DNA of 64,000 nucleotides from Thermodesulfobacteriota bacterium (GCA_964291405.2 OZ219926.1:3232001-3296000), one strand, 5' to 3'. Numbered from the stretch's first letter, positions 1 to 64,000 are shown. Numbers and translations: made by a program. Notes: a model not told the origin generated them from the sequence alone.

Positions 1-146
1 CTGGCAGCCCACTTGGCCCCGTGCTCAAGCTGGGTCTGGGCCGCTTCTTGACGCAGGTCGTGTACGGTCACCTCGTGTCCAGCCGCAATGATATGTGAGG
101 CCATCGGGCCACCCATATTACCCAAGCCGATAAATCCCACTCGCAT
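1..146 (-). CDS. NAD(P)-dependent oxidoreductase, 3-hydroxyisobutyrate dehydrogenase family (partial, runs off window)
   Basis: Manual translation MRVGFIGLGNMGGPMASHIIAAGHEVTV; GGAGG SD upstream; near-identical to the N-terminus of the adjacent gene. Confidence 0.85.
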   Translation of the reverse strand, partial: MRVGFIGLGNMGGPMASHIIAAGHEVTVHDLRQEAAQTQLEHGAKWAA

Positions 147-174
147 GTCCTTGCCTCCGTTTGCAATTTCGAGA

Positions 175-1077
175 CTAGGCTTTCGGTGCTCGTACAGTTA
201 CGCCAGAACGTTCTTCTTGTAGCGCGAACGGAGCGGTCGAGTCGCGCTCTGCCCAGCCGCGTGCCAGACCTTCGATGAATTCCTGCTCCACGATACTGGC
301 GACTTTGAGTGGCACCTCACACTCACGACCCAGTTCGGTGGCCAAGCCCAAGTCTTTGCGTGCCCCCCGCAGCGCGAAGCGAACAGTGTCGTAGTCGCCT
401 TTGAAGATGACTTCGGGAACCATATAGTTCAGCATCAACCCCTGACCTACCGCCCCATCGGCAACGGCCTTAAGTAACGCTTGGGGTTCAACTCCAGCTT
501 TGACCCCAAGAGTGAACCCCTCGGCCAGGAGAGACTGGAAGCAGATACCAATCATATTGTGAACGATTTTGGCAATCTCACCGCACCCGATTCCGCCCAG
601 GTAAGAGACCTTATCGCCAATCGCGTCAAGAACCGGTTTGACTCGCTCATAGATGGCGTGGTCACCGCCAACCATGACCGCCAGCGTGGCGGCTTGGGCA
701 CCGACCGGCCCACCGCTGACGGGCGCGTCTAACACGTGGACTTTTTTCTCTTGATATACAGCTTGGATTGCCCGGATGAGGGTCGGTGAACTCGTTGACA
801 GGTCGATGTAGACCGAGTCCGGTTGTGCGCCTTGGAGAATGCCGCCCTCGCCCAGTGCCACCGCCTCAACCTCTTTCGGGCCTGGCAGAGAAGTAAAAGT
901 AATTTCACTGCTGGCGGCAACCGCGCGCGGGCTATCGACCCACTCGGCTCCGTGCTGTAAGTGGGGCTGCGCTGCTTCGCGCCGGACATCATACACGGTG
1001 ACGTCATGTCCGGCCGCAATGATATGCGAGGCCATCGGGCCGCCCATATTGCCGAGTCCAATAAATCCTATGCGCAT
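175..1077 (-). CDS. 3-hydroxyisobutyrate dehydrogenase / beta-hydroxyacid dehydrogenase family
   Basis: IGFIGLGNMG Rossmann motif, DAPVSGG, KIVHN; start moved to ATG 1077 after AGGAGG. Confidence 0.9.
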   Translation of the reverse strand: MRIGFIGLGNMGGPMASHIIAAGHDVTVYDVRREAAQPHLQHGAEWVDSPRAVAASSEITFTSLPGPKEVEAVALGEGGILQGAQPDSVYIDLSTSSPTLIRAIQAVYQEKKVHVLDAPVSGGPVGAQAATLAVMVGGDHAIYERVKPVLDAIGDKVSYLGGIGCGEIAKIVHNMIGICFQSLLAEGFTLGVKAGVEPQALLKAVADGAVGQGLMLNYMVPEVIFKGDYDTVRFALRGARKDLGLATELGRECEVPLKVASIVEQEFIEGLARGWAERDSTAPFALQEERSGVTVRAPKA

Positions 1078-1161
1078 GTGATTCCTCCTTTTTGTAAGAG
1101 GGAAGCCCGCCGCCTTCTCCGAGCCGCCTCCCAAGTGAGCTCCGTGGTTGAGGCCCAGCAG

Positions 1162-1584
1162 TCAGGTTTGCTTCGTCCCTACGAGATGGAATTTTGGTAA
1201 CGTAATTTCCGGCGTCACATCATCAAAGGTGACTTCAACCCGCAGACCACAGCCAAGGGCGTCATTCTCGCAATCAACGACTTGGCTAATAATCTGGAGT
1301 CCTTCGTCCAGATCAATAAGCGCGACGTTGTAGGGGATGTCGTCGGCAAAGCCGGGGTGCCATTGCTGATGGTAAATGCCATACGAGTAAATGCTGCCCT
1401 TGCCGCTGAGTTGAACCCAGGCTTGATCCGGGCTGAGACAGTTCGTACAAGCCGGCCCAGGTGGCAAGTGGATATAGCTGCAGGCCGTGCAGCGTTGGGC
1501 AACGAACTCATGGCGTTTGGCGGCTTGCCAATACGGTTCGTTCCATTTTTCGATCACGGGCAGGGGCTTGTTATAGTCGGGCAT
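1162..1584 (-). CDS. Zn-ribbon/OB-fold protein (DUF35, thiolase-associated)
   Basis: CTAC...CTNC zinc ribbon followed by an OB-fold-like region; directly downstream of a thiolase. Confidence 0.88.
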   Translation of the reverse strand: MPDYNKPLPVIEKWNEPYWQAAKRHEFVAQRCTACSYIHLPPGPACTNCLSPDQAWVQLSGKGSIYSYGIYHQQWHPGFADDIPYNVALIDLDEGLQIISQVVDCENDALGCGLRVEVTFDDVTPEITLPKFHLVGTKQT

Positions 1585-1599
1585 GGATCTTTCTCCGGT

Positions 1600-2736
1600 T
1601 TAGCTTCGTAAAATCAATGCGCCGGCATGTTCACGCAAGCCGCCGGTGTACGTACACATGAGGAGTTCCACATCCTTGATCTGCCGCGCGCCGCATTCTC
1701 CTCGCAACTGCCGTACGGCGTCACAGGTGTTTTGCCAGCCGACCATATAGGTTTCAGACAATTGCCCCCCGTTGACGTTCAGCGGGAGTTCGCCGCCCAG
1801 AGCGATACGCCCGTCTTGAATCCAGCGTCCTGATTCACCCCGCGGACAAAATCCGTAATTCTCTAAGGCTGCGATCACTGCCGGGCTGTACGCATCTTGG
1901 ACATATAATGCTTGCATGTCCTGTGGCGTGCAGCCAGCCATATCAAAGACCATCTTGGCGACCGCTTCCTGCTGGAAACTCTGCATCACCAGGTTGGGCG
2001 TTTCATACGCGCGAAAAGCCTCCTGGCGACCCATCCCCCGAATATAGACCGGTGGCTTTCTCAGGTCTGCAGCGCGGTCTGCCGTTGTCAGGATAAAGGC
2101 GTGCCCGCCGTCGGTGATATAGCAATAGTCAAATAATCTGAGGGGCTCCACAATGTAACGGGCACTCATATAATCGTCGAGCGTGATCGGTGTTTGCTGG
2201 ACGGCTTTGGGGTTCAGCCTGGCATGCGCGCGCTGATTAATCGCAATCGTGGCGAGCTGCTCCTCGGTTGTCCCGTACAAATGCATGTGACGCCGAAAGG
2301 CAAATGCAAACGGTCCGGATGGATTAAAGGCGCCGTAGGGTGCGTGTTCTTCGAGCAGGGCCCCACCGAATCTATTCCGATTCGTCTTCTGGTTCGTGCC
2401 GTACACCAGCAGAATGTAATTGGCCATGCCGGCGTTGAGCAGCAGGGCGGCGTGCTGAATCATATAACAGCCTGTTGCCCCCGATGCCTCGACCGCGCCA
2501 CCGACCCTGGGATTGAGACCGAGCATCAGCCCAACTTTGAGATAATCGCCTTGCCTACCATAGCTGGGCTGAACAAATAAACCGTCAATATCGTCTTTTT
2601 TCAGACCACAATCTTCTAACGCTGCCCGCGCCGCCTCTATGGCCAACTCGTCGCCAGTCTTGTCCGGGACCGCGCCTTGTCTGGTATCACCCACACCAAC
2701 AATGCAGACAGTGTCACACAGCTCCTGGAGCCCCAT
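1600..2736 (-). CDS. Thiolase-like protein (SCP2-thiolase/Ltp2 type)
   Basis: IVGVG start, YIVEPLRLFDYC..TDGG, LNVNGGQLSE, AVRQLRGE motifs; start at MGLQELC. Confidence 0.88.
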   Translation of the reverse strand: MGLQELCDTVCIVGVGDTRQGAVPDKTGDELAIEAARAALEDCGLKKDDIDGLFVQPSYGRQGDYLKVGLMLGLNPRVGGAVEASGATGCYMIQHAALLLNAGMANYILLVYGTNQKTNRNRFGGALLEEHAPYGAFNPSGPFAFAFRRHMHLYGTTEEQLATIAINQRAHARLNPKAVQQTPITLDDYMSARYIVEPLRLFDYCYITDGGHAFILTTADRAADLRKPPVYIRGMGRQEAFRAYETPNLVMQSFQQEAVAKMVFDMAGCTPQDMQALYVQDAYSPAVIAALENYGFCPRGESGRWIQDGRIALGGELPLNVNGGQLSETYMVGWQNTCDAVRQLRGECGARQIKDVELLMCTYTGGLREHAGALILRS

Positions 2737-2863
2737 ACGTTGACCCTCCGGCTCGGAGCGTAGTCGAAGTCTGGGGGAGGGTGCAAGGCGTGTGACGCTC
2801 GGACGCTTGACGAAAGCGGACACGGACGGATAAGGCAGGAAGGTCACTCAGGAGGACTTAGTA

Positions 2864-4066
2864 ATGAAAACAATGATTCAAATGGTTCCCTCAATGCCGG
2901 TGCGCTCTAACGAAGAACGGCGTGAGTTGCGCCCTGTCGGACGCAACGTTGAGCGTTATGCCCAGATCGTTGACGGCATGGTCGATATCGTGAAAGCCGC
3001 GGACGAGCTTGGCTATTGGGGTATGAGTTTTATTGAGCATCATTTCCACTCTGAGGGATTTGAGATGCTGCCCACTCCCGGACTGATGAACGCCTGGCTG
3101 GGCCCGTATGCCAAACAGATGCGGATGGGGCAGTTAGGCTATGTCATGGGCACGCAAAATCCGTTGCGCGTCGCCGAAGAGACCGCGGTGCTGGATCATA
3201 TTCTCAAAGGGCGGTTCTTTGTCGGCTTTGCCCGAGGCTATCAGGCGCGTTGGGTCAGAACGCTCGGGCAGCAGTACAACACGCTGCCGACCCTGTCGAA
3301 CCGCGAGTCCGAGCAACAGGCCACGGCTGACGACGTCAACCAACAAATATTTCGTGAGATGGTTACCATTGTCAAAAAAGCCTGGACCGAACCGAGCTTT
3401 TCGTACAATGGCGAGTTCTTCAAAGTACCGTTCCCGCACGAAGGCATCGAAGACTATCCGGCCTATCCGTGTGCCCGGGAGTATGGCGCGCCCGGAGAGA
3501 TTGACGAGCACAACCGCGTCAGTCAGATCAGCGTGGTGCCGGCGCCCTACCAACGGCCACATCCACCCGTCTTTATTAGTTCGTCGGGCAGTGCGGACTC
3601 GGCGCGTTGGTCGGGTGAGCAGGACTTTACCTGTTGCTATTTTGCGCCCATGGCCGGGGCACGTATTCAGGACGCCGCCTACCGGGAAGGCGCGGCCCAG
3701 CGTGGGCAGACACTCAGCCCCGGACAGGGGCAAGGCTTGTTGCGCTTCCTGTATGTCGGCAAGACACGAGAAGCAGCCTACGAAAAAGTGGAAAAATGCA
3801 TCGTGCCGTTTTTCTCGGAATTTGCCTCACACTTCTTTCCGGTTTTACTCAGCGAAGGCAGCGGGTCCATGCTTGAGCGGGTACTCAACACGGGGCTGAT
3901 CGTGGCCGGCACGGTCGATGATGTCAAACGCCAGGTCGCCGAGGTCTATGAGGAGATTCCGTTCGAGTATTTTTCCCTGGTCGCCTACAACGGTCTCGAA
4001 CCCCAAGACCAACTCCTCGAAGACATTGAGCTGTTTGCCACTAAGGTCGCCCCGGCGTTTGCGTAA
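2864..4066 (+). CDS. LLM-class flavin-dependent oxidoreductase
   Basis: EHHFH, PLRVAEETAVLD, GRFFVGFARGY, PYQRPHPP motifs; SD GGAGG. Confidence 0.9.
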   Translation: MKTMIQMVPSMPVRSNEERRELRPVGRNVERYAQIVDGMVDIVKAADELGYWGMSFIEHHFHSEGFEMLPTPGLMNAWLGPYAKQMRMGQLGYVMGTQNPLRVAEETAVLDHILKGRFFVGFARGYQARWVRTLGQQYNTLPTLSNRESEQQATADDVNQQIFREMVTIVKKAWTEPSFSYNGEFFKVPFPHEGIEDYPAYPCAREYGAPGEIDEHNRVSQISVVPAPYQRPHPPVFISSSGSADSARWSGEQDFTCCYFAPMAGARIQDAAYREGAAQRGQTLSPGQGQGLLRFLYVGKTREAAYEKVEKCIVPFFSEFASHFFPVLLSEGSGSMLERVLNTGLIVAGTVDDVKRQVAEVYEEIPFEYFSLVAYNGLEPQDQLLEDIELFATKVAPAFA

Positions 4067-4072
4067 TATCCT

Positions 4073-4103
4073 ATCAGGTCTCTGCGCTTCCACTTCAGTG
4101 AAG
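4073..4103 (+). repeat. 31-bp direct repeat, copy 1
   Basis: ATCAGGTCTCTGCGCTTCCACTTCAGTGAAG, 26/31 identical to 5111-5141. Confidence 0.75.
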
Positions 4104-4120
4104 AAGGAGAAAGCGTTACC

Positions 4121-4972
4121 ATGAAGCCTATCGGTCGGCTTCTCATCTGTATCGTCTTGTTGTGGGCCTGTGTGGGGGTAGGTCCCGTTACGGCAGAGGA
4201 CGTTGATATCGAAAACTGTTTCAGGACTGATCTGACACCCGCAACTCGGTTCGTTGCCTGCCGAGCGGCCGCTGAAGCCGGAAACGTGGATGCGCAGTCC
4301 AATCTCGGCTACATGTATAACGTCGGCCAAGGAGTCCCGCAGGATTATACTGAGGCGGTGCAATGGTATCGCCGAGCTGCTGAAGCCGGAGACGCGGCCG
4401 CGCAGAATAATCTCGGTATCATGTACCATGAGGGCCAAGGTATTACGCAGGACTATACCGAGGCGGCGAAATGGTATCGTCGAGCCGCTGAACAGGGACT
4501 CCCTATCGCGCAGAATAAGCTCGGCCACATGTACTCCGTGGGTCAAGGGGTCCCGGAGGATGATGCTGAGGCGGTGCAATGGTATCGCCGGGCTGCTGAG
4601 CAGGACTACGCGGATGCGCAGTTCAATCTCGGCTACATGTACAACGTCGGCCGAGGGGTCTCGCAGGATTACACCGAGGCGGTGCAATGGTATCGCCGGG
4701 CCGCCGAACAGGGCAATACTGTCGCACAGGCCAATCTCGGCCGCCTCTACGGGAGTGGTCAGGGAGTTTCGCAGGATTACACTTTGGCTCATATGTGGCT
4801 CAATCTCGCTGGGACGAATTTGGAAGATGCGCGTGAACTGCGCGATACCGTTGCAAAGCAAATGACCCCGGCCCAGATCGCCGAAGCCCAGCGCTTGGCA
4901 CGTGAGTGGAACGAGGCGCATAGGGCAGGGACGGATGGTGTGAGTGAAGACCCAGGAACGGAGAACGAGTAA
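4121..4972 (+). CDS. Secreted Sel1-repeat protein
   Basis: Signal peptide and about five 36-aa repeats AQxNLGxMY..GxGVxQDYTEAVQWYRRAAEQG. Confidence 0.95.
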   Translation: MKPIGRLLICIVLLWACVGVGPVTAEDVDIENCFRTDLTPATRFVACRAAAEAGNVDAQSNLGYMYNVGQGVPQDYTEAVQWYRRAAEAGDAAAQNNLGIMYHEGQGITQDYTEAAKWYRRAAEQGLPIAQNKLGHMYSVGQGVPEDDAEAVQWYRRAAEQDYADAQFNLGYMYNVGRGVSQDYTEAVQWYRRAAEQGNTVAQANLGRLYGSGQGVSQDYTLAHMWLNLAGTNLEDARELRDTVAKQMTPAQIAEAQRLAREWNEAHRAGTDGVSEDPGTENE

Positions 4973-5052
4973 AAACAGAGACCGGGATACATCTAAGGAG
5001 TGGGGAATAAGCAAAAACAAGAAAGGGTATGGGGTGGTGGTCGGTCAGTATC

Positions 5053-5081
5053 GTAGGTCGGCCGCACGGAGGCAGCCGACC
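5053..5081 (+). repeat. GTAG-type REP-like palindrome
   Basis: GTAGGTCGGC-CGCACGGAGGCA-GCCGACC: GTAG tetramer followed by a stem-loop. Confidence 0.5.
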
Positions 5082-5110
5082 AGAGCTGTGCCGGAGTTTG
5101 TGTAACCTTC

Positions 5111-5141
5111 ATCAGGTCTCTGCGTTTCTAAGTCGGTGAAG
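5111..5141 (+). repeat. 31-bp direct repeat, copy 2
   Basis: ATCAGGTCTCTGCGTTTCTAAGTCGGTGAAG. Confidence 0.75.
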
Positions 5142-5224
5142 GTGGACTTTGACACCACTATCCGAAGGGTACGAGAAACCTTTAATTGGGAGTTGAAAAT
5201 CTTAAAAACAGGGAGGATCAGACT

Positions 5225-5536
5225 ATGGTGTATGAGATGCGTGTGTATACGCTGCAACCGGGTAAGGTGCCGGAGTTTCAGGCGCTCATAGAAGAAGAAG
5301 GGCTGCCGGTTATCAGCAAATACTCCAAACTGGTCGGCTGGTGGTCAACCGAGGTCGGTCCGTTAAACGAGGTCGTCCACATTTGGGCCTATGAGGACAT
5401 GAATCATCGAGCGCAAGCCCGGGCAGCCCAGGCAGCAGACCCTCAGATGCAAGCGTTCCGTCCCAAGGCACAAGGCATGGTTGTCAGCCAGTACAACAAA
5501 ATTCTGACCCCGGCCAGCTTCTCGCCCCTACAGTAG
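5225..5536 (+). CDS. NIPSNAP family protein
   Basis: YEMRVYTLQPG...GWWSTEVGPLNEVVHIWAY...R motif; SD GGAGG. Confidence 0.9.
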   Translation: MVYEMRVYTLQPGKVPEFQALIEEEGLPVISKYSKLVGWWSTEVGPLNEVVHIWAYEDMNHRAQARAAQAADPQMQAFRPKAQGMVVSQYNKILTPASFSPLQ

Positions 5537-5545
5537 TACTGAGAA

Positions 5546-5568
5546 CGGCCAGGGCATTGCCCTGGCCG
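5546..5568. terminator. GC-rich hairpin between convergent genes
   Basis: CGGCCAGGGCA-T-TGCCCTGGCCG perfect inverted repeat; no clear U-tract. Confidence 0.5.
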
Positions 5569-5634
5569 CCTTACATATAACGCTGGAGAATGTGTTGCAG
5601 ACGATAGTCTGTCAGCATAGGTGGAGAAAAGCGT

Positions 5635-6438
5635 TCAATCGGTCAGGCTCGCAATAAACCCGAGCGTTGCCGCCGCACATTCTTGCGGTAGCGCCGCCGC
5701 GAGATGATAGGCCGCGCTGGGGAGAACCAAAAGCTGAGAGTTCGGAATACGCGTCTGCCAGTCACGCACGGTTTCGACCGAAGCTAGCGCGCTCCGGTCG
5801 CTGGTGATTACCAGGGTTGGGGACTGGATCTGGGGCAGCAGGGCAGTGATGTCCATGTTTCCGACATAGCGAAAGATTCCGGCCATCACCTCGGGTGACG
5901 CCTTGCCCATGGCGCTAATCCACCATTCCTTCATCGCCGGGCTCACATTGCCCAAACGACGATCCATTGTACTGCGTGCCCAGGCTTCGACCCCGTCCTG
6001 TTGGACCTGCGTGAGCCAGGCGTCCGGGTTGAGCGCACTTTTGGAGAGCGTCGCCGGTCCACCAATGACGGTCAGGCTTCTAACACGCTCGGGATAGTCA
6101 TGCGCGAATTGCATGACGACGCTTCCACCGACGCGCTGTCCCACCACGTGAACGGCCGCAATCTCCAGCCGATCGAGCAGAGTCCGGAGGTCTTGGGCAA
6201 AGCCCTGCAGAGACCAGCCATAGTCCGCCGGCGGAATAGAAGAATACCCAAAACCTCTCAGGTCCGGCCGCAGCACCCGAAATTGCCGGGCCAGACGTGG
6301 CACCCAGGCGAACCAGGCCTGGCTCGTATCGGCAACGCCGTGTACGAGGAGAATGGTTTCCGGGACGGTCCAGGGGTCAGTAAAATCGTCGAGTTCGTAG
6401 TACAGATCGAGGGACTCATCGATACGCAGCGTTGGCAT
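5635..6438 (-). CDS. Alpha/beta fold hydrolase
   Basis: LLVHG, PDLRGFG; nucleophile elbow reads GQRVGG (no Ser). Confidence 0.85.
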   Translation of the reverse strand: MPTLRIDESLDLYYELDDFTDPWTVPETILLVHGVADTSQAWFAWVPRLARQFRVLRPDLRGFGYSSIPPADYGWSLQGFAQDLRTLLDRLEIAAVHVVGQRVGGSVVMQFAHDYPERVRSLTVIGGPATLSKSALNPDAWLTQVQQDGVEAWARSTMDRRLGNVSPAMKEWWISAMGKASPEVMAGIFRYVGNMDITALLPQIQSPTLVITSDRSALASVETVRDWQTRIPNSQLLVLPSAAYHLAAALPQECAAATLGFIASLTD

Positions 6439-6467
6439 GCTGTCCTCACGAATCGAGCCGATAGCCG

Positions 6468-7094
6468 CTACAAATTCTTGACCGCCTCTTCGATCATATC
6501 ATCCAACTCCGCGGCCTTTCTTTTTTCCATCTCTGTCCGTTGGGCCAGGATGACGCCCCACGAGTCGCCTTCGTAGCTGTGGAATTTCTCCGCATTCCAC
6601 AGCTCGGCCCGTTTGAACGACTTGGGGCAGTGGAAGTAGCATTCCTCGACTGAGACTTCGATGGCAAGCTGGGCCGGGCGGCCCCGAGCACTGAGTTTTT
6701 CCAGGAGCTGAGGCTCATCGGCAATGCGGGCGCGGCCGTTGACGCGCATGGTCCATTCCTCACCCGGAATGAGAAAGAGCAGGCCAACGTGTGGGTTCTC
6801 CAGAATGTTATTGATGCTCTGGAACATTTTGTTGCCGGCCCGGTCTGGGAGGTAGAGGGTGTGTTTATCTGCGATTTTGATAAAGCCCGGCGGATCGCCC
6901 TTGGGTGAGGCGTCGCACCGCCCCTGGGCGTCTGCCGTTGAGACGATCACAAACGGACACTGCTCAAGAAACCGTGCGGCGGCTTCGTCGATATAGGGCA
7001 GTTTATGCTTGACGGCGAGTTGATCTGGATCGCCAAATCGCTCGGCTAACTCATGCGTATTCTGCGGGACACTCTGGGCCGTTGCTGTGCTCAT
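6468..7094 (-). CDS. Pyridoxamine 5'-phosphate oxidase-like FMN-binding protein (MSMEG_1061 family)
   Basis: DASPKGDPPGF, LPDRAGNK, NPHVGLLFLIPG, YFHCPK; SD AAGGAG. Confidence 0.88.
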   Translation of the reverse strand: MSTATAQSVPQNTHELAERFGDPDQLAVKHKLPYIDEAAARFLEQCPFVIVSTADAQGRCDASPKGDPPGFIKIADKHTLYLPDRAGNKMFQSINNILENPHVGLLFLIPGEEWTMRVNGRARIADEPQLLEKLSARGRPAQLAIEVSVEECYFHCPKSFKRAELWNAEKFHSYEGDSWGVILAQRTEMEKRKAAELDDMIEEAVKNL

Positions 7095-7229
7095 AGTCCT
7101 CTCCTTTTGTGTCAGCCAACTCCTGCGTACGATAGGGCAATTTGCAAGCAGATGCAAAGGATTGTACAAAGGCGGCGCGTACGGGGAAAGAAGCCGGGAG
7201 AGAGACGCGAAAGGGGGCCAGGATTAAGC

Positions 7230-8333
7230 ATGATGAGCCAGGAACAGTACCAGAAGTCTATTCGGCCGCTGGAAGAAAAAATCCTGCTCTTTTTGCGAAC
7301 GTTTGATGACGTTCAGGAGAATATGCACTTCGGCAAGATCCCGGAGGCGCAGGGACGAGTGAGAGACACTCTTGGTGATTTTTTTGAAACCGCACTCTCC
7401 AGTGTTACCAGCCTCGAACCGTCCGAAGAACTCGCCGAGTTTCATGCAGCCTTCTGTGCCGCGCTGACTCATCTTAACAATTGCAGCACAACTTTTCTTG
7501 GCGGAGCGCCGGGGCCAAATTTTGGCGGCGCGTTTGTCAACAGTCGCTTCTCGCTGTGTCGAGGACTGGATCTCTTATATAACCACCGCGCTCATCTCTC
7601 GACGCTCTACCAGTACTGGCTGTTGCCGGAGGCCGAGTCCCAGCGCGACGCCTTGGAGACGCGGGCTGACGGTGTGGCGGTGCCGGTCGGCATGATCCAT
7701 CAGCCGCAGACCGAGGAACATGCCGAATACTCGCTATACGTCCCGGAATACTACAGCCCCGACAAAGCCTGGCCCCTCATCGTTTGTCTTCACGGTGGAT
7801 ATGGCCGGGGTGATGATTACATCTGGACGTGGCTTCGTGCCGCCAAGAGCAAAGGTTATCTGCTGCTGTCGCCAAAATCCTTAGGGCCGACGTGGTCCGT
7901 CCTGCAACCGCCGGTTGACAGCCGGTCCATCCGGGCCATGTTTGACACGGTGTGTGAGACTTACCAGGTTGATCGTTCGCGGGTGTATCTGTCCGGTCTC
8001 TCTGACGGTGGGACCTATACCTATCTGCTGGGGCTGGATCAGGCCGAACTCTTTACCGGGATAGCGCCCATTGCGGGCGAACTGAGCCCCGCCACGGATG
8101 GCATGCTGCGACAGAAGCGAGGCATCAACGTGCCGATTCATGTGATTCACGGTGTGCATGACTTCATCTTTCCGGTTGAAGCCATTCGCTCATCGAATGA
8201 ACTGCTCGAACACATCGGCTACAAGGTGAAGTACACCGAGCTGCCCGACTGGAGCCATGCTTTGACCTACACCATCAATGAGACCCTGGTGCTGCCGTGG
8301 TTTGAAGGTTTGGAACCAAAAGAACAAAGCTAA
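7230..8333 (+). CDS. Esterase/phospholipase (PHB depolymerase-like) with an N-terminal extension
   Basis: PLIVCLHGG, YLSGLSDGG nucleophile elbow, HGVHD, WSH. Confidence 0.8.
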   Translation: MMSQEQYQKSIRPLEEKILLFLRTFDDVQENMHFGKIPEAQGRVRDTLGDFFETALSSVTSLEPSEELAEFHAAFCAALTHLNNCSTTFLGGAPGPNFGGAFVNSRFSLCRGLDLLYNHRAHLSTLYQYWLLPEAESQRDALETRADGVAVPVGMIHQPQTEEHAEYSLYVPEYYSPDKAWPLIVCLHGGYGRGDDYIWTWLRAAKSKGYLLLSPKSLGPTWSVLQPPVDSRSIRAMFDTVCETYQVDRSRVYLSGLSDGGTYTYLLGLDQAELFTGIAPIAGELSPATDGMLRQKRGINVPIHVIHGVHDFIFPVEAIRSSNELLEHIGYKVKYTELPDWSHALTYTINETLVLPWFEGLEPKEQS

Positions 8334-8346
8334 AAGGGAGGAGACA

Positions 8347-8832
8347 ATGTCTCAGGATATCGAAGCCCGTTTGCAGGCACTGGAAGCAAAGATTCAGGAT
8401 TTGAGTGACCGTGAAGCCGTCCGCTCGCTACGGTTTCGTTACCACGAGTGCATCAACGAGGGGGAACTGGAAGCTATCCCCGACCTGTTCACTGAGGATG
8501 CTATCCTCGATTTTGACTATCTGGGCAAAGCCACCGGCCGGGCCGAGTTGACAAAGTTTTTTCAAGGAGTCGAAAATCTGTTGTCTTTTGTCAAACAGTT
8601 TATGCATAACCACGCGGTTGAGGTGCAGGGGGATACGGGCAAGGGCTATGCCTACCTCGAAGCAAAGACCATCTCAAAAGGGGAGGCGTATTTCGTGGCC
8701 GCTCGCTATGACGACGAGTATGTCAGGCAGAATGGCGAGTGGAAGTTTAAGAAGATGTCGCTCACCCCGTATTTTACCGTGCCTTTCAAAGAGGGCTGGG
8801 CGCAAGAGAATCGGCTCAAGATGGGGAGATAG
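8347..8832 (+). CDS. SnoaL-like / NTF2 family protein
   Basis: DREAVR.LRFRY...DLFTEDA, HNHAVEV, YDDEYVRQNGEWKF. Confidence 0.85.
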   Translation: MSQDIEARLQALEAKIQDLSDREAVRSLRFRYHECINEGELEAIPDLFTEDAILDFDYLGKATGRAELTKFFQGVENLLSFVKQFMHNHAVEVQGDTGKGYAYLEAKTISKGEAYFVAARYDDEYVRQNGEWKFKKMSLTPYFTVPFKEGWAQENRLKMGR

Positions 8833-8876
8833 CAATCCCGACGTATAACGAAAACAACATCCCTCAGGAGGTAACC

Positions 8877-9764
8877 ATGGCCTACCAACAACTCAGTCTG
8901 GACCAGGTGGAAACGGCGGCGACTGGATTCAAAGGTCCGGAGGGCGTTGTCGTTGATCGTGAAGGGAACGTCTATGGCGGGGGAACAGACGGTGTGATCC
9001 GCAAGCTGGCGCCGGATGGAACCGTCACGGAATGCGCGCGCACGGGCGGCCGACCAGCGGGGATGGCCCTCGACCAACAGGGGAACCTCTTTGTGTGTGA
9101 CCCTGGCAAGGCCGCGGTGCTCAAAGTGACGCCGGACGGCCAGGTCAGTCTGTTTGCCGATCAGGTCGGCGATATCAAACTCACCCTCCCGAATTTCCCG
9201 GTTTTTGACGCCGAGGGAAACCTGTATGTGTCCAACTCGACCGATCTGACATTTGGCAACTTTGATAAGCTGATGGAAGAACTGCGTAATCCATCACCGA
9301 AGGGAGCGCTCGTCCGCTTGCGACCGGATGGCCGTGGGGAAGTCGTGACGACCGGTATCTACTTCGCGAATGGGACGGCGATCGATCCCCAAGAACAGGC
9401 CGTATACGTGCTGCAATCAAGTCAGAATAACTGCATTCGGATTGCGATGCATAAGGACGGGACCCATGGCAGCCCCGAAGCGTTTGGTGAAGACTTAGGG
9501 GCGCTGCCCGATGGCATGGCCTTTGATGCCGAAGAGTATCTCATTATTACCTTACCCATGGTGAACCGCTTGGTGGTGCTCGATCCGAATGGTCAGCTAT
9601 CCGTGCTTCTTGACGATCCGGACGGGACAAAAACTCAGGGGCCGACCAACTGCGCCTTTGGTGGGTCGAATTTTGACGATCTGTATATCGCCCATCTTGA
9701 AGCCGACCACGTTGCGAAAGTCCACCTCGGGAGAAAAGGGCATCCGTTGTACGACCGACGCTAA
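8877..9764 (+). CDS. SMP-30/gluconolactonase/LRE family protein
   Basis: GPEGVVVD, FANG, LPDGMAFD, PTNCAFGG. Confidence 0.9.
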   Translation: MAYQQLSLDQVETAATGFKGPEGVVVDREGNVYGGGTDGVIRKLAPDGTVTECARTGGRPAGMALDQQGNLFVCDPGKAAVLKVTPDGQVSLFADQVGDIKLTLPNFPVFDAEGNLYVSNSTDLTFGNFDKLMEELRNPSPKGALVRLRPDGRGEVVTTGIYFANGTAIDPQEQAVYVLQSSQNNCIRIAMHKDGTHGSPEAFGEDLGALPDGMAFDAEEYLIITLPMVNRLVVLDPNGQLSVLLDDPDGTKTQGPTNCAFGGSNFDDLYIAHLEADHVAKVHLGRKGHPLYDRR

Positions 9765-9803
9765 AGAGACGTTCCCGATCTCCGGCCAGATTAAGCTTTG
9801 TTG

Positions 9804-10132
9804 GGTAGTGTCTCCGTTTGCAATTTGTTCTTCTCCGCGTTCGGTCCGCCCCTCCCTCCCGTCTCAGGGCCTTCGGTGACCGGGCAGTCCTGCTCCCGCC
9901 GGGCGCCCCTCGGCCTGGAGCCAAGCCGGAGCAGGACCCCCCCCTCATAATTTCCTCAGAAATTACTAGGGACAACCGGTTGGTAGCCGTGTTAGGAAGC
10001 GAACGGCCTACCGAATACGCGTCAGCGCGGTGTCCGGGAGCCGAGAGGAGAACACGATGCCTGAGAGGGAGCTGGGGAGAGGGCGGACTGCCCCGTTTTT
10101 CCTGGTCAGAAGTTGCAAAGTGAGACACTACC
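9804..10132. mobile_element. MITE / internally deleted IS, 329 bp
   Basis: TIR GGTAGTGTCTCCGTTTGCAATTT vs GGTAGTGTCTCACTTTGCAACTT (20/23); 8-bp TSD CTTTGTTG at 9796-9803 and 10133-10140; no transposase. Confidence 0.9.
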
Positions 10133-10213
10133 CTTTGTTGGACTGTGTAGGGGGCAACTTGCTATGCCTTTATTCTCCGACCCCTCCGTATAAAGCGTAA
10201 AATATGGTCCGGA

Positions 10214-10251
10214 TTGCTACTATTATACCCTCGATAATATAGCGGGTATCA
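10214..10251 (+). promoter_or_regulatory. Putative sigma70 promoter with inverted repeat, upstream of the PLD gene
   Basis: TTGCTA (10214) then TATAAT/TAATAT (10235-10242), bracketed by ATACCC...GGGTAT. Confidence 0.45.
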
Positions 10252-10259
10252 GCAGACAT

Positions 10260-11339
10260 ATGAGTGAAATATATCTTAGAAGCATCGACCGTAGATGGAA
10301 GAAAGAACTAGAGAAAATTAGTGGAAAGGTGACTATCCTTTCTCCTTATCTCACCTCAAGTACTGCCGAAGCGATCATTACCAAAGTGCCTTCAGCCAAT
10401 TGTGAAGTGTACACACTTTTCTCAGTTGAAAACTTTGCTAGTGGTGCATCTTCGATCAAAACCCTCCGTAACTTGTTTGATGCCGGATACGCTCTCTTTC
10501 ATCTCCCTAGGCTTCACGCCAAAGTTGTCCTTGTATCCGATAGGCTAGCCACAATTGGAAGCCAGAATCTCACAGCTAATGGAATTAGAAACCGTGAGGC
10601 AAGCCTCCTGATTAACTCTCAGGACGAAGTGAGGAAAATAGAAGAGGATCTCGAACCTTGGCTTGTCGAAAGACAAACAATTTCAGCGGAGATGGTTTCA
10701 GATGTCGAACGATTGTTGCCGCAGGTTCGTCGGATGTTTCTTTCCTCGCGGAGGGCTGCTAACGATCTCGAAAAGAAAATATGGTCGTTTGAGTTGACTC
10801 GTGAACGGCAGAAAGAGGAGGAACGGAAAAGATTAAACCGTAGAATTCTGATAAGAAACAGAAGAATTGCCAAGTCGCATACTACTGTGACTCCCCTTAT
10901 TAAAATAACAAATGTTCCCCGAGAGCTAGCTATCCGTTTCATAGAGGAATCTGCGTGGTGGCATCATCCATATGGTCTCAGGCGTGCACCGGGTCATTCT
11001 GACAGAATGGATGGCATTCACGGGGATTGGAAGGTCAAATTTGGAGCTAACACTTTCCTCGTAGGTCGGGCTATTAGTCGTTGTGCCTCTACCATTGACC
11101 GGTATCTGGCTGCCATTAAACAAGGGCATGATCAGAATCGAGACGAGTTAGTAGAGAAACTGAAGTTCAATGTCCGTGGAGCCGTCGCCAACTGGAACGG
11201 ATACGAATACCGATACTATGATGTTCAGGGAAATGACATGATGTTCGGAACCCAATCGATTGACGTTAACGATTTCGTCAATCTTGCACTCCGTATCTGG
11301 AATATCGACGAGCTTATCACAGAACTAGATGGGGAGTGA
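10260..11339 (+). CDS. Phospholipase D-like (HKD) domain protein, putative nuclease, with unknown C-terminal domain
   Basis: ILSPY, RLHAKVVLVSD..ATIGSQNLTANGI.NREA: single HxKxxxxxD...GSxN motif typical of PLD-family nucleases; AT-richer than flanks. Confidence 0.8.
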   Translation: MSEIYLRSIDRRWKKELEKISGKVTILSPYLTSSTAEAIITKVPSANCEVYTLFSVENFASGASSIKTLRNLFDAGYALFHLPRLHAKVVLVSDRLATIGSQNLTANGIRNREASLLINSQDEVRKIEEDLEPWLVERQTISAEMVSDVERLLPQVRRMFLSSRRAANDLEKKIWSFELTRERQKEEERKRLNRRILIRNRRIAKSHTTVTPLIKITNVPRELAIRFIEESAWWHHPYGLRRAPGHSDRMDGIHGDWKVKFGANTFLVGRAISRCASTIDRYLAAIKQGHDQNRDELVEKLKFNVRGAVANWNGYEYRYYDVQGNDMMFGTQSIDVNDFVNLALRIWNIDELITELDGE

Positions 11340-11444
11340 GGGGAAGCGTTGGCTACTCCCGACCGTATTCCTATACATCCACATAGTAGTCTGGTCACCC
11401 AACGGTCCCTCTACTCGAAGATTGATATAGATAGAGAACATCCC

Positions 11445-12701
11445 TCAAGTCAGCCTTCCTCGTTTGAAGTCTGTCACGATCTGATTGTATCTTTCTTGCC
11501 CAGGCTGGAAGAAATCAAAGAGCATGAAAACAGGGTCAAGAAGATTTTGCACGTGTTGAGAGAGCGACCCATCGAGAGCTGAGAGATCAGTAGTGATTGT
11601 TGATTCGATTTCTTTTTCACTTGTCGGGCTGGAAGGACGGAACGTCGGACGGTTACTTGTGGCAGATATATATCTACCAGCGAGCCCCACATGGCGAAGA
11701 ATAAAGGTTGCAGTCGTATTATTGGGGACGTTAAGCCCTTCGTAGAGTCTGGAGAGATACATAAGCATTTCTGCGGTTCTCACGATCCTCGTGTTGAAGA
11801 ACAATTGATCGGTTGCTCCTCGGGAATCCTCAAAGAGGGTTTGCAGCAAATAGAATGATCCGTCTCGACGGAGTGCCCAGAAGTCATAGGATTCCTCCTC
11901 CCGGATCACCGTATTAACAATGCCGCTACTCGTTGGTCGGGGCTTCAGCGATTCCGTATTCAAATCCATAATACCGATTGGCCACCCAAACGTATCGATC
12001 ATGGAGGAACGCGCTACTTGTAGTAATTCAGCCGGGGAGTAATTGATTCGCGGTTGGGATAGGGTAGCAAATGCTTCTACATAGGTAGAGAATCCTGACT
12101 GGGCGAATCCTTCTAGCGCTTCTACGCGCATCTGGTCACGCCAGGAGAAGTCTTCTTCTGTTGGCTGCCCGTTGTATTCAAGAGACGTGTCGCTGGAAAC
12201 AGAGCGGTCTCGATACTGAAGTATCTGTTGGAGAGCGGCTACTAGCTGAGACTCTAGCTGGCGTCGCTTGCCCGCTTTGTCTGGATCATCTTCCTGCACT
12301 GAGTATACGGTCACCCGTTTCGTGCGTAGGTCAAAAGGGAGGTGTTCTACAGGTGAGCGGGCAGAATTGAAAATCATTATTATATACGGCCATCCTAGCC
12401 GTTTCAGAGCGAAGCCCAACTCAAGTAAGACGTTGGGATTTGGCGTAGGCCGCTGACCATTATCGGGATTAATGATGGAGACATCACAAACAAAGACCTG
12501 ACAACTATCAATCTTTTCAAGTATCGTATCCGCAATATCGGGAGAACCAGGAACCCCTGTCGTATCCCGGTCAACGACGGGCTCCACTGCTATAGCTGGA
12601 TCATTACGAATCGATTGAGCAGCTCTTTCAAGGGCCGTTTGAATAAAGCTTCGATTAGTAGAATTGGGCAGATCAGATTGCCAAGAGTAAAAGATTTTCA
12701 C
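11445..12701 (-). CDS. TIR-like / nucleotide-processing domain protein with C-terminal domain of unknown function
   Basis: IFYSWQSD, DRDTTGVPGSPDIADTILEKID, PNPNVLLELGFA, LPFDLR; GTG start after GGAG. Confidence 0.75.
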   Translation of the reverse strand: MKIFYSWQSDLPNSTNRSFIQTALERAAQSIRNDPAIAVEPVVDRDTTGVPGSPDIADTILEKIDSCQVFVCDVSIINPDNGQRPTPNPNVLLELGFALKRLGWPYIIMIFNSARSPVEHLPFDLRTKRVTVYSVQEDDPDKAGKRRQLESQLVAALQQILQYRDRSVSSDTSLEYNGQPTEEDFSWRDQMRVEALEGFAQSGFSTYVEAFATLSQPRINYSPAELLQVARSSMIDTFGWPIGIMDLNTESLKPRPTSSGIVNTVIREEESYDFWALRRDGSFYLLQTLFEDSRGATDQLFFNTRIVRTAEMLMYLSRLYEGLNVPNNTTATFILRHVGLAGRYISATSNRPTFRPSSPTSEKEIESTITTDLSALDGSLSQHVQNLLDPVFMLFDFFQPGQERYNQIVTDFKRGRLT

Positions 12702-13005
12702 TGCTGTCTCCGTATGGCATCCTAGTTTATCGGTGCCACCCATAGGTTTTCTTCAGTCGAGTATTGTACTCGTCCATCCATACTCTACGTCTTCACTATA
12801 GAGGGCCAGTAATTGGTCGCAAACCCACTCTCAAGATAACAGTTGAGAGGAGCATTGCACGAGCAGTGGAAAACAGACCTATGAGACAATAGGACTGAAC
12901 GAACCTTCATTCGCCAATAGATGGTAACAGGCTGAAGAAAAAAGGGAAATTGGCTTTGAATAATTCCTCCACTTCTGCTAGGCCGTCTGTATTAGGAGGG
13001 GTAAC

Positions 13006-14034
13006 GTGAAATTCGGTCTACTCATGCCGTTCTGGAATCCGGCTCGCTGGGAGCGGTCTTTTCCTGAACTGTATCAGAACCTGCTGGACCAAATCGTCAA
13101 AGTCGAGGAACTCGGTTACGATCATATCTGGCTGACCGAGCACCACTTCGACACGGATGGCTGGTCGCCTGCGCTGTTGCCCCTCGCTGCCGGTATTGCC
13201 ACCCGCACGACACGTATCCGGATCGGCACGTTTATTTTAATCCTACCCTTTCAACACGCCTTGCGCGTGGCCGAGGATTCCATCACCGTGGATATTCTGT
13301 CCAATGGCCGATTCGATCTTGGGGTGGGCAAAGGCTATCGCAATAAAGAATTTCATGCCTTCGGCTTTCCCCGTGAGCAGCGCGACGCGCGCTTGGAAGA
13401 AGACCTCTCTGTTATTCAGGGACTCTGGACAAACGAGTCCTTCTCTTTTGACGGAGACTATTATCATCTCACCGATGTCCGTCTCACGCCCCGTCCCGTC
13501 CAACAACCGCATCCGCCGATCTGGATCGGCGCCCGTGGCAAGAAGGCTGTGCAGCGAGCGGCACGGATGGGGTTTCACCTGATGGGCACGGGAGAGGTTG
13601 CCCAGCAGCGGGCCTACGATGATGAGTTGGAACGCTGTGGCCGGAATCCGAAAGATTACTACTTAGCCCAACTGCGCTGGGTCTATGTAGCAGAGAGTCG
13701 GGACAAAGCCTGGGACCTCGTTGGTGAGCATATGCATTATCTCTTTTCCTCTGCTTTTCCGTTGCTCAAAGAAGCCGGTGACTTGCGAGCCGACCGAGCT
13801 ATGGGGCGGGTGCCCAGCATCGAGGAGCTGCGTCACATCGATCCCACCATTCCGGGCGGGGCGCCCATTGTGGGAACCCCGGACGATTGCATTCATGCCT
13901 TGCAACGCTACCAAGATGAAACGCGGGTGACCCATTTGGCAATGGGCATGCATCTGCCAGGACTCGCACTCGATAAGGTGACCGAGTGCCTTGAATTGTT
14001 TGCTCAGGAGGTCATGCCGCATTTTCGCTCATGA
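13006..14034 (+). CDS. LLM-class flavin-dependent oxidoreductase
   Basis: WLTEHHF, LRVAED, SNGRFDLGVGKGY, PVQQPHPPIWIG. Confidence 0.92.
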   Translation: MKFGLLMPFWNPARWERSFPELYQNLLDQIVKVEELGYDHIWLTEHHFDTDGWSPALLPLAAGIATRTTRIRIGTFILILPFQHALRVAEDSITVDILSNGRFDLGVGKGYRNKEFHAFGFPREQRDARLEEDLSVIQGLWTNESFSFDGDYYHLTDVRLTPRPVQQPHPPIWIGARGKKAVQRAARMGFHLMGTGEVAQQRAYDDELERCGRNPKDYYLAQLRWVYVAESRDKAWDLVGEHMHYLFSSAFPLLKEAGDLRADRAMGRVPSIEELRHIDPTIPGGAPIVGTPDDCIHALQRYQDETRVTHLAMGMHLPGLALDKVTECLELFAQEVMPHFRS

Positions 14035-14141
14035 GGAGACCAGTCAGTACGCGAAACCTACTGAGAAGGTGAATAGAGATGGCAATCGACCGTCACGGCA
14101 GAGCCCCTCCAGGCAAGAGAATTATTTTTTCTACCCGAAGG

Positions 14142-14170
14142 TTGACAGCAGATTTCTCTGAGAGTATGGC
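14142..14170 (+). promoter_or_regulatory. Putative sigma70 promoter
   Basis: TTGACA-N17-TATGGC. Confidence 0.45.
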
Positions 14171-14208
14171 GATGATAGAGTATTCGTAAAACCACAAAGG
14201 AGGGTAGC

Positions 14209-15951
14209 ATGCCACAGTTTGATACAGTGATTAAAAACGGTACGATCGTCGACGGAACGAAGGTGCCGCGCTATCAGGCCGACCTTGGTATCAAGGACGG
14301 GAAGGTTGCCGAGATTGGAAAAATCAGCAGCAGCGACGCTAAAAAAGAGATTGATGCCAGCGGGCAGATCGTTGCTCCGGGATTCATCGATCTGCACACC
14401 CACTATGATGCCCAGTTACACTGGGACCCGTACTGCACGATCGGCAGTTGGCACGGTGTGACCACCGTTACTATTGGGAATTGTGGATTTGGTTTTGCTC
14501 CGCTGCGGCCGCAAGACGCCGACCGGGCCATGTTGGCTTTGTCCCGTACCGAAGCGATTCCACTGGAGCCCATGCGGGTGTCGATGAAGGTTGACTGGGA
14601 AACCTTCCCGCAATACATGGACCGTCTGTCCCGCATGCCCTTGGGCGTTAATGTCTCCCATCTCTTCCCGCTCGCCCCGGCCGTGGCGTATGTGATGGGT
14701 GGTTTTGATGACGCCAAGAAGCGCTTCCCCAATAAAGAAGAGATGGACATCATTACCGGCCTGTACAAGGAAGCCGTGAAGGCTGGTGCCGCGGGTTGGT
14801 CCGCCCAGCGTCTGGTGCCTGAGAGCCGAGTGTCCGTGCAGCGCGACTATGACGGCACGCCGATGATCACCGACATCCTGCCGGATGAGTTCTATATGGA
14901 TATGGCCAAAGCCATGAGCGAAGTGGGCGAGGGCTGCATTCAGTTTACCCAGTCCGGTGCAAGCGAAGGTACGTTTGGTGTTGAGGATGATTTCAGATTC
15001 CTGGAAAAAATGACCAAGACAGCCGGTCAGCCGCTGCTGTACAATGCCATGTTAATCAGTGACAAGCATCCTGAGTCCCACCAGGCCCAGCTGAATTGGG
15101 TCAATGCGGCCAACGAACGCGGCGCTCGCGTGTTTGGACAGGGCGTCACGGCTCGGGCTCCAGTGCGGATGACCCTGGAAGACTGGAACCTGTTTGATGG
15201 CATTCCGGCCTGGAAGGAAGCTACGCTCGGAACGGTCGAAGAGCGTAAAGCCAAACTGTCGAAACCTGAACTGCGCAAGGAAATGCGTGAGGACTACGAT
15301 CAGGGCGGCATGGAAACGATGAATGTCGTCTTTGGTGATTTTCACGAGTTTATTGCGCGCAAGGTTCGCAATACCGAACTCAAACTCCAGTACGAGGGCA
15401 TGTCCGTGCAGCAGATTGCCGAGAAGGAAGGCAAGCACGTCATCGATGCCATGCTCGACCTGTCTGTGGCCGACGACCTGCGCACCGAGTGGGCTGGCCC
15501 GGTGGGCAACGCCAACATCGAGGGCTACAAAGAGCTGATGGGCTCGCCCTACACGCTGCCGGGTGTGTCGGATGGTGGGGCGCACGTGAAGTTCATTACG
15601 CCGGCCATCTATCCGACCGAGGTGCTGTCCTGGCTGGTACGCGAGCAGGGCGTCATGAGTCTGGAAGAGGCGCACTTCCGCCTGAGCGGGATCATGGCCT
15701 GGGCCGCGGGTATCACGGACCGTGGGACGCTACGTCAAGGCCAAGCGGCCGACGTCGTGGTCTACGATGCCGATACCGTTAAGGCTCTGCCGGGCGAGAT
15801 TGCTCACGATCTGCCGGCGAACGAGTGGCGACGGGTCCAAAAAGCCGAGGGCTATAAGCATATTCTGGTCAACGGTGAAGAGACCTTCCAGAATGGTGAA
15901 TGCACCGGGAATACCTCGGGCGCACTCCTGCGTAACGGCGCGGCCCGCTAG
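14209..15951 (+). CDS. Amidohydrolase, N-acyl-D-amino-acid deacylase family
   Basis: APGFIDLHTHYDAQ, GVTTVTIGNCG, SDGGAH, DRGTLRQGQAAD. Confidence 0.9.
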   Translation: MPQFDTVIKNGTIVDGTKVPRYQADLGIKDGKVAEIGKISSSDAKKEIDASGQIVAPGFIDLHTHYDAQLHWDPYCTIGSWHGVTTVTIGNCGFGFAPLRPQDADRAMLALSRTEAIPLEPMRVSMKVDWETFPQYMDRLSRMPLGVNVSHLFPLAPAVAYVMGGFDDAKKRFPNKEEMDIITGLYKEAVKAGAAGWSAQRLVPESRVSVQRDYDGTPMITDILPDEFYMDMAKAMSEVGEGCIQFTQSGASEGTFGVEDDFRFLEKMTKTAGQPLLYNAMLISDKHPESHQAQLNWVNAANERGARVFGQGVTARAPVRMTLEDWNLFDGIPAWKEATLGTVEERKAKLSKPELRKEMREDYDQGGMETMNVVFGDFHEFIARKVRNTELKLQYEGMSVQQIAEKEGKHVIDAMLDLSVADDLRTEWAGPVGNANIEGYKELMGSPYTLPGVSDGGAHVKFITPAIYPTEVLSWLVREQGVMSLEEAHFRLSGIMAWAAGITDRGTLRQGQAADVVVYDADTVKALPGEIAHDLPANEWRRVQKAEGYKHILVNGEETFQNGECTGNTSGALLRNGAAR

Positions 15952-15993
15952 GCAAGCCGCTGGGCTTGTTCGCCCGCCTATTGGAACCAACTG

Positions 15994-16034
15994 ACGGGGA
16001 ACCGGAGAACTGCTCTCCGGTTCCCCGTTTTTTT
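15994..16034 (+). terminator. Rho-independent terminator
   Basis: ACGGGGAACCGGAGA-actgc-TCTCCGGTTCCCCG followed by a T-run. Confidence 0.85.
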
Positions 16035-16068
16035 CGCGTGCTCTGTATCCATAAAGGAGGGATTCGAG

Positions 16069-17196
16069 ATGGAGATACGCACGAATGGGTATGTTTCTGC
16101 CGATGGTCACGTAGTTGAGCCGGCGGATCTGTGGACCACCCGGATGGACAAACGGTTTCGTGACCGTGCTCCGCGGGTCGAATCACGGCCAGAGGCTGAC
16201 TACTACATTATAGAAGGGCTGACCGAGTTCCCGGTGGGCCTTGAAGGCGTAACCATTGAGGAGAAAATGCAGGGTCAGGTCACCACCCCAAAAGGCCGTC
16301 GGCATGCCGAAACGCGACCCGGCGCGTGGGACCCACAGCCGCGTCTGGTCGATCAGGAGCGCGATCATCTACGGGCTGAGGTGATTTATCCGGGCGGGTT
16401 TGGCCTCCAGTTTTTCCACGTTCAGGATGCTGAATATCAGCGTGAGATCATTCGGGTCTATAACGACTGGATCAGTGAGTTTTGCTCGGCAGCGCCAGAC
16501 CGCCTGCTGGGATCAGCCTTACTGCCCATGCGGGGTCCGGTCGAGTGGGCGGTTGAGGAAGCCGAGCGTATAGCCAGGATGAAGGGCATTTGCACAGTCT
16601 TGATCCCGGCCGAGGTGGAACGCTCGTATGCCCACGCCGATTATAACCCCATGTGGGATGCATTGCAGGACATCGGGCTCCCGGTTGCGACTCACTCGGG
16701 AACTGGAACGGGTGAGGCCATTTTTGCCAAGATAGAGCGTCTCGGCACAGGGCTCGGCGTGACCGACAACAAGGTCTTGCAGCCGATGCGCGCCATGGCC
16801 GATCTCATCTGGGGTGCCGTACCGCAACGCTACCCACAACTGCGCTTTGTGGTGGTCGAAGGCGGTATCGGCTGGGTAGCCTCGCTGCTCGGCTTCATGG
16901 ATCACTGGTGGAACGATCACCGCCTCTGGATGGAGCCGAAGCTGGACGAAGCACCGAGCACGTATTTCAAGCGTCAGTTCTGGGCCACATTCGAGGATGA
17001 CCGGGCCGGAATTCTGACCCGCGAACTGGTCGGCGTTGATCGTCTCATGTGGGGTTCGGACTATCCACATACGGAAGGAACCTTCCCCTACTCCCAAGAG
17101 CAGATCATGCGGGATTTTATGGGCGTGCCGGAAGCTGAGGTGTACCAGATGGTGACGGGTAACGCGGCGCAGTTGTATGGGCTCGCCGTGCAATAA
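16069..17196 (+). CDS. Amidohydrolase_2 family protein (paralogue 1)
   Basis: SADGHVVEP, YNDWISEFC, LMWGSDYPHTEGTFP. Confidence 0.9.
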   Translation: MEIRTNGYVSADGHVVEPADLWTTRMDKRFRDRAPRVESRPEADYYIIEGLTEFPVGLEGVTIEEKMQGQVTTPKGRRHAETRPGAWDPQPRLVDQERDHLRAEVIYPGGFGLQFFHVQDAEYQREIIRVYNDWISEFCSAAPDRLLGSALLPMRGPVEWAVEEAERIARMKGICTVLIPAEVERSYAHADYNPMWDALQDIGLPVATHSGTGTGEAIFAKIERLGTGLGVTDNKVLQPMRAMADLIWGAVPQRYPQLRFVVVEGGIGWVASLLGFMDHWWNDHRLWMEPKLDEAPSTYFKRQFWATFEDDRAGILTRELVGVDRLMWGSDYPHTEGTFPYSQEQIMRDFMGVPEAEVYQMVTGNAAQLYGLAVQ

Positions 17197-17236
17197 TTGA
17201 GCCGGAAACGAGTTAAACCGAGGGAACACAGGAGGA

Positions 17237-18361
17237 ATGATGGAGGTAAGTACCCAAGGCTATGTGTCTGCGGACGGCCATGTTGTTGAGCCAGCAGACC
17301 TGTGGACCACGCGCATGGACAAACGTTTTCGTGACCGCGCCCCACGGGTCGAAGCGCGCGAAGATGCTGACTATTACATTATTGATGGGCTGACGCCATT
17401 TCCGGTTGGGCTCGAAGGTGCCACCATGGAAGACAAGCTCGCCGGCAGCATTGAGACCATGGCGAGTCGGCACGCTGATACACGACCAGGGGCATGGGAC
17501 CCACAGCAGCGACTGCTTGACCAGGACCTGGACCATGTCCGGGCTGAGGTTATTTACGCGGGCGCGTTCGGACTTCAATTCTTCACGCTTCAAGATGCCG
17601 AATACCAGCGCGAAGCCATGCGGGTGTATAACGACTGGCTGAGCGAATTCTGTGCGGCTGCGCCAGATCGCCTGCTTGGCGCAGGCTTGCTGCCCGTGCG
17701 CGGCCCGCTCGAATGGGCGTGTGAGGAAGCCGAGCGGTGTGCCAAGCGGGGTCTGCGGACCCTCACGATTCCCGCGGACGTGCCAGATCGTTCTTACGTG
17801 ACGTCGGACTATGAGCGTCTGTGGAGTACGCTCGAAGATATCGGACTGCCCGTTGCTACCCATTCCGGCACGGGAACGGCCGAAGAGTTTTATTCGAAAT
17901 ACCAACGCATGGGCACGGGCATGGCCGTGGTTGAAATGAAGATGTTCCAGCCCATGCGCGGTTTTGTCGACCTGCTCTGGAGTGCCGCACCCCAACGCTA
18001 TCCAAAGCTGCGCTTTGTGATCGCTGAGGGTGGCGTCGGTTGGATCGCCTCTATGCTCGGTTTTATGGATCACTGGTGGAACGATCATCGTCGCTGGATG
18101 GAACCCAAGCTCGACGAAAAACCGAGCACGTATTTCAAGCGCCAGTTCTGGGCCACATTTGAGGACGACCGAGCTGGCATTCAGACCCGCGATATCATTG
18201 GCGTGGATCGCTTGATGTGGGGTGCAGACTATCCGCACACGGAAGGCACGTTTCCGCGTTCGGTCGAGCAGATCGCCAAAGATTTCGCCGGGGTGCCTGA
18301 AGGCGAGGTCTATCAGATGGTGGCCGGGAATGCGGCCCAATTGTATGGCCTTGATACATAG
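17237..18361 (+). CDS. Amidohydrolase_2 family protein (paralogue 2)
   Basis: Same motifs; tandem paralogue of the previous gene. Confidence 0.9.
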   Translation: MMEVSTQGYVSADGHVVEPADLWTTRMDKRFRDRAPRVEAREDADYYIIDGLTPFPVGLEGATMEDKLAGSIETMASRHADTRPGAWDPQQRLLDQDLDHVRAEVIYAGAFGLQFFTLQDAEYQREAMRVYNDWLSEFCAAAPDRLLGAGLLPVRGPLEWACEEAERCAKRGLRTLTIPADVPDRSYVTSDYERLWSTLEDIGLPVATHSGTGTAEEFYSKYQRMGTGMAVVEMKMFQPMRGFVDLLWSAAPQRYPKLRFVIAEGGVGWIASMLGFMDHWWNDHRRWMEPKLDEKPSTYFKRQFWATFEDDRAGIQTRDIIGVDRLMWGADYPHTEGTFPRSVEQIAKDFAGVPEGEVYQMVAGNAAQLYGLDT

Positions 18362-18398
18362 AGATAGACGCGCTTACTCTCCAGAAGGAATGAACGTC

Positions 18399-19562
18399 AT
18401 GGCAGGCTGTCTCGACGGAATCAAAGTCCTCGACCTCGGACGCTATCAGGCCGGTCCACGCTGTGCGATGGTGCTCAGCGATCTGGGTGCGGAGGTCATT
18501 AAAGTCGAAGCGCCGGGTGGGGACGAGTCACGTGGCTTGGGCCGCGTCTACTGGTCCGCGTACAACCGCGGGAAGAAGAGCATTACGCTGAATCTGCGCA
18601 GCGAGCAGGGCATCGCTCTCCTTAAAGCGCTTGTACCTAAAGTGGATATGCTGCTCCAGAATTTCCGGCCGGGTGTCATGGCTAAGATGGGCCTGGGGTA
18701 TGAGACGCTCAAACGGCTCAACCCTGGGCTTATCCTCATCAACGTCTCCGGCTTTGGACAGAAAGGGCCGTACCGGGACCGACCCGCCTACGATCCGATT
18801 GGCCAGGCCATGTCCGGCCTCATGGGCTTTACCGGATTTCCCGACGGTCCGCCGGTCATGACCAACTCTCCCATCATTGATCGGATCACGGCGCTACACG
18901 CTACTATTGGGGCGTTGGGTGCCCTCCACCGCCGGGATGTCACCGGAGAGGGCCAGTCCCTTGACGTGTGCCTGCTCGACACCGGCTATACGCTGATGGA
19001 GATTCCGATTGCCCAATATCTCCTCACCGGCAAGGAACCTCAGCGGCGGGGTAACACCCCTGGCGGCATTGCCCCGTGCAACACCTACCAAGCCAAGGAC
19101 GGCTGGGTCTATATCCTGGCCGTACCCCAGCATATGTGGGGGCGGTTCTGTCGCGGAATCGGCCGAGCGGATCTTGTGGACGACGAACGCTTCTCCAGTA
19201 TCGCAGGGCGGGCGTCGCATGCGGACGAGGTCAATGCGCTAGTCGATGAGTGGCTGAAAGACAAGACGGTGGCAGAGGTCGTGCAAGTCCTGGAGCAGGC
19301 CGAGGTTCCGGTCGGGCCGGTGCATACCATCCCGCAAGCGGCCCACGATCCCCACCTGTGGGAGCGGAAAATGCTGGTTGAAATTGAGGATCACGAAAAA
19401 GGGCGGACGTATGTGCCTGGGCTGACCGTCAAATTCTCGGACACTCCCGGAAAAATCGGACCGATTCCACAACCCGGAGAGCATAATAGCGAGGTGTATG
19501 GCGAGTGGTTAGGACATACGGAAGCGGCCCTGACACGTTGGAGAGAAGAGGGGATTATTTAA
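18399..19562 (+). CDS. CaiB/BaiF family III CoA transferase
   Basis: LDGIKVLDL..QAGP, DLGAEVIKVE, NRGKKSITLNL, NFRPG, GFGQKGPY. Confidence 0.92.
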   Translation: MAGCLDGIKVLDLGRYQAGPRCAMVLSDLGAEVIKVEAPGGDESRGLGRVYWSAYNRGKKSITLNLRSEQGIALLKALVPKVDMLLQNFRPGVMAKMGLGYETLKRLNPGLILINVSGFGQKGPYRDRPAYDPIGQAMSGLMGFTGFPDGPPVMTNSPIIDRITALHATIGALGALHRRDVTGEGQSLDVCLLDTGYTLMEIPIAQYLLTGKEPQRRGNTPGGIAPCNTYQAKDGWVYILAVPQHMWGRFCRGIGRADLVDDERFSSIAGRASHADEVNALVDEWLKDKTVAEVVQVLEQAEVPVGPVHTIPQAAHDPHLWERKMLVEIEDHEKGRTYVPGLTVKFSDTPGKIGPIPQPGEHNSEVYGEWLGHTEAALTRWREEGII

Positions 19563-19586
19563 ACCGATAGCCACGAAGGAGGTACC

Positions 19587-20057
19587 ATGGCAAACGGACA
19601 AGAAAGTATGAACACGAGCGTTGCCCGGTTTGAAGAACTGCAACCGATCGACTACGCGAGCTTTATCAAGAACTACAAACCTGACGGCACCCAGGGGTAT
19701 GCGCTGATTGGTCGGGCGGGAAAGACTAGTCCGGCGATCAAGGGCGACCACGGCTTTACCATGGCCATCAATAAGGTCAGTCCGGGAAAGGGTGCCCCGT
19801 TGCATAGCCATCCGAAACCCGAGGTGTTTGTGGTGCTGTCCGGCACCTGCGCCTTTTTCTGGGGAGATAAAGGCGAAAATGAGGTCGTCCTCGGACCGTG
19901 GGATACAATCTCCTTTCCGGCAGGAACCTCAGAAGGCTTTCGGAATATCGGGGACGAGGAAGCCAATCTGCTGGTGGTCCTGAGCGGCTCGGAAGTTGGC
20001 AAGGTGACGTTTACGAAACAGAGAGAGGCGGCTGAGGCGGCCGGCGTCGAGGCGTAG
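19587..20057 (+). CDS. Cupin domain protein
   Basis: PLHSHPKPEVFVVLSG motif. Confidence 0.85.
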   Translation: MANGQESMNTSVARFEELQPIDYASFIKNYKPDGTQGYALIGRAGKTSPAIKGDHGFTMAINKVSPGKGAPLHSHPKPEVFVVLSGTCAFFWGDKGENEVVLGPWDTISFPAGTSEGFRNIGDEEANLLVVLSGSEVGKVTFTKQREAAEAAGVEA

Positions 20058-20091
20058 CGTATCGATATCTGGAGAAAAAGGAGGATCTCCC

Positions 20092-21003
20092 ATGGCAACA
20101 TTTTCAGTTGATCAGGTCGATGTTTTTGGCAAGGGTGTATTACAGGCTGAGGGAGTGGTGGTGGACAAGGAGGGCAACGTCTTTGGCGGTGGCCGCAACG
20201 GCATTATGTATAAGGTCACACCCGATGGCACAGTGAGTGAACTCGTCACACTGCCCGAGGGTTCTATCCCCAATGGGGTGACTATGGACCGCAATGGCGA
20301 TCTGGTCTACTGCGATCTGGGCAAGCAGGCCATGATGCGCGTTACCCAGGGCGGAGAAGTGTCGCTGATTGCCGATCAGGTTGGCGCACTCAAGCTGACC
20401 CTCCCGAATTTTGCCAGCTATGACGCCGAGGGCAATCTCTACGTCTCGAATTCGAGTACGTCGAGTATTGAGAATGTCCTGGCCGAATTGGCCACTCCCT
20501 CACCCAAAGGGGCGCTGGTCGTTATCCGTCCGAACGGGAAGAGTGAGATCGTGGCCGAGGGCATTTATCTGGCCAACGGCACCGCTATCGACCCGAAAGA
20601 AGACGCGGTCTACGTGCTGGAAAGCACCCGCAATGACTGTCTGCGCATTCAGATCAAGAAAGATGGCACGTTTGGGAAGCCTGAGATCTACTCTAAGGAT
20701 TTTCCGGCTCTGCCGGATGGCATGGCTTTTGACGTGGACGGGAATATGTATGTCACGCTGCCGGCGGTGGTGACGGGTGGGGATATGGTTCCGGCCCATC
20801 AGGTCATCGCCGTTGATACCAACGGCAACTGGAGCATGCTGATCGACGATTCGGCCGAGGGCAAGAAGCTCAACTTCCCGACGAACTGTGCCTTCGGCGG
20901 GCCGGGCTTGCAGACGCTGTATATCGCCAATCTCGAAGGCGATCACTTCAGTTGCGTCAAGACGCCCTACACCGGCCATCCGCTCTACCATCAGCGCTCA
21001 TAG
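20092..21003 (+). CDS. SMP-30/gluconolactonase/LRE family protein
   Basis: EGVVVD, LANG, LPDGMAFD, PTNCAFGG; paralogue of 8877-9764. Confidence 0.9.
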   Translation: MATFSVDQVDVFGKGVLQAEGVVVDKEGNVFGGGRNGIMYKVTPDGTVSELVTLPEGSIPNGVTMDRNGDLVYCDLGKQAMMRVTQGGEVSLIADQVGALKLTLPNFASYDAEGNLYVSNSSTSSIENVLAELATPSPKGALVVIRPNGKSEIVAEGIYLANGTAIDPKEDAVYVLESTRNDCLRIQIKKDGTFGKPEIYSKDFPALPDGMAFDVDGNMYVTLPAVVTGGDMVPAHQVIAVDTNGNWSMLIDDSAEGKKLNFPTNCAFGGPGLQTLYIANLEGDHFSCVKTPYTGHPLYHQRS

Positions 21004-21016
21004 GGGCAGGTGGGCT

Positions 21017-21982
21017 ATGAAGGCAATGCGAGCGCACCAACCTGGAGGACCGGAGCAACTCCGCTATGAGGATGCCCCCGACCCCGAGTTGGGGGAGGCT
21101 CAGGTCCTCGTTCGGGTCCGGGCGATTGGGATCAACCCTGCCGATCTGGTCCGGCTGTCCGGCAAGCTTGCCCCCCTGAAACTTCCCTATATCACTGGTA
21201 CGGACGTGTCTGGTGAGGTCGAAGCCGTGAGTCCCGGCGTTACACAGGTTAAGGTCGGCGACCGCGTATTTGGCCGTGCGATGAGTGCCGGCTATGCAGA
21301 AAAGACGTGTCTGCTCGCCCAAGAGGCAATACCCCTACCGTCCTCGCTTTCTTTTGCTGAGGGGGCCGCGATCCCGATACCGTTTTATACTGCCTATTAT
21401 GCCTTGCATCATAAAGCAGGAGTGCAGGCGGGAGAAACGGTCCTGATCTCTGCTGGTGGCGGTGGCGTTGGCGTCGCGGCCATTCAGCTGGCCAAAGCCG
21501 CGGGAGCTCGGGTGATTACGACAGTTGGGTCACAGGAAAAAGTAGACCGGACACGCGAACTGGGTGCTGAGGTAGCGCTGAATTATAAACAGCAAGATTT
21601 TGCGGTCGAGGTTCTCAAGCTGACCGAGGGCAAGGGAGTGGATGTCATCATTGAGAATGTCGCCACAGATAACTTGGCGGCCGACTGCTCAGCCGTTGCC
21701 AAGTCCGGCCGCATTGTCTTAATCGGTACGGGCACCGGTAAGGCTCCGGACGCTACGTTCGGCGTGCTGCCTGCCCTCATCAAAGATATCACCTTCTATG
21801 GCATGAGCCTCATTAATGCTGCCCAGGTTATCCCGGAGATGGCGGCCGCACTCACCCCACTGTTTGCCGATGGCACACTCAAAGCATTGGTGAGTAAGAC
21901 GTATCCGTTGGCTGAGGCTGCTCAAGCCCTGAATGACCTGCTTGCGAGTAAAGTGTTCGGCAAGCTGGTTCTGACGCCATGA
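21017..21982 (+). CDS. NADPH:quinone oxidoreductase (zeta-crystallin/MDR family)
   Basis: GINPAD, GETVLISAGGGGVG, GKGVDVI, GKLVL. Confidence 0.9.
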   Translation: MKAMRAHQPGGPEQLRYEDAPDPELGEAQVLVRVRAIGINPADLVRLSGKLAPLKLPYITGTDVSGEVEAVSPGVTQVKVGDRVFGRAMSAGYAEKTCLLAQEAIPLPSSLSFAEGAAIPIPFYTAYYALHHKAGVQAGETVLISAGGGGVGVAAIQLAKAAGARVITTVGSQEKVDRTRELGAEVALNYKQQDFAVEVLKLTEGKGVDVIIENVATDNLAADCSAVAKSGRIVLIGTGTGKAPDATFGVLPALIKDITFYGMSLINAAQVIPEMAAALTPLFADGTLKALVSKTYPLAEAAQALNDLLASKVFGKLVLTP

Positions 21983-22015
21983 AAGAGTCCGTTCAACAAA
22001 AAAGAAAGGAAGACT

Positions 22016-22426
22016 ATGGCACTCACCTTAGCGCTGGCAGAACAATTTATCGCCGCCGCCAAACACAAGGCCCAAGAACAAGGCTGGGACATGAGCTTCG
22101 CGGTCGCAGACTCGTCCGGGAATCTGGTTGCGCTGGCCCGCATGGATGATGCTCGCTGGCTGACGACCGGGGTGGCCCAGAGCAAGGCGTTTACCGCGGC
22201 GACGTTCCGTCGGACCTCACGCGAGGTGGCCGAACTGGCGGAATCCCGCTCGCAATTATTCGCGAGTGTGTCTGAGATTGTTGGACGGCCGTTATTATTG
22301 GCCGGAGGCGGCCTGCCGTTCACGCTGAACGGTGAATTTCTCGGTGGCGTCGGAGCCAGCGGCGGGACGGAAGATGAAGACATCGAATGCGCCCGCGCCG
22401 CGCTCGACGCCATTGGAGCCGAATAG
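22016..22426 (+). CDS. GlcG/HbpS family heme-binding protein
   Basis: AVADSSG, RMDDA, AQSKAFTA, GGLP, GGVGASGG. Confidence 0.9.
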   Translation: MALTLALAEQFIAAAKHKAQEQGWDMSFAVADSSGNLVALARMDDARWLTTGVAQSKAFTAATFRRTSREVAELAESRSQLFASVSEIVGRPLLLAGGGLPFTLNGEFLGGVGASGGTEDEDIECARAALDAIGAE

Positions 22427-22446
22427 ACAGACCGACGGCAACCCGC

Positions 22447-23514
22447 ATGGTCCAGCCTCTCAACGTCCTGCTCATTGGTGCGGTGGGGGACGCCGTCATC
22501 GAAAAGATTGAGGCGGTTGATCCCCGTATTCGGGTTACCGATGCGCGCGGAAAGTTCGAGGTCGAGTACGCTGAAACCTGGCCGGCGGAATCCGTTCGTC
22601 GCTATGTACCGCAATCGCTCGTCGTGGCAAATACCTCAACCCGCGCCGAGCGAGATGCCCTGTTGGCAGAAGCCGAGGCCATCTGTATTCGCTTCCCTTT
22701 CCCGCTCGATCTACGCGCTCGGGCGCCCCGCCTCAAGTGGCTCCACCAAACGCCGGCGGGTGCCTCGAATCTGCGCATGTGCGACATCTGGGGCAGCGAT
22801 GTCGTGGTGACCACATCACGCGGCCTGAATAACGCTTTGCCTATTGCGGAATATGTGCTGTCTCTAATCTTTCTCTTTGCGAAGTCCTTGCGTCAGGCTT
22901 TGCACGATCAGCACGATCAGGAATTCGAACGTCGAGCCTATCGGCCCATATTGGTTCAGGGAAAAACCGTTGGCATTATCGGCTTGGGTGGCATTGGGCA
23001 GGCTGTTGCCCAGCTCGCCAAAGCCGTGGGCATGCGGGTCGTGGCAACCCGGCGCTCAGCAGCGACTCCGCAGAGTCAGACCCAAGGTGTCGACCAACTC
23101 CTCCCGCCATCAGCACTCGCGGTTTTGCTTGAGCAGAGTGATTTTGTTGTGGTGAGTAGCCAATGGACACCAGAAACGGACGGACTCATTGGTGAAGCCG
23201 AACTGCGCCGGATGAAACCGAGTGCGTATCTTATCAACGTGGCCCGAGGTGAAATCATTGATCAAGCCGCACTCATCAAGGCGTTGCAGACGGGTTGGAT
23301 CGCCGGGGCTGGTCTGGACGTCTACACCGGAGAATTCACCGGACCGCCACCGGAGGATCTCTGGCAACTACCGAATGTGGTCATTACCCCGCACACGTCA
23401 GGTGGAACGGATGTCCAGCAGGCCAAGGGCCTGGAGTTGTTTTGTGAGAACCTGCGGCGCTACGTCGCCGGCCAAGCCCTCCTGAATGTCTTGGACTGGG
23501 AGCGGGGCTACTAA
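22447..23514 (+). CDS. D-2-hydroxyacid dehydrogenase family
   Basis: GIIGLGGIG, INVARG, GAGLDV, ITPHTSG. Confidence 0.9.
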   Translation: MVQPLNVLLIGAVGDAVIEKIEAVDPRIRVTDARGKFEVEYAETWPAESVRRYVPQSLVVANTSTRAERDALLAEAEAICIRFPFPLDLRARAPRLKWLHQTPAGASNLRMCDIWGSDVVVTTSRGLNNALPIAEYVLSLIFLFAKSLRQALHDQHDQEFERRAYRPILVQGKTVGIIGLGGIGQAVAQLAKAVGMRVVATRRSAATPQSQTQGVDQLLPPSALAVLLEQSDFVVVSSQWTPETDGLIGEAELRRMKPSAYLINVARGEIIDQAALIKALQTGWIAGAGLDVYTGEFTGPPPEDLWQLPNVVITPHTSGGTDVQQAKGLELFCENLRRYVAGQALLNVLDWERGY

Positions 23515-23549
23515 TTAGTCAGCGCCCATCCTCGCATGAGTCCTATACT

Positions 23550-24095
23550 CTAACGCTTCACTGCAATGGCGGTCTCGCCGAATGAATGCGCCAGCCAGGC
23601 GTCTGGGTCGGCGAGAAGATCGTCCGCGTTGTGAGGGCCGAGCGTCAGATTCGCACACACCAGAACACCGCCGGTCCGTAGCCGTTGATAGAGACCCGTG
23701 ACCAGCTGTGGGGTAGGTGCGAAGCCGTCGAAGAAGGCGAGATCGTAAACGTTTGGGTCAAGGCCGTCGAGGACTGTCAGGGCATCCCCGTGATGGACGT
23801 GGACGCGGTTGCTCATCTGATAGTCAATGCAGTGTTGACGGGCGATACGAACGTGCTCAGGATCGCTCTCGATAGTATCGACTTGCGCATTTGGCGTACT
23901 GTGGGCAAGCCAGAGGGAACTGTAACCAAGGGCGGTCCCCACCTCGATAATCCGAGTAGCCTTGACTGCTGCCGCAAGGACTCCAAGCAATGAGCCCTTA
24001 TCATACGGGTAGGCCCCGCAGCCATGCTGGGCACGGTGTGCGTTCGTGGTGCTCAAGATATCCGCAAACGGATCAGTCGTAGGGGAAGGTGACAT
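23550..24095 (-). CDS. SAM-dependent O-methyltransferase
   Basis: IIEVGTALGYS, YDLAFFD. Confidence 0.85.
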   Translation of the reverse strand: MSPSPTTDPFADILSTTNAHRAQHGCGAYPYDKGSLLGVLAAAVKATRIIEVGTALGYSSLWLAHSTPNAQVDTIESDPEHVRIARQHCIDYQMSNRVHVHHGDALTVLDGLDPNVYDLAFFDGFAPTPQLVTGLYQRLRTGGVLVCANLTLGPHNADDLLADPDAWLAHSFGETAIAVKR

Positions 24096-24171
24096 GTGAG
24101 AAATCCTCCGGCTCTTTCTTACTGTTTGTCATTGTACACTATATGCCAGTGGGAGAGATCGTTGACCATAT

Positions 24172-24331
24172 CGCTAGAGCAGTTTCCTCCGTGGTGTAGC
24201 GAGGTGTTCTCCAGAGTTCCGTAGGGTGCATCCCATGCACCACCTTTCCCCGGTGCGCAGGGCGCACCCGACTTATCAGGAAACGCGCGGAGGCCGTTGG
24301 ACGCTACACTCATGTGAATTTTGCTCTAGCG
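24172..24331. mobile_element. Nested palindromic MITE-like element containing a REP doublet
   Basis: Outer IR CGCTAGAGCA/TGCTCTAGCG, inner IR GTGTAGCG/CGCTACAC, core GTAGGGTGCATCCCATGCACC...GGTGCGCAGGGCGCACCCGAC (24221-24272). Confidence 0.65.
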
Positions 24332-24451
24332 GACGTCAGTTTCGTATCGCTTGGTTTACGCATCCCCCTAGCGACCGATGCACAGGCATAGTACAGTGCG
24401 TGCACGTGACCTCTGAGCTGCCCCCAGCCTCGGAGGACTGAAATCTCCAAA

Positions 24452-25468
24452 ATGTACACAGGTCCTCTCTTCTCTTTTCAACGTTTCTGTTCATGGCTGC
24501 TCCTTGGTGCGCTCTTCGTTGGGGGTCTGGTTGGGTGTAGCTCCGGAACAACGCTGACTGACGTATGGCTGACGGAACTCTCGCGTCGTGTCTCGCGCCC
24601 GCCAAAAGTCCACCCCGTTGGCGTTGGATATATTCCTCGATTGACACGGCGGCAGCCCCCGCTGCTTCCACCGCTGTATGTGCTTGTCCTACGGCCGCTT
24701 GATCGTCGTCCGTCTCTGCGTATCCACGAGACCCGGCAGAAAATCATTTCACTGCCCGATGACCCCAGCGCTCTCATTGGCTTCTCCGGCCTGAATTTTG
24801 AGGAAGGACAGGTGACCATCGCCCCAGCCGGAATCGCCTCCGATATCAGCACATTGCGCCACATGGACGCGGGGATGCCGCATCTGCCGGATATCCCCAA
24901 GACGTTCTTTACCCTCGCCCGGCTCCCCGAGACCGTGCAATACGCCCTGACCCTGCACTTTCGCGAGGCGGGTATTGAAACGGAAATGCTGCCGTTTCCG
25001 TTTCCGGAGCCGCTGTCAGCAGATAATCAGCGGGCGACCTATGCCCTGGGCTGTACGATAGACGAGTTTTCGCTGTTCAGCCTGCGCCGCTATCAACAGG
25101 TGCGGGTCGGCATGCGTCGGCTAGAGTTGCCGGTACGCGGACCCACACGTGCGGGGGTATCGCTCAAACTCTCACTATATCAACTGCCGTCCGGGCGGGT
25201 TGTGTGGCAAGAGCGGGTCTGGGACGTTATCCACGATCCGCCGCGAGAGGATACGCAGCACCGCTATCGCACGGCTGACGATACTCTCACCCTGGCGCTC
25301 AGCCGCGCGGTTGGGGGTATTCTGTCGATCCCGAACTTTCAGGCCGCCCTTCGTTTTCCTCGTCATGACGAGGCTCTCGCGCAGAAACAGCGCAGATTAC
25401 GGTTCAGCCGCCCGCAGCCGGGCGATCTGCTGACGCACCTCGGCGACAAAAGGCGCTCGGGGATCTAG
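24452..25468 (+). CDS. Hypothetical lipoprotein
   Basis: Hydrophobic N-terminus ending in lipobox LVGC; 338-aa ORF; 3' end overlaps the convergent TPR gene. Confidence 0.65.
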   Translation: MYTGPLFSFQRFCSWLLLGALFVGGLVGCSSGTTLTDVWLTELSRRVSRPPKVHPVGVGYIPRLTRRQPPLLPPLYVLVLRPLDRRPSLRIHETRQKIISLPDDPSALIGFSGLNFEEGQVTIAPAGIASDISTLRHMDAGMPHLPDIPKTFFTLARLPETVQYALTLHFREAGIETEMLPFPFPEPLSADNQRATYALGCTIDEFSLFSLRRYQQVRVGMRRLELPVRGPTRAGVSLKLSLYQLPSGRVVWQERVWDVIHDPPREDTQHRYRTADDTLTLALSRAVGGILSIPNFQAALRFPRHDEALAQKQRRLRFSRPQPGDLLTHLGDKRRSGI

Positions 25469-27540
25469 TTGAAGAGCCTGCTCATAGACCGCCACCGCTT
25501 CGTTCTTCTGGCCGGATTGCCCCAGGGCTCGTCCGAGGCTCACATAGGCATAGGCGTAATCGGGCTGAAGATGGATCGTTTGTCGCCAGGCCTGCACGGC
25601 TCCCGCGAGATCGCCCTGTGCCGCGAGTACGTGACCAATGCGATGGTGCACATGGGCTGAGGTCGGGACCAACTGCACGGCTTTGCGATAGGCTGCCAGC
25701 GCGTCTTGGGTATTCCCTGCGGCCTCACATGCCCGGGCAAGGTGGATATGGATGGTCGCCTCATCCGGATTAAGATGCGTGGCCTCGCGCAAGGCTGTAA
25801 TTGCCTGCGGCAGTTCTCCACGTTCCTGGAGTGCGACCCCTATCCGATAATGCGCCTCGGCATGGCTGGGGGCCTGGTCTATGGCTTTACGCCACTGGCG
25901 AATCGCCCCATCTATATTCCCCTGATTATAGAGGGTATAGCCCTGCCTGAGATGCTGAGCGGCTGTGGCCGGCACGGGCGGCGGTTGCGAAGTATCTGGA
26001 GATGGGATGCCAGGGGCAGGCGCTGGCAACTTAGAGGCCGCTGGAGGAGGGTCCTTGAGCGGAATAGCCGCCCTCAGCCCCTGAGGGGCCGATGGTAAGG
26101 GAGTGGACTGCGCTGGACCTTCTCTGTCAGGCGTCTCGCGTGATGTGGGAGCAGGAGGCGCTACCTGCCGGAGTGGGAGCGGAGGAGCCTTTTTTACCAC
26201 TTTCTTCGCTAAGACCGTCGGAACAGAAGACACGGGCGGCGGTTGCGGGGTGTCCTGAGGTGAGATAGTGGGTGCCGGCGCTAGCGACTCAGGGACTGAT
26301 GGGGGAGTAGCTTTGAGAGGGGTAGCCTCTCTCCGTTCCTTGGTGGTCGATGGTAAGGGGGTGGCCTGTGCCGGAGCTTCTCTGGCAGGCGTCTCAGGTG
26401 GTGTAGGGGCAGACGGCGTTGCTTGACGAAGTGGGAGTGGGGATGGGGGGGGGAGTGTTTTTTTGTTACGAGGACCGTTGGGGCCGGTACGATGGGTGGC
26501 GGCTGCGGGGTGTCCGGAGATGGGCTGGCGGGAACAGGCATCGGCAGCGGGGGAACGGAGGTCAGCGGGGCCTTGAGAGGGGTGGCCTCTCTCCGCTCCT
26601 TGGTAGCCGCTGGTAAGGGGGTGACCTGTACCGGAACTGTTCTGGCAGGCGTCACACGTGATGTGGAGGCAGGCAGCGTTGCTTGAGGGAGTGGGGGGCG
26701 GGACGGGGGCCTTTTTGTTCCTTTTTTTGCGAGGACCGTTGGGGCCGGCACAATGGGCGGCGGTTGAGGAGCGTCTGGAGATAAGCTGACGGGAGCAGGC
26801 GGCGGCAGGGGGGCGGAGGTCGGCGGGGCCTTGAGCGGGATGGCCTCTCTCCGTTCCTTGGCAGCCGATGGTAAGGGGACGGCCTGCGCTGGAACTTCTT
26901 TGTCAGGCGTCACACGTGATGTGGAGGCAGGCGGCGTTGCTCGGCGGAGTAGAGGTGAGGAGGCCCTTTTTGTCACTTTTTTCACCAAGACTGTTGGAGC
27001 GGGAGACGCGGGTGCTTGGGCTGGTCCAGGAGGAACGGACTGAGAACTCGCCTCTGGGACACGTGCAAAGAGCACCTGGGTGTTGCCCTGTTCAGCGTTG
27101 GCGTTGGAATTGTCCGCTTCCTCTCGCTCGTCCAGGATGGCGGTCACCACATGGGCCTGTTGTTCGACTGAAAAAGACGGGAGCTGCTCCGCTTTGAGGT
27201 CAAGCACGAAACGGGTGTGGTGGGGATGGGAGCCAACCCGGACCCGCGTAATCAGCGCATCGGAGGCGGGATGCGTGGCCGAGGCCGAGCGCTCGACTTC
27301 TCCTATGACATCAATGACCAAGCGGGCCGGCGAGTGTAAGGAAAAGGCGTAGACAGAATCCGGTGGCTGGGAGAAGTGGAGGCTGAGGGTCCGTTGGTTT
27401 TTCTCCCGAGCGAGTTGTATCTCCTGCACATACAATCCCGAGGGCCGGGCAAAAGATTGGGAGATACTCTGCCCAGGGGCTATCAGATCCATTCCGGTCC
27501 ACATAGCAATAAGTAAGAAGGAAACGGCACTCTTCTTCAT
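25397..27540 (-). pseudogene. AMIN domain + Pro-rich repeats + TPR protein, split by a frameshift near 26445-26464
   Basis: ORF 26281-27540 (signal peptide, AMIN: PARLVIDV...RVRVGSHP..TRFVLDL) and ORF 25397-26233 (TPR); the TPR frame is open back to the A7/C9 tracts and continues the repeat sequence. Confidence 0.8.
25975..27010 (-). repeat. Four degenerate ~260-bp Pro-rich coding repeats
   Basis: PTVLxKK...TPLP...ERREATPLKA...PQPPP units; anchors at 26213, 26473, 26734, 26989. Confidence 0.85.
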
Positions 27541-27556
27541 CGCTCAAGGCTCTCAG

Positions 27557-28765
27557 CTATGACTCGCGTAAACGCGCGACCCGTTTGCGTATCTCTGCGC
27601 ACAGGGCCTCAGCATTGCTCTTTTTTCGACTCTCCTCAAACGCTTGTGTAAAACGCACGCAAACTGGTACGGCGTTCTTGTATGTAGCCAAAGCGTCTTT
27701 CTCTCTGCCCATTTTCTCGAGCGCTTCACCGTAGTTGGCATAGGCATAGGCGTAATGCGGGGCCAACTGTATGGTCTGGTACCATGCGTTTGCCGCGCCC
27801 TGCCAATCCTCTCTCTCGGCGAGTATATATCCCAGCCGATTGTGGACATACGGTGCGGAGGGAACTAATTGCAAGGCTTTTTGATAGGTGTCAAACGCCT
27901 CCTGCTCCTTCCCCAGCGCTTCGAACGCGCGGGCAAGATGGACGTGCGCCGTGGCATTATCCGGCTCAAGCCGGAGCGCTTGCTGAAAGGCGGTCGCTGC
28001 CTGGGTGTGATCTTTTTGGTCTCGGAAGGCAAGCCCTAACAGATGATGCGCCTGGGCGGTCTGCGGAGCGAGGCGCAGGGTCTCTTTCCACTCGGCGACT
28101 GCCGCGTCAATTTTGCCGGCATCATAGAGAATTTGCCCCTGTTCAAGATGATAACGGGCCTGTTGCGATAATGGCCTTGGAGAAGCGGACTGCTCCGGTT
28201 CAATTTGGGGGGAAGGGGGCGGCGGGGTTGGGACCGCAGCCACGATCGGAGCCGGGCTCTTGAGTGCACGCTGGGAAGCCGGTGTTGTCTGAGACCGCGA
28301 AAAAAGCACCTGGGTCCGTACCGATGAAGAGTCACCGCCTTGTTTCCCCAGTTTGGCAAGAATCTCATTGGCTCGGTGTTCAACCGAATGCACCGGCATT
28401 GTCTGGCCGTTGAGGTCCAAGACAAGGCGCAGGTGTTGCGGATGCGAGCCGGTGCGGACGTGGGTGAGGAGCGCATCATCGGCTTGATAGGTACGGGACG
28501 GTACGTTTTGTACCGGACCGTGCACATCAATGACGATGCGTGAAGGCGATGACAGGGAGAACGACCGTATGGAGTCAGGCGGATGAGAAAACTGAAACAG
28601 GACTGTCCGTGTCTCCCCCTCAGTCGTCAGGCGTATTTCTTGTAAGCGGAGAGCGGCGGACTGGGCAAAGGCAAGAGGCGTCCCCAAGACGAGCCAGAGC
28701 AGAACCAGACTAATCTGTGCGACGCTGAAGTCGGTGCGTGTTCTCTGCATGACAACGCTTGACAT
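27557..28765 (-). CDS. AMIN domain + TPR repeat protein
   Basis: Signal peptide (PLAFA), SPSRIVIDV...VRTGSHPQHLRLVLDL, Pro linker, multiple TPRs; start approximate. Confidence 0.85.
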   Translation of the reverse strand: MSSVVMQRTRTDFSVAQISLVLLWLVLGTPLAFAQSAALRLQEIRLTTEGETRTVLFQFSHPPDSIRSFSLSSPSRIVIDVHGPVQNVPSRTYQADDALLTHVRTGSHPQHLRLVLDLNGQTMPVHSVEHRANEILAKLGKQGGDSSSVRTQVLFSRSQTTPASQRALKSPAPIVAAVPTPPPPSPQIEPEQSASPRPLSQQARYHLEQGQILYDAGKIDAAVAEWKETLRLAPQTAQAHHLLGLAFRDQKDHTQAATAFQQALRLEPDNATAHVHLARAFEALGKEQEAFDTYQKALQLVPSAPYVHNRLGYILAEREDWQGAANAWYQTIQLAPHYAYAYANYGEALEKMGREKDALATYKNAVPVCVRFTQAFEESRKKSNAEALCAEIRKRVARLRES

Positions 28766-28791
28766 GGCGATGCCTACCCGGCTGGAGCCGC

Positions 28792-29505
28792 TCAGGCGTC
28801 CGAGTCCGGGGGGTCGGTGCGGGGACACAGCCGCTGCGAAACGGTGGTCAATTCCTGGCGCACCTCGTCGAGTTGGGCTTCGACGTGTTGCATCGCCCGC
28901 ATGATGGCCCCACTGTCCGGGCGCGTTTCGGGCGTCAGCCCGCCGGACTCGAGCAGGCGGCTGAAGACCCGCACGATTTCCTCGGGCGTAATCTCCTCTC
29001 CGGGCTGATACCAGCGGTATAACCAGTTGCACATGCCGCTAAAGGCCTGCATCAGCAGCCGGGGATTTTCGTCGATGATCTCGCCCCGCTCGATGCCACT
29101 GCGAATTTCGTCCTCGATCAACAGATCGATCTCCTGCTGCATGGCTTCAACGACCTGGACCGTTTCCGGCGGCAGGTTGGCTTCCTGGCGAAACAGCAGA
29201 CAGAGCGACTGATCCGTCGTGAGCGAGGCGATCTGGTGCGCCATCACCTGTCGAATCTTCTCCGGACGAGAGAGCGGTCGGACCAGGATTTCCTCCAGGG
29301 TGGCCCGATAGCTCTTCAGCGAACGGGTAAAGATGGCGGTCAGCAGCGCGGCCTTGCTCTCAAAATAGGTGTAGAAGGTCACCCTGGAGATACCGACATG
29401 CGCGACGATGTCGTCCAGCTTGGTTTCATTATAGCCGCGCTGGGTAAAGCATTCCGTGGCCGTGCGCAGGAGTTCTTCTTCTACGAGCTGGCGCTTTGTT
29501 GTCAT
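28792..29505 (-). CDS. TetR/AcrR family transcriptional regulator (KstR2-like C-terminus)
   Basis: FTQRGYNETKLDDIV..VGISRVTFYTYFESK HTH; GMCNWLYRWYQPG. Confidence 0.92.
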   Translation of the reverse strand: MTTKRQLVEEELLRTATECFTQRGYNETKLDDIVAHVGISRVTFYTYFESKAALLTAIFTRSLKSYRATLEEILVRPLSRPEKIRQVMAHQIASLTTDQSLCLLFRQEANLPPETVQVVEAMQQEIDLLIEDEIRSGIERGEIIDENPRLLMQAFSGMCNWLYRWYQPGEEITPEEIVRVFSRLLESGGLTPETRPDSGAIMRAMQHVEAQLDEVRQELTTVSQRLCPRTDPPDSDA

Positions 29506-29539
29506 CCCGGCCTCTGGGCTAAAGATAAAAGATTTTGGC

Positions 29540-29581
29540 TTGACTGATAAAGAGGATATGTAATAATACTTACCCCAAGTA
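29540..29581 (+). promoter_or_regulatory. Putative promoter and TetR operator
   Basis: TTGACT-N16-AATAAT; palindrome TACTT-N5-AAGTA at 29567-29581 in the divergent intergenic region. Confidence 0.4.
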
Positions 29582-29642
29582 AAGAAATCTATACAAGAGT
29601 AAAGTTCTCTTTGCTCGGAAACAAGAGAGGTCCAGGCTTGGG

Positions 29643-29694
29643 ACCATTCATGAAGCTGGAACCATTCATGAAGAAGGAGGGACCATTCATGAAG
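29643..29694 (+). repeat. Triple direct repeat ACCATTCATGAAG
   Basis: Copies at 29643, 29661, 29682; each holds an in-frame ATG. Confidence 0.85.
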
Positions 29695-31002
29695 AGGCGT
29701 GCGTTGGCGAAATCGATCTGTTTTGTATTCCTGGCAGCCGCGCTGATGCTCGGCGGTCTATGGATATCGCCCCTGACGGCATTTGCCAACCAGGACCAGA
29801 GCTATGACACCCTGCGGCACTGGATCGAGCACGCCCGTCCGGAGACCGAGCTAACCCCCGGACAGCATCTGACTCTCCAAGATCGCGCCATACTGGAGCC
29901 GCTCATTCCCAAGACGGCCTGGGAGTACTACTTCTATGACGGCATGGATATGGAGATTACGGAGACCGGGACCTACCCACCCCCGGTAGATTGGGGCAAG
30001 AATGTCCCGTCCGGCTACCACCTGGATGAGCAGGGGGTGTTGGTCGGCTTCAAGGGTGGGGGTTTTCCTTTCCCGAATATTGACGAAGACGACCCCCAAG
30101 CGGCGCAGCAAGTCATCTGGAATCTGTTGTGGCGACCTGGGGCCGAAGACTATATCATGCCGATGGTGGCGTGGTCGCGGAGTCCGAATGGCCAGTTGGA
30201 CCGCCAGTTTGAGTTTACCGCCATCGCTTCCCGTTATGCGCAGGGGGACCACTGCTTGGTGCCGGGTTATGAAGAAGTGAAAACCAAGCAGTTGATGGAG
30301 TTCCGCTCGCCCCGGGACATGGCCGGGGCGAAAATGCTGACCAAGATCTATGTGGATCACTACAAAGAGGACAATGGGTGGATGTATATGCCTGCGCAGC
30401 GCAAGCCACGGCGAACGCTGGCCTCCGAGCGTACGAGTGAGGTCATGGGCATGGATTTCACTATGGAAGACTTCATAGGCTTTGGCGGCAAGGTGTATGA
30501 GCACAATTGGAGCTATCTGGGGAAGAGGAAGGTGCTGGCCACGATCAATGTTGAGACCAACCCAGAAGCCGGTGGTCCGCACCTCTGGGTACCGAAGAAC
30601 GCGCGCTGGGAGGTACGCGAGGCGCACGTGCTGCTGATTGATCCCAAAGCCGACAACCATCCGTATAGCCACAAGATCGTCTTTGTCGACACCGAGACGT
30701 TCTGGACGCTGTGGATGTTCGCTTTTGATCGCCAGGACGATCACCTCTTACGTATGAACCAGCATTTTCTCAAGTATTCCGAGAGCTTTGCCCACGAGAC
30801 CGCCACCCAATCACCTTATATGAAGCTGGATTACGCGAATAATGTCGGGGAGCGGATATTCTACCATCTGGGAGAGACCGATATTAACGCCAAAAAACCG
30901 CACGCGACGTATATGCACTGTTATGTCATGACGAGACATTTTTCCTCGGGACGGGCCAAGCAATTCTATTCCGTCCGCAATATGGTCAGCGGGCGGCGTT
31001 AG
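29689..31002 (+). CDS. DUF1329 domain protein (periplasmic), paralogue 1
   Basis: Signal peptide, GGGFPFP, QVIWN, WMYMPAQRKPRR, HPYSHKIVFVD; SD AAGGAGG. Confidence 0.82.
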   Translation: MKRRALAKSICFVFLAAALMLGGLWISPLTAFANQDQSYDTLRHWIEHARPETELTPGQHLTLQDRAILEPLIPKTAWEYYFYDGMDMEITETGTYPPPVDWGKNVPSGYHLDEQGVLVGFKGGGFPFPNIDEDDPQAAQQVIWNLLWRPGAEDYIMPMVAWSRSPNGQLDRQFEFTAIASRYAQGDHCLVPGYEEVKTKQLMEFRSPRDMAGAKMLTKIYVDHYKEDNGWMYMPAQRKPRRTLASERTSEVMGMDFTMEDFIGFGGKVYEHNWSYLGKRKVLATINVETNPEAGGPHLWVPKNARWEVREAHVLLIDPKADNHPYSHKIVFVDTETFWTLWMFAFDRQDDHLLRMNQHFLKYSESFAHETATQSPYMKLDYANNVGERIFYHLGETDINAKKPHATYMHCYVMTRHFSSGRAKQFYSVRNMVSGRR

Positions 31003-31019
31003 AGAAGGATCATATCAAT

Positions 31020-32327
31020 ATGCGCTTCCGTATCTGCTTCACCTCGTATGTCCTCTTCCTCGGTCTGGCTGTGATCCTTAGTGGCCTCTGGCTGTCGTCC
31101 ACAGCGCTGGCCAACCAGGATCAGAGCTATGACACCCTGCGGCACTGGATCGAGCACGCCCGTCCGGAGACCGAACTGACCCCCGGACAGCATCTCACCC
31201 TCAAAGACCGCGCCATCCTTGAATCGTTTATCCCTCAGCCGGCTTGGGAATATTACTTCTACGACGGCATGGATATGGAGATTACGGAAACCGGAGCCTA
31301 CCCGCCCCCGGCAGACTGGGGCCAGAATGTCCCGTCCGGGTACCAACTGGATGAGCAGGGGGTGCTGATTGGATTTAAGGGTGGGGGCTTTCCTTTCCCG
31401 GACATCGACGAAGACGACCCGCAGGCCGCGCAAAAAATTATCTGGAATATGTTGTGGCGGCCTGGGGCCGAAGACTATGTCATGCCCATGGTGGCGTGGT
31501 CGCGAAGTCCGAACGGACAGTTGGACCGCCAGTTTGAGTTTACTGCGGTCGCTTCCCGTTACGCTCAGGGGGACCACTGTCTGGTGCCTGGCTATGAAGA
31601 AGTAAAAACCAAGCAACTGATGGAATTCCGCTCGCCGCGTGACTTGGCCGGGGCGAAAATGCTGACCAAAACCTACGTGGATCACTACAAAGAAGACAAT
31701 GGCTGGATGTATATGCCTGCGCAGCGCAAGCCGCGCCGGACGCTGGCCTCCGAGCGTACCAGTGAGGTCATGGGCATGGATTACACCATGGAAGACGCTA
31801 TGGGCTTTGGCGGCAAGGTGTATGAGCACACCTGGAGCTATCTGGGCAAACGGCGAGTGCTGGCCACGATGAATGTCGAGACCAACCCGGAAGCCGGCGG
31901 TCCGCATCTATGGGTACCGAAGAACGCGCGCTGGGAGGTACGCGAGGCGCATGTGCTGCTGATCGATCCCAAATCCGATAACCACCCCTATAGCCATAAA
32001 ATTGTGTTTATCGACACCGAGACGTTCTGGACGCTGTGGATGTTCGGCTTCGACCGCCAGGACGATCTCCTTTTGCGTATGAACCAGCACTTTCTCAAGT
32101 ATTCCGAGAGCTTTGCCCACGATACGGTTGACCAAGCACCCTATATGAAGCTGGATTTCTCAAATAATGTCGGGCAGCGATTGTTCTACCATCTGGGAGA
32201 GACCGATATTAACGCCAAAAAACCACACGCGACTTTCTCGCACTGTTATGTAATGACAAGACATTTCTCCTCGGGGCGGGCCAAGCAAGTCTATTCCGTC
32301 CGCAATATGGTCAGTGGGCGGCGCTAG
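31020..32327 (+). CDS. DUF1329 domain protein, paralogue 2
   Basis: Highly similar tandem paralogue. Confidence 0.82.
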   Translation: MRFRICFTSYVLFLGLAVILSGLWLSSTALANQDQSYDTLRHWIEHARPETELTPGQHLTLKDRAILESFIPQPAWEYYFYDGMDMEITETGAYPPPADWGQNVPSGYQLDEQGVLIGFKGGGFPFPDIDEDDPQAAQKIIWNMLWRPGAEDYVMPMVAWSRSPNGQLDRQFEFTAVASRYAQGDHCLVPGYEEVKTKQLMEFRSPRDLAGAKMLTKTYVDHYKEDNGWMYMPAQRKPRRTLASERTSEVMGMDYTMEDAMGFGGKVYEHTWSYLGKRRVLATMNVETNPEAGGPHLWVPKNARWEVREAHVLLIDPKSDNHPYSHKIVFIDTETFWTLWMFGFDRQDDLLLRMNQHFLKYSESFAHDTVDQAPYMKLDFSNNVGQRLFYHLGETDINAKKPHATFSHCYVMTRHFSSGRAKQVYSVRNMVSGRR

Positions 32328-32347
32328 ACTGCTCAGAATAGTGTCAT

Positions 32348-33949
32348 ATGCGCCTTCGTATCTGTTTCGCCTCGTGTGCTCTCTTCCTCGGCTTGGCTGT
32401 GATGCCGGCACCGTCGTGGGGCATTATTGCCGTCACCGATGACGTTGAACTCGAAGGGTTTGTCAAAACCCAAAACATCATCCGCACCCCGATGTTTCGG
32501 GATGCGGAATTCATCATGCAGCGGAATACGGCGCAACTGGAGGGCAAGTACTACTTTTTGCGTGAGAGCCAAGCCTTTGGTCGTTTCGCCACTGGCCCGT
32601 TGGAAGAGGCCACGCTGACCCTTATTGGCCGCGGCGTGTACGACACGGTCTATGATATTCGGCATACATATAACGAGGCCTTCGGCAAGGACCAGCGCCT
32701 CAACCGCCAGGCTGAGTACAAGCTGCGCGAAGCCTTTGTCGATATGGTGCTGCCCCCGTTTACACTCCGGCTGGGCCGCCAGCAAGTCGTGTGGGGAGAG
32801 ACCGATAATTTTCGGGCGCTGGATGTCATCAACCCTCTCGATCTGCGCTGGCACGCCAACTGGGAACCCTGGGAGGATATCCGTATTCCGCTATGGATGG
32901 CGCGGGCGATTTACGACATTGGCAAATTCGGTCCGCTTGAAGAATCCTTTATCGAGGCGGTCTGGATTCCATGGGATTTTCAGCCCAATAAGGTGGCCGC
33001 CGACCCTCGTCGTCCCTGGGGATTTATCGGCGACGGCCTGGCTGAGGTGGCCAACTCTGTCATGGATGGAGATGAACTCCTTAACCTCATCACTACGGTG
33101 AGGGATGATAAGCCGAGTAAAAAGTTCAAGAACGGCCAGGCCGGAGTACGCTTCAAGGCCATCTGGGGTGGGATCGATTTCAGCCTCAACTATTTCTATG
33201 GTTTTTCCGCGGACGCCGGCTTCAAGGTTCGCTCGGACTTAGCCCGCCTTGAGGGCAGGACCCTGCACGCCGTACTCGACCGTGTACATCCGCGTTCTCA
33301 CGTTGTCGGCATTGCGGCCAATTATTCGGAGGAAAAATATACGCAGTCCGTTTTCCGGGTGGAAACGACTTTTACGACGGGTGTGCCGGTCGCACTTGAC
33401 CCGGCTGCATTAGGGACCCGGCTCGACCCGGATGGGAATCTCTTTGACACGGCTGACCGTTCGGTCGTCATGCTGGCCATTGACCGCCCGACCTGGATTC
33501 GTCCGCTGAATGATATACGGACGTTTTTCCTCTCCGCGCAGTTCTTCTGGCGGCGCTATCTGGACTACAGTCGTTTCTACCGCGGCATTCCGTCCGTCCG
33601 GCGTGCTCACATGGATGGTGAGGTCGTCCCAGGTCGATTCATCAGCGAGAATAGAGACAAAATCGATCAGAACGAGTTTGTCATTACCTTTTCCGCTTCC
33701 ACCAGCTATGGGCCAGGCGGGCTCTGGCAGCCCTTGTTTGTGTTTGCGCTCGATCCGCTCTCCACAGGAGCGTATAACAAATTCGCCATGGACTACCTGT
33801 GGTCAAACTATTTTATCTTGCGGTTTGAGCAGAATTTCTTCTGGCGGGTCCGCTCGCACGACCCAGGGCCCTGGGCCATTGGAGACCTGTACGGTCGTCC
33901 CCGCGACAGCCGCCACGAGAGTGTTGTCAGCGCGATCTTTCAATTTTAG
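32348..33949 (+). CDS. DUF1302 family outer-membrane protein
   Basis: LREAFVD, RLGRQQVVWGETD.FRALDVINPLD, EDIRIPLW; C-terminal Phe. Confidence 0.85.
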   Translation: MRLRICFASCALFLGLAVMPAPSWGIIAVTDDVELEGFVKTQNIIRTPMFRDAEFIMQRNTAQLEGKYYFLRESQAFGRFATGPLEEATLTLIGRGVYDTVYDIRHTYNEAFGKDQRLNRQAEYKLREAFVDMVLPPFTLRLGRQQVVWGETDNFRALDVINPLDLRWHANWEPWEDIRIPLWMARAIYDIGKFGPLEESFIEAVWIPWDFQPNKVAADPRRPWGFIGDGLAEVANSVMDGDELLNLITTVRDDKPSKKFKNGQAGVRFKAIWGGIDFSLNYFYGFSADAGFKVRSDLARLEGRTLHAVLDRVHPRSHVVGIAANYSEEKYTQSVFRVETTFTTGVPVALDPAALGTRLDPDGNLFDTADRSVVMLAIDRPTWIRPLNDIRTFFLSAQFFWRRYLDYSRFYRGIPSVRRAHMDGEVVPGRFISENRDKIDQNEFVITFSASTSYGPGGLWQPLFVFALDPLSTGAYNKFAMDYLWSNYFILRFEQNFFWRVRSHDPGPWAIGDLYGRPRDSRHESVVSAIFQF

Positions 33950-33964
33950 TCCTGCGACAACGAC

Positions 33965-35149
33965 CTATGATTCCGAGGCGCGGAGGCGGGTAATCCGTCT
34001 CTGGACCTCGGACGCAAAAGCCGCTTGCGGGTCCAACTCGATCGCGCGTTCATAGGCGGCAAGCGCTTGTGTTGGTTGCCCCAAGCTTTCCAGTGCCTCA
34101 CCCAGATTGGCATGGGTATAGGCATAGTCCGGGTCTAACGCGATCGCCTGTTGCCACTCGTCCGCTGCGGCTTGGTGCTTGCCCTGCGCGGCAAAAATAT
34201 GACCCAAGCGGTCATGAATATACGACGAGGTCGGAACGAGTTGGAGGGCTTTCCGATACGCGGCCACGGCCTCTTGGGTATCACCGTTGGCTTCGAGCGT
34301 GCGGGCAAGATGAACATGGGCCATTGCATTGTGCGGGTCGAGCCGCAGCGACTCCTGTAACATGTCAATTGCCTCGTCACGCGCGCCATGATCCCCAAGC
34401 GCCAGCCCGAGCAGGTGGTGGGCCTTGGCATTGGTCGGTGCGAGACGAACGGTTTCGCGCCACTCGGCAATTGCCTTATTCAAATCGCCCGTATCGTAAA
34501 ACTCCTGTCCCTGCCGCAGATGGAGAAGGGCCTGGGACGATAAAGATCGCGGCGGCAACGGGTCGGGTGGCGGAGCGGGTGGTTCGGTCGCAGGCTGCGG
34601 GGCTGGGGTCGGCAGCGGTGGGGGTACGGCCGGGGCGGGCGTCGCTGGACGGACAGGGCGAGCGCGGACAATCTCGCGCTTGGGCGGCGCTTCTACCGTC
34701 TTGTTGGTATGCGAAAAAAGGATCTGAGAGTAGGCTTCTCCTTCAGTCCCGTTTTCGCGCACAAAGACAATGACCACCCGGTCGGTGCGTTGTTCTACGC
34801 TAAAGGGAGGAATCTTGGCTTGTTTGAGGTCCAGGACAAGCCGGAGATGGCCCGGGTGCGTCCCGAGGCGGACCTGGGCAAGGAGTTCGTCATCCGCCTG
34901 GTACACGGCTGTTGGTGTGCCCCGGCGCGGGCCCTGTACGTCGATGACCAAACGGGAGGGAGACGAGAGGGCAAACGAGTTGACGGCGTCCGGTAGACGC
35001 GAAAACTGAAAGAGGACAGAGCGCCGATTTCCTTGTACCGAAAGTTGGACTTTCTGCAGACTCAGCAGATCGGACTGGGCAAAGGCTGGGGTCCACCCTA
35101 TGCCGAGCCAGACATATATCGCACTGACAAAGATCCACGCCTTGCGCAC
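33965..35149 (-). CDS. AMIN domain + TPR repeat protein
   Basis: Signal peptide, SPSRLVIDV...VRLGTHPGHLRLVLDL, Pro linker, TPRs. Confidence 0.85.
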   Translation of the reverse strand: MRKAWIFVSAIYVWLGIGWTPAFAQSDLLSLQKVQLSVQGNRRSVLFQFSRLPDAVNSFALSSPSRLVIDVQGPRRGTPTAVYQADDELLAQVRLGTHPGHLRLVLDLKQAKIPPFSVEQRTDRVVIVFVRENGTEGEAYSQILFSHTNKTVEAPPKREIVRARPVRPATPAPAVPPPLPTPAPQPATEPPAPPPDPLPPRSLSSQALLHLRQGQEFYDTGDLNKAIAEWRETVRLAPTNAKAHHLLGLALGDHGARDEAIDMLQESLRLDPHNAMAHVHLARTLEANGDTQEAVAAYRKALQLVPTSSYIHDRLGHIFAAQGKHQAAADEWQQAIALDPDYAYTHANLGEALESLGQPTQALAAYERAIELDPQAAFASEVQRRITRLRASES

Positions 35150-35171
35150 TGTTGTTCTCTCCTGCCAGATT

Positions 35172-36371
35172 TTAATCTACTACAGCCGGCTCTTTTTCAA
35201 CAACTCGCCCGGTCTGGAGGAGCATGTCAGCGTCATGGGTGAGGTAATAGCAGGCGACTGTACACACGATACTCAGCAGGCCCGCGCTGTAGAACATGCT
35301 GCTCAAATTATAATAATCGACCACGATACCAAAAACCGGCGGAGCAATGGTCATCCCAAAGCTATGGACCGTCAAGAGCGTGCTCATCACCGTTCCCATA
35401 CTCGAACCCGGCGTGTGTTCCATGGCCAGCGCCATATGGGCAGGATAGGCCAGCCCGAACCCCGCGCCGACCAGGGCATTCAGGCCGAGTAAATGCCAGA
35501 ACGTTGAGGCCAGGGGAAAACCGGCCAAGGAAACGGCACTGATCAGGCTACCGATACTGATGAGGACCGCTTTATTCATGCGATCGGACAGCCGTCCGCA
35601 CGGGGACTGAAGGACCGTGCTGATCAAGACGTTCAGGGAAATCAGCGCTCCCACCTGTGAGGTAGTCAGCGGTAGCAGGGAGGCCGACAGCAGGGGCACA
35701 AAGACCCAAATGAGGGTGCTGGACAAGGCATACACCACCCGAAAGAGAGCGACGCCAAGAATGGGCCGCGAGGATAAAACCGTGTGCCAGGAGGCGATCT
35801 CCTTTTTTTCTGTGACGTGCTGTTTTTGGACTTCGGGTAAAAAGAAGAGCAGCAAGAGTAAAGACAACAGGCTCAGGAGACCCAGGAGAATAAAGCTGGC
35901 CTGCATATTGAACATGTCTTTAATCACCCCGCCTAAGATCGGTCCCCCGGCCACGCCGCCCAGAAAAGCCGTATTGACATAGCCGGCATACGCCCCCTCT
36001 TTTCCTTTGGGGGTCAGGTCGCCCACGTACGCCATGGAAACCGGCTGGACCATGGCGGTGGCGACCCCTTGGAGCGCCATGATTACGATGAGCGTCGACA
36101 GGCTGTTGGCGAGCAGATAGGCAACCGAGCTGAGGGCGTAGCCGAACAGCCCCCAGAGTAAAAACGCCTTGCGGCCATGTCGGTCCGAGGCCCGACCGAT
36201 GAGGGGTAGCAGAAAAGTGCGAGACGCCGAGTGGGCTCCAAACAGAATGCCGACGGCCACGCCGCTCGCTCCGAATTCCTGGGCGTAGATGGGGATAAAG
36301 GGAATCACCACCCCGTTGCCGAGCATGGTGGCAAACAATGCCACTGACAAAACAAAAAGCGGCCCGCTCAT
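35172..36371 (-). CDS. MFS transporter (DHA1-like)
   Basis: About 12 hydrophobic segments, GRASDRHGRK motif A. Confidence 0.92.
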   Translation of the reverse strand: MSGPLFVLSVALFATMLGNGVVIPFIPIYAQEFGASGVAVGILFGAHSASRTFLLPLIGRASDRHGRKAFLLWGLFGYALSSVAYLLANSLSTLIVIMALQGVATAMVQPVSMAYVGDLTPKGKEGAYAGYVNTAFLGGVAGGPILGGVIKDMFNMQASFILLGLLSLLSLLLLLFFLPEVQKQHVTEKKEIASWHTVLSSRPILGVALFRVVYALSSTLIWVFVPLLSASLLPLTTSQVGALISLNVLISTVLQSPCGRLSDRMNKAVLISIGSLISAVSLAGFPLASTFWHLLGLNALVGAGFGLAYPAHMALAMEHTPGSSMGTVMSTLLTVHSFGMTIAPPVFGIVVDYYNLSSMFYSAGLLSIVCTVACYYLTHDADMLLQTGRVVEKEPAVVD

Positions 36372-36482
36372 GCTGCCCTCTGAGCTATCAGCCGCTTGTG
36401 GGAAGAGATCGGTCGCTCCCCAAGAAGCTCAACGCTCCCGACCGGAAAATCGGATTTCTGATTAGTGCGGACCAAGTGTCGC

Positions 36483-37949
36483 TTACTCTGCCCGCACCGA
36501 GGGCCACTGCTCTGCCCAGGGCTTGGCCTGCTCAAGCTGCGAGGCGAGGCGAAACAGCATGTCCTCTCGGCCATAGGCGGCCACGAGTTGGACGCCGATC
36601 GGCAACCCTGCGCTATTCCAGTGAAGCGGCAGCGAGATGGCTGGCTGGCCGGTGACATTAAACGGCACGGTAAACGGCATGAGGGTAGCCGAACGCCGCG
36701 CGCCCCCAAGCGGATTCTCCGCTGTGGAGACAAACTCTCCCAACCGGGGTGGGGGCTCGGCAATGGTTGGGGTGACGAGGATGTCAAAACCGGCGGAGCC
36801 GTCTTCGGGCTGCCACCAGTGGGCGAGCCGACGCGTGTCAGCCTGGAGCCACTCAATGGCTTCGATATAGCGTGTCGCGGTACGGGCTCGACCGATTTCA
36901 GCCATGGCCCAAGTGTGAATCTCCACGTCATCCTGGGTGACGGCTTTGCCCGTCTGTTTACCTAAGGTGTCGATATGAGAAGCGATGGCGCTCGTCAAAA
37001 TCGCCCACACGTGCCGCCGGCGTTCTTGTTCGTCGTTGAGCGCACTGGGATAGGAGTCCTCAACCGTATGACCGAGTGAACTCAGAAGCTGGGCCGTTGT
37101 CTGGACGGCTGCAACGCAGTCCGGGTGCAGAGGGGTCGCCTGCCCAGGGAAATCCGCCAGGACGCCAACCCGCAATACTCCCGGATCAGCGCCGACCTCT
37201 TCAAGAAAGGGGCGCGTCGGCGGAGTGGCAAAATACGGATCGCCCGGCATGGGGCCGGCAATGGCATCAAGAATCGCGGCCGTGTCGCGTACACTCCGCG
37301 TCACAACGTGTTCGTTGACCAGACCCTGCCAGACCTCGCCGTATTCCGGTCCGAGGGAGACGCGCGAACGGGTGGATTTGAGCCCAACCAGACCACACTC
37401 GCTGGCCGGCACCCGAGTCGAACCCCCCCCGTCGTTGGCATGGGCCGCCGGGACCATGCCCGAGGCCACGGCCGCGCCGGCGCCACCGCTGGAGCCGCCG
37501 GTGGAGTGCTCTGTGTTCCAGGGATTCCGACTCGGGCCGTAGGCGTCCGGTTCGGTCGTTGGCATGGTCGCAAACTCGGGCGTATTGGTCTTGCCGAGGA
37601 AGATAAGGCCCGCGGCTTTAAGTTTGGCGGCCATATAAGTGTCTTCTTTTGCGGTCCAGCCAAGCTCTTTCAGAAAGCGGCTGCCTTGATGATAGGGGTC
37701 GCCAGCGGAATGACAGCCAAAGTCTTTGAGGAGAAAGGGGACGCCGGTGAATGGCCCGTCGGGTAACTGCGGCGATTTTGCCTGGTCGCGCGCTTTCTCA
37801 AAAAGAGGCGTGATTACGGCGTTGAGCTGTGGGTTGACGTGCTCAATGCGGGCAATGGCGGCGTCTACCAGTTCGAGTGGCGTTGCTTGTCCTGTACGGA
37901 CGAGGTCGGCCTGCGCCAATGCGTCGAGGTGGGCGAGTTGGTCAGCCAT
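36483..37949 (-). CDS. Amidase (amidase-signature family)
   Basis: GVPFLLKD, GKTNTPEF, GGSSGG, DGGGSTRVPA. Confidence 0.93.
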   Translation of the reverse strand: MADQLAHLDALAQADLVRTGQATPLELVDAAIARIEHVNPQLNAVITPLFEKARDQAKSPQLPDGPFTGVPFLLKDFGCHSAGDPYHQGSRFLKELGWTAKEDTYMAAKLKAAGLIFLGKTNTPEFATMPTTEPDAYGPSRNPWNTEHSTGGSSGGAGAAVASGMVPAAHANDGGGSTRVPASECGLVGLKSTRSRVSLGPEYGEVWQGLVNEHVVTRSVRDTAAILDAIAGPMPGDPYFATPPTRPFLEEVGADPGVLRVGVLADFPGQATPLHPDCVAAVQTTAQLLSSLGHTVEDSYPSALNDEQERRRHVWAILTSAIASHIDTLGKQTGKAVTQDDVEIHTWAMAEIGRARTATRYIEAIEWLQADTRRLAHWWQPEDGSAGFDILVTPTIAEPPPRLGEFVSTAENPLGGARRSATLMPFTVPFNVTGQPAISLPLHWNSAGLPIGVQLVAAYGREDMLFRLASQLEQAKPWAEQWPSVRAE

Positions 37950-38139
37950 AATATATCCCTCCAGTGTGAATACCTCCTCCTAACAAAGGCAAAGACAAAT
38001 GAGAAGAGAGACCCGCGCCAAACCAGGCTTTCCCTTTACTGGCGTTGACGGTCACATCTCGTCCTAACGCTCTCTGGGGCATTCCCTATCTTTATGTCCT
38101 CTTGACTGGTATGCAGTGCTGACGGAAAGGAGAGGCACT

Positions 38140-38529
38140 ATGCGTACGGACATTACCCCGCCAGCAATGCGGAATATCAGAGAACGTTTCCACTACTCTC
38201 CGGGCGTGAGGGCCGGGAACTTCTTGTATATCGCCGGACAGGTCGGTCGGGATGAGAACTTACAGGTTGTAGCGGATAAGGAAGCGCAGTTTGTGCAGGC
38301 GTTTGAAAACGTCAAAAAAGTACTGACTGAAGCCGGCGCGACGTTTGACGATGTCGTGGAGATGGTCACCTACCATACCGACCTGCGCGACCTGCAGCTC
38401 TTTATTGACGTCAAAGATCGCTACATTACGAATCTTGACCGACTCCCGGCCTGGACGGGAATCGGCACTCCCGCGCTGGCGATGCCTGGGCTCCTTGTCG
38501 AGATTAAATGCACTGCGTATCTGGAATAG
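38140..38529 (+). CDS. RidA/YjgF family protein
   Basis: YSPGVRAG..LYIAGQ, PAWT, LVEIKCTA. Confidence 0.9.
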   Translation: MRTDITPPAMRNIRERFHYSPGVRAGNFLYIAGQVGRDENLQVVADKEAQFVQAFENVKKVLTEAGATFDDVVEMVTYHTDLRDLQLFIDVKDRYITNLDRLPAWTGIGTPALAMPGLLVEIKCTAYLE

Positions 38530-38560
38530 TGTCACTCCTGCATTGCAGAAAGTAGGGTAC

Positions 38561-39823
38561 ATGCCGCAAGCCGAACAAGTGGGACAAGAACAGCCCACAT
38601 ACGGGTGGGTCATCGTCTTTGCCGGACTTATCATCAGCCTGTGTATGTACGGCGTCATCGAGTCTTTCGCCATTATGTTCAAGCCTATTGCCGAGCAGTT
38701 TTCCTGGGATCGGGGTACGGTTTCGGTCGCGTCAATGATCAGCTGGACCAGTTTTGGCATCTCCAGCCTGATCTGTGGCCGCCTGAGCGACCATTTTGGT
38801 TCTAAGTGGGTGATTATTACTGGGGGTCTGTTCTTTGTGGCCGGTACGTTTTTGATGAGCCAGGTGCAATCCCTGTGGCAACTCTATGTGTATTTTGGGG
38901 TAGTGTTGGCGATCGGCCGCTCGGCCACGGGTGTCCCGATGGTGGCCCTGGTGACCAAGTGGTTCGTGAAGCGCCAGGGGCTGGCGCTGGCCATTGCTCA
39001 GTCTCAAAATGTAGGCTCGGCTGTGTTTGCTCCTCTGGCCGTCTTCCTACTTGCCCGTAATGACTGGCGCTGGTCGTATATCTGGCTCGGGGTGATTACC
39101 CTCATAGTGCTCCCCCTCTCCATGCTCATGCGGGATAAGAAGGTCGCATCGACTGAGGCTCTGAAGTCAGGCTCAGCGCATGATCCAGCATCTGTCTCAG
39201 CTCCCGGCATGACACTAGGTGAAGCCATGCGGACGCGGGCCTTTTGGACGCTGAACCTCATGGTCCTGGGCTGCTGCATGTGTCACTCGTGTATTTTGTT
39301 GCACGGGTTCAACCATATGACTGACGTAGGTGTGCTGGAATCGGTCGCGGCCCGGGTCGTCATGCTAATGGCCGTGTTCGGCATGATCGGAAAGATCATC
39401 AACGGTCTGTTAGCCGACCGGATTGGCGCGAAGTGGGCCATTGCGTTCTTTCTCGGTCTCCAGGCGGTGATGATCCCGTTTTTTATTGAAGCCCGCCAAG
39501 CGCCCTCTTTTTACTCGTGGGCTATCCTGTTCGGGCTAGGTTTTGGTGGGCCCATGCCGGTCTATGCCATGCTCTTCCGGGAGTATTTCGGCACGCGGGC
39601 CATTGGGACCATCTTAGGTGCGTTCTTTATGGTTGCGTCCATCGGTATGGGATCGGGCGGCATGATGGGTGGCTTCTTGCATAGCGAGTTTGGGGATTAT
39701 GTCGTGCCGTTTCTGACGAGTACGAGCACCGGTACGCTCGCGGCCATTCTCGCCCTGACTTTACCGTCTTCGACGCGAGTAGCTCGGATGCCGGTGCCGC
39801 AAGTCAGCCTCCAGACCAGTTGA
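38561..39823 (+). CDS. MFS transporter (MCT/OFA-like)
   Basis: YGWVIV, GRLSDHFG, KWFVKRQGLA; multiple TM segments. Confidence 0.9.
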   Translation: MPQAEQVGQEQPTYGWVIVFAGLIISLCMYGVIESFAIMFKPIAEQFSWDRGTVSVASMISWTSFGISSLICGRLSDHFGSKWVIITGGLFFVAGTFLMSQVQSLWQLYVYFGVVLAIGRSATGVPMVALVTKWFVKRQGLALAIAQSQNVGSAVFAPLAVFLLARNDWRWSYIWLGVITLIVLPLSMLMRDKKVASTEALKSGSAHDPASVSAPGMTLGEAMRTRAFWTLNLMVLGCCMCHSCILLHGFNHMTDVGVLESVAARVVMLMAVFGMIGKIINGLLADRIGAKWAIAFFLGLQAVMIPFFIEARQAPSFYSWAILFGLGFGGPMPVYAMLFREYFGTRAIGTILGAFFMVASIGMGSGGMMGGFLHSEFGDYVVPFLTSTSTGTLAAILALTLPSSTRVARMPVPQVSLQTS

Positions 39824-39920
39824 CCTCTACCGCAGAAAAGCAGTAATGCAGAGGAACGAGTAATGATCTCGGGGAAGCTGCCCCGGCGCAAAGGGCAGCT
39901 TTGTAAAGGAAGGTGAGTGT

Positions 39921-41099
39921 ATGCAGTTCTTTAACTTTCATCTGATGCCATGGCCGCACGTTCCCGAAGACTTTGACGATACCTCGAAATATCCCTCGGC
40001 TTGGGTCACCTTCTCGAACGAACACTATGACCCTGCAAAGGGTCGTGACATCTATAATCGCTATCTTGACGAGCTGGAATACGCAGAAACCCTCGGCTTT
40101 GATGGCGTGTGTGTGAATGAGCACCATCAAAACACCTATGGTACCATGCCCTCGCCGAATATCATTGGGGCGCTGCTGGCGCGGCGCACCAACCGTGTCA
40201 AGATTGCCATGGTCGGCAATGGGCTGCCGCTACGGGACCATCCCATCCGGGTTGCCGAAGAAATCGCCATGCTGGACGTGGTGAGCGGGGGGCGTATCAT
40301 TTCCGGCTTTGTACGCGGCATTGGCTGTGAGTATTATTCGATGGGGGTCAATCCGACCCACTCGCTTGCGCGCTTCCGCGAGGCGCACGATCTGATTATT
40401 CGCGCCTGGACGGAGACGGGGCCGTTTCATTTTGACGGGGAGCACTACCAGGTTCGCTATGTGAACGTGTGGCCCCGCCCGTATCAAAAACCGCACCCGC
40501 AAATCTGGATTCCCGGTTTTGGGAGTAAGGAGACGATGGGCTGGTGTGCGGACCCGGCCCGCAAGTATCCGTATCTGGCCGTGTATATGTCGGACGATCT
40601 GGTCAAGATGTATTTCGATCAGTACCGCGCCGCGGCGGAAGAAAACGGGTATACTGCCTCGCCCTACCAGATGGGCCACTTACTGCCCATCTATGTGGCG
40701 GAAACGGACGAGCGCGCCCGGGAAGAAGCCGCAGAGCATGTACTGTGGCTCTATCACAGAGGGCTGCGTATCCCGCTCAACATGCTGTTCCCACCGGGCT
40801 ATGTCACCCACCAATCCATGCGGCATATTCTCAATATTGCGGACGAGCTGGACTATGCGAGTATGTCTTTTGACGATATGAATGCGCGGGGCTATTGCGT
40901 GGTTGGCAGTGTGGAAACCGTCAGGCAACGACTCGCCGAATCAATCGGTAAGCTGGGCTATGGCATTTTGCTGTCCCTGCTGCAAATCGGCGATATGCCG
41001 CACCACCGGACGATCAAAAATATGGAACTCTTTGCCACTGAAGTCATGCCCTATTTGAAAAAAGAGTTTCAGGACATGCCGGAGAAGTGGGCCGCGTAA
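39921..41099 (+). CDS. LLM-class flavin-dependent oxidoreductase
   Basis: NEHHQ, PIRVAEEIAMLD, GGRIISGFVRG, PYQKPHP. Confidence 0.92.
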   Translation: MQFFNFHLMPWPHVPEDFDDTSKYPSAWVTFSNEHYDPAKGRDIYNRYLDELEYAETLGFDGVCVNEHHQNTYGTMPSPNIIGALLARRTNRVKIAMVGNGLPLRDHPIRVAEEIAMLDVVSGGRIISGFVRGIGCEYYSMGVNPTHSLARFREAHDLIIRAWTETGPFHFDGEHYQVRYVNVWPRPYQKPHPQIWIPGFGSKETMGWCADPARKYPYLAVYMSDDLVKMYFDQYRAAAEENGYTASPYQMGHLLPIYVAETDERAREEAAEHVLWLYHRGLRIPLNMLFPPGYVTHQSMRHILNIADELDYASMSFDDMNARGYCVVGSVETVRQRLAESIGKLGYGILLSLLQIGDMPHHRTIKNMELFATEVMPYLKKEFQDMPEKWAA

Positions 41100-41176
41100 G
41101 GCTGGCGTGCGGCAAGGGCTGCGTGTGCGCATGCCTCAGGGTGACGTTTGCCTCCCTTCTTGGCATCCCTCGACCA

Positions 41177-41743
41177 CTAGAGCGAGAGGTTCAACCCGAG
41201 CCGGTGTTGCGATTTGCGCCGCAGCCGGAGTCGGGTCCAGCCTAAGAGCCAGCCAATAAGCAGCACACCTGCCCCGGCAAGAAAGCTCGATACCGAGGCG
41301 TCACGCCGGAGTTGATTCCGCTCCAGCGTCAGGGTTTGGACCTGGGCTGTATGTTCCGCCTCATTCTGCTGTATTTCTTCCTGTGCGGCTTGAAGCAGGG
41401 TGTTTTCCTCCCGAAGACGAGCTAACTCCTGATTCTGTTTGGCGACTTGGTCCTCGAGGAGCTGCACCCGATGTGCGGTTGGGATTTGCTCGGTCACATA
41501 TCCTTTCAGAATATAGCCCTCGCGTCCGTCGGGGAGGGTGACGAGGTAATAATCCTCTTCGGCTTCACGGATCAATGTCACCGCATCACCGGTCTTGAGT
41601 ACGGCAATGATTTTATTGCGCAGGCTCGGGCCTGTCCGTACCATGACTTCACGATAGTCACTCACGTATAAATCTTGCGCCTGACTGGCAGTAGGAAAGA
41701 GAAGAACGAGAACAAAAAATATTGGCAGCTTCCTCATCACCAC
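41177..41743 (-). CDS. SH3 domain protein (TIGR04211/YgiM-like)
   Basis: Signal peptide, YVSD...VRTGPS...II..LKTG, coiled coil, C-terminal TM and basic tail. Confidence 0.85.
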   Translation of the reverse strand: MVMRKLPIFFVLVLLFPTASQAQDLYVSDYREVMVRTGPSLRNKIIAVLKTGDAVTLIREAEEDYYLVTLPDGREGYILKGYVTEQIPTAHRVQLLEDQVAKQNQELARLREENTLLQAAQEEIQQNEAEHTAQVQTLTLERNQLRRDASVSSFLAGAGVLLIGWLLGWTRLRLRRKSQHRLGLNLSL

Positions 41744-41846
41744 ATCACTTACCCCACCGAGATTTCTCTATCGATAACTCGACTGTTCCTTGAGTACAAC
41801 CCCAAGCCTGTGTCGTACCCGCTTTTGCCCTCAGAATAGCACAACC

Positions 41847-42638
41847 TCAAGACGGGTTGCTTGGGAGTTGCTTCAGAACATCCAGCATCGCACTATGTAG
41901 ATGGCCATTTGAGGCCAGGGTTTGTTCGCCACGCAGATCGAGCGTCTGGCCGGAGAAATCGCTGGTCCGTCCCCCTGCCTCTTCGACAATCAACGAGCCT
42001 GCGGCAATATCCCACGGATAGAGACGCCATTCCCAAAAGGCATCGGCTCGACCGCACGCCACATAGCACAGGTCCAGCGCGGCCGACCCGCTCCGTCTTA
42101 CCCCCTGTGTGCGTAGCATAAAGGCTTCATAGTACTGCAGATAAAAAGTACTGTATTTGCGGCGGTCGTAGGGGAATCCGGTGAGCAGCAGGCTCTGGTC
42201 AAGCTGGGAGGCTGTGGAGACACGAATTGGATCCCCGTTGAGCTGCGCGCCCTTTCCTCGCTGCGCGCTAAATGTCTCATTCCGAACGGGGTCATGAACA
42301 ACACCGACGATGGCTGTCGATTCATGGGTCAGGGCCAGAGAGACGGCAAAGTGCGGGTAGGTATGCGCGAAGTTTGTGGTGCCATCCAAGGGGTCAATAT
42401 ACCAACAATATGGACTCTGAGGACCGGATTGAGCAGACTCCTCAGCGATAATGGTGTGTGTGGGGAAGTGAGTACGGAGCTGCTCAGTAATCAAACGGTC
42501 GGCCGCTCTGTCCACATTGGTGACCAGATCGACCATATCGGTTTTCACACTGACCTGTTTTGTTTTAAATCGGTTTTCCTGGAGCAACTCCCCGGCCTGC
42601 CGCGCGATAGCCTGCGCAACCTCCAGGGCGGCTGTCAT
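41847..42638 (-). CDS. suhB: Inositol monophosphatase
   Basis: DLVT, WYIDPLDGTTNF, RRSGSAALDL, PWDIAAG. Confidence 0.93.
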   Translation of the reverse strand: MTAALEVAQAIARQAGELLQENRFKTKQVSVKTDMVDLVTNVDRAADRLITEQLRTHFPTHTIIAEESAQSGPQSPYCWYIDPLDGTTNFAHTYPHFAVSLALTHESTAIVGVVHDPVRNETFSAQRGKGAQLNGDPIRVSTASQLDQSLLLTGFPYDRRKYSTFYLQYYEAFMLRTQGVRRSGSAALDLCYVACGRADAFWEWRLYPWDIAAGSLIVEEAGGRTSDFSGQTLDLRGEQTLASNGHLHSAMLDVLKQLPSNPS

Positions 42639-42716
42639 CAAGTCGTGCACATTGGTATTGTGGCAAGTGGAACTTCGGTCTGCAAGGCCTTGGAGGACGC
42701 CGGACAAAGGAAAGCC

Positions 42717-43610
42717 ATGCGTGTTCTTGCTCCCGCAAAGGTTAATCTTTTCTTACGCATTATTGGCCAACGGCCCGATGGTTACCACTTGCTCGACTCC
42801 CTGATGGCTCCCGTCAGCCTGTACGACGAACTCGAAATTACAGCGGAGAGGATGGTGGGGACGGAGCCACACATCCGTGTGCGCTGTAACGACCCAATAA
42901 TTCCCACCGACCAATCAAATCTCGCCTATCGAGCAGCGGCCTTACTCTGCCAGGAAGCTGGTATCGGTGCACACATCACTATTACTTTGCACAAGAACAT
43001 CCCTGCTGGTGCGGGGCTCGGCGGCGGGAGCAGCGATGCCGCGGCTGTGCTGAAGGCGCTGAACCAAGCATTCTCACTCGGACTGAACACCGACCATTTG
43101 TGTCGGCTTGCCGCCCAGCTTGGTGCAGATATTCCTTTTTTTGTCCCGTGTCAGATGGCTCGTGTGGGTGGGATTGGGGAAGTCTTAACGCCGCTTCCAC
43201 CTCTTCCACAACGCTGGCTCGTCGTTGTGGTTCCGGGCTTTCCGGTTGCGACTCCGTGGGCGTATCAACATTTTGATGCGCTTCAGCCGGACTTGCCGGA
43301 GTCGCAGCACCATGCAATCGACCGAACTCCACCACTTGACACGCAGCAATGGCCGAGTGCTGCCTTCTTCATTAATGACCTTGAACGGGCGGTCCTGCCG
43401 GAGTACCCCCTGATTGCGGACAGAAAAAAACAACTCTCCGCCCTTGGTGCGGAAGTGGCCTTGATGTCTGGGAGCGGCTCCGCCGTCTTTGGCATCTTCA
43501 AGACCCAGGAGGCCGCCACGCACGCTGCGGCAGCTTTGGCTGGCTCGGAAAACGTATTTGTGGTGACGCTGCTGGAGGATGCTTCCACTCCGGTAACGGT
43601 TGATCTATAA
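42717..43610 (+). CDS. ispE: 4-(cytidine 5'-diphospho)-2-C-methyl-D-erythritol kinase
   Basis: APAKVNLFL, DGYH, IPAGAGLGGGSSDAA, MSGSGS. Confidence 0.96.
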   Translation: MRVLAPAKVNLFLRIIGQRPDGYHLLDSLMAPVSLYDELEITAERMVGTEPHIRVRCNDPIIPTDQSNLAYRAAALLCQEAGIGAHITITLHKNIPAGAGLGGGSSDAAAVLKALNQAFSLGLNTDHLCRLAAQLGADIPFFVPCQMARVGGIGEVLTPLPPLPQRWLVVVVPGFPVATPWAYQHFDALQPDLPESQHHAIDRTPPLDTQQWPSAAFFINDLERAVLPEYPLIADRKKQLSALGAEVALMSGSGSAVFGIFKTQEAATHAAAALAGSENVFVVTLLEDASTPVTVDL

Positions 43611-43826
43611 CCGTAGGAGCAGGTAGACTTTTTTCGCGAAAGATGCTAATGGCTGTGGCCTCAAGGAAGTCTGGTGGATTCTATAATCCGCTGATTTCAT
43701 TAAACAATCAGATCGTTTAGAAGCTCGTCCAATACGGTCAGCAGTGATAGTGGTGGAATATCGACGTTCGAGAAGAAAAGAGAAACTGAGCGGCCGAGAG
43801 CCATACTACTATCACTGCCATCCTGG

Positions 43827-43900
43827 TGGGGAGTCGCCAAGTCAGGCAAGGCACCGGGTTTTGGTCCCGGCATTCGCAGGTTCGAATCCTGCCTCCCCAG
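43827..43900 (+). tRNA. tRNA-Gln(TTG), CCA not encoded
   Basis: TGGGGAG/CTCCCCA acceptor, CCGGG-TTTTGGT-CCCGG anticodon arm, GGTTCGAATCC; usual ispE-tRNA-Gln-prs position. Confidence 0.96.
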
Positions 43901-43969
43901 TTCCCTCTCTTCCGGGCAGGAGCAGAAAATGACGCCGTTCATCCCCCTATCCATGTGAGACACACCGCC

Positions 43970-44935
43970 GTGCTAAAAATATTTTCCGGAAATTCAAATC
44001 GTCCGCTTGCGCAAGAAATATGTGCCTATTTGGGAACCTCGCTCGGTGCGGCCGATATCCGCACGTTCAGCGATGGCGAGATTGCGGTGGAGATCACCGA
44101 GAATGTGCGTGGCGGGGATATCTTTGTTGTCCAGTCAATCTGCACGCCAGGCAACGATAATCTAATGGAACTCCTGCTGATGATCGACGCCTTTAAGCGG
44201 GCGTCCGCTAACCGCATCACGGCCGTGATTCCGTACTACGGCTATGCTCGCCAGGATCGAAAGGTTGCGCCCCGGGTTCCTATTAGTGCCAAACTCGTCG
44301 CCGACCTGTTGACCGCGGCGGGAGCCTCACGGGTGCTCACGGCAGAACTCCATGCTGGACAAATCCAGGGATTTTTCAATATTCCGGTGGACAATCTTTT
44401 TTCCGCACCGGTGCTGTTGCCGTATCTGCGTTCCCGCATTGGCAGCGAACCGGTCAGTGTCGTATCCCCGGATGCCGGGGGCGTGGAGCGCGCACGTGCC
44501 TTTGCGAAGCGTCTGGGGGCCTCACTCGCCATTATCGATAAGCGTCGTGCGCAGGAGAACGAAAGTGAGATTGCAGGCAAGGCGAATCGGGATGTGATTG
44601 AAATGAATGTGATCGGTGAAGTCGATGGCCGTATCGCTATTCTCGTTGATGATATGGTGGACACCGCCGGAACGTTGACCACCGCGGCAAAAGGGCTTCA
44701 AGATGCTGGGGCGCAAGCGGTGATTGCTTGCTGTACGCATGCCGTGCTGTCTGGCCCGGCGATAGAGCGGGTGCGGGCGTCTGCTCTCGAAGAGTTGGTT
44801 GTCACGAATTCCATCCCCATTACGCCAGAGGCGCGGGAGACTGGAAAAGTCCACGTCCTTTCACTTGCCACCTTGATCGGAGAGTCCATTCGCCGGATTC
44901 ACAATGAAGAATCCATTAGCTCATTGTTCGTGTAA
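43970..44935 (+). CDS. prs: Ribose-phosphate pyrophosphokinase
   Basis: [34 protein letters not shown]; GTG start approximate. Confidence 0.96.
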
Positions 44936-44959
44936 GCTGTTGGATAGAGAAGGAAAACA

Positions 44960-45625
44960 ATGGAAACCATCAAACTGAGTGTTGAACAGCGACAAGAAAA
45001 AGGCAAAGGGGAAATGGGCCGACTCCGACGGAGTGGAAGAGTGCCCGGTGTCTTTTATGGCCCAGGAACAAGTACCGTTTCCGTCTGTGTTAATACACGG
45101 GAATTCCAATATAAGGTCGAAGGCTTAGAGGGGTCCCACCTGATTGAATTTCTTTCACAGACAACAGACCTCAATGGCAGAATTGCACTCCTCAAAGATG
45201 TTCAGCATCATCCTGTGACTACGGAACCGTTGCACATCGACTTCTATGAGATTGATGTCAAGGTGCCGATTCAGGTCGGTGTCCCCGTCCACCTTGTTGG
45301 CAAAGCGGAGGGCGTCACTGCTGGTGGGGTCTTACACTACTTCCGACGCGAGATCATGGTGGAATGCCTCCCGCTTGATATCCCTGAGAGTATTGAGATC
45401 GATGTGACGCCGCTTGAGATCAACGACGCTGTCCGGGTTGAGGATTTGCCATTACCGTCCGGCGTCTCAGCGCTTGAGGACGCTCAACTCATGCTTGCCT
45501 CTATCGCGGCTCCAACCGTGGAGGCAGAGACGGAGGAAGAAGAAGGAGCCGACGAAGCTCTAGCCGAGGATGGAGGGGCATCGGAAGCTGGAGAAACTCC
45601 GAGTGGGGAGACTCCGACTGAGTGA
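44960..45625 (+). CDS. rplY: 50S ribosomal protein L25/Ctc
   Basis: RLRRSGRVPGVFYG, QHHPV...HIDF, long CTC form. Confidence 0.95.
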   Translation: METIKLSVEQRQEKGKGEMGRLRRSGRVPGVFYGPGTSTVSVCVNTREFQYKVEGLEGSHLIEFLSQTTDLNGRIALLKDVQHHPVTTEPLHIDFYEIDVKVPIQVGVPVHLVGKAEGVTAGGVLHYFRREIMVECLPLDIPESIEIDVTPLEINDAVRVEDLPLPSGVSALEDAQLMLASIAAPTVEAETEEEEGADEALAEDGGASEAGETPSGETPTE

Positions 45626-45677
45626 TGGGAGGCTGTTGCCGCAGATACGACGAATGTGGCACTCCTCGTATAGGCTT

Positions 45678-46280
45678 ATGTCTGCGATCATTGGGCTCGG
45701 AAACCCCGGTCGGGACTACGAAAAAACTCGTCATAACATCGGCTTTTGGGTCATTGATATCCTAGCGGAACGATGGGGGACCAGTTTGTCTCAGTCGATA
45801 TGCTCCTCCCGAGTGGCTTGGACGTGCTGGAACGGGAGAAAGGTCGGCCTTGTTCAGCCACAGACCTTTATGAATCACAGTGGACTAGCGGTTGGGTGCG
45901 TGTGTGAAAAATATCAATTGCAGCCGATGGATTGTATCGTTGTGCACGATGACGTAGACATTCCGCTCGGCCACCTGCGTATTAAACGGACTGGTGGTTC
46001 AGGTGGACACCGCGGCGTAGCCTCGATTATGACCGCTCTGGACAGCCCGGACTTTATCCGCGTAAAGCTTGGAATTGGCCGTCCTGCTGCCGGGCTCGAT
46101 ACTGCCGACTTTGTGCTTCAGCCCTTTACTCAGGAGGAAGAAGCCTTTATCCTCCCGGCGGCACAACGCGCAGCGAGTGTGGTTGAGCGTATCCTTACGG
46201 ACGGGCTCGAGCAGGCTATGGCGTTGTGGAATGGCGCGGATTCTGCGACGCTCGCACACCCCGCGCAGGAGGAGCGCTAA
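45678..46280 (+). CDS. pth: Peptidyl-tRNA hydrolase
   Basis: GLGNPG..YEKTRHNIGF, TFMNHSG, HDDVD, GGHRG. Confidence 0.96.
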   Translation: MSAIIGLGNPGRDYEKTRHNIGFWVIDILAERWGTSLSQSICSSRVAWTCWNGRKVGLVQPQTFMNHSGLAVGCVCEKYQLQPMDCIVVHDDVDIPLGHLRIKRTGGSGGHRGVASIMTALDSPDFIRVKLGIGRPAAGLDTADFVLQPFTQEEEAFILPAAQRAASVVERILTDGLEQAMALWNGADSATLAHPAQEER

Positions 46281-46349
46281 AAAATTTCACCTCATCCGCC
46301 CAGCGTGAGAGGTGAACGAAGTATTGAGAGAGACCCATCGGAGGAGTTC

Positions 46350-46871
46350 ATGCCGATTTATGAAACAGTATGCATTCTCCACCCGGAACTTTCTGAGGCA
46401 CGGGTGAAGGATGTGATTGAAGGGATGCAAAAGACTCTGGAGCAGAGTCAGGCCAGTCTATTGCAGGTTGAAGAATGGGGGATGCGGAATTTAGCCTACG
46501 ATATTCAAAAGCAGAGACGTGGCTACTATGTGCGTTTAGAATACGAATCTCCTCCTCAAACGGTTAAGGATTTTGAGCGTGGCCTACGGCTGAGTGAAGA
46601 CACCATGCGCTTTTTGTCCGTTGCGCGCTCCGCTCCATCAGATGGACAGTCTCCCATTCCTCCGGGTGGCTTTACCGACCGCTCTACGGGTCATCCACCT
46701 GAGGCGAGTACGAAGCCCATGTCGGCGGAGGCCCATCCTGCCCCGAGTGCTCCTGCAGAAAACGCAGAATCGGTGGAGACTGAAGTGCAAGCGGAGGCTC
46801 CAGCCGAGTCGGAAAGCGCCGAGACGGTCGAGACGCGGCCCGATTCGGAGGGAGAGACGAACGAGGAGTGA
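46350..46871 (+). CDS. rpsF: 30S ribosomal protein S6 with long C-terminal extension
   Basis: YETVCILHP, EEWGMRNLAYDIQK..RGYY. Confidence 0.95.
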   Translation: MPIYETVCILHPELSEARVKDVIEGMQKTLEQSQASLLQVEEWGMRNLAYDIQKQRRGYYVRLEYESPPQTVKDFERGLRLSEDTMRFLSVARSAPSDGQSPIPPGGFTDRSTGHPPEASTKPMSAEAHPAPSAPAENAESVETEVQAEAPAESESAETVETRPDSEGETNEE

Positions 46872-46880
46872 GTGGCTTGC

Positions 46881-47195
46881 GTGCGGAAAGGCTATAATAA
46901 GGTTATTTTTGCTGGACAGATTGAGAACAGTCCGGAACTGCGGCGCACGCCACAGGGCGTAGCCATTGGAGCGTTTTCCCTGTGTGTGCCGAAAAGTCGA
47001 GCGCAAGAAGAGAATGTACTCGTTGACGTGGTTATCTTTCGGAGTCTTGCAGAAGAGTACTGCCCCCTGTTGACAGTTGGACGAACCGTCCTAGTAGAGG
47101 GGGTGCTTGCGCCATATCGGTGGCACAAAGTGGAAGGCGCAAGACAAAGAGCGTATGAGGTACACGCGACAACCATCCGCATTCTTGAGGAATAA
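46881..47195 (+). CDS. Short single-stranded DNA-binding protein (SSB/PriB-like)
   Basis: NKVIFAG...PELRRTPQG, GRTVLVEG; rpsF-ssb-rpsR synteny. Confidence 0.8.
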   Translation: MRKGYNKVIFAGQIENSPELRRTPQGVAIGAFSLCVPKSRAQEENVLVDVVIFRSLAEEYCPLLTVGRTVLVEGVLAPYRWHKVEGARQRAYEVHATTIRILEE

Positions 47196-47245
47196 TGACT
47201 GAATACCGTTGCTCACGAGCGAAAGAAGAGTAGAGGGATAGAGCT

Positions 47246-47521
47246 ATGGCAAGACCACCCAGGGGAGGATTTCATCGACGAGGCGGCGATGACCGATACC
47301 CGCGACGTATGCGGCGCAAAGTCTGCCGTTTCTGTGTCGATAAACGTGATTCCATTGACTACAAAGAGACCGCTGTCCTCAAAGATTTTGTCACTGAGCG
47401 TGGCAAGATTATCCCAAGCCGCATCACTGGTACCTGTGTATGGCATCAGCGGAAACTGACCTTGGCAATTAAACAGGCGCGTGCGATAGCTTTACTCCCT
47501 TACGTAGCGGCACAGGTATAG
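47246..47521 (+). CDS. rpsR: 30S ribosomal protein S18
   Basis: [30 protein letters not shown]. Confidence 0.97.
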
Positions 47522-47588
47522 AGGGGTGTTCTTCAGGTCTGCCGTTTAGTTGCGTTTTCACAGTTGCTCCCATAGAGTAAGGGCTCAT

Positions 47589-48041
47589 ATGGAAATTATC
47601 TTACAAGAAGACGTCGAGAACCTGGGCGAAATTGGTGACATCGTCAAAGTCAAAGACGGCTACGCGCGAAACTACCTGCTCCCGCGTGGCCTAGCGCTGA
47701 CGGCCAGCCGACGCAATGTTCGTGTCTTAGAGCACCAGAAACGTCTGGTCGCAAAGAAAAGAGAACGCGCGCAGCAGAACGCCAATGCCGTCCGCGACCG
47801 GCTGTCCAGCCTCACCCTGTCCATCACGGCTCGTGCCGGAGAAGAGGAGAAGCTCTTTGGCTCCGTGACGAACATCGATATTGAAAAGGCGCTTCAGGCA
47901 CAAGACGTGACTATAGACCGACGGAAAATTATCCTTGCCGAGCCTATTAAACAGCTGGGTACCTATACCGTACCGATTCGCCTCAGTAGAGACGTTGAAG
48001 CGAGTGTCACCATTCAGGTCCGTCCGGAAAGCGTGGCGTAG
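47589..48041 (+). CDS. rplI: 50S ribosomal protein L9
   Basis: MEIILQEDV.NLG..GDIVKVKDGYARNYLLP, KLFGSVT. Confidence 0.97.
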   Translation: MEIILQEDVENLGEIGDIVKVKDGYARNYLLPRGLALTASRRNVRVLEHQKRLVAKKRERAQQNANAVRDRLSSLTLSITARAGEEEKLFGSVTNIDIEKALQAQDVTIDRRKIILAEPIKQLGTYTVPIRLSRDVEASVTIQVRPESVA

Positions 48042-48049
48042 CCATTTTC

Positions 48050-48078
48050 TTGACACGCCATAGGAAAGTTGGTACGCA
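48050..48078 (+). promoter_or_regulatory. Putative promoter of tRNA-Val/thrS unit
   Basis: TTGACA-N17-TACGCA. Confidence 0.5.
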
Positions 48079-48089
48079 CCAAGCGACTG

Positions 48090-48145
48090 AAAAGAGTGAA
48101 CGTGTTCTCCAATAGATATGAAGTGCTGAACACGTTTACTCTTTT
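48090..48145 (+). repeat. Conserved stem-loop element, copy 1
   Basis: AAAAGAGTGAACGTGTTC-TCCAATAGATATGAAGTGCT-GAACACGTTTACTCTTTT. Confidence 0.9.
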
Positions 48146-48165
48146 TGAACAGCGGAGCGACCTGC

Positions 48166-48237
48166 AGGCACGTAGCTCAGTGGGAGAGCACTTCCTTGAC
48201 GCGGAAGGGGTCGGCGGTTCAATCCCGCCCGTGCCTA
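48166..48237 (+). tRNA. tRNA-Val(GAC), CCA not encoded
   Basis: AGGCACG/CGTGCCT acceptor, CTTCC-TTGACGC-GGAAG, GGTTCAATCC. Confidence 0.96.
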
Positions 48238-48357
48238 TGCCCCAGACTCTACGTACAACTCAGAATCTTATGACAACGAAGTAAAGCAACCCCCTCTGAA
48301 CAGGTGAATGAGGGGGAAAGAGGCATCGAAGATGGATGATGCCTCTTTTCTTTTTCA
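48237..48357 (+). promoter_or_regulatory. Candidate thrS attenuator: Thr-rich leader ORF plus terminator
   Basis: ORF 48237-48284 MPQTLRTTQNLMTTK; terminator AAAGAGGCATC/GATGCCTCTTT followed by TCTTTTTC. Confidence 0.55.
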
Positions 48358-48358
48358 T

Positions 48359-50269
48359 ATGAACGACATTGCTCAACATAGTACCTCCAGCCCCGGCGAG
48401 CGGCCCTCTGACAACAAGACGAATGCTGGTGTGCAAAAAGACTTGAGCCGGCGCTTCGCAAAAGCCATTGCCGCCCGTGTGGATGGAAAAGTCGTCGATG
48501 TGTCTTCCCCCTTGGTCACTGAAGAGGCTGAGCCCATCTTTCCCTTCCTCTCCTGAAGGACTTGAAGTCTTGCGCCATTCCACCGCCCACCTCATGGCGC
48601 AAGCGGTGAAACGCCTCTTTCCCGAAGTCCAAATCACGATCGGTCCGGTGATCGAAAGTGGATTCTACTACGACTTCAAGCATGATCGTGCCTTCACGCC
48701 GGAGGACTTGAAGCGCATCGAAGCGGAGATGCAGGCCATTGTCAAAGAAAACCTCCCGGTCAGCCGTGAAGAAGTGCCGCGCAATGACGCCGTTCGCTTT
48801 TTCACCCAGATGGGCGAAGCCTACAAGGCTGAAATTATCGCCGGCATCCCGGAGGATGAGGTCGTCTCGCTTTACCGGCAGGGCGAGTTTGTTGACCTGT
48901 GTCGTGGCCCACACGTCCCGTCAACTGGCAGCATCCCGACCTTTAAACTCACCAGCGTGGCTGGCGCGTATTGGCGGGGAGACGAAAAGAACGAGATGCT
49001 CCAACGCATCTACGGGACGGCCTTTGCCACGCCAAAAGAACTCCGCCAACATCTCGCATTGCTTGAGGAAGCCAAGCGGCGTGACCATCGTCGCCTGGGC
49101 AAAGAGCTCGATCTGTTCAGCTTTAATCCGGTTGCACCCGGTAGCCCGTTTTTTCACCCCAAAGGGGCCTTGATCTATAATGAACTGGTCTCATATATGC
49201 GCGGGCTCTACCAGCGCTATGGCTACCAGGAAGTGCTGACACCGCAGATCTTTGATGTTGATCTCTGGCACCGTTCCGGCCACTACGAGAACTACAAGGA
49301 AAATATCTTTTTTACTGAGGTGGAGGGGCGCGATTTTGGGGTCAAGCCCATGAATTGCCCCGGTCATACCTATATCTATGCGGCAAAGAAGCACTCCTAC
49401 CGGGACCTGCCGCTGCGCTATGCGGACTTTGCCCGCCTGCACCGCTTCGAGCGTTCGGGCGTTTTGGCTGGTTTGACCCGGGTGCGTTCATTCTCTCAGG
49501 ATGATGCTCATATTTTTTGTACCCCGGAACAAATCGAAAGTGAAGTCAGCGGCGTTCTGCGCATGATTAATGAAGTGTATCGGACTTTTGGCTTTGAGGA
49601 GGTGCATTTCTATCTTGCGACGCGGCCAGAAAAACGACTGGGCGACGATGCAACCTGGGAGCGAGCGGAAGCGGCCCTGGCTGGAGCCCTCGAAGCGAAT
49701 AAGATTACCTATGAGGTCAATGCCGCGGATGGTGCCTTTTATGGGCCCAAAATTGACTTTATCGTCCTCGATGCCTTACGGCGTGAATGGCAACTGGCAA
49801 CGATTCAGCTCGACTTTATGCTGCCCGAACGCTTTGATCTGAGCTATGTCACCGCCCACGGGGACGAAGCCCGGCCGGTGATGATCCATCGCGCGGTCCT
49901 CGGCTCCATCGAACGCTTTATGGGTGTCCTGATCGAACACTGTGGTGGGGATTTTCCGTTATGGCTGGCCCCAGTCCAGGTGAAGATTGTGACGGTCACA
50001 GATAATCAAGACGCGTATGCACGCCAGGTCGATGCCCAGCTCAGGCAGGCGGGGATTCGTTGCGAGCTGGACCTGCGAAACGAGAAGTTGGGCTATAAAA
50101 TCCGAGAAGCAGAAATGCAGAAAATTCCGTACACCGTCGTCATTGGGGATAAAGAGGTGCAAGCCGGGACCGTGGCCCCACGGGTGCGCAAGCGAGAAAA
50201 AGTCGCCCCGCTGTCCGTGCAGGCTCTGATTGAGCGCTTGAACCGTGAACGTATCCCGGGAGGTGCATC

Positions 50270-50273
<4 letters not shown>
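48359..50273 (+). CDS. thrS: Threonine--tRNA ligase (+1 frameshift near 48539-48556)
   Basis: TGS-like AIAARVDGKVVD in one frame; LRHSTAH, DLCRGPH, KPMNCPGH, FMLPERF in the next. Confidence 0.93.
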
Positions 50274-50785
<512 letters not shown>

Positions 50786-50787
50786 CT

Positions 50788-50985
50788 ATGCCCAAAATTA
50801 AAACCCGCCGTGGGGCGGCAAAGCGGTTTAAGATCACAGGTAGCGGCAAGGTGCGCCGTCGCCACGCCTACCTGCGTCACATCCTGTCAACGAAAACCCG
50901 AAAACAGAAACGGAATCTCCGCCAGCCAGCGCTCGTTTCAGACTCCGAGGCCAAGGCGATCAAAAAACTGATTCCCTACTTATAG
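50788..50985 (+). CDS. rpmI: 50S ribosomal protein L35
   Basis: [21 protein letters not shown]. Confidence 0.97.
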
Positions 50986-51039
50986 AAAGAGTAAATGTGT
51001 CCTCCAATAGATATGAGATGCTGGACACGTTTACTCTTT
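50986..51039 (+). repeat. Conserved stem-loop element, copy 2
   Basis: AAAGAGTAAATGTGTCC-TCCAATAGATATGAGATGCT-GGACACGTTTACTCTTT. Confidence 0.9.
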
Positions 51040-51061
51040 GAGACGGAGAGGAGTAGTTCGT

Positions 51062-51418
51062 ATGCCACGCGCAAAACGCGGCTTTAAGGCACGCCGGCGC
51101 AGAAAGCGGATTCTCAAACTGGCCAAAGGATTTACCGGCGGCCGCCGTCAGTATCGTCAGGCGCGTGAAACTGTCGAGCGGGGGCTCGTCTATGCCTACC
51201 GCGACCGACGAAATAAGAAGCGTGAATTCCGGCGTTTATGGACGGTCCGGATTAATGCGGCCGCACGGCTGAATGGACTGAGTTATAGCCGATTCATGTA
51301 TGGTCTGTCTCAGGCTGGTGTCGAAATTGATCGAAAGATTTTGGCCGCCCTAGCCATGCAAGACCCACAGGCATTTGCCACAGTCACAGACGTGGCAAAG
51401 CAGCGTCTGGCAGCCTAG
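51062..51418 (+). CDS. rplT: 50S ribosomal protein L20
   Basis: [29 protein letters not shown]. Confidence 0.97.
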
Positions 51419-51483
51419 CGGGTTGCTTCGCCTTTTGTGTATTCGCTCTTGAATTGATGGGAAGGCCGCCGCTTGTATCGTCC

Positions 51484-53862
51484 TTAACGGAGACGCAGGC
51501 CTTTCGACTCCAGGAAAGCGATATACTCCTGCTGGAATGCTTCTATTTGCTCTCCAGTGAGAGTACTGTCCTGAGATTCAATCCAGTAACGAAAGGTATA
51601 GCTAGCTGTCCCTTCCGCTAGTCCCTTCCCCTGATAGAGGGCCATAAACTCTCTCTTTTTCAGCAGGTCGTGAGAAAACTCGTCAAGCGTGCGGACCAAC
51701 TCGGTAAAACCCGATTGGGCACTCGCCACGATAGAGAAGTCAAACCACGAGCCAGGATAGCGAGAGGCCGGGGCATAGCTGGTGGCCGGAAAAATTGGCC
51801 CCTCCAGCCTGTCGAAATCGAGTTCGAACCAGACCACCTGAGCGGCGGGGGCAATTTTCGCCAAGAGGGGCTCGGACAAAAAGCCAAGCTGGCCGACCAC
51901 CGCATCTTGGAAGGTGATGTCAACATACCCGCCGGGCGTGTGCCATGGCGCAGTCGTTGTCGTGGCCGGTGCAAACGCCAGTGCTCCCAGGCTGAGCTGT
52001 TCGGCGAGCGCCTCAAGAGCGCCTTTGATCTGGCGAAAATGCGCCTCCAAACTCTCCAGGCGTTCGTGTTGACAGCTTGCCCCAGCCAACACATTCTTCT
52101 CTATACGGTCCTGTTCGCCGGCAGGCAAATAGATCCGCCCCAGCTCAAAGATGCGGAAATGATCCCGCAGGGCGGTATTTTTTTTCACAATGGCAAAAAT
52201 ATTGGGCAGCAGCGTGGTCTGGAGCCGGACATTATGCTCTGCGCTGGGATTGGCCATCTCCAGCGTCGCTTCAGGCTCGTAGCCGAGTGTCTTGAGCCAG
52301 ATTTCATCAAACCAGCTATAATTGTGGACCTCCGAGAATCCGTGCGCCTGCGCGAGAATCCGCCGCGCTTTATGCTGGGTCCGCAGACGATCATTAAAGG
52401 TCACTCGCTCGACCGAGAAGTGTGGCATCTTTGGTTCGAGGTTGTCATAGCCCTGAATGCGGGTGACTTCTTCCAGAATATCAACGGGTAGAGAGATGTC
52501 TTTCTCGCTCCGAAACGTAGGGATGCCAACGGAGAGGATGTTGCTCGTCATACTGGCTTCAAAACCGAGTGAGGCCAGTATGGACACAATCCTGTCCTGG
52601 GCAATCGGGTTGCCTATTCGTCGATCAAAGAAGTCGGTCGGGATATCGAGATACCGGGTCTGGTCTTTCAACGTTCCCTGAGCGGTGAACCGGGAGCGTA
52701 CCTGAGGCTGGAGGCCGGATTCGAGTAGCAGGTGGAGAAAACGCTCGGTTGCAGTTTTCGTATTCGCGGGTGGCTGCTGCTTCTCAAAACGTTGACTGGC
52801 ATCGGTATGGATATCGAGCCGGGTGGCGGTCCGGCGAATGCGCGCATCCTTAAAATTTGCACTCTCAAGCAGCAGGCTGGTGGTCGTCTCGCTGACCTCA
52901 CTATTCAGTCCACCCATAATGCCGGCGAGAGCAATTGGCTCGCGTTCATTCCAGATCATCAGGTCTTCCGGGATCATGTGCCGCTCTTGACCGTCAAGCG
53001 TCGTAAACCGGTCCGTTGTTCCAAACGGGGCGACGCGGACGGCCTGGAGGCGGCTCGCGTCGAAGGCGTGCATGGGCTGGCCGAGTTCAAGCATGATATA
53101 ATTGGTGAGATCGACCAGAATATTGAACGTGCGCTGTCCCAGGGCGTGCAGCCGGTATTGCAGCGTCAGGGGTGAGGGCAGAGCGGCCACCCCGGTCATC
53201 TCGATACAGCAATAACAGGGACAATTTTCGGGATCGTCAAGGGTCAGTGGATAGGCGGGTAAGTCCTTGTACTGTGCCATATCGACCAGCCCGAGCGGAC
53301 GTAACGGCCGCTCAAAAATGGCAGCAACTTCACGCGCGATCCCGTAGTGACCCCACAGGTCAGGACGGTGGGTCAAGCTCTTATTGTCGATTTCAAGCAG
53401 GGTGTCAGAAGATGGCACAAAGTCGGCCAGAGCAGCCCCACTCTCAAGAGACGCGGGAAGGTCAAGGATACCGAAATGTCCGCCGCCCATGCCCAACTCC
53501 TCGGATGAGCACAAAATTCCCTGACTCATTTTCCCACCAACCTGCTTTTCTGTAATCGTCTGCCCCCCGGCAATGGTTACCCCAGCGGAGGCAAAAGCTG
53601 ATTTCATCCCCTCCCGCACATTGGGCGCCCCACAGACCGTCGTAAACTGTTCCGTTCCACACTCAACGGAAACGAAGGTGTACTGATCGCCCAGCGGCTC
53701 GACCGATATGACCTGACCGATACGGACCCCATCGAGGGATCGAACCAGGGTTTCAATCCCTTCTACCTCAGCCGTCGCCATAGTGAGCCGGTGTGCAATC
53801 GTCTGTGGTGAGAGGTCTGAGAGGTCTACATACTGGGCGATCCAGTCGAGGGAGATATGCAT
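51484..53862 (-). CDS. pheT: Phenylalanine--tRNA ligase beta subunit
   Basis: VCGAPN, SQGILCS..ELG, HRPDL..HYGIARE, LGQPMHAFD, LAGIMGG, EEVTRIQGYD. Confidence 0.95.
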   Translation of the reverse strand: MHISLDWIAQYVDLSDLSPQTIAHRLTMATAEVEGIETLVRSLDGVRIGQVISVEPLGDQYTFVSVECGTEQFTTVCGAPNVREGMKSAFASAGVTIAGGQTITEKQVGGKMSQGILCSSEELGMGGGHFGILDLPASLESGAALADFVPSSDTLLEIDNKSLTHRPDLWGHYGIAREVAAIFERPLRPLGLVDMAQYKDLPAYPLTLDDPENCPCYCCIEMTGVAALPSPLTLQYRLHALGQRTFNILVDLTNYIMLELGQPMHAFDASRLQAVRVAPFGTTDRFTTLDGQERHMIPEDLMIWNEREPIALAGIMGGLNSEVSETTTSLLLESANFKDARIRRTATRLDIHTDASQRFEKQQPPANTKTATERFLHLLLESGLQPQVRSRFTAQGTLKDQTRYLDIPTDFFDRRIGNPIAQDRIVSILASLGFEASMTSNILSVGIPTFRSEKDISLPVDILEEVTRIQGYDNLEPKMPHFSVERVTFNDRLRTQHKARRILAQAHGFSEVHNYSWFDEIWLKTLGYEPEATLEMANPSAEHNVRLQTTLLPNIFAIVKKNTALRDHFRIFELGRIYLPAGEQDRIEKNVLAGASCQHERLESLEAHFRQIKGALEALAEQLSLGALAFAPATTTTAPWHTPGGYVDITFQDAVVGQLGFLSEPLLAKIAPAAQVVWFELDFDRLEGPIFPATSYAPASRYPGSWFDFSIVASAQSGFTELVRTLDEFSHDLLKKREFMALYQGKGLAEGTASYTFRYWIESQDSTLTGEQIEAFQQEYIAFLESKGLRLR

Positions 53863-53875
53863 GGCTGACTCCTGC

Positions 53876-54889
53876 TCAGACGGCTGCCGGGAATTGCTCG
53901 CAGAAGCGAAGATCGCCCGAGTTCAGAAGCCGAATATCTGGAATATTATATTTCATCATAGCTAGGCGGGTGAGACCGAGGCCAAAGGCAAACCCGCTAT
54001 AGCGGTCCGGGTCAACCTGACCAAATTCAAGGACCCGAGGATGCACGAGGCCGCATGGCAGCAATTCAATCCAACCGGATTTTTTGCAGGTTGAACAGCC
54101 TTCACCTGTACAGATCAGACATTGGATGTCGAGCTCAAAGCCGGGTTCGACAAAAGGGAAATAGCCTGGACGTAAGCGTACTGTGACCTCTCGGTGAAAG
54201 ACCGCGGTCAGCACGGTGCGCATAACCGCAATCAGATTCGCGACGGAAATTTCTCGGTCTACCATTAAGCCTTCGAGTTGGTAGAAGGTATTCTCGTGGC
54301 TTGGATCAATGGCTTCATTACGAAAACAACGGCCCGGAAATATGGCCCGAACGGGTGCGCTATAGTGCTCTAAGGCCCGCACCTGATTGGCTGAAGTATG
54401 CGTCCGGAGGAGCAAGCCATTCTTGAGCCAGTACGTATCCTGCATGTCTCGTGCAGGGTGGTCGCGAGGGATGTTCAAGCTCTCAAAATTATAAAAATCC
54501 GTCTCCACGTGGTAACCGTCAAGGATCATAAATCCCAGAGATTGAAAGATTTCTTCGAGCTCCATTTGGACAAGAGAAATCGGGTGGAGGTGGCCGAGGT
54601 GGTTGTTGAGGCCCGGAAGCGTCATATCGATGCTCGGCGGAGCGAGGGCCGTACTGGTCTGGTGCGCCTGTGCGGCTGCGATCTGCTGCTCGGCAAAGCG
54701 TTTCAGTTCATTGAACTGTTGTCCAAAGCGTTTCCTTTCATCTACTGACATTGCTGAGAAATCAGCGTTTTTTCGCAGTAGGGTGATCGCTCCTTTCCGT
54801 CCGAGATAGCGAACGCGAACAGCTTCGATGTCTTGGCCTGTTGTCGCAGAGGTTAGGTCTTCACTCAACTGAGTACGGATCTCCTGCAA
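53876..54889 (-). CDS. pheS: Phenylalanine--tRNA ligase alpha subunit
   Basis: GHLHP, HPARDMQDT, LLRTHTS, FPFVEPGFE, GFAFGLG; TTG start after GGAGG. Confidence 0.96.
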   Translation of the reverse strand: MQEIRTQLSEDLTSATTGQDIEAVRVRYLGRKGAITLLRKNADFSAMSVDERKRFGQQFNELKRFAEQQIAAAQAHQTSTALAPPSIDMTLPGLNNHLGHLHPISLVQMELEEIFQSLGFMILDGYHVETDFYNFESLNIPRDHPARDMQDTYWLKNGLLLRTHTSANQVRALEHYSAPVRAIFPGRCFRNEAIDPSHENTFYQLEGLMVDREISVANLIAVMRTVLTAVFHREVTVRLRPGYFPFVEPGFELDIQCLICTGEGCSTCKKSGWIELLPCGLVHPRVLEFGQVDPDRYSGFAFGLGLTRLAMMKYNIPDIRLLNSGDLRFCEQFPAAV

Positions 54890-54987
54890 GGGGTATCCTC
54901 CTTCACTCTCTTTGTTCTTTATCCTAGCGTTGGGGCTGCTTTGCTGAAAGCCCTCCTGGTAAGCAAGGTACCAAGGAGCGTTCAAAC

Positions 54988-55016
54988 TTGACTTCAAGAC
55001 GTAGCTCCACTATGTT
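54988..55016 (+). promoter_or_regulatory. Putative promoter for ihfA
   Basis: TTGACT-N17-TATGTT. Confidence 0.5.
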
Positions 55017-55183
55017 CGCAGCGTTGTTATTTATAATATTGTCGTGGTATTACACAATCTTGCGCTTCTTATCCGCTACCTGGGGAGCAGCGCCTGCGTA
55101 CGGTGAAATGGGCTCCTGCCCGTGTGATGTGAGTTGAAAGCTTCCTTGCCTCCTACTGCTGGAGGATGATGGTGAGGCCCTGT

Positions 55184-55471
55184 ATGACAAAAGCAGACAT
55201 TGTTGAGCATATTTACGAGAAGGTCGGCTTTTCGAAAAAAGAAGCGACCGATGTGGTTGAGTCGATCTTCGAAATCATTAAAGGCCATCTCGAAAAAGGA
55301 GAAAAGGTCAAAATCTCGAGCTTTGGGAATTTCGTCATTAACGAGAAACATCCGCGTAAAGGACGGAATCCACAGACCGGGGAAGAAATTATTATATCTG
55401 GCCGTCGTGTGTTGTCGTTTAAACCGAGTCCTGTCTTGAAAAAGGCCATTAACCCACTCCTCCAAGACTGA
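55184..55471 (+). CDS. ihfA: Integration host factor subunit alpha
   Basis: [37 protein letters not shown]; upstream of MerR-like gene. Confidence 0.93.
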
Positions 55472-55478
55472 GCTTGTC

Positions 55479-55874
55479 GTGGATCAGCTTGAGCTCTCGA
55501 AGAAGCTCTATTTCCGCATTGGCGAAGTCGCCAAGATTGTTGGCGTGAAGCCCTATGTGTTGCGGTATTGGGAGACCGAGTTTCCCATTCTCAAGCCTGG
55601 GAAAACCCCCTCACGCCATCGGCTATACCGCCGGCGTGATGTCGAAACCCTCCTTGATATCAAGCGGCTCTTGTATGAAGAGGGATTCACGATTGCAGGG
55701 GCGAAAAAACGGTTAAAGGACGGTCAGCGATTATCGGATAAGGCTCCTCCTTCTCAGGCCGACCCAGAAGTGTCTCTTCCTCTTCGACCGGATCAACAGC
55801 AACGAAAAATTCTGACAGCCATCCATAGGGACATTCTCTCTCTCCACAAGTTCTTGAGTGATGGAACTCGCTAG
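55479..55874 (+). CDS. MerR family transcriptional regulator (ihfA-associated)
   Basis: [38 protein letters not shown]. Confidence 0.92.
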
Positions 55875-55949
55875 GTACAAGATGTAGTGGACTGAAGTTG
55901 ACTTTCTCTTCTCCTGAGACAAATATATTGATTAATAAAAAATCCTTTA

Positions 55950-55979
55950 TTGACAATACTTTATATAGGATGTTAGAAT
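55950..55979 (+). promoter_or_regulatory. Putative sigma70 promoter
   Basis: TTGACA-N18-TAGAAT with AT-rich upstream segment. Confidence 0.55.
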
Positions 55980-56064
55980 GTGTTACTAGAAATTACTCAT
56001 GGCCTCCAAAGGGCCATATCCCTACGTCCTACTCGGGCTATGCGCAGGGGTTGAGGAGGGGTGG

Positions 56065-57240
56065 ATGCAATCATACACGTGGGCGCGAGGCCTTATTGTC
56101 TGCCTTATTGCTGGTAGTTTCCTGAGCGGATCTCCGCAAAAAGCATTCGCCTTCAGCGGGAGTGAATACTTTCCTCAACCGCCGAAGCTGCCTGCTTTCA
56201 AATATTTTGAAGCAGCGCTCTTACAAGATGCTCAGACCGGTCAAGTGCTCTTTTCCCACAATAGCCAAAAAATATGGCCCCAAGCCTCTCTCACAAAGAT
56301 GATGTTAGGGCTTATTGTCTTTGAAGATATTGAAAGAGGACGGATCAGCCTAGAGACCCAGGTCACTATTAGCCGGAGGGCGAGTCGAACAAAGGGAAGA
56401 ACGATCTCTCTGCGGGCTGGTCAAGTCTTTCGACTGGCAGAGCTGCTCCGAGCCGTCCTTGTCACCTCTGCCAATGATGCGGCTGTTGCGATTGCTGAGC
56501 ACGTCTGCGGCTCTGTCAGCCAATGTGTACAGCGGATGAACGCACGCGCTCTGCAGTTAGGGATGGAGCAGACGCGGTACCGCACGGTCAATGGCATGCC
56601 GACCAGAACCGACAGGGCGCCGGATAAGGCGTCGGCTGACGATATCGCCCTGCTCACTCGGGCACTTTTACGTCATCATCATGTTTTAGCGTGGACTTCG
56701 CAGCCCTCTATGTCATTTGGCCATCACCGCAAGCGTCTGCCGAATACGAATAGACTGGTTGGACGCATCCATGGGGTTGATGGGCTCAAGACCGGCTTTA
56801 CGAACAAAGCACGCTTTAATCTTGTCACTACAGCCCAACGGGACTCGCTGCGTCTGATTGCTGTCGTCTTTGGCGGAAAAACCAGCAGGATGCGCTTCCG
56901 TGTTGCAAAGGATTTGCTTGAATGGGGGTTTGCTAATTTTACGCGACTTCCACTAATCGAAGGTGGGTCTCTTTTGTGGGTTGAGGTTCGGGTTGAGAAT
57001 GGCAACCTGTCCGCCTTTCAGCCCATTGCCGCAGCAACAGCGGCGCCGTTGGTCCCAAAAGGCGATGTTGGCGCCGTTTCCATTGCTCTCCAACTGCCCA
57101 CCCACGTGGCAGCCCCAGTTCTTCGTAACCAAGTCCTTGGCGAGATCATTGTCCGCCGTGGGAAACAGACTTTGGCAACCATCCCGGCGGTCAGTCCGGG
57201 TGAGATACCCCAGGCTCGCTGGGCACATGCCCGTCAATGA
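56065..57240 (+). CDS. D-alanyl-D-alanine carboxypeptidase (peptidase S11)
   Basis: ASLTK (SxxK), SAN (SxN), KTG; PBP5-like C-terminal domain. Confidence 0.93.
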   Translation: MQSYTWARGLIVCLIAGSFLSGSPQKAFAFSGSEYFPQPPKLPAFKYFEAALLQDAQTGQVLFSHNSQKIWPQASLTKMMLGLIVFEDIERGRISLETQVTISRRASRTKGRTISLRAGQVFRLAELLRAVLVTSANDAAVAIAEHVCGSVSQCVQRMNARALQLGMEQTRYRTVNGMPTRTDRAPDKASADDIALLTRALLRHHHVLAWTSQPSMSFGHHRKRLPNTNRLVGRIHGVDGLKTGFTNKARFNLVTTAQRDSLRLIAVVFGGKTSRMRFRVAKDLLEWGFANFTRLPLIEGGSLLWVEVRVENGNLSAFQPIAAATAAPLVPKGDVGAVSIALQLPTHVAAPVLRNQVLGEIIVRRGKQTLATIPAVSPGEIPQARWAHARQ

Positions 57241-57343
57241 CGGTCTAGGCCCGTCCGCGCTTGCATTTCGAGGAAAGATGCTTAAGTTGCCTTTGCGCGA
57301 CAATACATATTGGCCACGAGGTGCATGAAAGGAGATCAGTGGT

Positions 57344-58975
57344 ATGGCGAGTAAGGTAGTCCATTTACATGAGGAGTCTCGGGACGGGATTCTCAAAGGT
57401 GTAAATATTATAGCGGATGCAACGCAGGTGACCCTCGGCCCGCGAGGACGCAATGTCCTCTTAGAGAAAAGCTTTGGCGCTCCGGTTGTCACGAAAGACG
57501 GTGTGACGGTTGTCAAGGAAATTGAACTTGAAGACAAATTCGAAAATATGGGTGCCAAGATGATCCGTGAGGCCGCAACGAAAACTTCGGACGCGGCCGG
57601 GGACGGGACAACCACGGCAACTATCTTGTCCCGGGCCATCCTCACCGAAGGGCTGCGGCTCCAAGTAGCCGGATTCGACCCGATGTCACTCAAGCGTGGC
57701 ATCGATGCCGCGGTCGAAAAAGTCGTCGAGGGCGTACAAGGACAGAGCCGTAAAGTCCGCAGCAGGGAGCAGGTCGCCCAGGTCGGAACGATTGCGGCCA
57801 ATGGCGACGCCCAAATAGGCGGCAAGCTGGCCGAAGCCATGGAGCGAGTCGGCCAGGAAGGCGTGATTACCATTGAAGAGGGCAAGGGATTGGAAACCGT
57901 GCTGGACGTTGTGGAGGGGATGCAGTTTGATCGCGGTTTTCTCTCTCCGTATTTTGTGACCGACCCAGAGCGGATGGTTGCCGAGATTGAGCAGCCCTAT
58001 ATTCTCCTGCATGAGAAAAAAATATCGAATATGCAGGAACTCGTCCCTCTGCTGGAGAGAATCGCGCAGAGCGGCAGACCGTTGCTGATTATTGCTGAAG
58101 ACGTTGACGGGGAAGCCTTGGCGGCCCTGGTCGTGAACAAGATCCGAGGAACCCTGAACTGTACTGCGGTAAAGGCCCCAGGATTCGGTGATCGGCGCAA
58201 AGCCATGCTGGAGGATATAGCCATTCTGACGGGCGGACGGGTGGTTGCCGAAGAACTCGGCATGAAGCTCGAACATATTGATCTGGCAGACCTGGGGAGC
58301 TGCCAGCGCGTGATTATGGATAAGGACAACACCACCATTGTGGATGGGGCCGGCAAGAAGAAAGATATCGCCGGGCGGGCGGATCAAATTCGTGCCCAGA
58401 TTGTAGAAACCACCTCAGACTACGATCGGGAAAAACTCCAGGAACGCTTGGCCAAGCTGGCCGGTGGGGTGGCGGTGATTAAGGTCGGAGCCGCCACTGA
58501 AGTCGAGATGAAAGAACGTAAGGCCCGGGTGGACGACGCCCTGCACGCCACCAAGTCGGCGGCGGAAGAAGGGATCGTTCCCGGCGGCGGTGTTGCGCTG
58601 ATTCGGGCGCAATCCAGGCTGGATGAACTGGCGTTCAACGATGATCGGGACGCGGGGGTGCGTATCGTACGCAGAGCGATTGAAGAGCCGATTCGACAAA
58701 TCGTGCACAATGCCGGCCTGGATGCTCCAGTAGTGGTCAATCAGATCAAGAGGCAGAGCGGCGATGCGGGCTTTAACGCAGCATCGGGCGAGTATGAGAA
58801 TTTGTTCAAAGCCGGTGTAATTGATTCCACAAAGGTTGTCCGGGTCGCCCTCCAAAATGCAGCGAGCGTGTCTGGCTTGATGTTGACCACGGAAGCGGCG
58901 GTGGCCGAGAAGCCCGAAAAGCCCCAAGCCGGACCGGATGGGCATAGCCACGACGACGATTTTGATGACTACTAA
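57344..58975 (+). CDS. groEL: Chaperonin GroEL (no adjacent groES)
   Basis: [35 protein letters not shown]. Confidence 0.97.
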
Positions 58976-59031
58976 GCTGGAACGCTGCCGGGAGCGGTAT
59001 TCTCTCGCCAGCTGAAAATGTCGATGCCACG

Positions 59032-59052
59032 GGGGCCGTACGGCCCCCTTTT
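59032..59052 (+). terminator. Rho-independent terminator
   Basis: GGGGCCGTACGGCCCC followed by TTTTT. Confidence 0.7.
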
Positions 59053-59125
59053 CTATGTCTTTTTGACGCTGTGCGGCCCTCGGGCGGGATAGCATTCCCG
59101 ACCGGAATCCATTACGAACGAGCGT

Positions 59126-60340
59126 ATGATTGACTTCTCCCCGCCACCGCACGTTGAGCGGACGGTACGCGATATTCACCACTTTATTGAAAACGATATT
59201 GCTCCCATCGAGCACAGTCTGGCCGACCACCTCACCAACGAGCACCTCTATCTCCGTGAAGATGGCCGGCTGGCTCCCGAAGTGCTGACCGCCCAGCAGA
59301 CGATTCGCAAACGGTCCGCGGAGCAGGGACTATACGCGCTGCATATGCCCAAAGAAGTCGGCGGCGGCGGGTTTAGTCTGACTGACATGTTTTTTGTGCA
59401 TGAAGCCGTCTATCAGCACGGCATTGGGGTCGCGCAGTGGATGTTGTCCTGGACAGAAGGACCCAATCATATGCTGATGTTTCTGACTGAGGAGCAGCAG
59501 CAGAAATACTTATTGCCCCTGGTCCGAGGCGAAACAACCGGCGCCTACGCCATCACCGAATACCGCGGTGGCTCTGACGTGCTCGGCATGCAGACCCGGG
59601 CCGAAAAACATGGAGACACTTGGGTGGTGAATGGCACCAAGGCATATATTACCAATGCGCAGTACGCCGACCTGATCTTTGTCTGTGCGCTGCACGACCC
59701 GAGCAAAGGGGGAGCCGGTGCAACGGCCTTTATCGTTGAACGCGACAACCCTGGGCTGACCAGCGGCCGGACGTATCGGACCATTATGGATGACGGCATG
59801 ACCGGTGAACTCCAGTTCGAGAACTGCCGGCTCTCAGCGGACCAGATGTGGGGGGAAGAAGGTCAGGGCTTTTACCTCAGCATGGGAATGATCAACTGGA
59901 TTCGCGTCCGGCGTGGGGGCATGTGTACCGGACTGGGACAATATCTGCTCGACCGCTGTAGCGACTATATCAAGAACCGGCGCGCGTTCGGTGGACCGCT
60001 GAGTCGGTTTCAAGCTTTACAGTGGATGGTGGTCGATTCCTATCTGGACGTCCAAGCCATGCGGAGCCTGTCGCTCCAAAGTCTGTGGCAGGCCGACCAA
60101 GGGAATTTGTGGGCACTCAAGGTCGACCCCCACCTCATCAAAACGGTGTGTGCGCTCAAAGTCTTCTGCGACGAAGCACTGTATCGTGTGGCCGATAGAG
60201 CCGTCCAACTACACGGGGCGCATGGACTGATGAAAGAGTCCGGAATCGAAAAAATATTCCGCATTGCGCGCAATCTGCGCATCCCCGGTGGCACGGATGA
60301 AATTCAGCGTGTAAACATTGCCAAGGCGTTAGGGTTGTAA
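59126..60340 (+). CDS. Acyl-CoA dehydrogenase family protein
   Basis: AITEYRGGSD, NGTKAYITNA, RRAFGGPLSRFQALQ, AVQLHGAHG, RIPGGTDEI. Confidence 0.93.
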   Translation: MIDFSPPPHVERTVRDIHHFIENDIAPIEHSLADHLTNEHLYLREDGRLAPEVLTAQQTIRKRSAEQGLYALHMPKEVGGGGFSLTDMFFVHEAVYQHGIGVAQWMLSWTEGPNHMLMFLTEEQQQKYLLPLVRGETTGAYAITEYRGGSDVLGMQTRAEKHGDTWVVNGTKAYITNAQYADLIFVCALHDPSKGGAGATAFIVERDNPGLTSGRTYRTIMDDGMTGELQFENCRLSADQMWGEEGQGFYLSMGMINWIRVRRGGMCTGLGQYLLDRCSDYIKNRRAFGGPLSRFQALQWMVVDSYLDVQAMRSLSLQSLWQADQGNLWALKVDPHLIKTVCALKVFCDEALYRVADRAVQLHGAHGLMKESGIEKIFRIARNLRIPGGTDEIQRVNIAKALGL

Positions 60341-60435
60341 CCGTCCTGCGCCATGTTCCCTCGCATCCCCTCGCATTCTGGCGTTGGCGTACGCTCTCTT
60401 GACCCAGTGTTGCCCGCCCCGGATACTGCGGTTCA

Positions 60436-61740
60436 ATGCGTGTCATTGACCCGGTGAAGTTTCCATCCGATATCGTGCCGGCCGACCAGTCGCAATTCTT
60501 TTACGGCTGGGTGATTGTCGGCTGTTCCTTCACGGTGTTGTCCGCCGCGTACGGGATTCAGTTTTCTTATGGGGTGTTCATGCCGGAAATTTCGGCGGAG
60601 ATGGGCTGGGGACGGACGAGTTTATCCCTCGCCTATTCGGTGTACGTGTTTGTGTATAGTGCCCTCGGGATTGTGGCTGGCGTATATACGGACCGCTGGG
60701 GTCCGCGTCTTGTGGTGGGAGTCGGTGGCGTCTTGTTGGGGAGCGGAGTCATGCTGCTGAGTCAGATTCATGCCCTGTGGCAACTCTACCTCTTTCTCGG
60801 CGGTATTGCCGCCCTCGGCATGAGTGCTGCCTTTGTGCCGTGTAACGCGACCGTGGTACGTTGGTTTATCCGGCGGCGCGGTCTCGCCCTCAGCATGAGC
60901 ACCAGTGGGTCCAGCTTTGGGAATTTCTTCATTCCGCCGCTAGCCGCACTCCTCATTACGACCTATGGCTGGCGGACCTCCTATCTGCTTCTTGGCCTGG
61001 GTGGGCTGGTGATTATTACGCTGTGCGCGCGCTTCATCGTCCGTGACCCCGAACGTTTGGGTCTCCGCCCGGACGGTATCCAGCCCGTTTTATTATCAGC
61101 AGAGGCGCTCTCCGGCCCGCGCGTCTCTCACAACCGGCGCGATGCATGGACCCTCGCGTCCGCTCGTCGGACGGTTTCCTTCTGGATGCTGGTTGCCGTT
61201 TTTACGATGACTTGGCTGGTTGTGTTCATGCCGCTAGTCCATATTGTGCCTTTTGCCATAGACCTGGGCGTATCGCAGGTGACCGCTGCCACGTTGATTA
61301 GCGTGATTGGCTTGGCCGGTTTCTCCGGTCGCCTGATTACCGGCCCGCTGTCCGACCGTTACGGCCGCCTGCTGACCTTAGGTACCTGTCTGACTTTGGA
61401 AGCCGTGGCGTTCTTTGGTCTAGCAGTCAGTTCCGACCTCTCCTTGCTCTACCTGTCGGCAGCGCTGTTCGGTCTTTCGTATGGTGGGACTACCGCCCTG
61501 TTCCCGGCAATCGTCGGCGACTTCTACGGACGGCTGGCGGTTGGGGCGATCGTTGGTTTCATTTTTTCTCTCGCTGGTTCCATGGCGGCCTTCGGTCCCA
61601 TGGCCGCAGGCTATCTATATGATGTATACGGGAGTTACGACCTCGCCTTTCTGATGAGTGCGTTCTTCAATCTTTTTAGCGTAATGTTGTTATGTTTTGT
61701 GAAGAAACCGGCGGCGCTCCCCCCTAGGCTAGCCGGATAA
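60436..61740 (+). CDS. MFS transporter (MCT/OFA-like)
   Basis: FYGWVIV, DRWGPR, RWFIRRRGLA; multiple TM segments. Confidence 0.9.
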   Translation: MRVIDPVKFPSDIVPADQSQFFYGWVIVGCSFTVLSAAYGIQFSYGVFMPEISAEMGWGRTSLSLAYSVYVFVYSALGIVAGVYTDRWGPRLVVGVGGVLLGSGVMLLSQIHALWQLYLFLGGIAALGMSAAFVPCNATVVRWFIRRRGLALSMSTSGSSFGNFFIPPLAALLITTYGWRTSYLLLGLGGLVIITLCARFIVRDPERLGLRPDGIQPVLLSAEALSGPRVSHNRRDAWTLASARRTVSFWMLVAVFTMTWLVVFMPLVHIVPFAIDLGVSQVTAATLISVIGLAGFSGRLITGPLSDRYGRLLTLGTCLTLEAVAFFGLAVSSDLSLLYLSAALFGLSYGGTTALFPAIVGDFYGRLAVGAIVGFIFSLAGSMAAFGPMAAGYLYDVYGSYDLAFLMSAFFNLFSVMLLCFVKKPAALPPRLAG

Positions 61741-61752
61741 TCAGGAGGTATT

Positions 61753-62556
61753 ATGCCCTCTACACGGGTCAATGGTGTCAACTTAGCCTATGAACTGCAC
61801 GGGACAGGCGAACCGCTTGTGCTCATCCACGGGGCACAGAGCGACCGCAGCATTTTTGCCAATCTGCTGCCGGATTTCGTGGATCAATTCCAGGTCCTCG
61901 TCTTCGACCAACGCGGCTCCGGCCAGAGCGAAAAGCCGGACGTCGAATATACGATCGGCATGATTGCCGATGATACCGCCGCGCTCATGGAGCATGCTGG
62001 CTTCTCGTCTGCGCATGTGTATGGCGTCTCAATGGGGGGGATGATTGCCCAGGAGCTGGCTATTCGGCACGGGGCTGTTGTCCGCTCTCTGGTGTTGGGC
62101 TGCACCACCCCCGGTGGCTCGCAAGCCGTTAGTCTGGAGGGCGAGGCTATCCAGAATTCCCATTCAACCGCCCCGCTCTCCGCGGAAGAGCGCGGTCGGG
62201 CGCTGGCCGAAACCGCCTTTACCACAGGCTATATCGAACAGCATCCTGAGCTGATCCCGGCACTGATTGAAGCCCGCAAAAAACAGCCCCTCGACCCCAT
62301 TGGTTTTGCTCACAGAATGAAAGCTGCTTATCGGCATAATACGTTCGACCGGCTCTCCCAGATTACCTGCCCGACCTTGGTCATTACGGGAAAGAACGAT
62401 GCCCTGATCGCCTGGGAGAATTCACAACTCCTGGCGGACCATATTGACGACTCCGAACTCGTGATCCTGGAACCGGCCGGTCATGTGTTTTGGGTCGAAC
62501 AACCGGCACGGTCGAGAGAAGCGATCCGTACATTTTTGCAGAAACAGAAAGGCTAA
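61753..62556 (+). CDS. Alpha/beta fold hydrolase
   Basis: LIHG, FDQRGSG, GVSMGG, AGH. Confidence 0.92.
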   Translation: MPSTRVNGVNLAYELHGTGEPLVLIHGAQSDRSIFANLLPDFVDQFQVLVFDQRGSGQSEKPDVEYTIGMIADDTAALMEHAGFSSAHVYGVSMGGMIAQELAIRHGAVVRSLVLGCTTPGGSQAVSLEGEAIQNSHSTAPLSAEERGRALAETAFTTGYIEQHPELIPALIEARKKQPLDPIGFAHRMKAAYRHNTFDRLSQITCPTLVITGKNDALIAWENSQLLADHIDDSELVILEPAGHVFWVEQPARSREAIRTFLQKQKG

Positions 62557-62565
62557 GGAGCAGTT

Positions 62566-63597
62566 ATGCCCAACAAAGAAATAACAAAAAATAGCCAGGC
62601 CCGGATGATACGAAGCTGGATGCTCGGCCTGCACGCGACGCATATTACCGATATCGGTGGGCGACTGGGCTATTTCGCTGAGATGCGGCGACGCGGCGGC
62701 ACAGTCTCGGCCGAAGCCTTAGCCGCGGCCCTGAAACTCGATCCCTGGCGGACAAAGGTCTGGTGTCAGGCCGCGTGTGCCGTGGGTATACTCCAAGCTG
62801 ACGGCGATACGCAGTTTACCTTTGCTCCGTTTATGGACGAACTGCTTGGCGACGGTGCTCCCGAGTTGCTGACCAGCCATGTCCTGGCCAGCCTGTCGCG
62901 GGACTTTCCGGCCTATCCCGATGCCTTTCGGACCGGGGCGCTAAAAACCTTTCACGACCACGATGAAGATTTCTTTCACCAGCAGGGCAAAGTCTCGGCC
63001 TTGCGGGCACCGGTCGTGGTAGCGGCGGCTCGCAAACTGCCCGGTATGGAAGCGCGACTCGCGGCTGGTGGGAGGGTCATGGATATCGGCTCCGGGAGTG
63101 GAACCGTGATCGCGCGCTTTGCCCAGGAATTCGCAAACTGCCGCGTGACCGGCATCGAGCCTCTGCCCTATTTTGTACAAGCCTCCCGGAAGATGCTTCA
63201 GGAGCAAGGGCTCAGCGGCCGGGTAGACGTGCGTTCAGTCGGTGGGGAAGCCCTGTCCTTTGAGAACGAGTGTGATCTCATTACCATGGTCCAGGTCTTT
63301 CACGAGCTTCCCGACGCAAAAAAAGCTGACATCCTGCGTGGCTGCCAGCGTGCGCTCAAGCCCGGAGGTAGCCTGCTACTGGTCGATCGGTGTGCCCCGG
63401 AAACGGGAGCCGATCTCCACGACCGCCGCTTTACCATGAGTATTCTGGAGCAGTGGTTCGAGGTCACCTGGGGAAATATCGTCAACACCCGGAGTGATAT
63501 TCTCGCCATGCTGCACGAGACCGGCTTCCGCGTCTCCCAAGAGAATCCGGATATCGTGCCGACGTATTGGACGTTTGTCGCTCAGAAGCACGCCTAA
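62566..63597 (+). CDS. Class I SAM-dependent methyltransferase with N-terminal wHTH-like region
   Basis: VMDIGSGSG, ALKPGG. Confidence 0.85.
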   Translation: MPNKEITKNSQARMIRSWMLGLHATHITDIGGRLGYFAEMRRRGGTVSAEALAAALKLDPWRTKVWCQAACAVGILQADGDTQFTFAPFMDELLGDGAPELLTSHVLASLSRDFPAYPDAFRTGALKTFHDHDEDFFHQQGKVSALRAPVVVAAARKLPGMEARLAAGGRVMDIGSGSGTVIARFAQEFANCRVTGIEPLPYFVQASRKMLQEQGLSGRVDVRSVGGEALSFENECDLITMVQVFHELPDAKKADILRGCQRALKPGGSLLLVDRCAPETGADLHDRRFTMSILEQWFEVTWGNIVNTRSDILAMLHETGFRVSQENPDIVPTYWTFVAQKHA

Positions 63598-63616
63598 GAC
63601 TGGAACGGAGCGGATT

Positions 63617-64000
63617 ATGAATCGATCAGGCCTCGTCCTCTACCACGGCATCGAAAGCGGCCCTGAACTGAAGCAATACGGGCAGATTGCAGAAAACGCC
63701 GGCTATGAGTCCCTGTGGGTCACGGAGCGCTACTTCCACGAAGAGATATTCTCTCTGCTTGGCTATCTCGGGGCGGCGACCGAGCGGATCAAGCTCGGCG
63801 TGGGTGTCACAAACCCGTACACGCGCAATCCTGCCTTACTCGCCATGGCAACGGCCACGCTGGACCGGCTGACAGGCGGCCGCTTCGTGTTGGGAATGGG
63901 TCGCAGCGAACGCGAGGTGATCCAAGGCAAGATGGGTATGGACTACGGCAATGCCCAAGCGGCCATGCGGGGTAGCGTCTCCCTGCTGAGACGGTTGCTG
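63617..64000 (+). CDS. LLM-class (Mer-like) flavin/F420-dependent oxidoreductase, partial
   Basis: Manual translation MNRSGLVL...GYESLWVTE...ATERIKLGVGVTNPYTRNPALLAMATATLDRLTGGRFVLGMG. Confidence 0.88.
   Translation, partial: MNRSGLVLYHGIESGPELKQYGQIAENAGYESLWVTERYFHEEIFSLLGYLGAATERIKLGVGVTNPYTRNPALLAMATATLDRLTGGRFVLGMGRSEREVIQGKMGMDYGNAQAAMRGSVSLLRRLL

Follow-up and report, generated by a model that had tools for sequence, protein, structure and literature searches.

A DUF1329/DUF1302 locus bordered by AMIN-TPR proteins in a Candidatus Binatia genome: a possible wall-tethering accessory of a known outer-membrane module

The ameABCD cluster of Castellaniella defragrans has adjacent genes for a DUF1302 protein and a LolA-superfamily DUF1329 protein in a catabolic setting, according to the part of that report available to us (PMC6394551). 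The same gene pair is found in the cofit clusters of Shewanella, Kangiella and Pseudomonas, along with genes for a COG4447 BNR and a COG1033 RND protein, and split DUF1302 clusters are known in Pseudomonas, as far as excerpts of two preprints describe them (bioRxiv 10.1101/072470, bioRxiv 10.1101/2020.07.04.188060). For one Pseudomonas DUF1302 member, an 18-strand barrel is reported in the accessible section of another study (PMC13499233). The AMIN+TPR architecture was listed by de Souza et al. in 2008 as class (ix); in the portion of the text at hand, AMIN+TPR proteins are predicted to serve outer-membrane transport, and AMIN is described as fused to the PilQ secretin, a TonB-dependent receptor and OEP modules (PMC2572700).

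The locus described here lies in a 64-kb stretch of DNA, called the window below, from a Candidatus Binatia MAG (G000) of a kind found in sponges. A Pfam profile scan of the 60 ORFs of the window upheld every domain call of an earlier sequence-only reading, whose gene order was also confirmed. The features are as follows.

24452..25468, plus strand: lipoprotein gene (338 aa); no Pfam family, lipobox-like LVGC by eye
25397..27540, minus strand: AMIN-TPR1, two ORFs in the assembly; putative signal peptide, AMIN, Pro-rich repeats, TPR (Pfam)
25397-26233, minus strand: AMIN-TPR1 ORF with the TPR part; Pfam finds TPR only
26281-27540, minus strand: AMIN-TPR1 ORF with the AMIN part; Pfam finds AMIN only, 28.0 bits
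26454..26464, minus strand: frameshift site of AMIN-TPR1, seven A on the gene strand (alignment with G004; runs X1 and X3)
27557..28765, minus strand: AMIN-TPR2 (402 aa from the likely start); AMIN 33.1 bits, and TPR
28792..29505, minus strand: TetR-family regulator; TetR_N 55 bits, TetR_C_24 80.6 bits
29540..29582, plus strand: promoter-like site and TTAC-N5-GTAA inverted repeat in the sequence, facing the DUF1329 operon
29689..31002, plus strand: DUF1329a, LolA-like periplasmic protein (ORF opens at TTG 29611); PF07044 116 bits, PF17131 69 bits
31020..32327, plus strand: DUF1329b, tandem paralogue of DUF1329a; PF07044, 120.6 bits
32348..33949, plus strand: DUF1302 outer-membrane protein (AmeA-type), C-terminus ...IFQF; PF06980 89 bits
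33965..35149, minus strand: AMIN-TPR3 (394 aa); AMIN 28.7 bits, and TPR
35172..36371, minus strand: MFS_1 transporter (Pfam)
36483..37949, minus strand: amidase-signature enzyme; PF01425 316 bits

The tetR, AMIN-TPR2 and AMIN-TPR1 genes follow one another in that order, 26 and 16 nt apart. AMIN-TPR3 is convergent with DUF1302 (gap 15 nt) and begins 22 nt beyond the end of the MFS gene. The best NCBIfam matches of the MFS_1 protein were drug/H+ antiporter types, every one below its curated cut-off, and no NCBIfam model reached its cut-off for the amidase (36483-37949).

All three AMIN-TPR proteins scored above the PF11741 (AMIN) gathering cut-off of 20.5 bits (28.0, 33.1 and 28.7 bits for AMIN-TPR1 to 3). 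In AMIN-TPR2 and AMIN-TPR3 the AMIN and TPR domains follow one another in one polypeptide, and in AMIN-TPR1 they do so only across a frameshift; the three paralogues that had been called are all present, but AMIN-TPR1 is split in the assembly. The 1-base frameshift falls in copy three of a four-copy Pro-rich tandem repeat (period 260 nt at 26313-26941), where a stretch of seven A has one base fewer than its counterpart in relatives. Compared with its closest relative G004, in which AMIN-TPR1 is a single ORF of 715 aa, the window is one base short. A contig from public run X1 (depth 68) has an extra base behind 26457 that restores the frame, run X3 has one extra base behind 26459, and AMIN-TPR1 orthologues are intact single ORFs of 461-800 aa. 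The frame of the TPR part is open upstream. AMIN-TPR1 is laid out as putative signal peptide, AMIN, four Pro-rich repeats of ~87 aa and a TPR domain of five repeats. The different linker lengths noted earlier were borne out: ~60-75 aa in two paralogues and ~350 aa in AMIN-TPR1. AMIN-TPR2 belongs to a 491-aa ORF (27557-29032) that runs into tetR; its start is likely at 28765, giving 402 aa. Alignments revealed a C-terminal Cys...Cys insertion that AMIN-TPR2 has in common with genes from family f2 (G025) and genus g19 (G134).

By eye, the hydrophobic N-termini of the AMIN-TPR proteins end in AFAQS-type sites. Their TPR domain is of a generic consensus type that gives no hint of a partner, and none of the NCBIfam PgaA, BcsC, PilW and Tgl models came near its cut-off for this part (PgaA and BcsC scored 35-46 bits, with cut-offs at 367 and 858). 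The family spans only ~90 clusters, each at least 36% identical to AMIN-TPR3.

DUF1302 scored 89.3 bits with PF06980 (gathering cut-off 23.2 bits) and the two DUF1329 proteins 116.1 and 120.6 bits with PF07044 (23.1 bits). The three genes lie on one strand with gaps of 17 and 20 nt, and DUF1329/DUF1302 adjacency on the same strand was seen in all 10 stretches of genus g1 in which the full locus was examined. DUF1329a and DUF1329b share 88% protein identity, and relatives have one or two copies. DUF1329a likely starts at ATG 29689, not at TTG 29611. The predicted structure of DUF1302 is all-beta, at low confidence (pLDDT 54.5, pTM 0.49). Upstream of DUF1329 is a promoter-like site (TTGACT, 17 nt, ATAATA), directly followed after its -10-like element by a TTAC-N5-GTAA inverted repeat. 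In all nine g1 tetR/DUF1329 intergenic regions aligned, the TTGAC and TTAC...GTAA columns do not vary; an automatic inverted-repeat finder listed nothing for this region at its thresholds. These elements, as read from the alignment, are compatible with the proposed TetR control. One g1 genome, G013, is without a tetR gene.

No Pfam or NCBIfam family matched the lipoprotein (24452-25468). Its AlphaFold2 model (pLDDT 78.1, pTM 0.71) had the DUF330 protein 2iqi as best VIA-align match (Z 13.1, rmsd 3.9, 165 aligned), followed by PelC 5t11 (Z 12.2, rmsd 2.4, 123 aligned), and also matched the PelBC entry 9h80 (Z 10.9), CsgG, PqiC, the TolB N-domain and LptE, with Z from 13.1 to 7.7 over residues ~54-306. 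The lipoprotein is therefore predicted from its model to belong to the LptE/PelC/PqiC/CsgG fold class, at the level of the fold only because no sequence family matches. Its family has few members (31 representatives at E<=0.001). In g1 the gene always adjoins AMIN-TPR1, and two genomes (G019 and G022) have neither an intact lipoprotein gene nor AMIN-TPR1 and keep AMIN-TPR2 and AMIN-TPR3.

A second arrangement of AMIN with DUF1302 is found ~226 kb from the window locus. A 659-aa AMIN::DUF1302 fusion (G000:C3:3030611-3032590) is preceded by genes for TetR, MMPL and a 268-aa LolA-like protein, this MMPL gene being the nearest to the window locus. The AMIN part of the fusion (PF11741 43.3 bits) shares 48% identity with the AMIN part of AMIN-TPR3. 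This four-gene arrangement recurs in G025 (L055), and at least 50 protein clusters combine PF06980 with PF11741.

The RND and BNR partners had been called absent. Indeed, none of the window's 60 ORFs encodes an MMPL/RND or BNR protein, but both exist elsewhere in the genome, which has full MMPL- and BNR-containing clusters at C3:528-539 kb and C3:4208-4216 kb. Nor is their lack a special trait: 5 of the 8 DUF1302 loci of the host genome, the window locus included, have no adjoining RND gene. AMIN-TPR genes are found at one of the eight.

The linkage expected in other genomes was found by neighbourhood analysis in most of g1, in G025 and in G134, but it is not obligatory. AMIN-TPR3 orthologues lie at most 50 nt from the DUF1302 orthologue in 21 of the 24 other g1 genomes carrying AMIN-TPR3 and within 3.2 kb in a further two; in the last one (G024) the two are on different contigs. 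In G025 the order is DUF1329 > AMIN-TPR > DUF1302 > SBF transporter on one strand, like an operon (L054). In G134 (L125) AMIN-TPR and DUF1302 are convergent and 75 nt apart, the sole adjacency in g19; they are apart in five of the eight g19 genomes (1.4-2.7 Mb on one contig in four, on different contigs in G066), and two were not assessable. Two 100% complete g1 genomes (G012 and G016) retain amidase > MFS > < DUF1302 < DUF1329, with no AMIN-TPR, TetR or lipoprotein gene at the locus. DUF1302 orthologues of 62-69% identity occur in genera g18, g20, g21, g22, g23, g25 and g26, and the DUF1329-DUF1302 pair is present without AMIN-TPR in G012, G016 and seven or eight other genera. In those genera only TPR-only homologues were seen, in each of the four cases checked on a different contig.

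Among 56 genomes of the order, AMIN-TPR and the AMIN::DUF1302 fusion are both present in G000, 23 of 27 other g1 genomes, all eight g19 genomes and G025, and neither was found in the complete G012 and G016 or in 19 of 19 genomes of other genera; because members of a lineage are related to each other, these counts and those of synteny amount to very few independent events. AMIN-TPR occurs without the fusion in G009 and G024 (65% and 89% complete). The AMIN-TPR adaptors are accessory, not obligatory.

Considering domains, synteny, fusion and co-distribution, our tentative reading, at a probability of roughly 45%, is that the locus supplies a lineage-specific accessory that tethers a known but little-understood DUF1302/DUF1329 system to the wall. 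The "new trans-envelope system" proposed earlier is not supported: no inner-membrane part could be assigned to it, and AMIN+TPR was on record in 2008, as the consulted part of that survey attests (PMC2572700). The core would be an AmeA/AmeB-type outer-membrane module of two LolA-like DUF1329 proteins and a DUF1302 barrel, which may carry a hydrophobic or amphiphilic compound through the outer membrane, direction and substrate both being conjectural. Its promoter would probably be repressed by the divergent TetR. One Binatia lineage (genera g1 and g19, family f2) would have acquired two means of anchoring DUF1302-type modules to peptidoglycan: a direct fusion, in the MMPL / LolA-like / AMIN::DUF1302 locus, and, at the window locus, separate secreted adaptors built as signal peptide, AMIN, Pro-rich flexible linker and five-repeat TPR. 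AMIN would hold the wall and the TPR end an outer-membrane partner, possibly the DUF1302 barrel, DUF1329 or the lipoprotein that travels with AMIN-TPR1, and this would position the complex, or stabilise it, with respect to the wall. Such an add-on hints at how DUF1302-type transporters are held in place.

We consider improbable a stronger form, in which AMIN anchoring to peptidoglycan is a defining design of a Binatia class of DUF1302 machines and AMIN-TPR (with evolvable Pro-rich linkers of one to five 87-aa repeats) and the LptE/PelC-like lipoprotein bridge wall and outer membrane, replacing the organising role of RND/BNR at the window locus. If true, this bridge would offer a first handle on the assembly of DUF1302/DUF1329 complexes.

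The alternative that survives best, although we regard it as rather unlikely, is that AMIN-TPR proteins serve the lineage as general periplasmic scaffolds anchored to the wall; their position would then reflect inherited gene order, and their clients would not be the adjoining DUF1329/DUF1302 proteins but possibly the MMPL / LolA-like / AMIN::DUF1302 system or general wall/outer-membrane maintenance. Unrelated contexts speak for it, since AMIN-TPR genes in g19 neighbour amidase and KAS (II/III) genes or lie ~5 kb from an MFS orthologue, and in G025 a further TPR gene, with two AMIN domains, adjoins a MacB-like ABC transporter. AMIN-TPR presence also tracks the unlinked fusion locus more closely than the DUF1302 orthologue, and the TPR-only homologues of other genera come after an AMP-binding ligase gene, in what we take to be box-type catabolic clusters. 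However, AMIN-TPR is found no more than 100 nt from DUF1302 or DUF1329 in three different arrangements (divergent/convergent in g1, in-operon in G025, convergent in G134), and all three paralogues of the host genome sit at one locus.

That AMIN-TPR3 is the periplasmic or wall-side part of an amidase-MFS operon for amide uptake or efflux, with DUF1302 merely convergent, is very doubtful. It would fit the same-strand start just past the MFS gene and the recurrence of amidase-family and MFS genes near g19 AMIN-TPR genes, but the g19 amidases are just 28-31% identical to that of the window, G012 and G016 retain amidase-MFS without AMIN-TPR3, and AMIN-TPR1 and AMIN-TPR2 behind tetR are left unexplained. 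Least probable of all is an AlgK/AlgE- or PelB/PelC-like port of TPR proteins, barrel and lipoprotein serving export of a polymer or lipid and not uptake: the PelC and PelBC matches of the lipoprotein model, AlgE among the nearest folds of a modelled Pseudomonas DUF1302 (TM 0.55; available part of PMC13499233) and export-type phenotypes of an ameABCD deletion in Castellaniella (excerpt of PMC6394551) point to it, but the lipoprotein fold is common to many unrelated outer-membrane lipoproteins with Z within 1 of PelC's, our DUF1302 model is too poor for comparison, and no synthase, glycosyltransferase or polymer-modifying gene is among the 60 scanned ORFs.

Compared with the export systems AlgK/AlgE, PelB/PelC, BcsC and PgaA, the locus is alike in having a presumably periplasmic TPR part, a putative outer-membrane barrel and a PelC-like lipoprotein fold, a likeness of layout only; no polymer synthase is among the window's scanned ORFs, and the TPR part would be anchored via AMIN, not via a lipid or a fusion to the barrel. 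With de Souza et al. 2008 (PMC2572700), in the part of the survey available, the window proteins share the class (ix) order of N-terminal AMIN then TPR, and AMIN::DUF1302 follows the syntax of AMIN plus an outer-membrane transport module; in that part, AMIN+TPR is reported from alpha-proteobacteria and some firmicutes with no DUF1302/DUF1329 context, and DUF1302 is not among the AMIN-fused modules. The closest relatives remain AmeABCD and the cofit clusters, tetrapartite systems with an HAE3-type RND (MMPL/COG1033) and a COG4447 BNR protein. Unlike these, the window locus has two DUF1329 copies and neither of those two genes, is regulated, presumably, by TetR and not LuxR, and flanks the DUF1329/DUF1302 pair with AMIN-TPR adaptors and an LptE/PelC-like lipoprotein.

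Three AMIN-TPR paralogues, each with a putative signal peptide, an AMIN domain, a proline-rich linker and a TPR domain, flank two tandem genes for LolA-like periplasmic proteins (DUF1329a and DUF1329b) and a downstream gene for a predicted outer-membrane barrel (DUF1302). This gene order, first proposed in a sequence-only reading, was borne out by the ORF map and the Pfam scan, in which every family match was above the gathering score.

Genes of the locus (window positions, strand, gene; from the ORF map and Pfam, the first from the ORF map)
24452-25468, +, lipoprotein-like gene
25397-27540, -, AMIN-TPR1
27557-28765, -, AMIN-TPR2
28792-29505, -, tetR
29689-31002, +, DUF1329a
31020-32327, +, DUF1329b
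32348-33949, +, DUF1302
33965-35149, -, AMIN-TPR3
35172-36371, -, MFS
36483-37949, -, amidase

The neighbourhood is catabolic (luciferase-like monooxygenases, amidohydrolases, a CoA-transferase and a thiolase-like protein in the Pfam scan), with translation genes beyond it. No MMPL/RND or BNR protein was found in the Pfam scan of the window's other 49 ORFs. The lipoprotein gene and AMIN-TPR1 are convergent with a 72-nt overlap (25397-25468), DUF1302 and AMIN-TPR3 are convergent with 15 nt between them (33949-33965), and neither end has space for terminators. The G+C content of the window dips to 0.47 at 10001-12000 and 0.49 at 54001-56000 compared with ~0.57 elsewhere; the first dip contains a PLD-like gene (10260-11339) and a 432-aa ORF without a family (11445-12743).

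Full-length AMIN-TPR relatives were restricted to the window's Binatia lineage. At E<=1e-30, 49 of 401 genomes of the class contained a match. Matches covering the AMIN part came only from the window's genus g1 (25 of 27 other genomes), genus g19 (8/8) and a single genome of family f2, a count that leaves out one 544-aa frame in genus g20; outside these groups the TPR part alone matches. In a collection of 5.8 billion proteins the family comprises ~90 clusters at >=36% identity, with generic TPR proteins beyond. The TPR domain retrieved just consensus TPR, OGT and the like from a PDB sequence search, and no NCBIfam model above the cut-off. Runs containing the stretch are mostly labelled as sponge metagenomes. 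A PilQ-type role was rejected: the 727-aa AMIN protein of the relatives is encoded as PilQ within a pilMNOPQ string and has no connection with the window locus. Genera g18, g22 and g25 encode, at loci L127, L128, L129 and L136, secreted TPR-only homologues that are 231-256 aa long and share 41-47% identity with the TPR domain. Their genes come after an AMP-binding ligase gene and near a 561-577-aa enoyl-CoA-hydratase-family gene, a layout which we take to be that of box-type benzoyl-CoA clusters; L136 additionally has an HTH + shikimate-kinase-like regulator.

The linkage of AMIN-TPR to DUF1302/DUF1329 in other genomes held in g1, in G025 (family f2) and in G134 (g19), and failed in G012, G016 and most of g19. 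Among the 24 other g1 genomes, the orthologues of AMIN-TPR3 and DUF1302 are immediate neighbours in 21; in the remainder the two are at most 3.2 kb apart (two genomes) or on different contigs (one genome). The entire locus was kept in 10/10 annotated g1 stretches, down to ~60% protein identity. G025 has the order DUF1329, AMIN-TPR2-type gene, DUF1302 and SBF-family transporter, with the AMIN-TPR gene on the same strand as DUF1329/DUF1302. In G134 the AMIN-TPR gene and the DUF1302 orthologue are convergent with 75 nt between them.

Several observations speak against an obligatory link. In G012 and G016 the amidase, MFS, DUF1302 and DUF1329 genes are in place, and AMIN-TPR, tetR and the lipoprotein gene are missing. 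The DUF1302 orthologue is far more widespread than AMIN-TPR, occurring in 50 of the 55 genomes of the family and in 9 of 10 genera. In g19, leaving out two genomes that are too fragmented for the comparison, AMIN-TPR and the DUF1302 orthologue lie 1.4-2.7 Mb apart on one contig in four genomes and on separate contigs in one. The short AMIN-TPR gene of g19 adjoins KAS II/III genes and an amidase gene whose product is 28-31% identical to the window's amidase, and the long one is ~5 kb from an MFS orthologue. G025 has a third AMIN-TPR gene (L053:9340-11166), which encodes 608 aa with two AMIN domains and one TPR domain; its neighbours are a DUF1326 gene and genes for a MacB-like ABC transporter (ABC_tran, FtsX, MacB_PCD). 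In G012 the open frame of the DUF1302 orthologue (L137, G012:C1:1283997-1285577) is 753 aa long, compared with ~535 aa elsewhere, and the extension reaches into the DUF1329 gene region.

The window's own genome, G000, has eight DUF1302 loci, and AMIN-TPR genes occur only at the window's locus. Two of the eight have MMPL and BNR genes, one has MMPL, a LolA-like gene and a fusion, and five have no adjacent pump, so the missing RND/BNR genes are ordinary at the window's locus. In Pseudomonas, the two halves are reported as unlinked yet cofit (bioRxiv 10.1101/072470; bioRxiv 10.1101/2020.07.04.188060). G000 has ~20 DUF1329 and 9 DUF1302 matches in total; at least six DUF1329 genes on contig G000:C3 have no DUF1302 gene with them, and luciferase-like monooxygenase genes often occur within a few kb of these.

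The fusion is a 659-aa protein encoded outside the window (G000 C3:3030611-3032590), with an N-terminal AMIN domain, a Pro-rich linker and a predicted DUF1302 barrel. The AMIN domains of the fusion and of AMIN-TPR3 share 48% identity. The gene string (L015, G000:C3:3026536-3032590) consists of TetR, an 847-aa MMPL pump, a 268-aa LolA-like gene and the fusion, a layout kept in g1, g19 and G025; the g19 fusion has two AMIN domains and ~800 aa. PF06980 and PF11741 occur together in at least 50 protein clusters, some of which carry AMIN twice. Among unfused relatives the nearest have 65-70% identity to the fusion, and two distant fused AMIN + DUF1302 forms have 31%. A search for longer forms of the window's DUF1302 orthogroup yielded no TPR::DUF1302 fusion, just two weak matches of ~1900 aa, for which the listing named no TPR family. 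Among the papers listed by literature searches, none linked AMIN with DUF1302, and the one that contained both words was unrelated.

AMIN-TPR and the fusion were both present in G000, 23 of 27 other g1 genomes, 8/8 g19 genomes and G025, neither was found in the complete genomes G012 and G016 or in 19/19 genomes of other genera, and AMIN-TPR was found without the fusion in the incomplete genomes G009 and G024; since the 56 genomes of the order in this survey are kin, the shared distribution amounts to a handful of events rather than 56 observations. The losses seen in G012/G016 and G019/G022 are three independent events at most.

AMIN-TPR1 is split into two ORFs in the window assembly. C-terminal to its AMIN domain are four copies of an ~87-aa repeat with 26% proline; the AMIN frame exits the repeat in copy three, and the TPR frame is open upstream across all of that copy. 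In the closest relative, G004, AMIN-TPR1 is a single ORF of 715 aa, and the alignment showed the window to be one base short, with a run of seven A remaining. The gene is best represented in public run X1, in which a 1975-nt contig spans 25635-27608 and differs from the window in 8 letters and by 1 gap. Since the contigs of runs X1 and X3 carry the extra base (behind 26457 and 26459, respectively), the break is either strain-specific or an assembly error at the homopolymer. AMIN-TPR1 orthologues range from 461 to 800 aa, consistent with one to five repeat copies, and this variation in repeat number speaks for a flexible tether over a fixed-length ruler.

The lipoprotein has no sequence family in Pfam or NCBIfam and 31 representatives among 1.84 billion proteins. 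Its matches in the Atlas were unnamed Binatota/Nitrospirota clusters, and the one lead, NLBH, was present in 19% of members. The fold of its AlphaFold2 model (18-row alignment, pLDDT 78.1) matched DUF330/PqiC, HpaA, FlgT, PelC, CsgG, the TolB N-domain and LptE (Z 13.1 to 7.7). Most proteins of the DUF330/PqiC-PelC-CsgG-LptE fold class are lipoproteins of the outer membrane, which assemble into rings or act as plugs of barrels. The gene is present in 24 of 27 other g1 genomes, among them G022 as fragments with stop codons, and always adjoins AMIN-TPR1. G019 and G022 have neither an intact lipoprotein gene nor AMIN-TPR1, and keep AMIN-TPR2 and AMIN-TPR3. This hints that the lipoprotein may pair with AMIN-TPR1, with at most two events behind the claim.

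The genes tetR, AMIN-TPR2 and AMIN-TPR1 are consecutive with gaps of 26 and 16 nt. The 183-nt spacer between tetR and DUF1329a has TTGACT, 17 nt and ATAATA directed towards the DUF1329 genes, and TTAC-N5-GTAA immediately 3' of ATAATA. The automatic inverted-repeat finder listed nothing in this spacer; the repeat came from the alignment of nine genus members, in which TTGAC and TTAC-N5-GTAA are invariant. In three of the nine, TetR is only ~60% identical, and G013 has lost tetR. We infer from these motifs that TetR may control the locus. Contigs of metatranscriptome run X18 lie at 26001-26360, 29661-30795, 32091-32231 and 36514-36710, where DNA carry-over is possible and the contigs give no measure of transcription level. 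An 18-21-nt unit occurs ~3x before DUF1329a (29640-29695), each with a ribosome-binding-like GGAG and an in-frame ATG, resulting in three nested starts (MKL.., MKK.., MKR..); it is common to G004 and absent in the other seven genus members aligned.

We propose that the AMIN-TPR adaptors tether the window module to the wall. The DUF1329/DUF1302 pair would be an outer-membrane module handling hydrophobic or amphiphilic compounds, and in the window's Binatia lineage such modules would be tied to the wall: one covalently through the AMIN::DUF1302 fusion, the window's through AMIN-linker-TPR adaptors whose TPR end may hold the lipoprotein, the barrel or one of the DUF1329 proteins. Either an amide uptake route or an efflux route is compatible with the conserved neighbours, an amidase gene and a drug/H+-antiporter-like MFS gene. 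A complex prediction for DUF1302 (26-533) and the TPR domain of AMIN-TPR2 (190-402) gave no answer (0.00 vs the mark of 0.32), speaking neither for nor against, and the DUF1302 structure model (pLDDT 54.5) was too poor for a fold search.

DUF1302/DUF1329 systems are described as widespread in degraders of hydrophobic compounds, with mutant phenotypes in several species and an obscure mechanism. Both genes are reported to cofit with an RND pump and a BNR protein (bioRxiv 10.1101/072470; bioRxiv 10.1101/2020.07.04.188060). An ameB insertion mutant had a growth defect on monoterpenes, and deletion of ameABCD reduced monoterpene tolerance and increased dye accumulation (PMC6394551). Phenotypes on fatty esters and a predicted DUF1302-DUF1329 complex have also been published, and methylotrophy and alkane degradation are described for Binatota (PMC8262859). 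The initial claim of a new trans-envelope system overreaches: the AMIN-TPR set is a dispensable, lineage-specific accessory that would serve to anchor an outer-membrane system, already known but little understood, to the wall. An AMIN domain fused to the barrel, and free AMIN-TPR adaptors beside a paralogous pair, make a testable architecture in which the barrel is held to peptidoglycan, and supply named candidate contacts. De Souza et al. 2008 (PMC2572700) already listed AMIN+TPR proteins, predicted that they serve in outer-membrane transport, and described fusions of AMIN with secretin, TonB-receptor and OEP modules. Compared with the AMIN architectures cited here from that paper, DUF1302 is a new fusion partner for AMIN.
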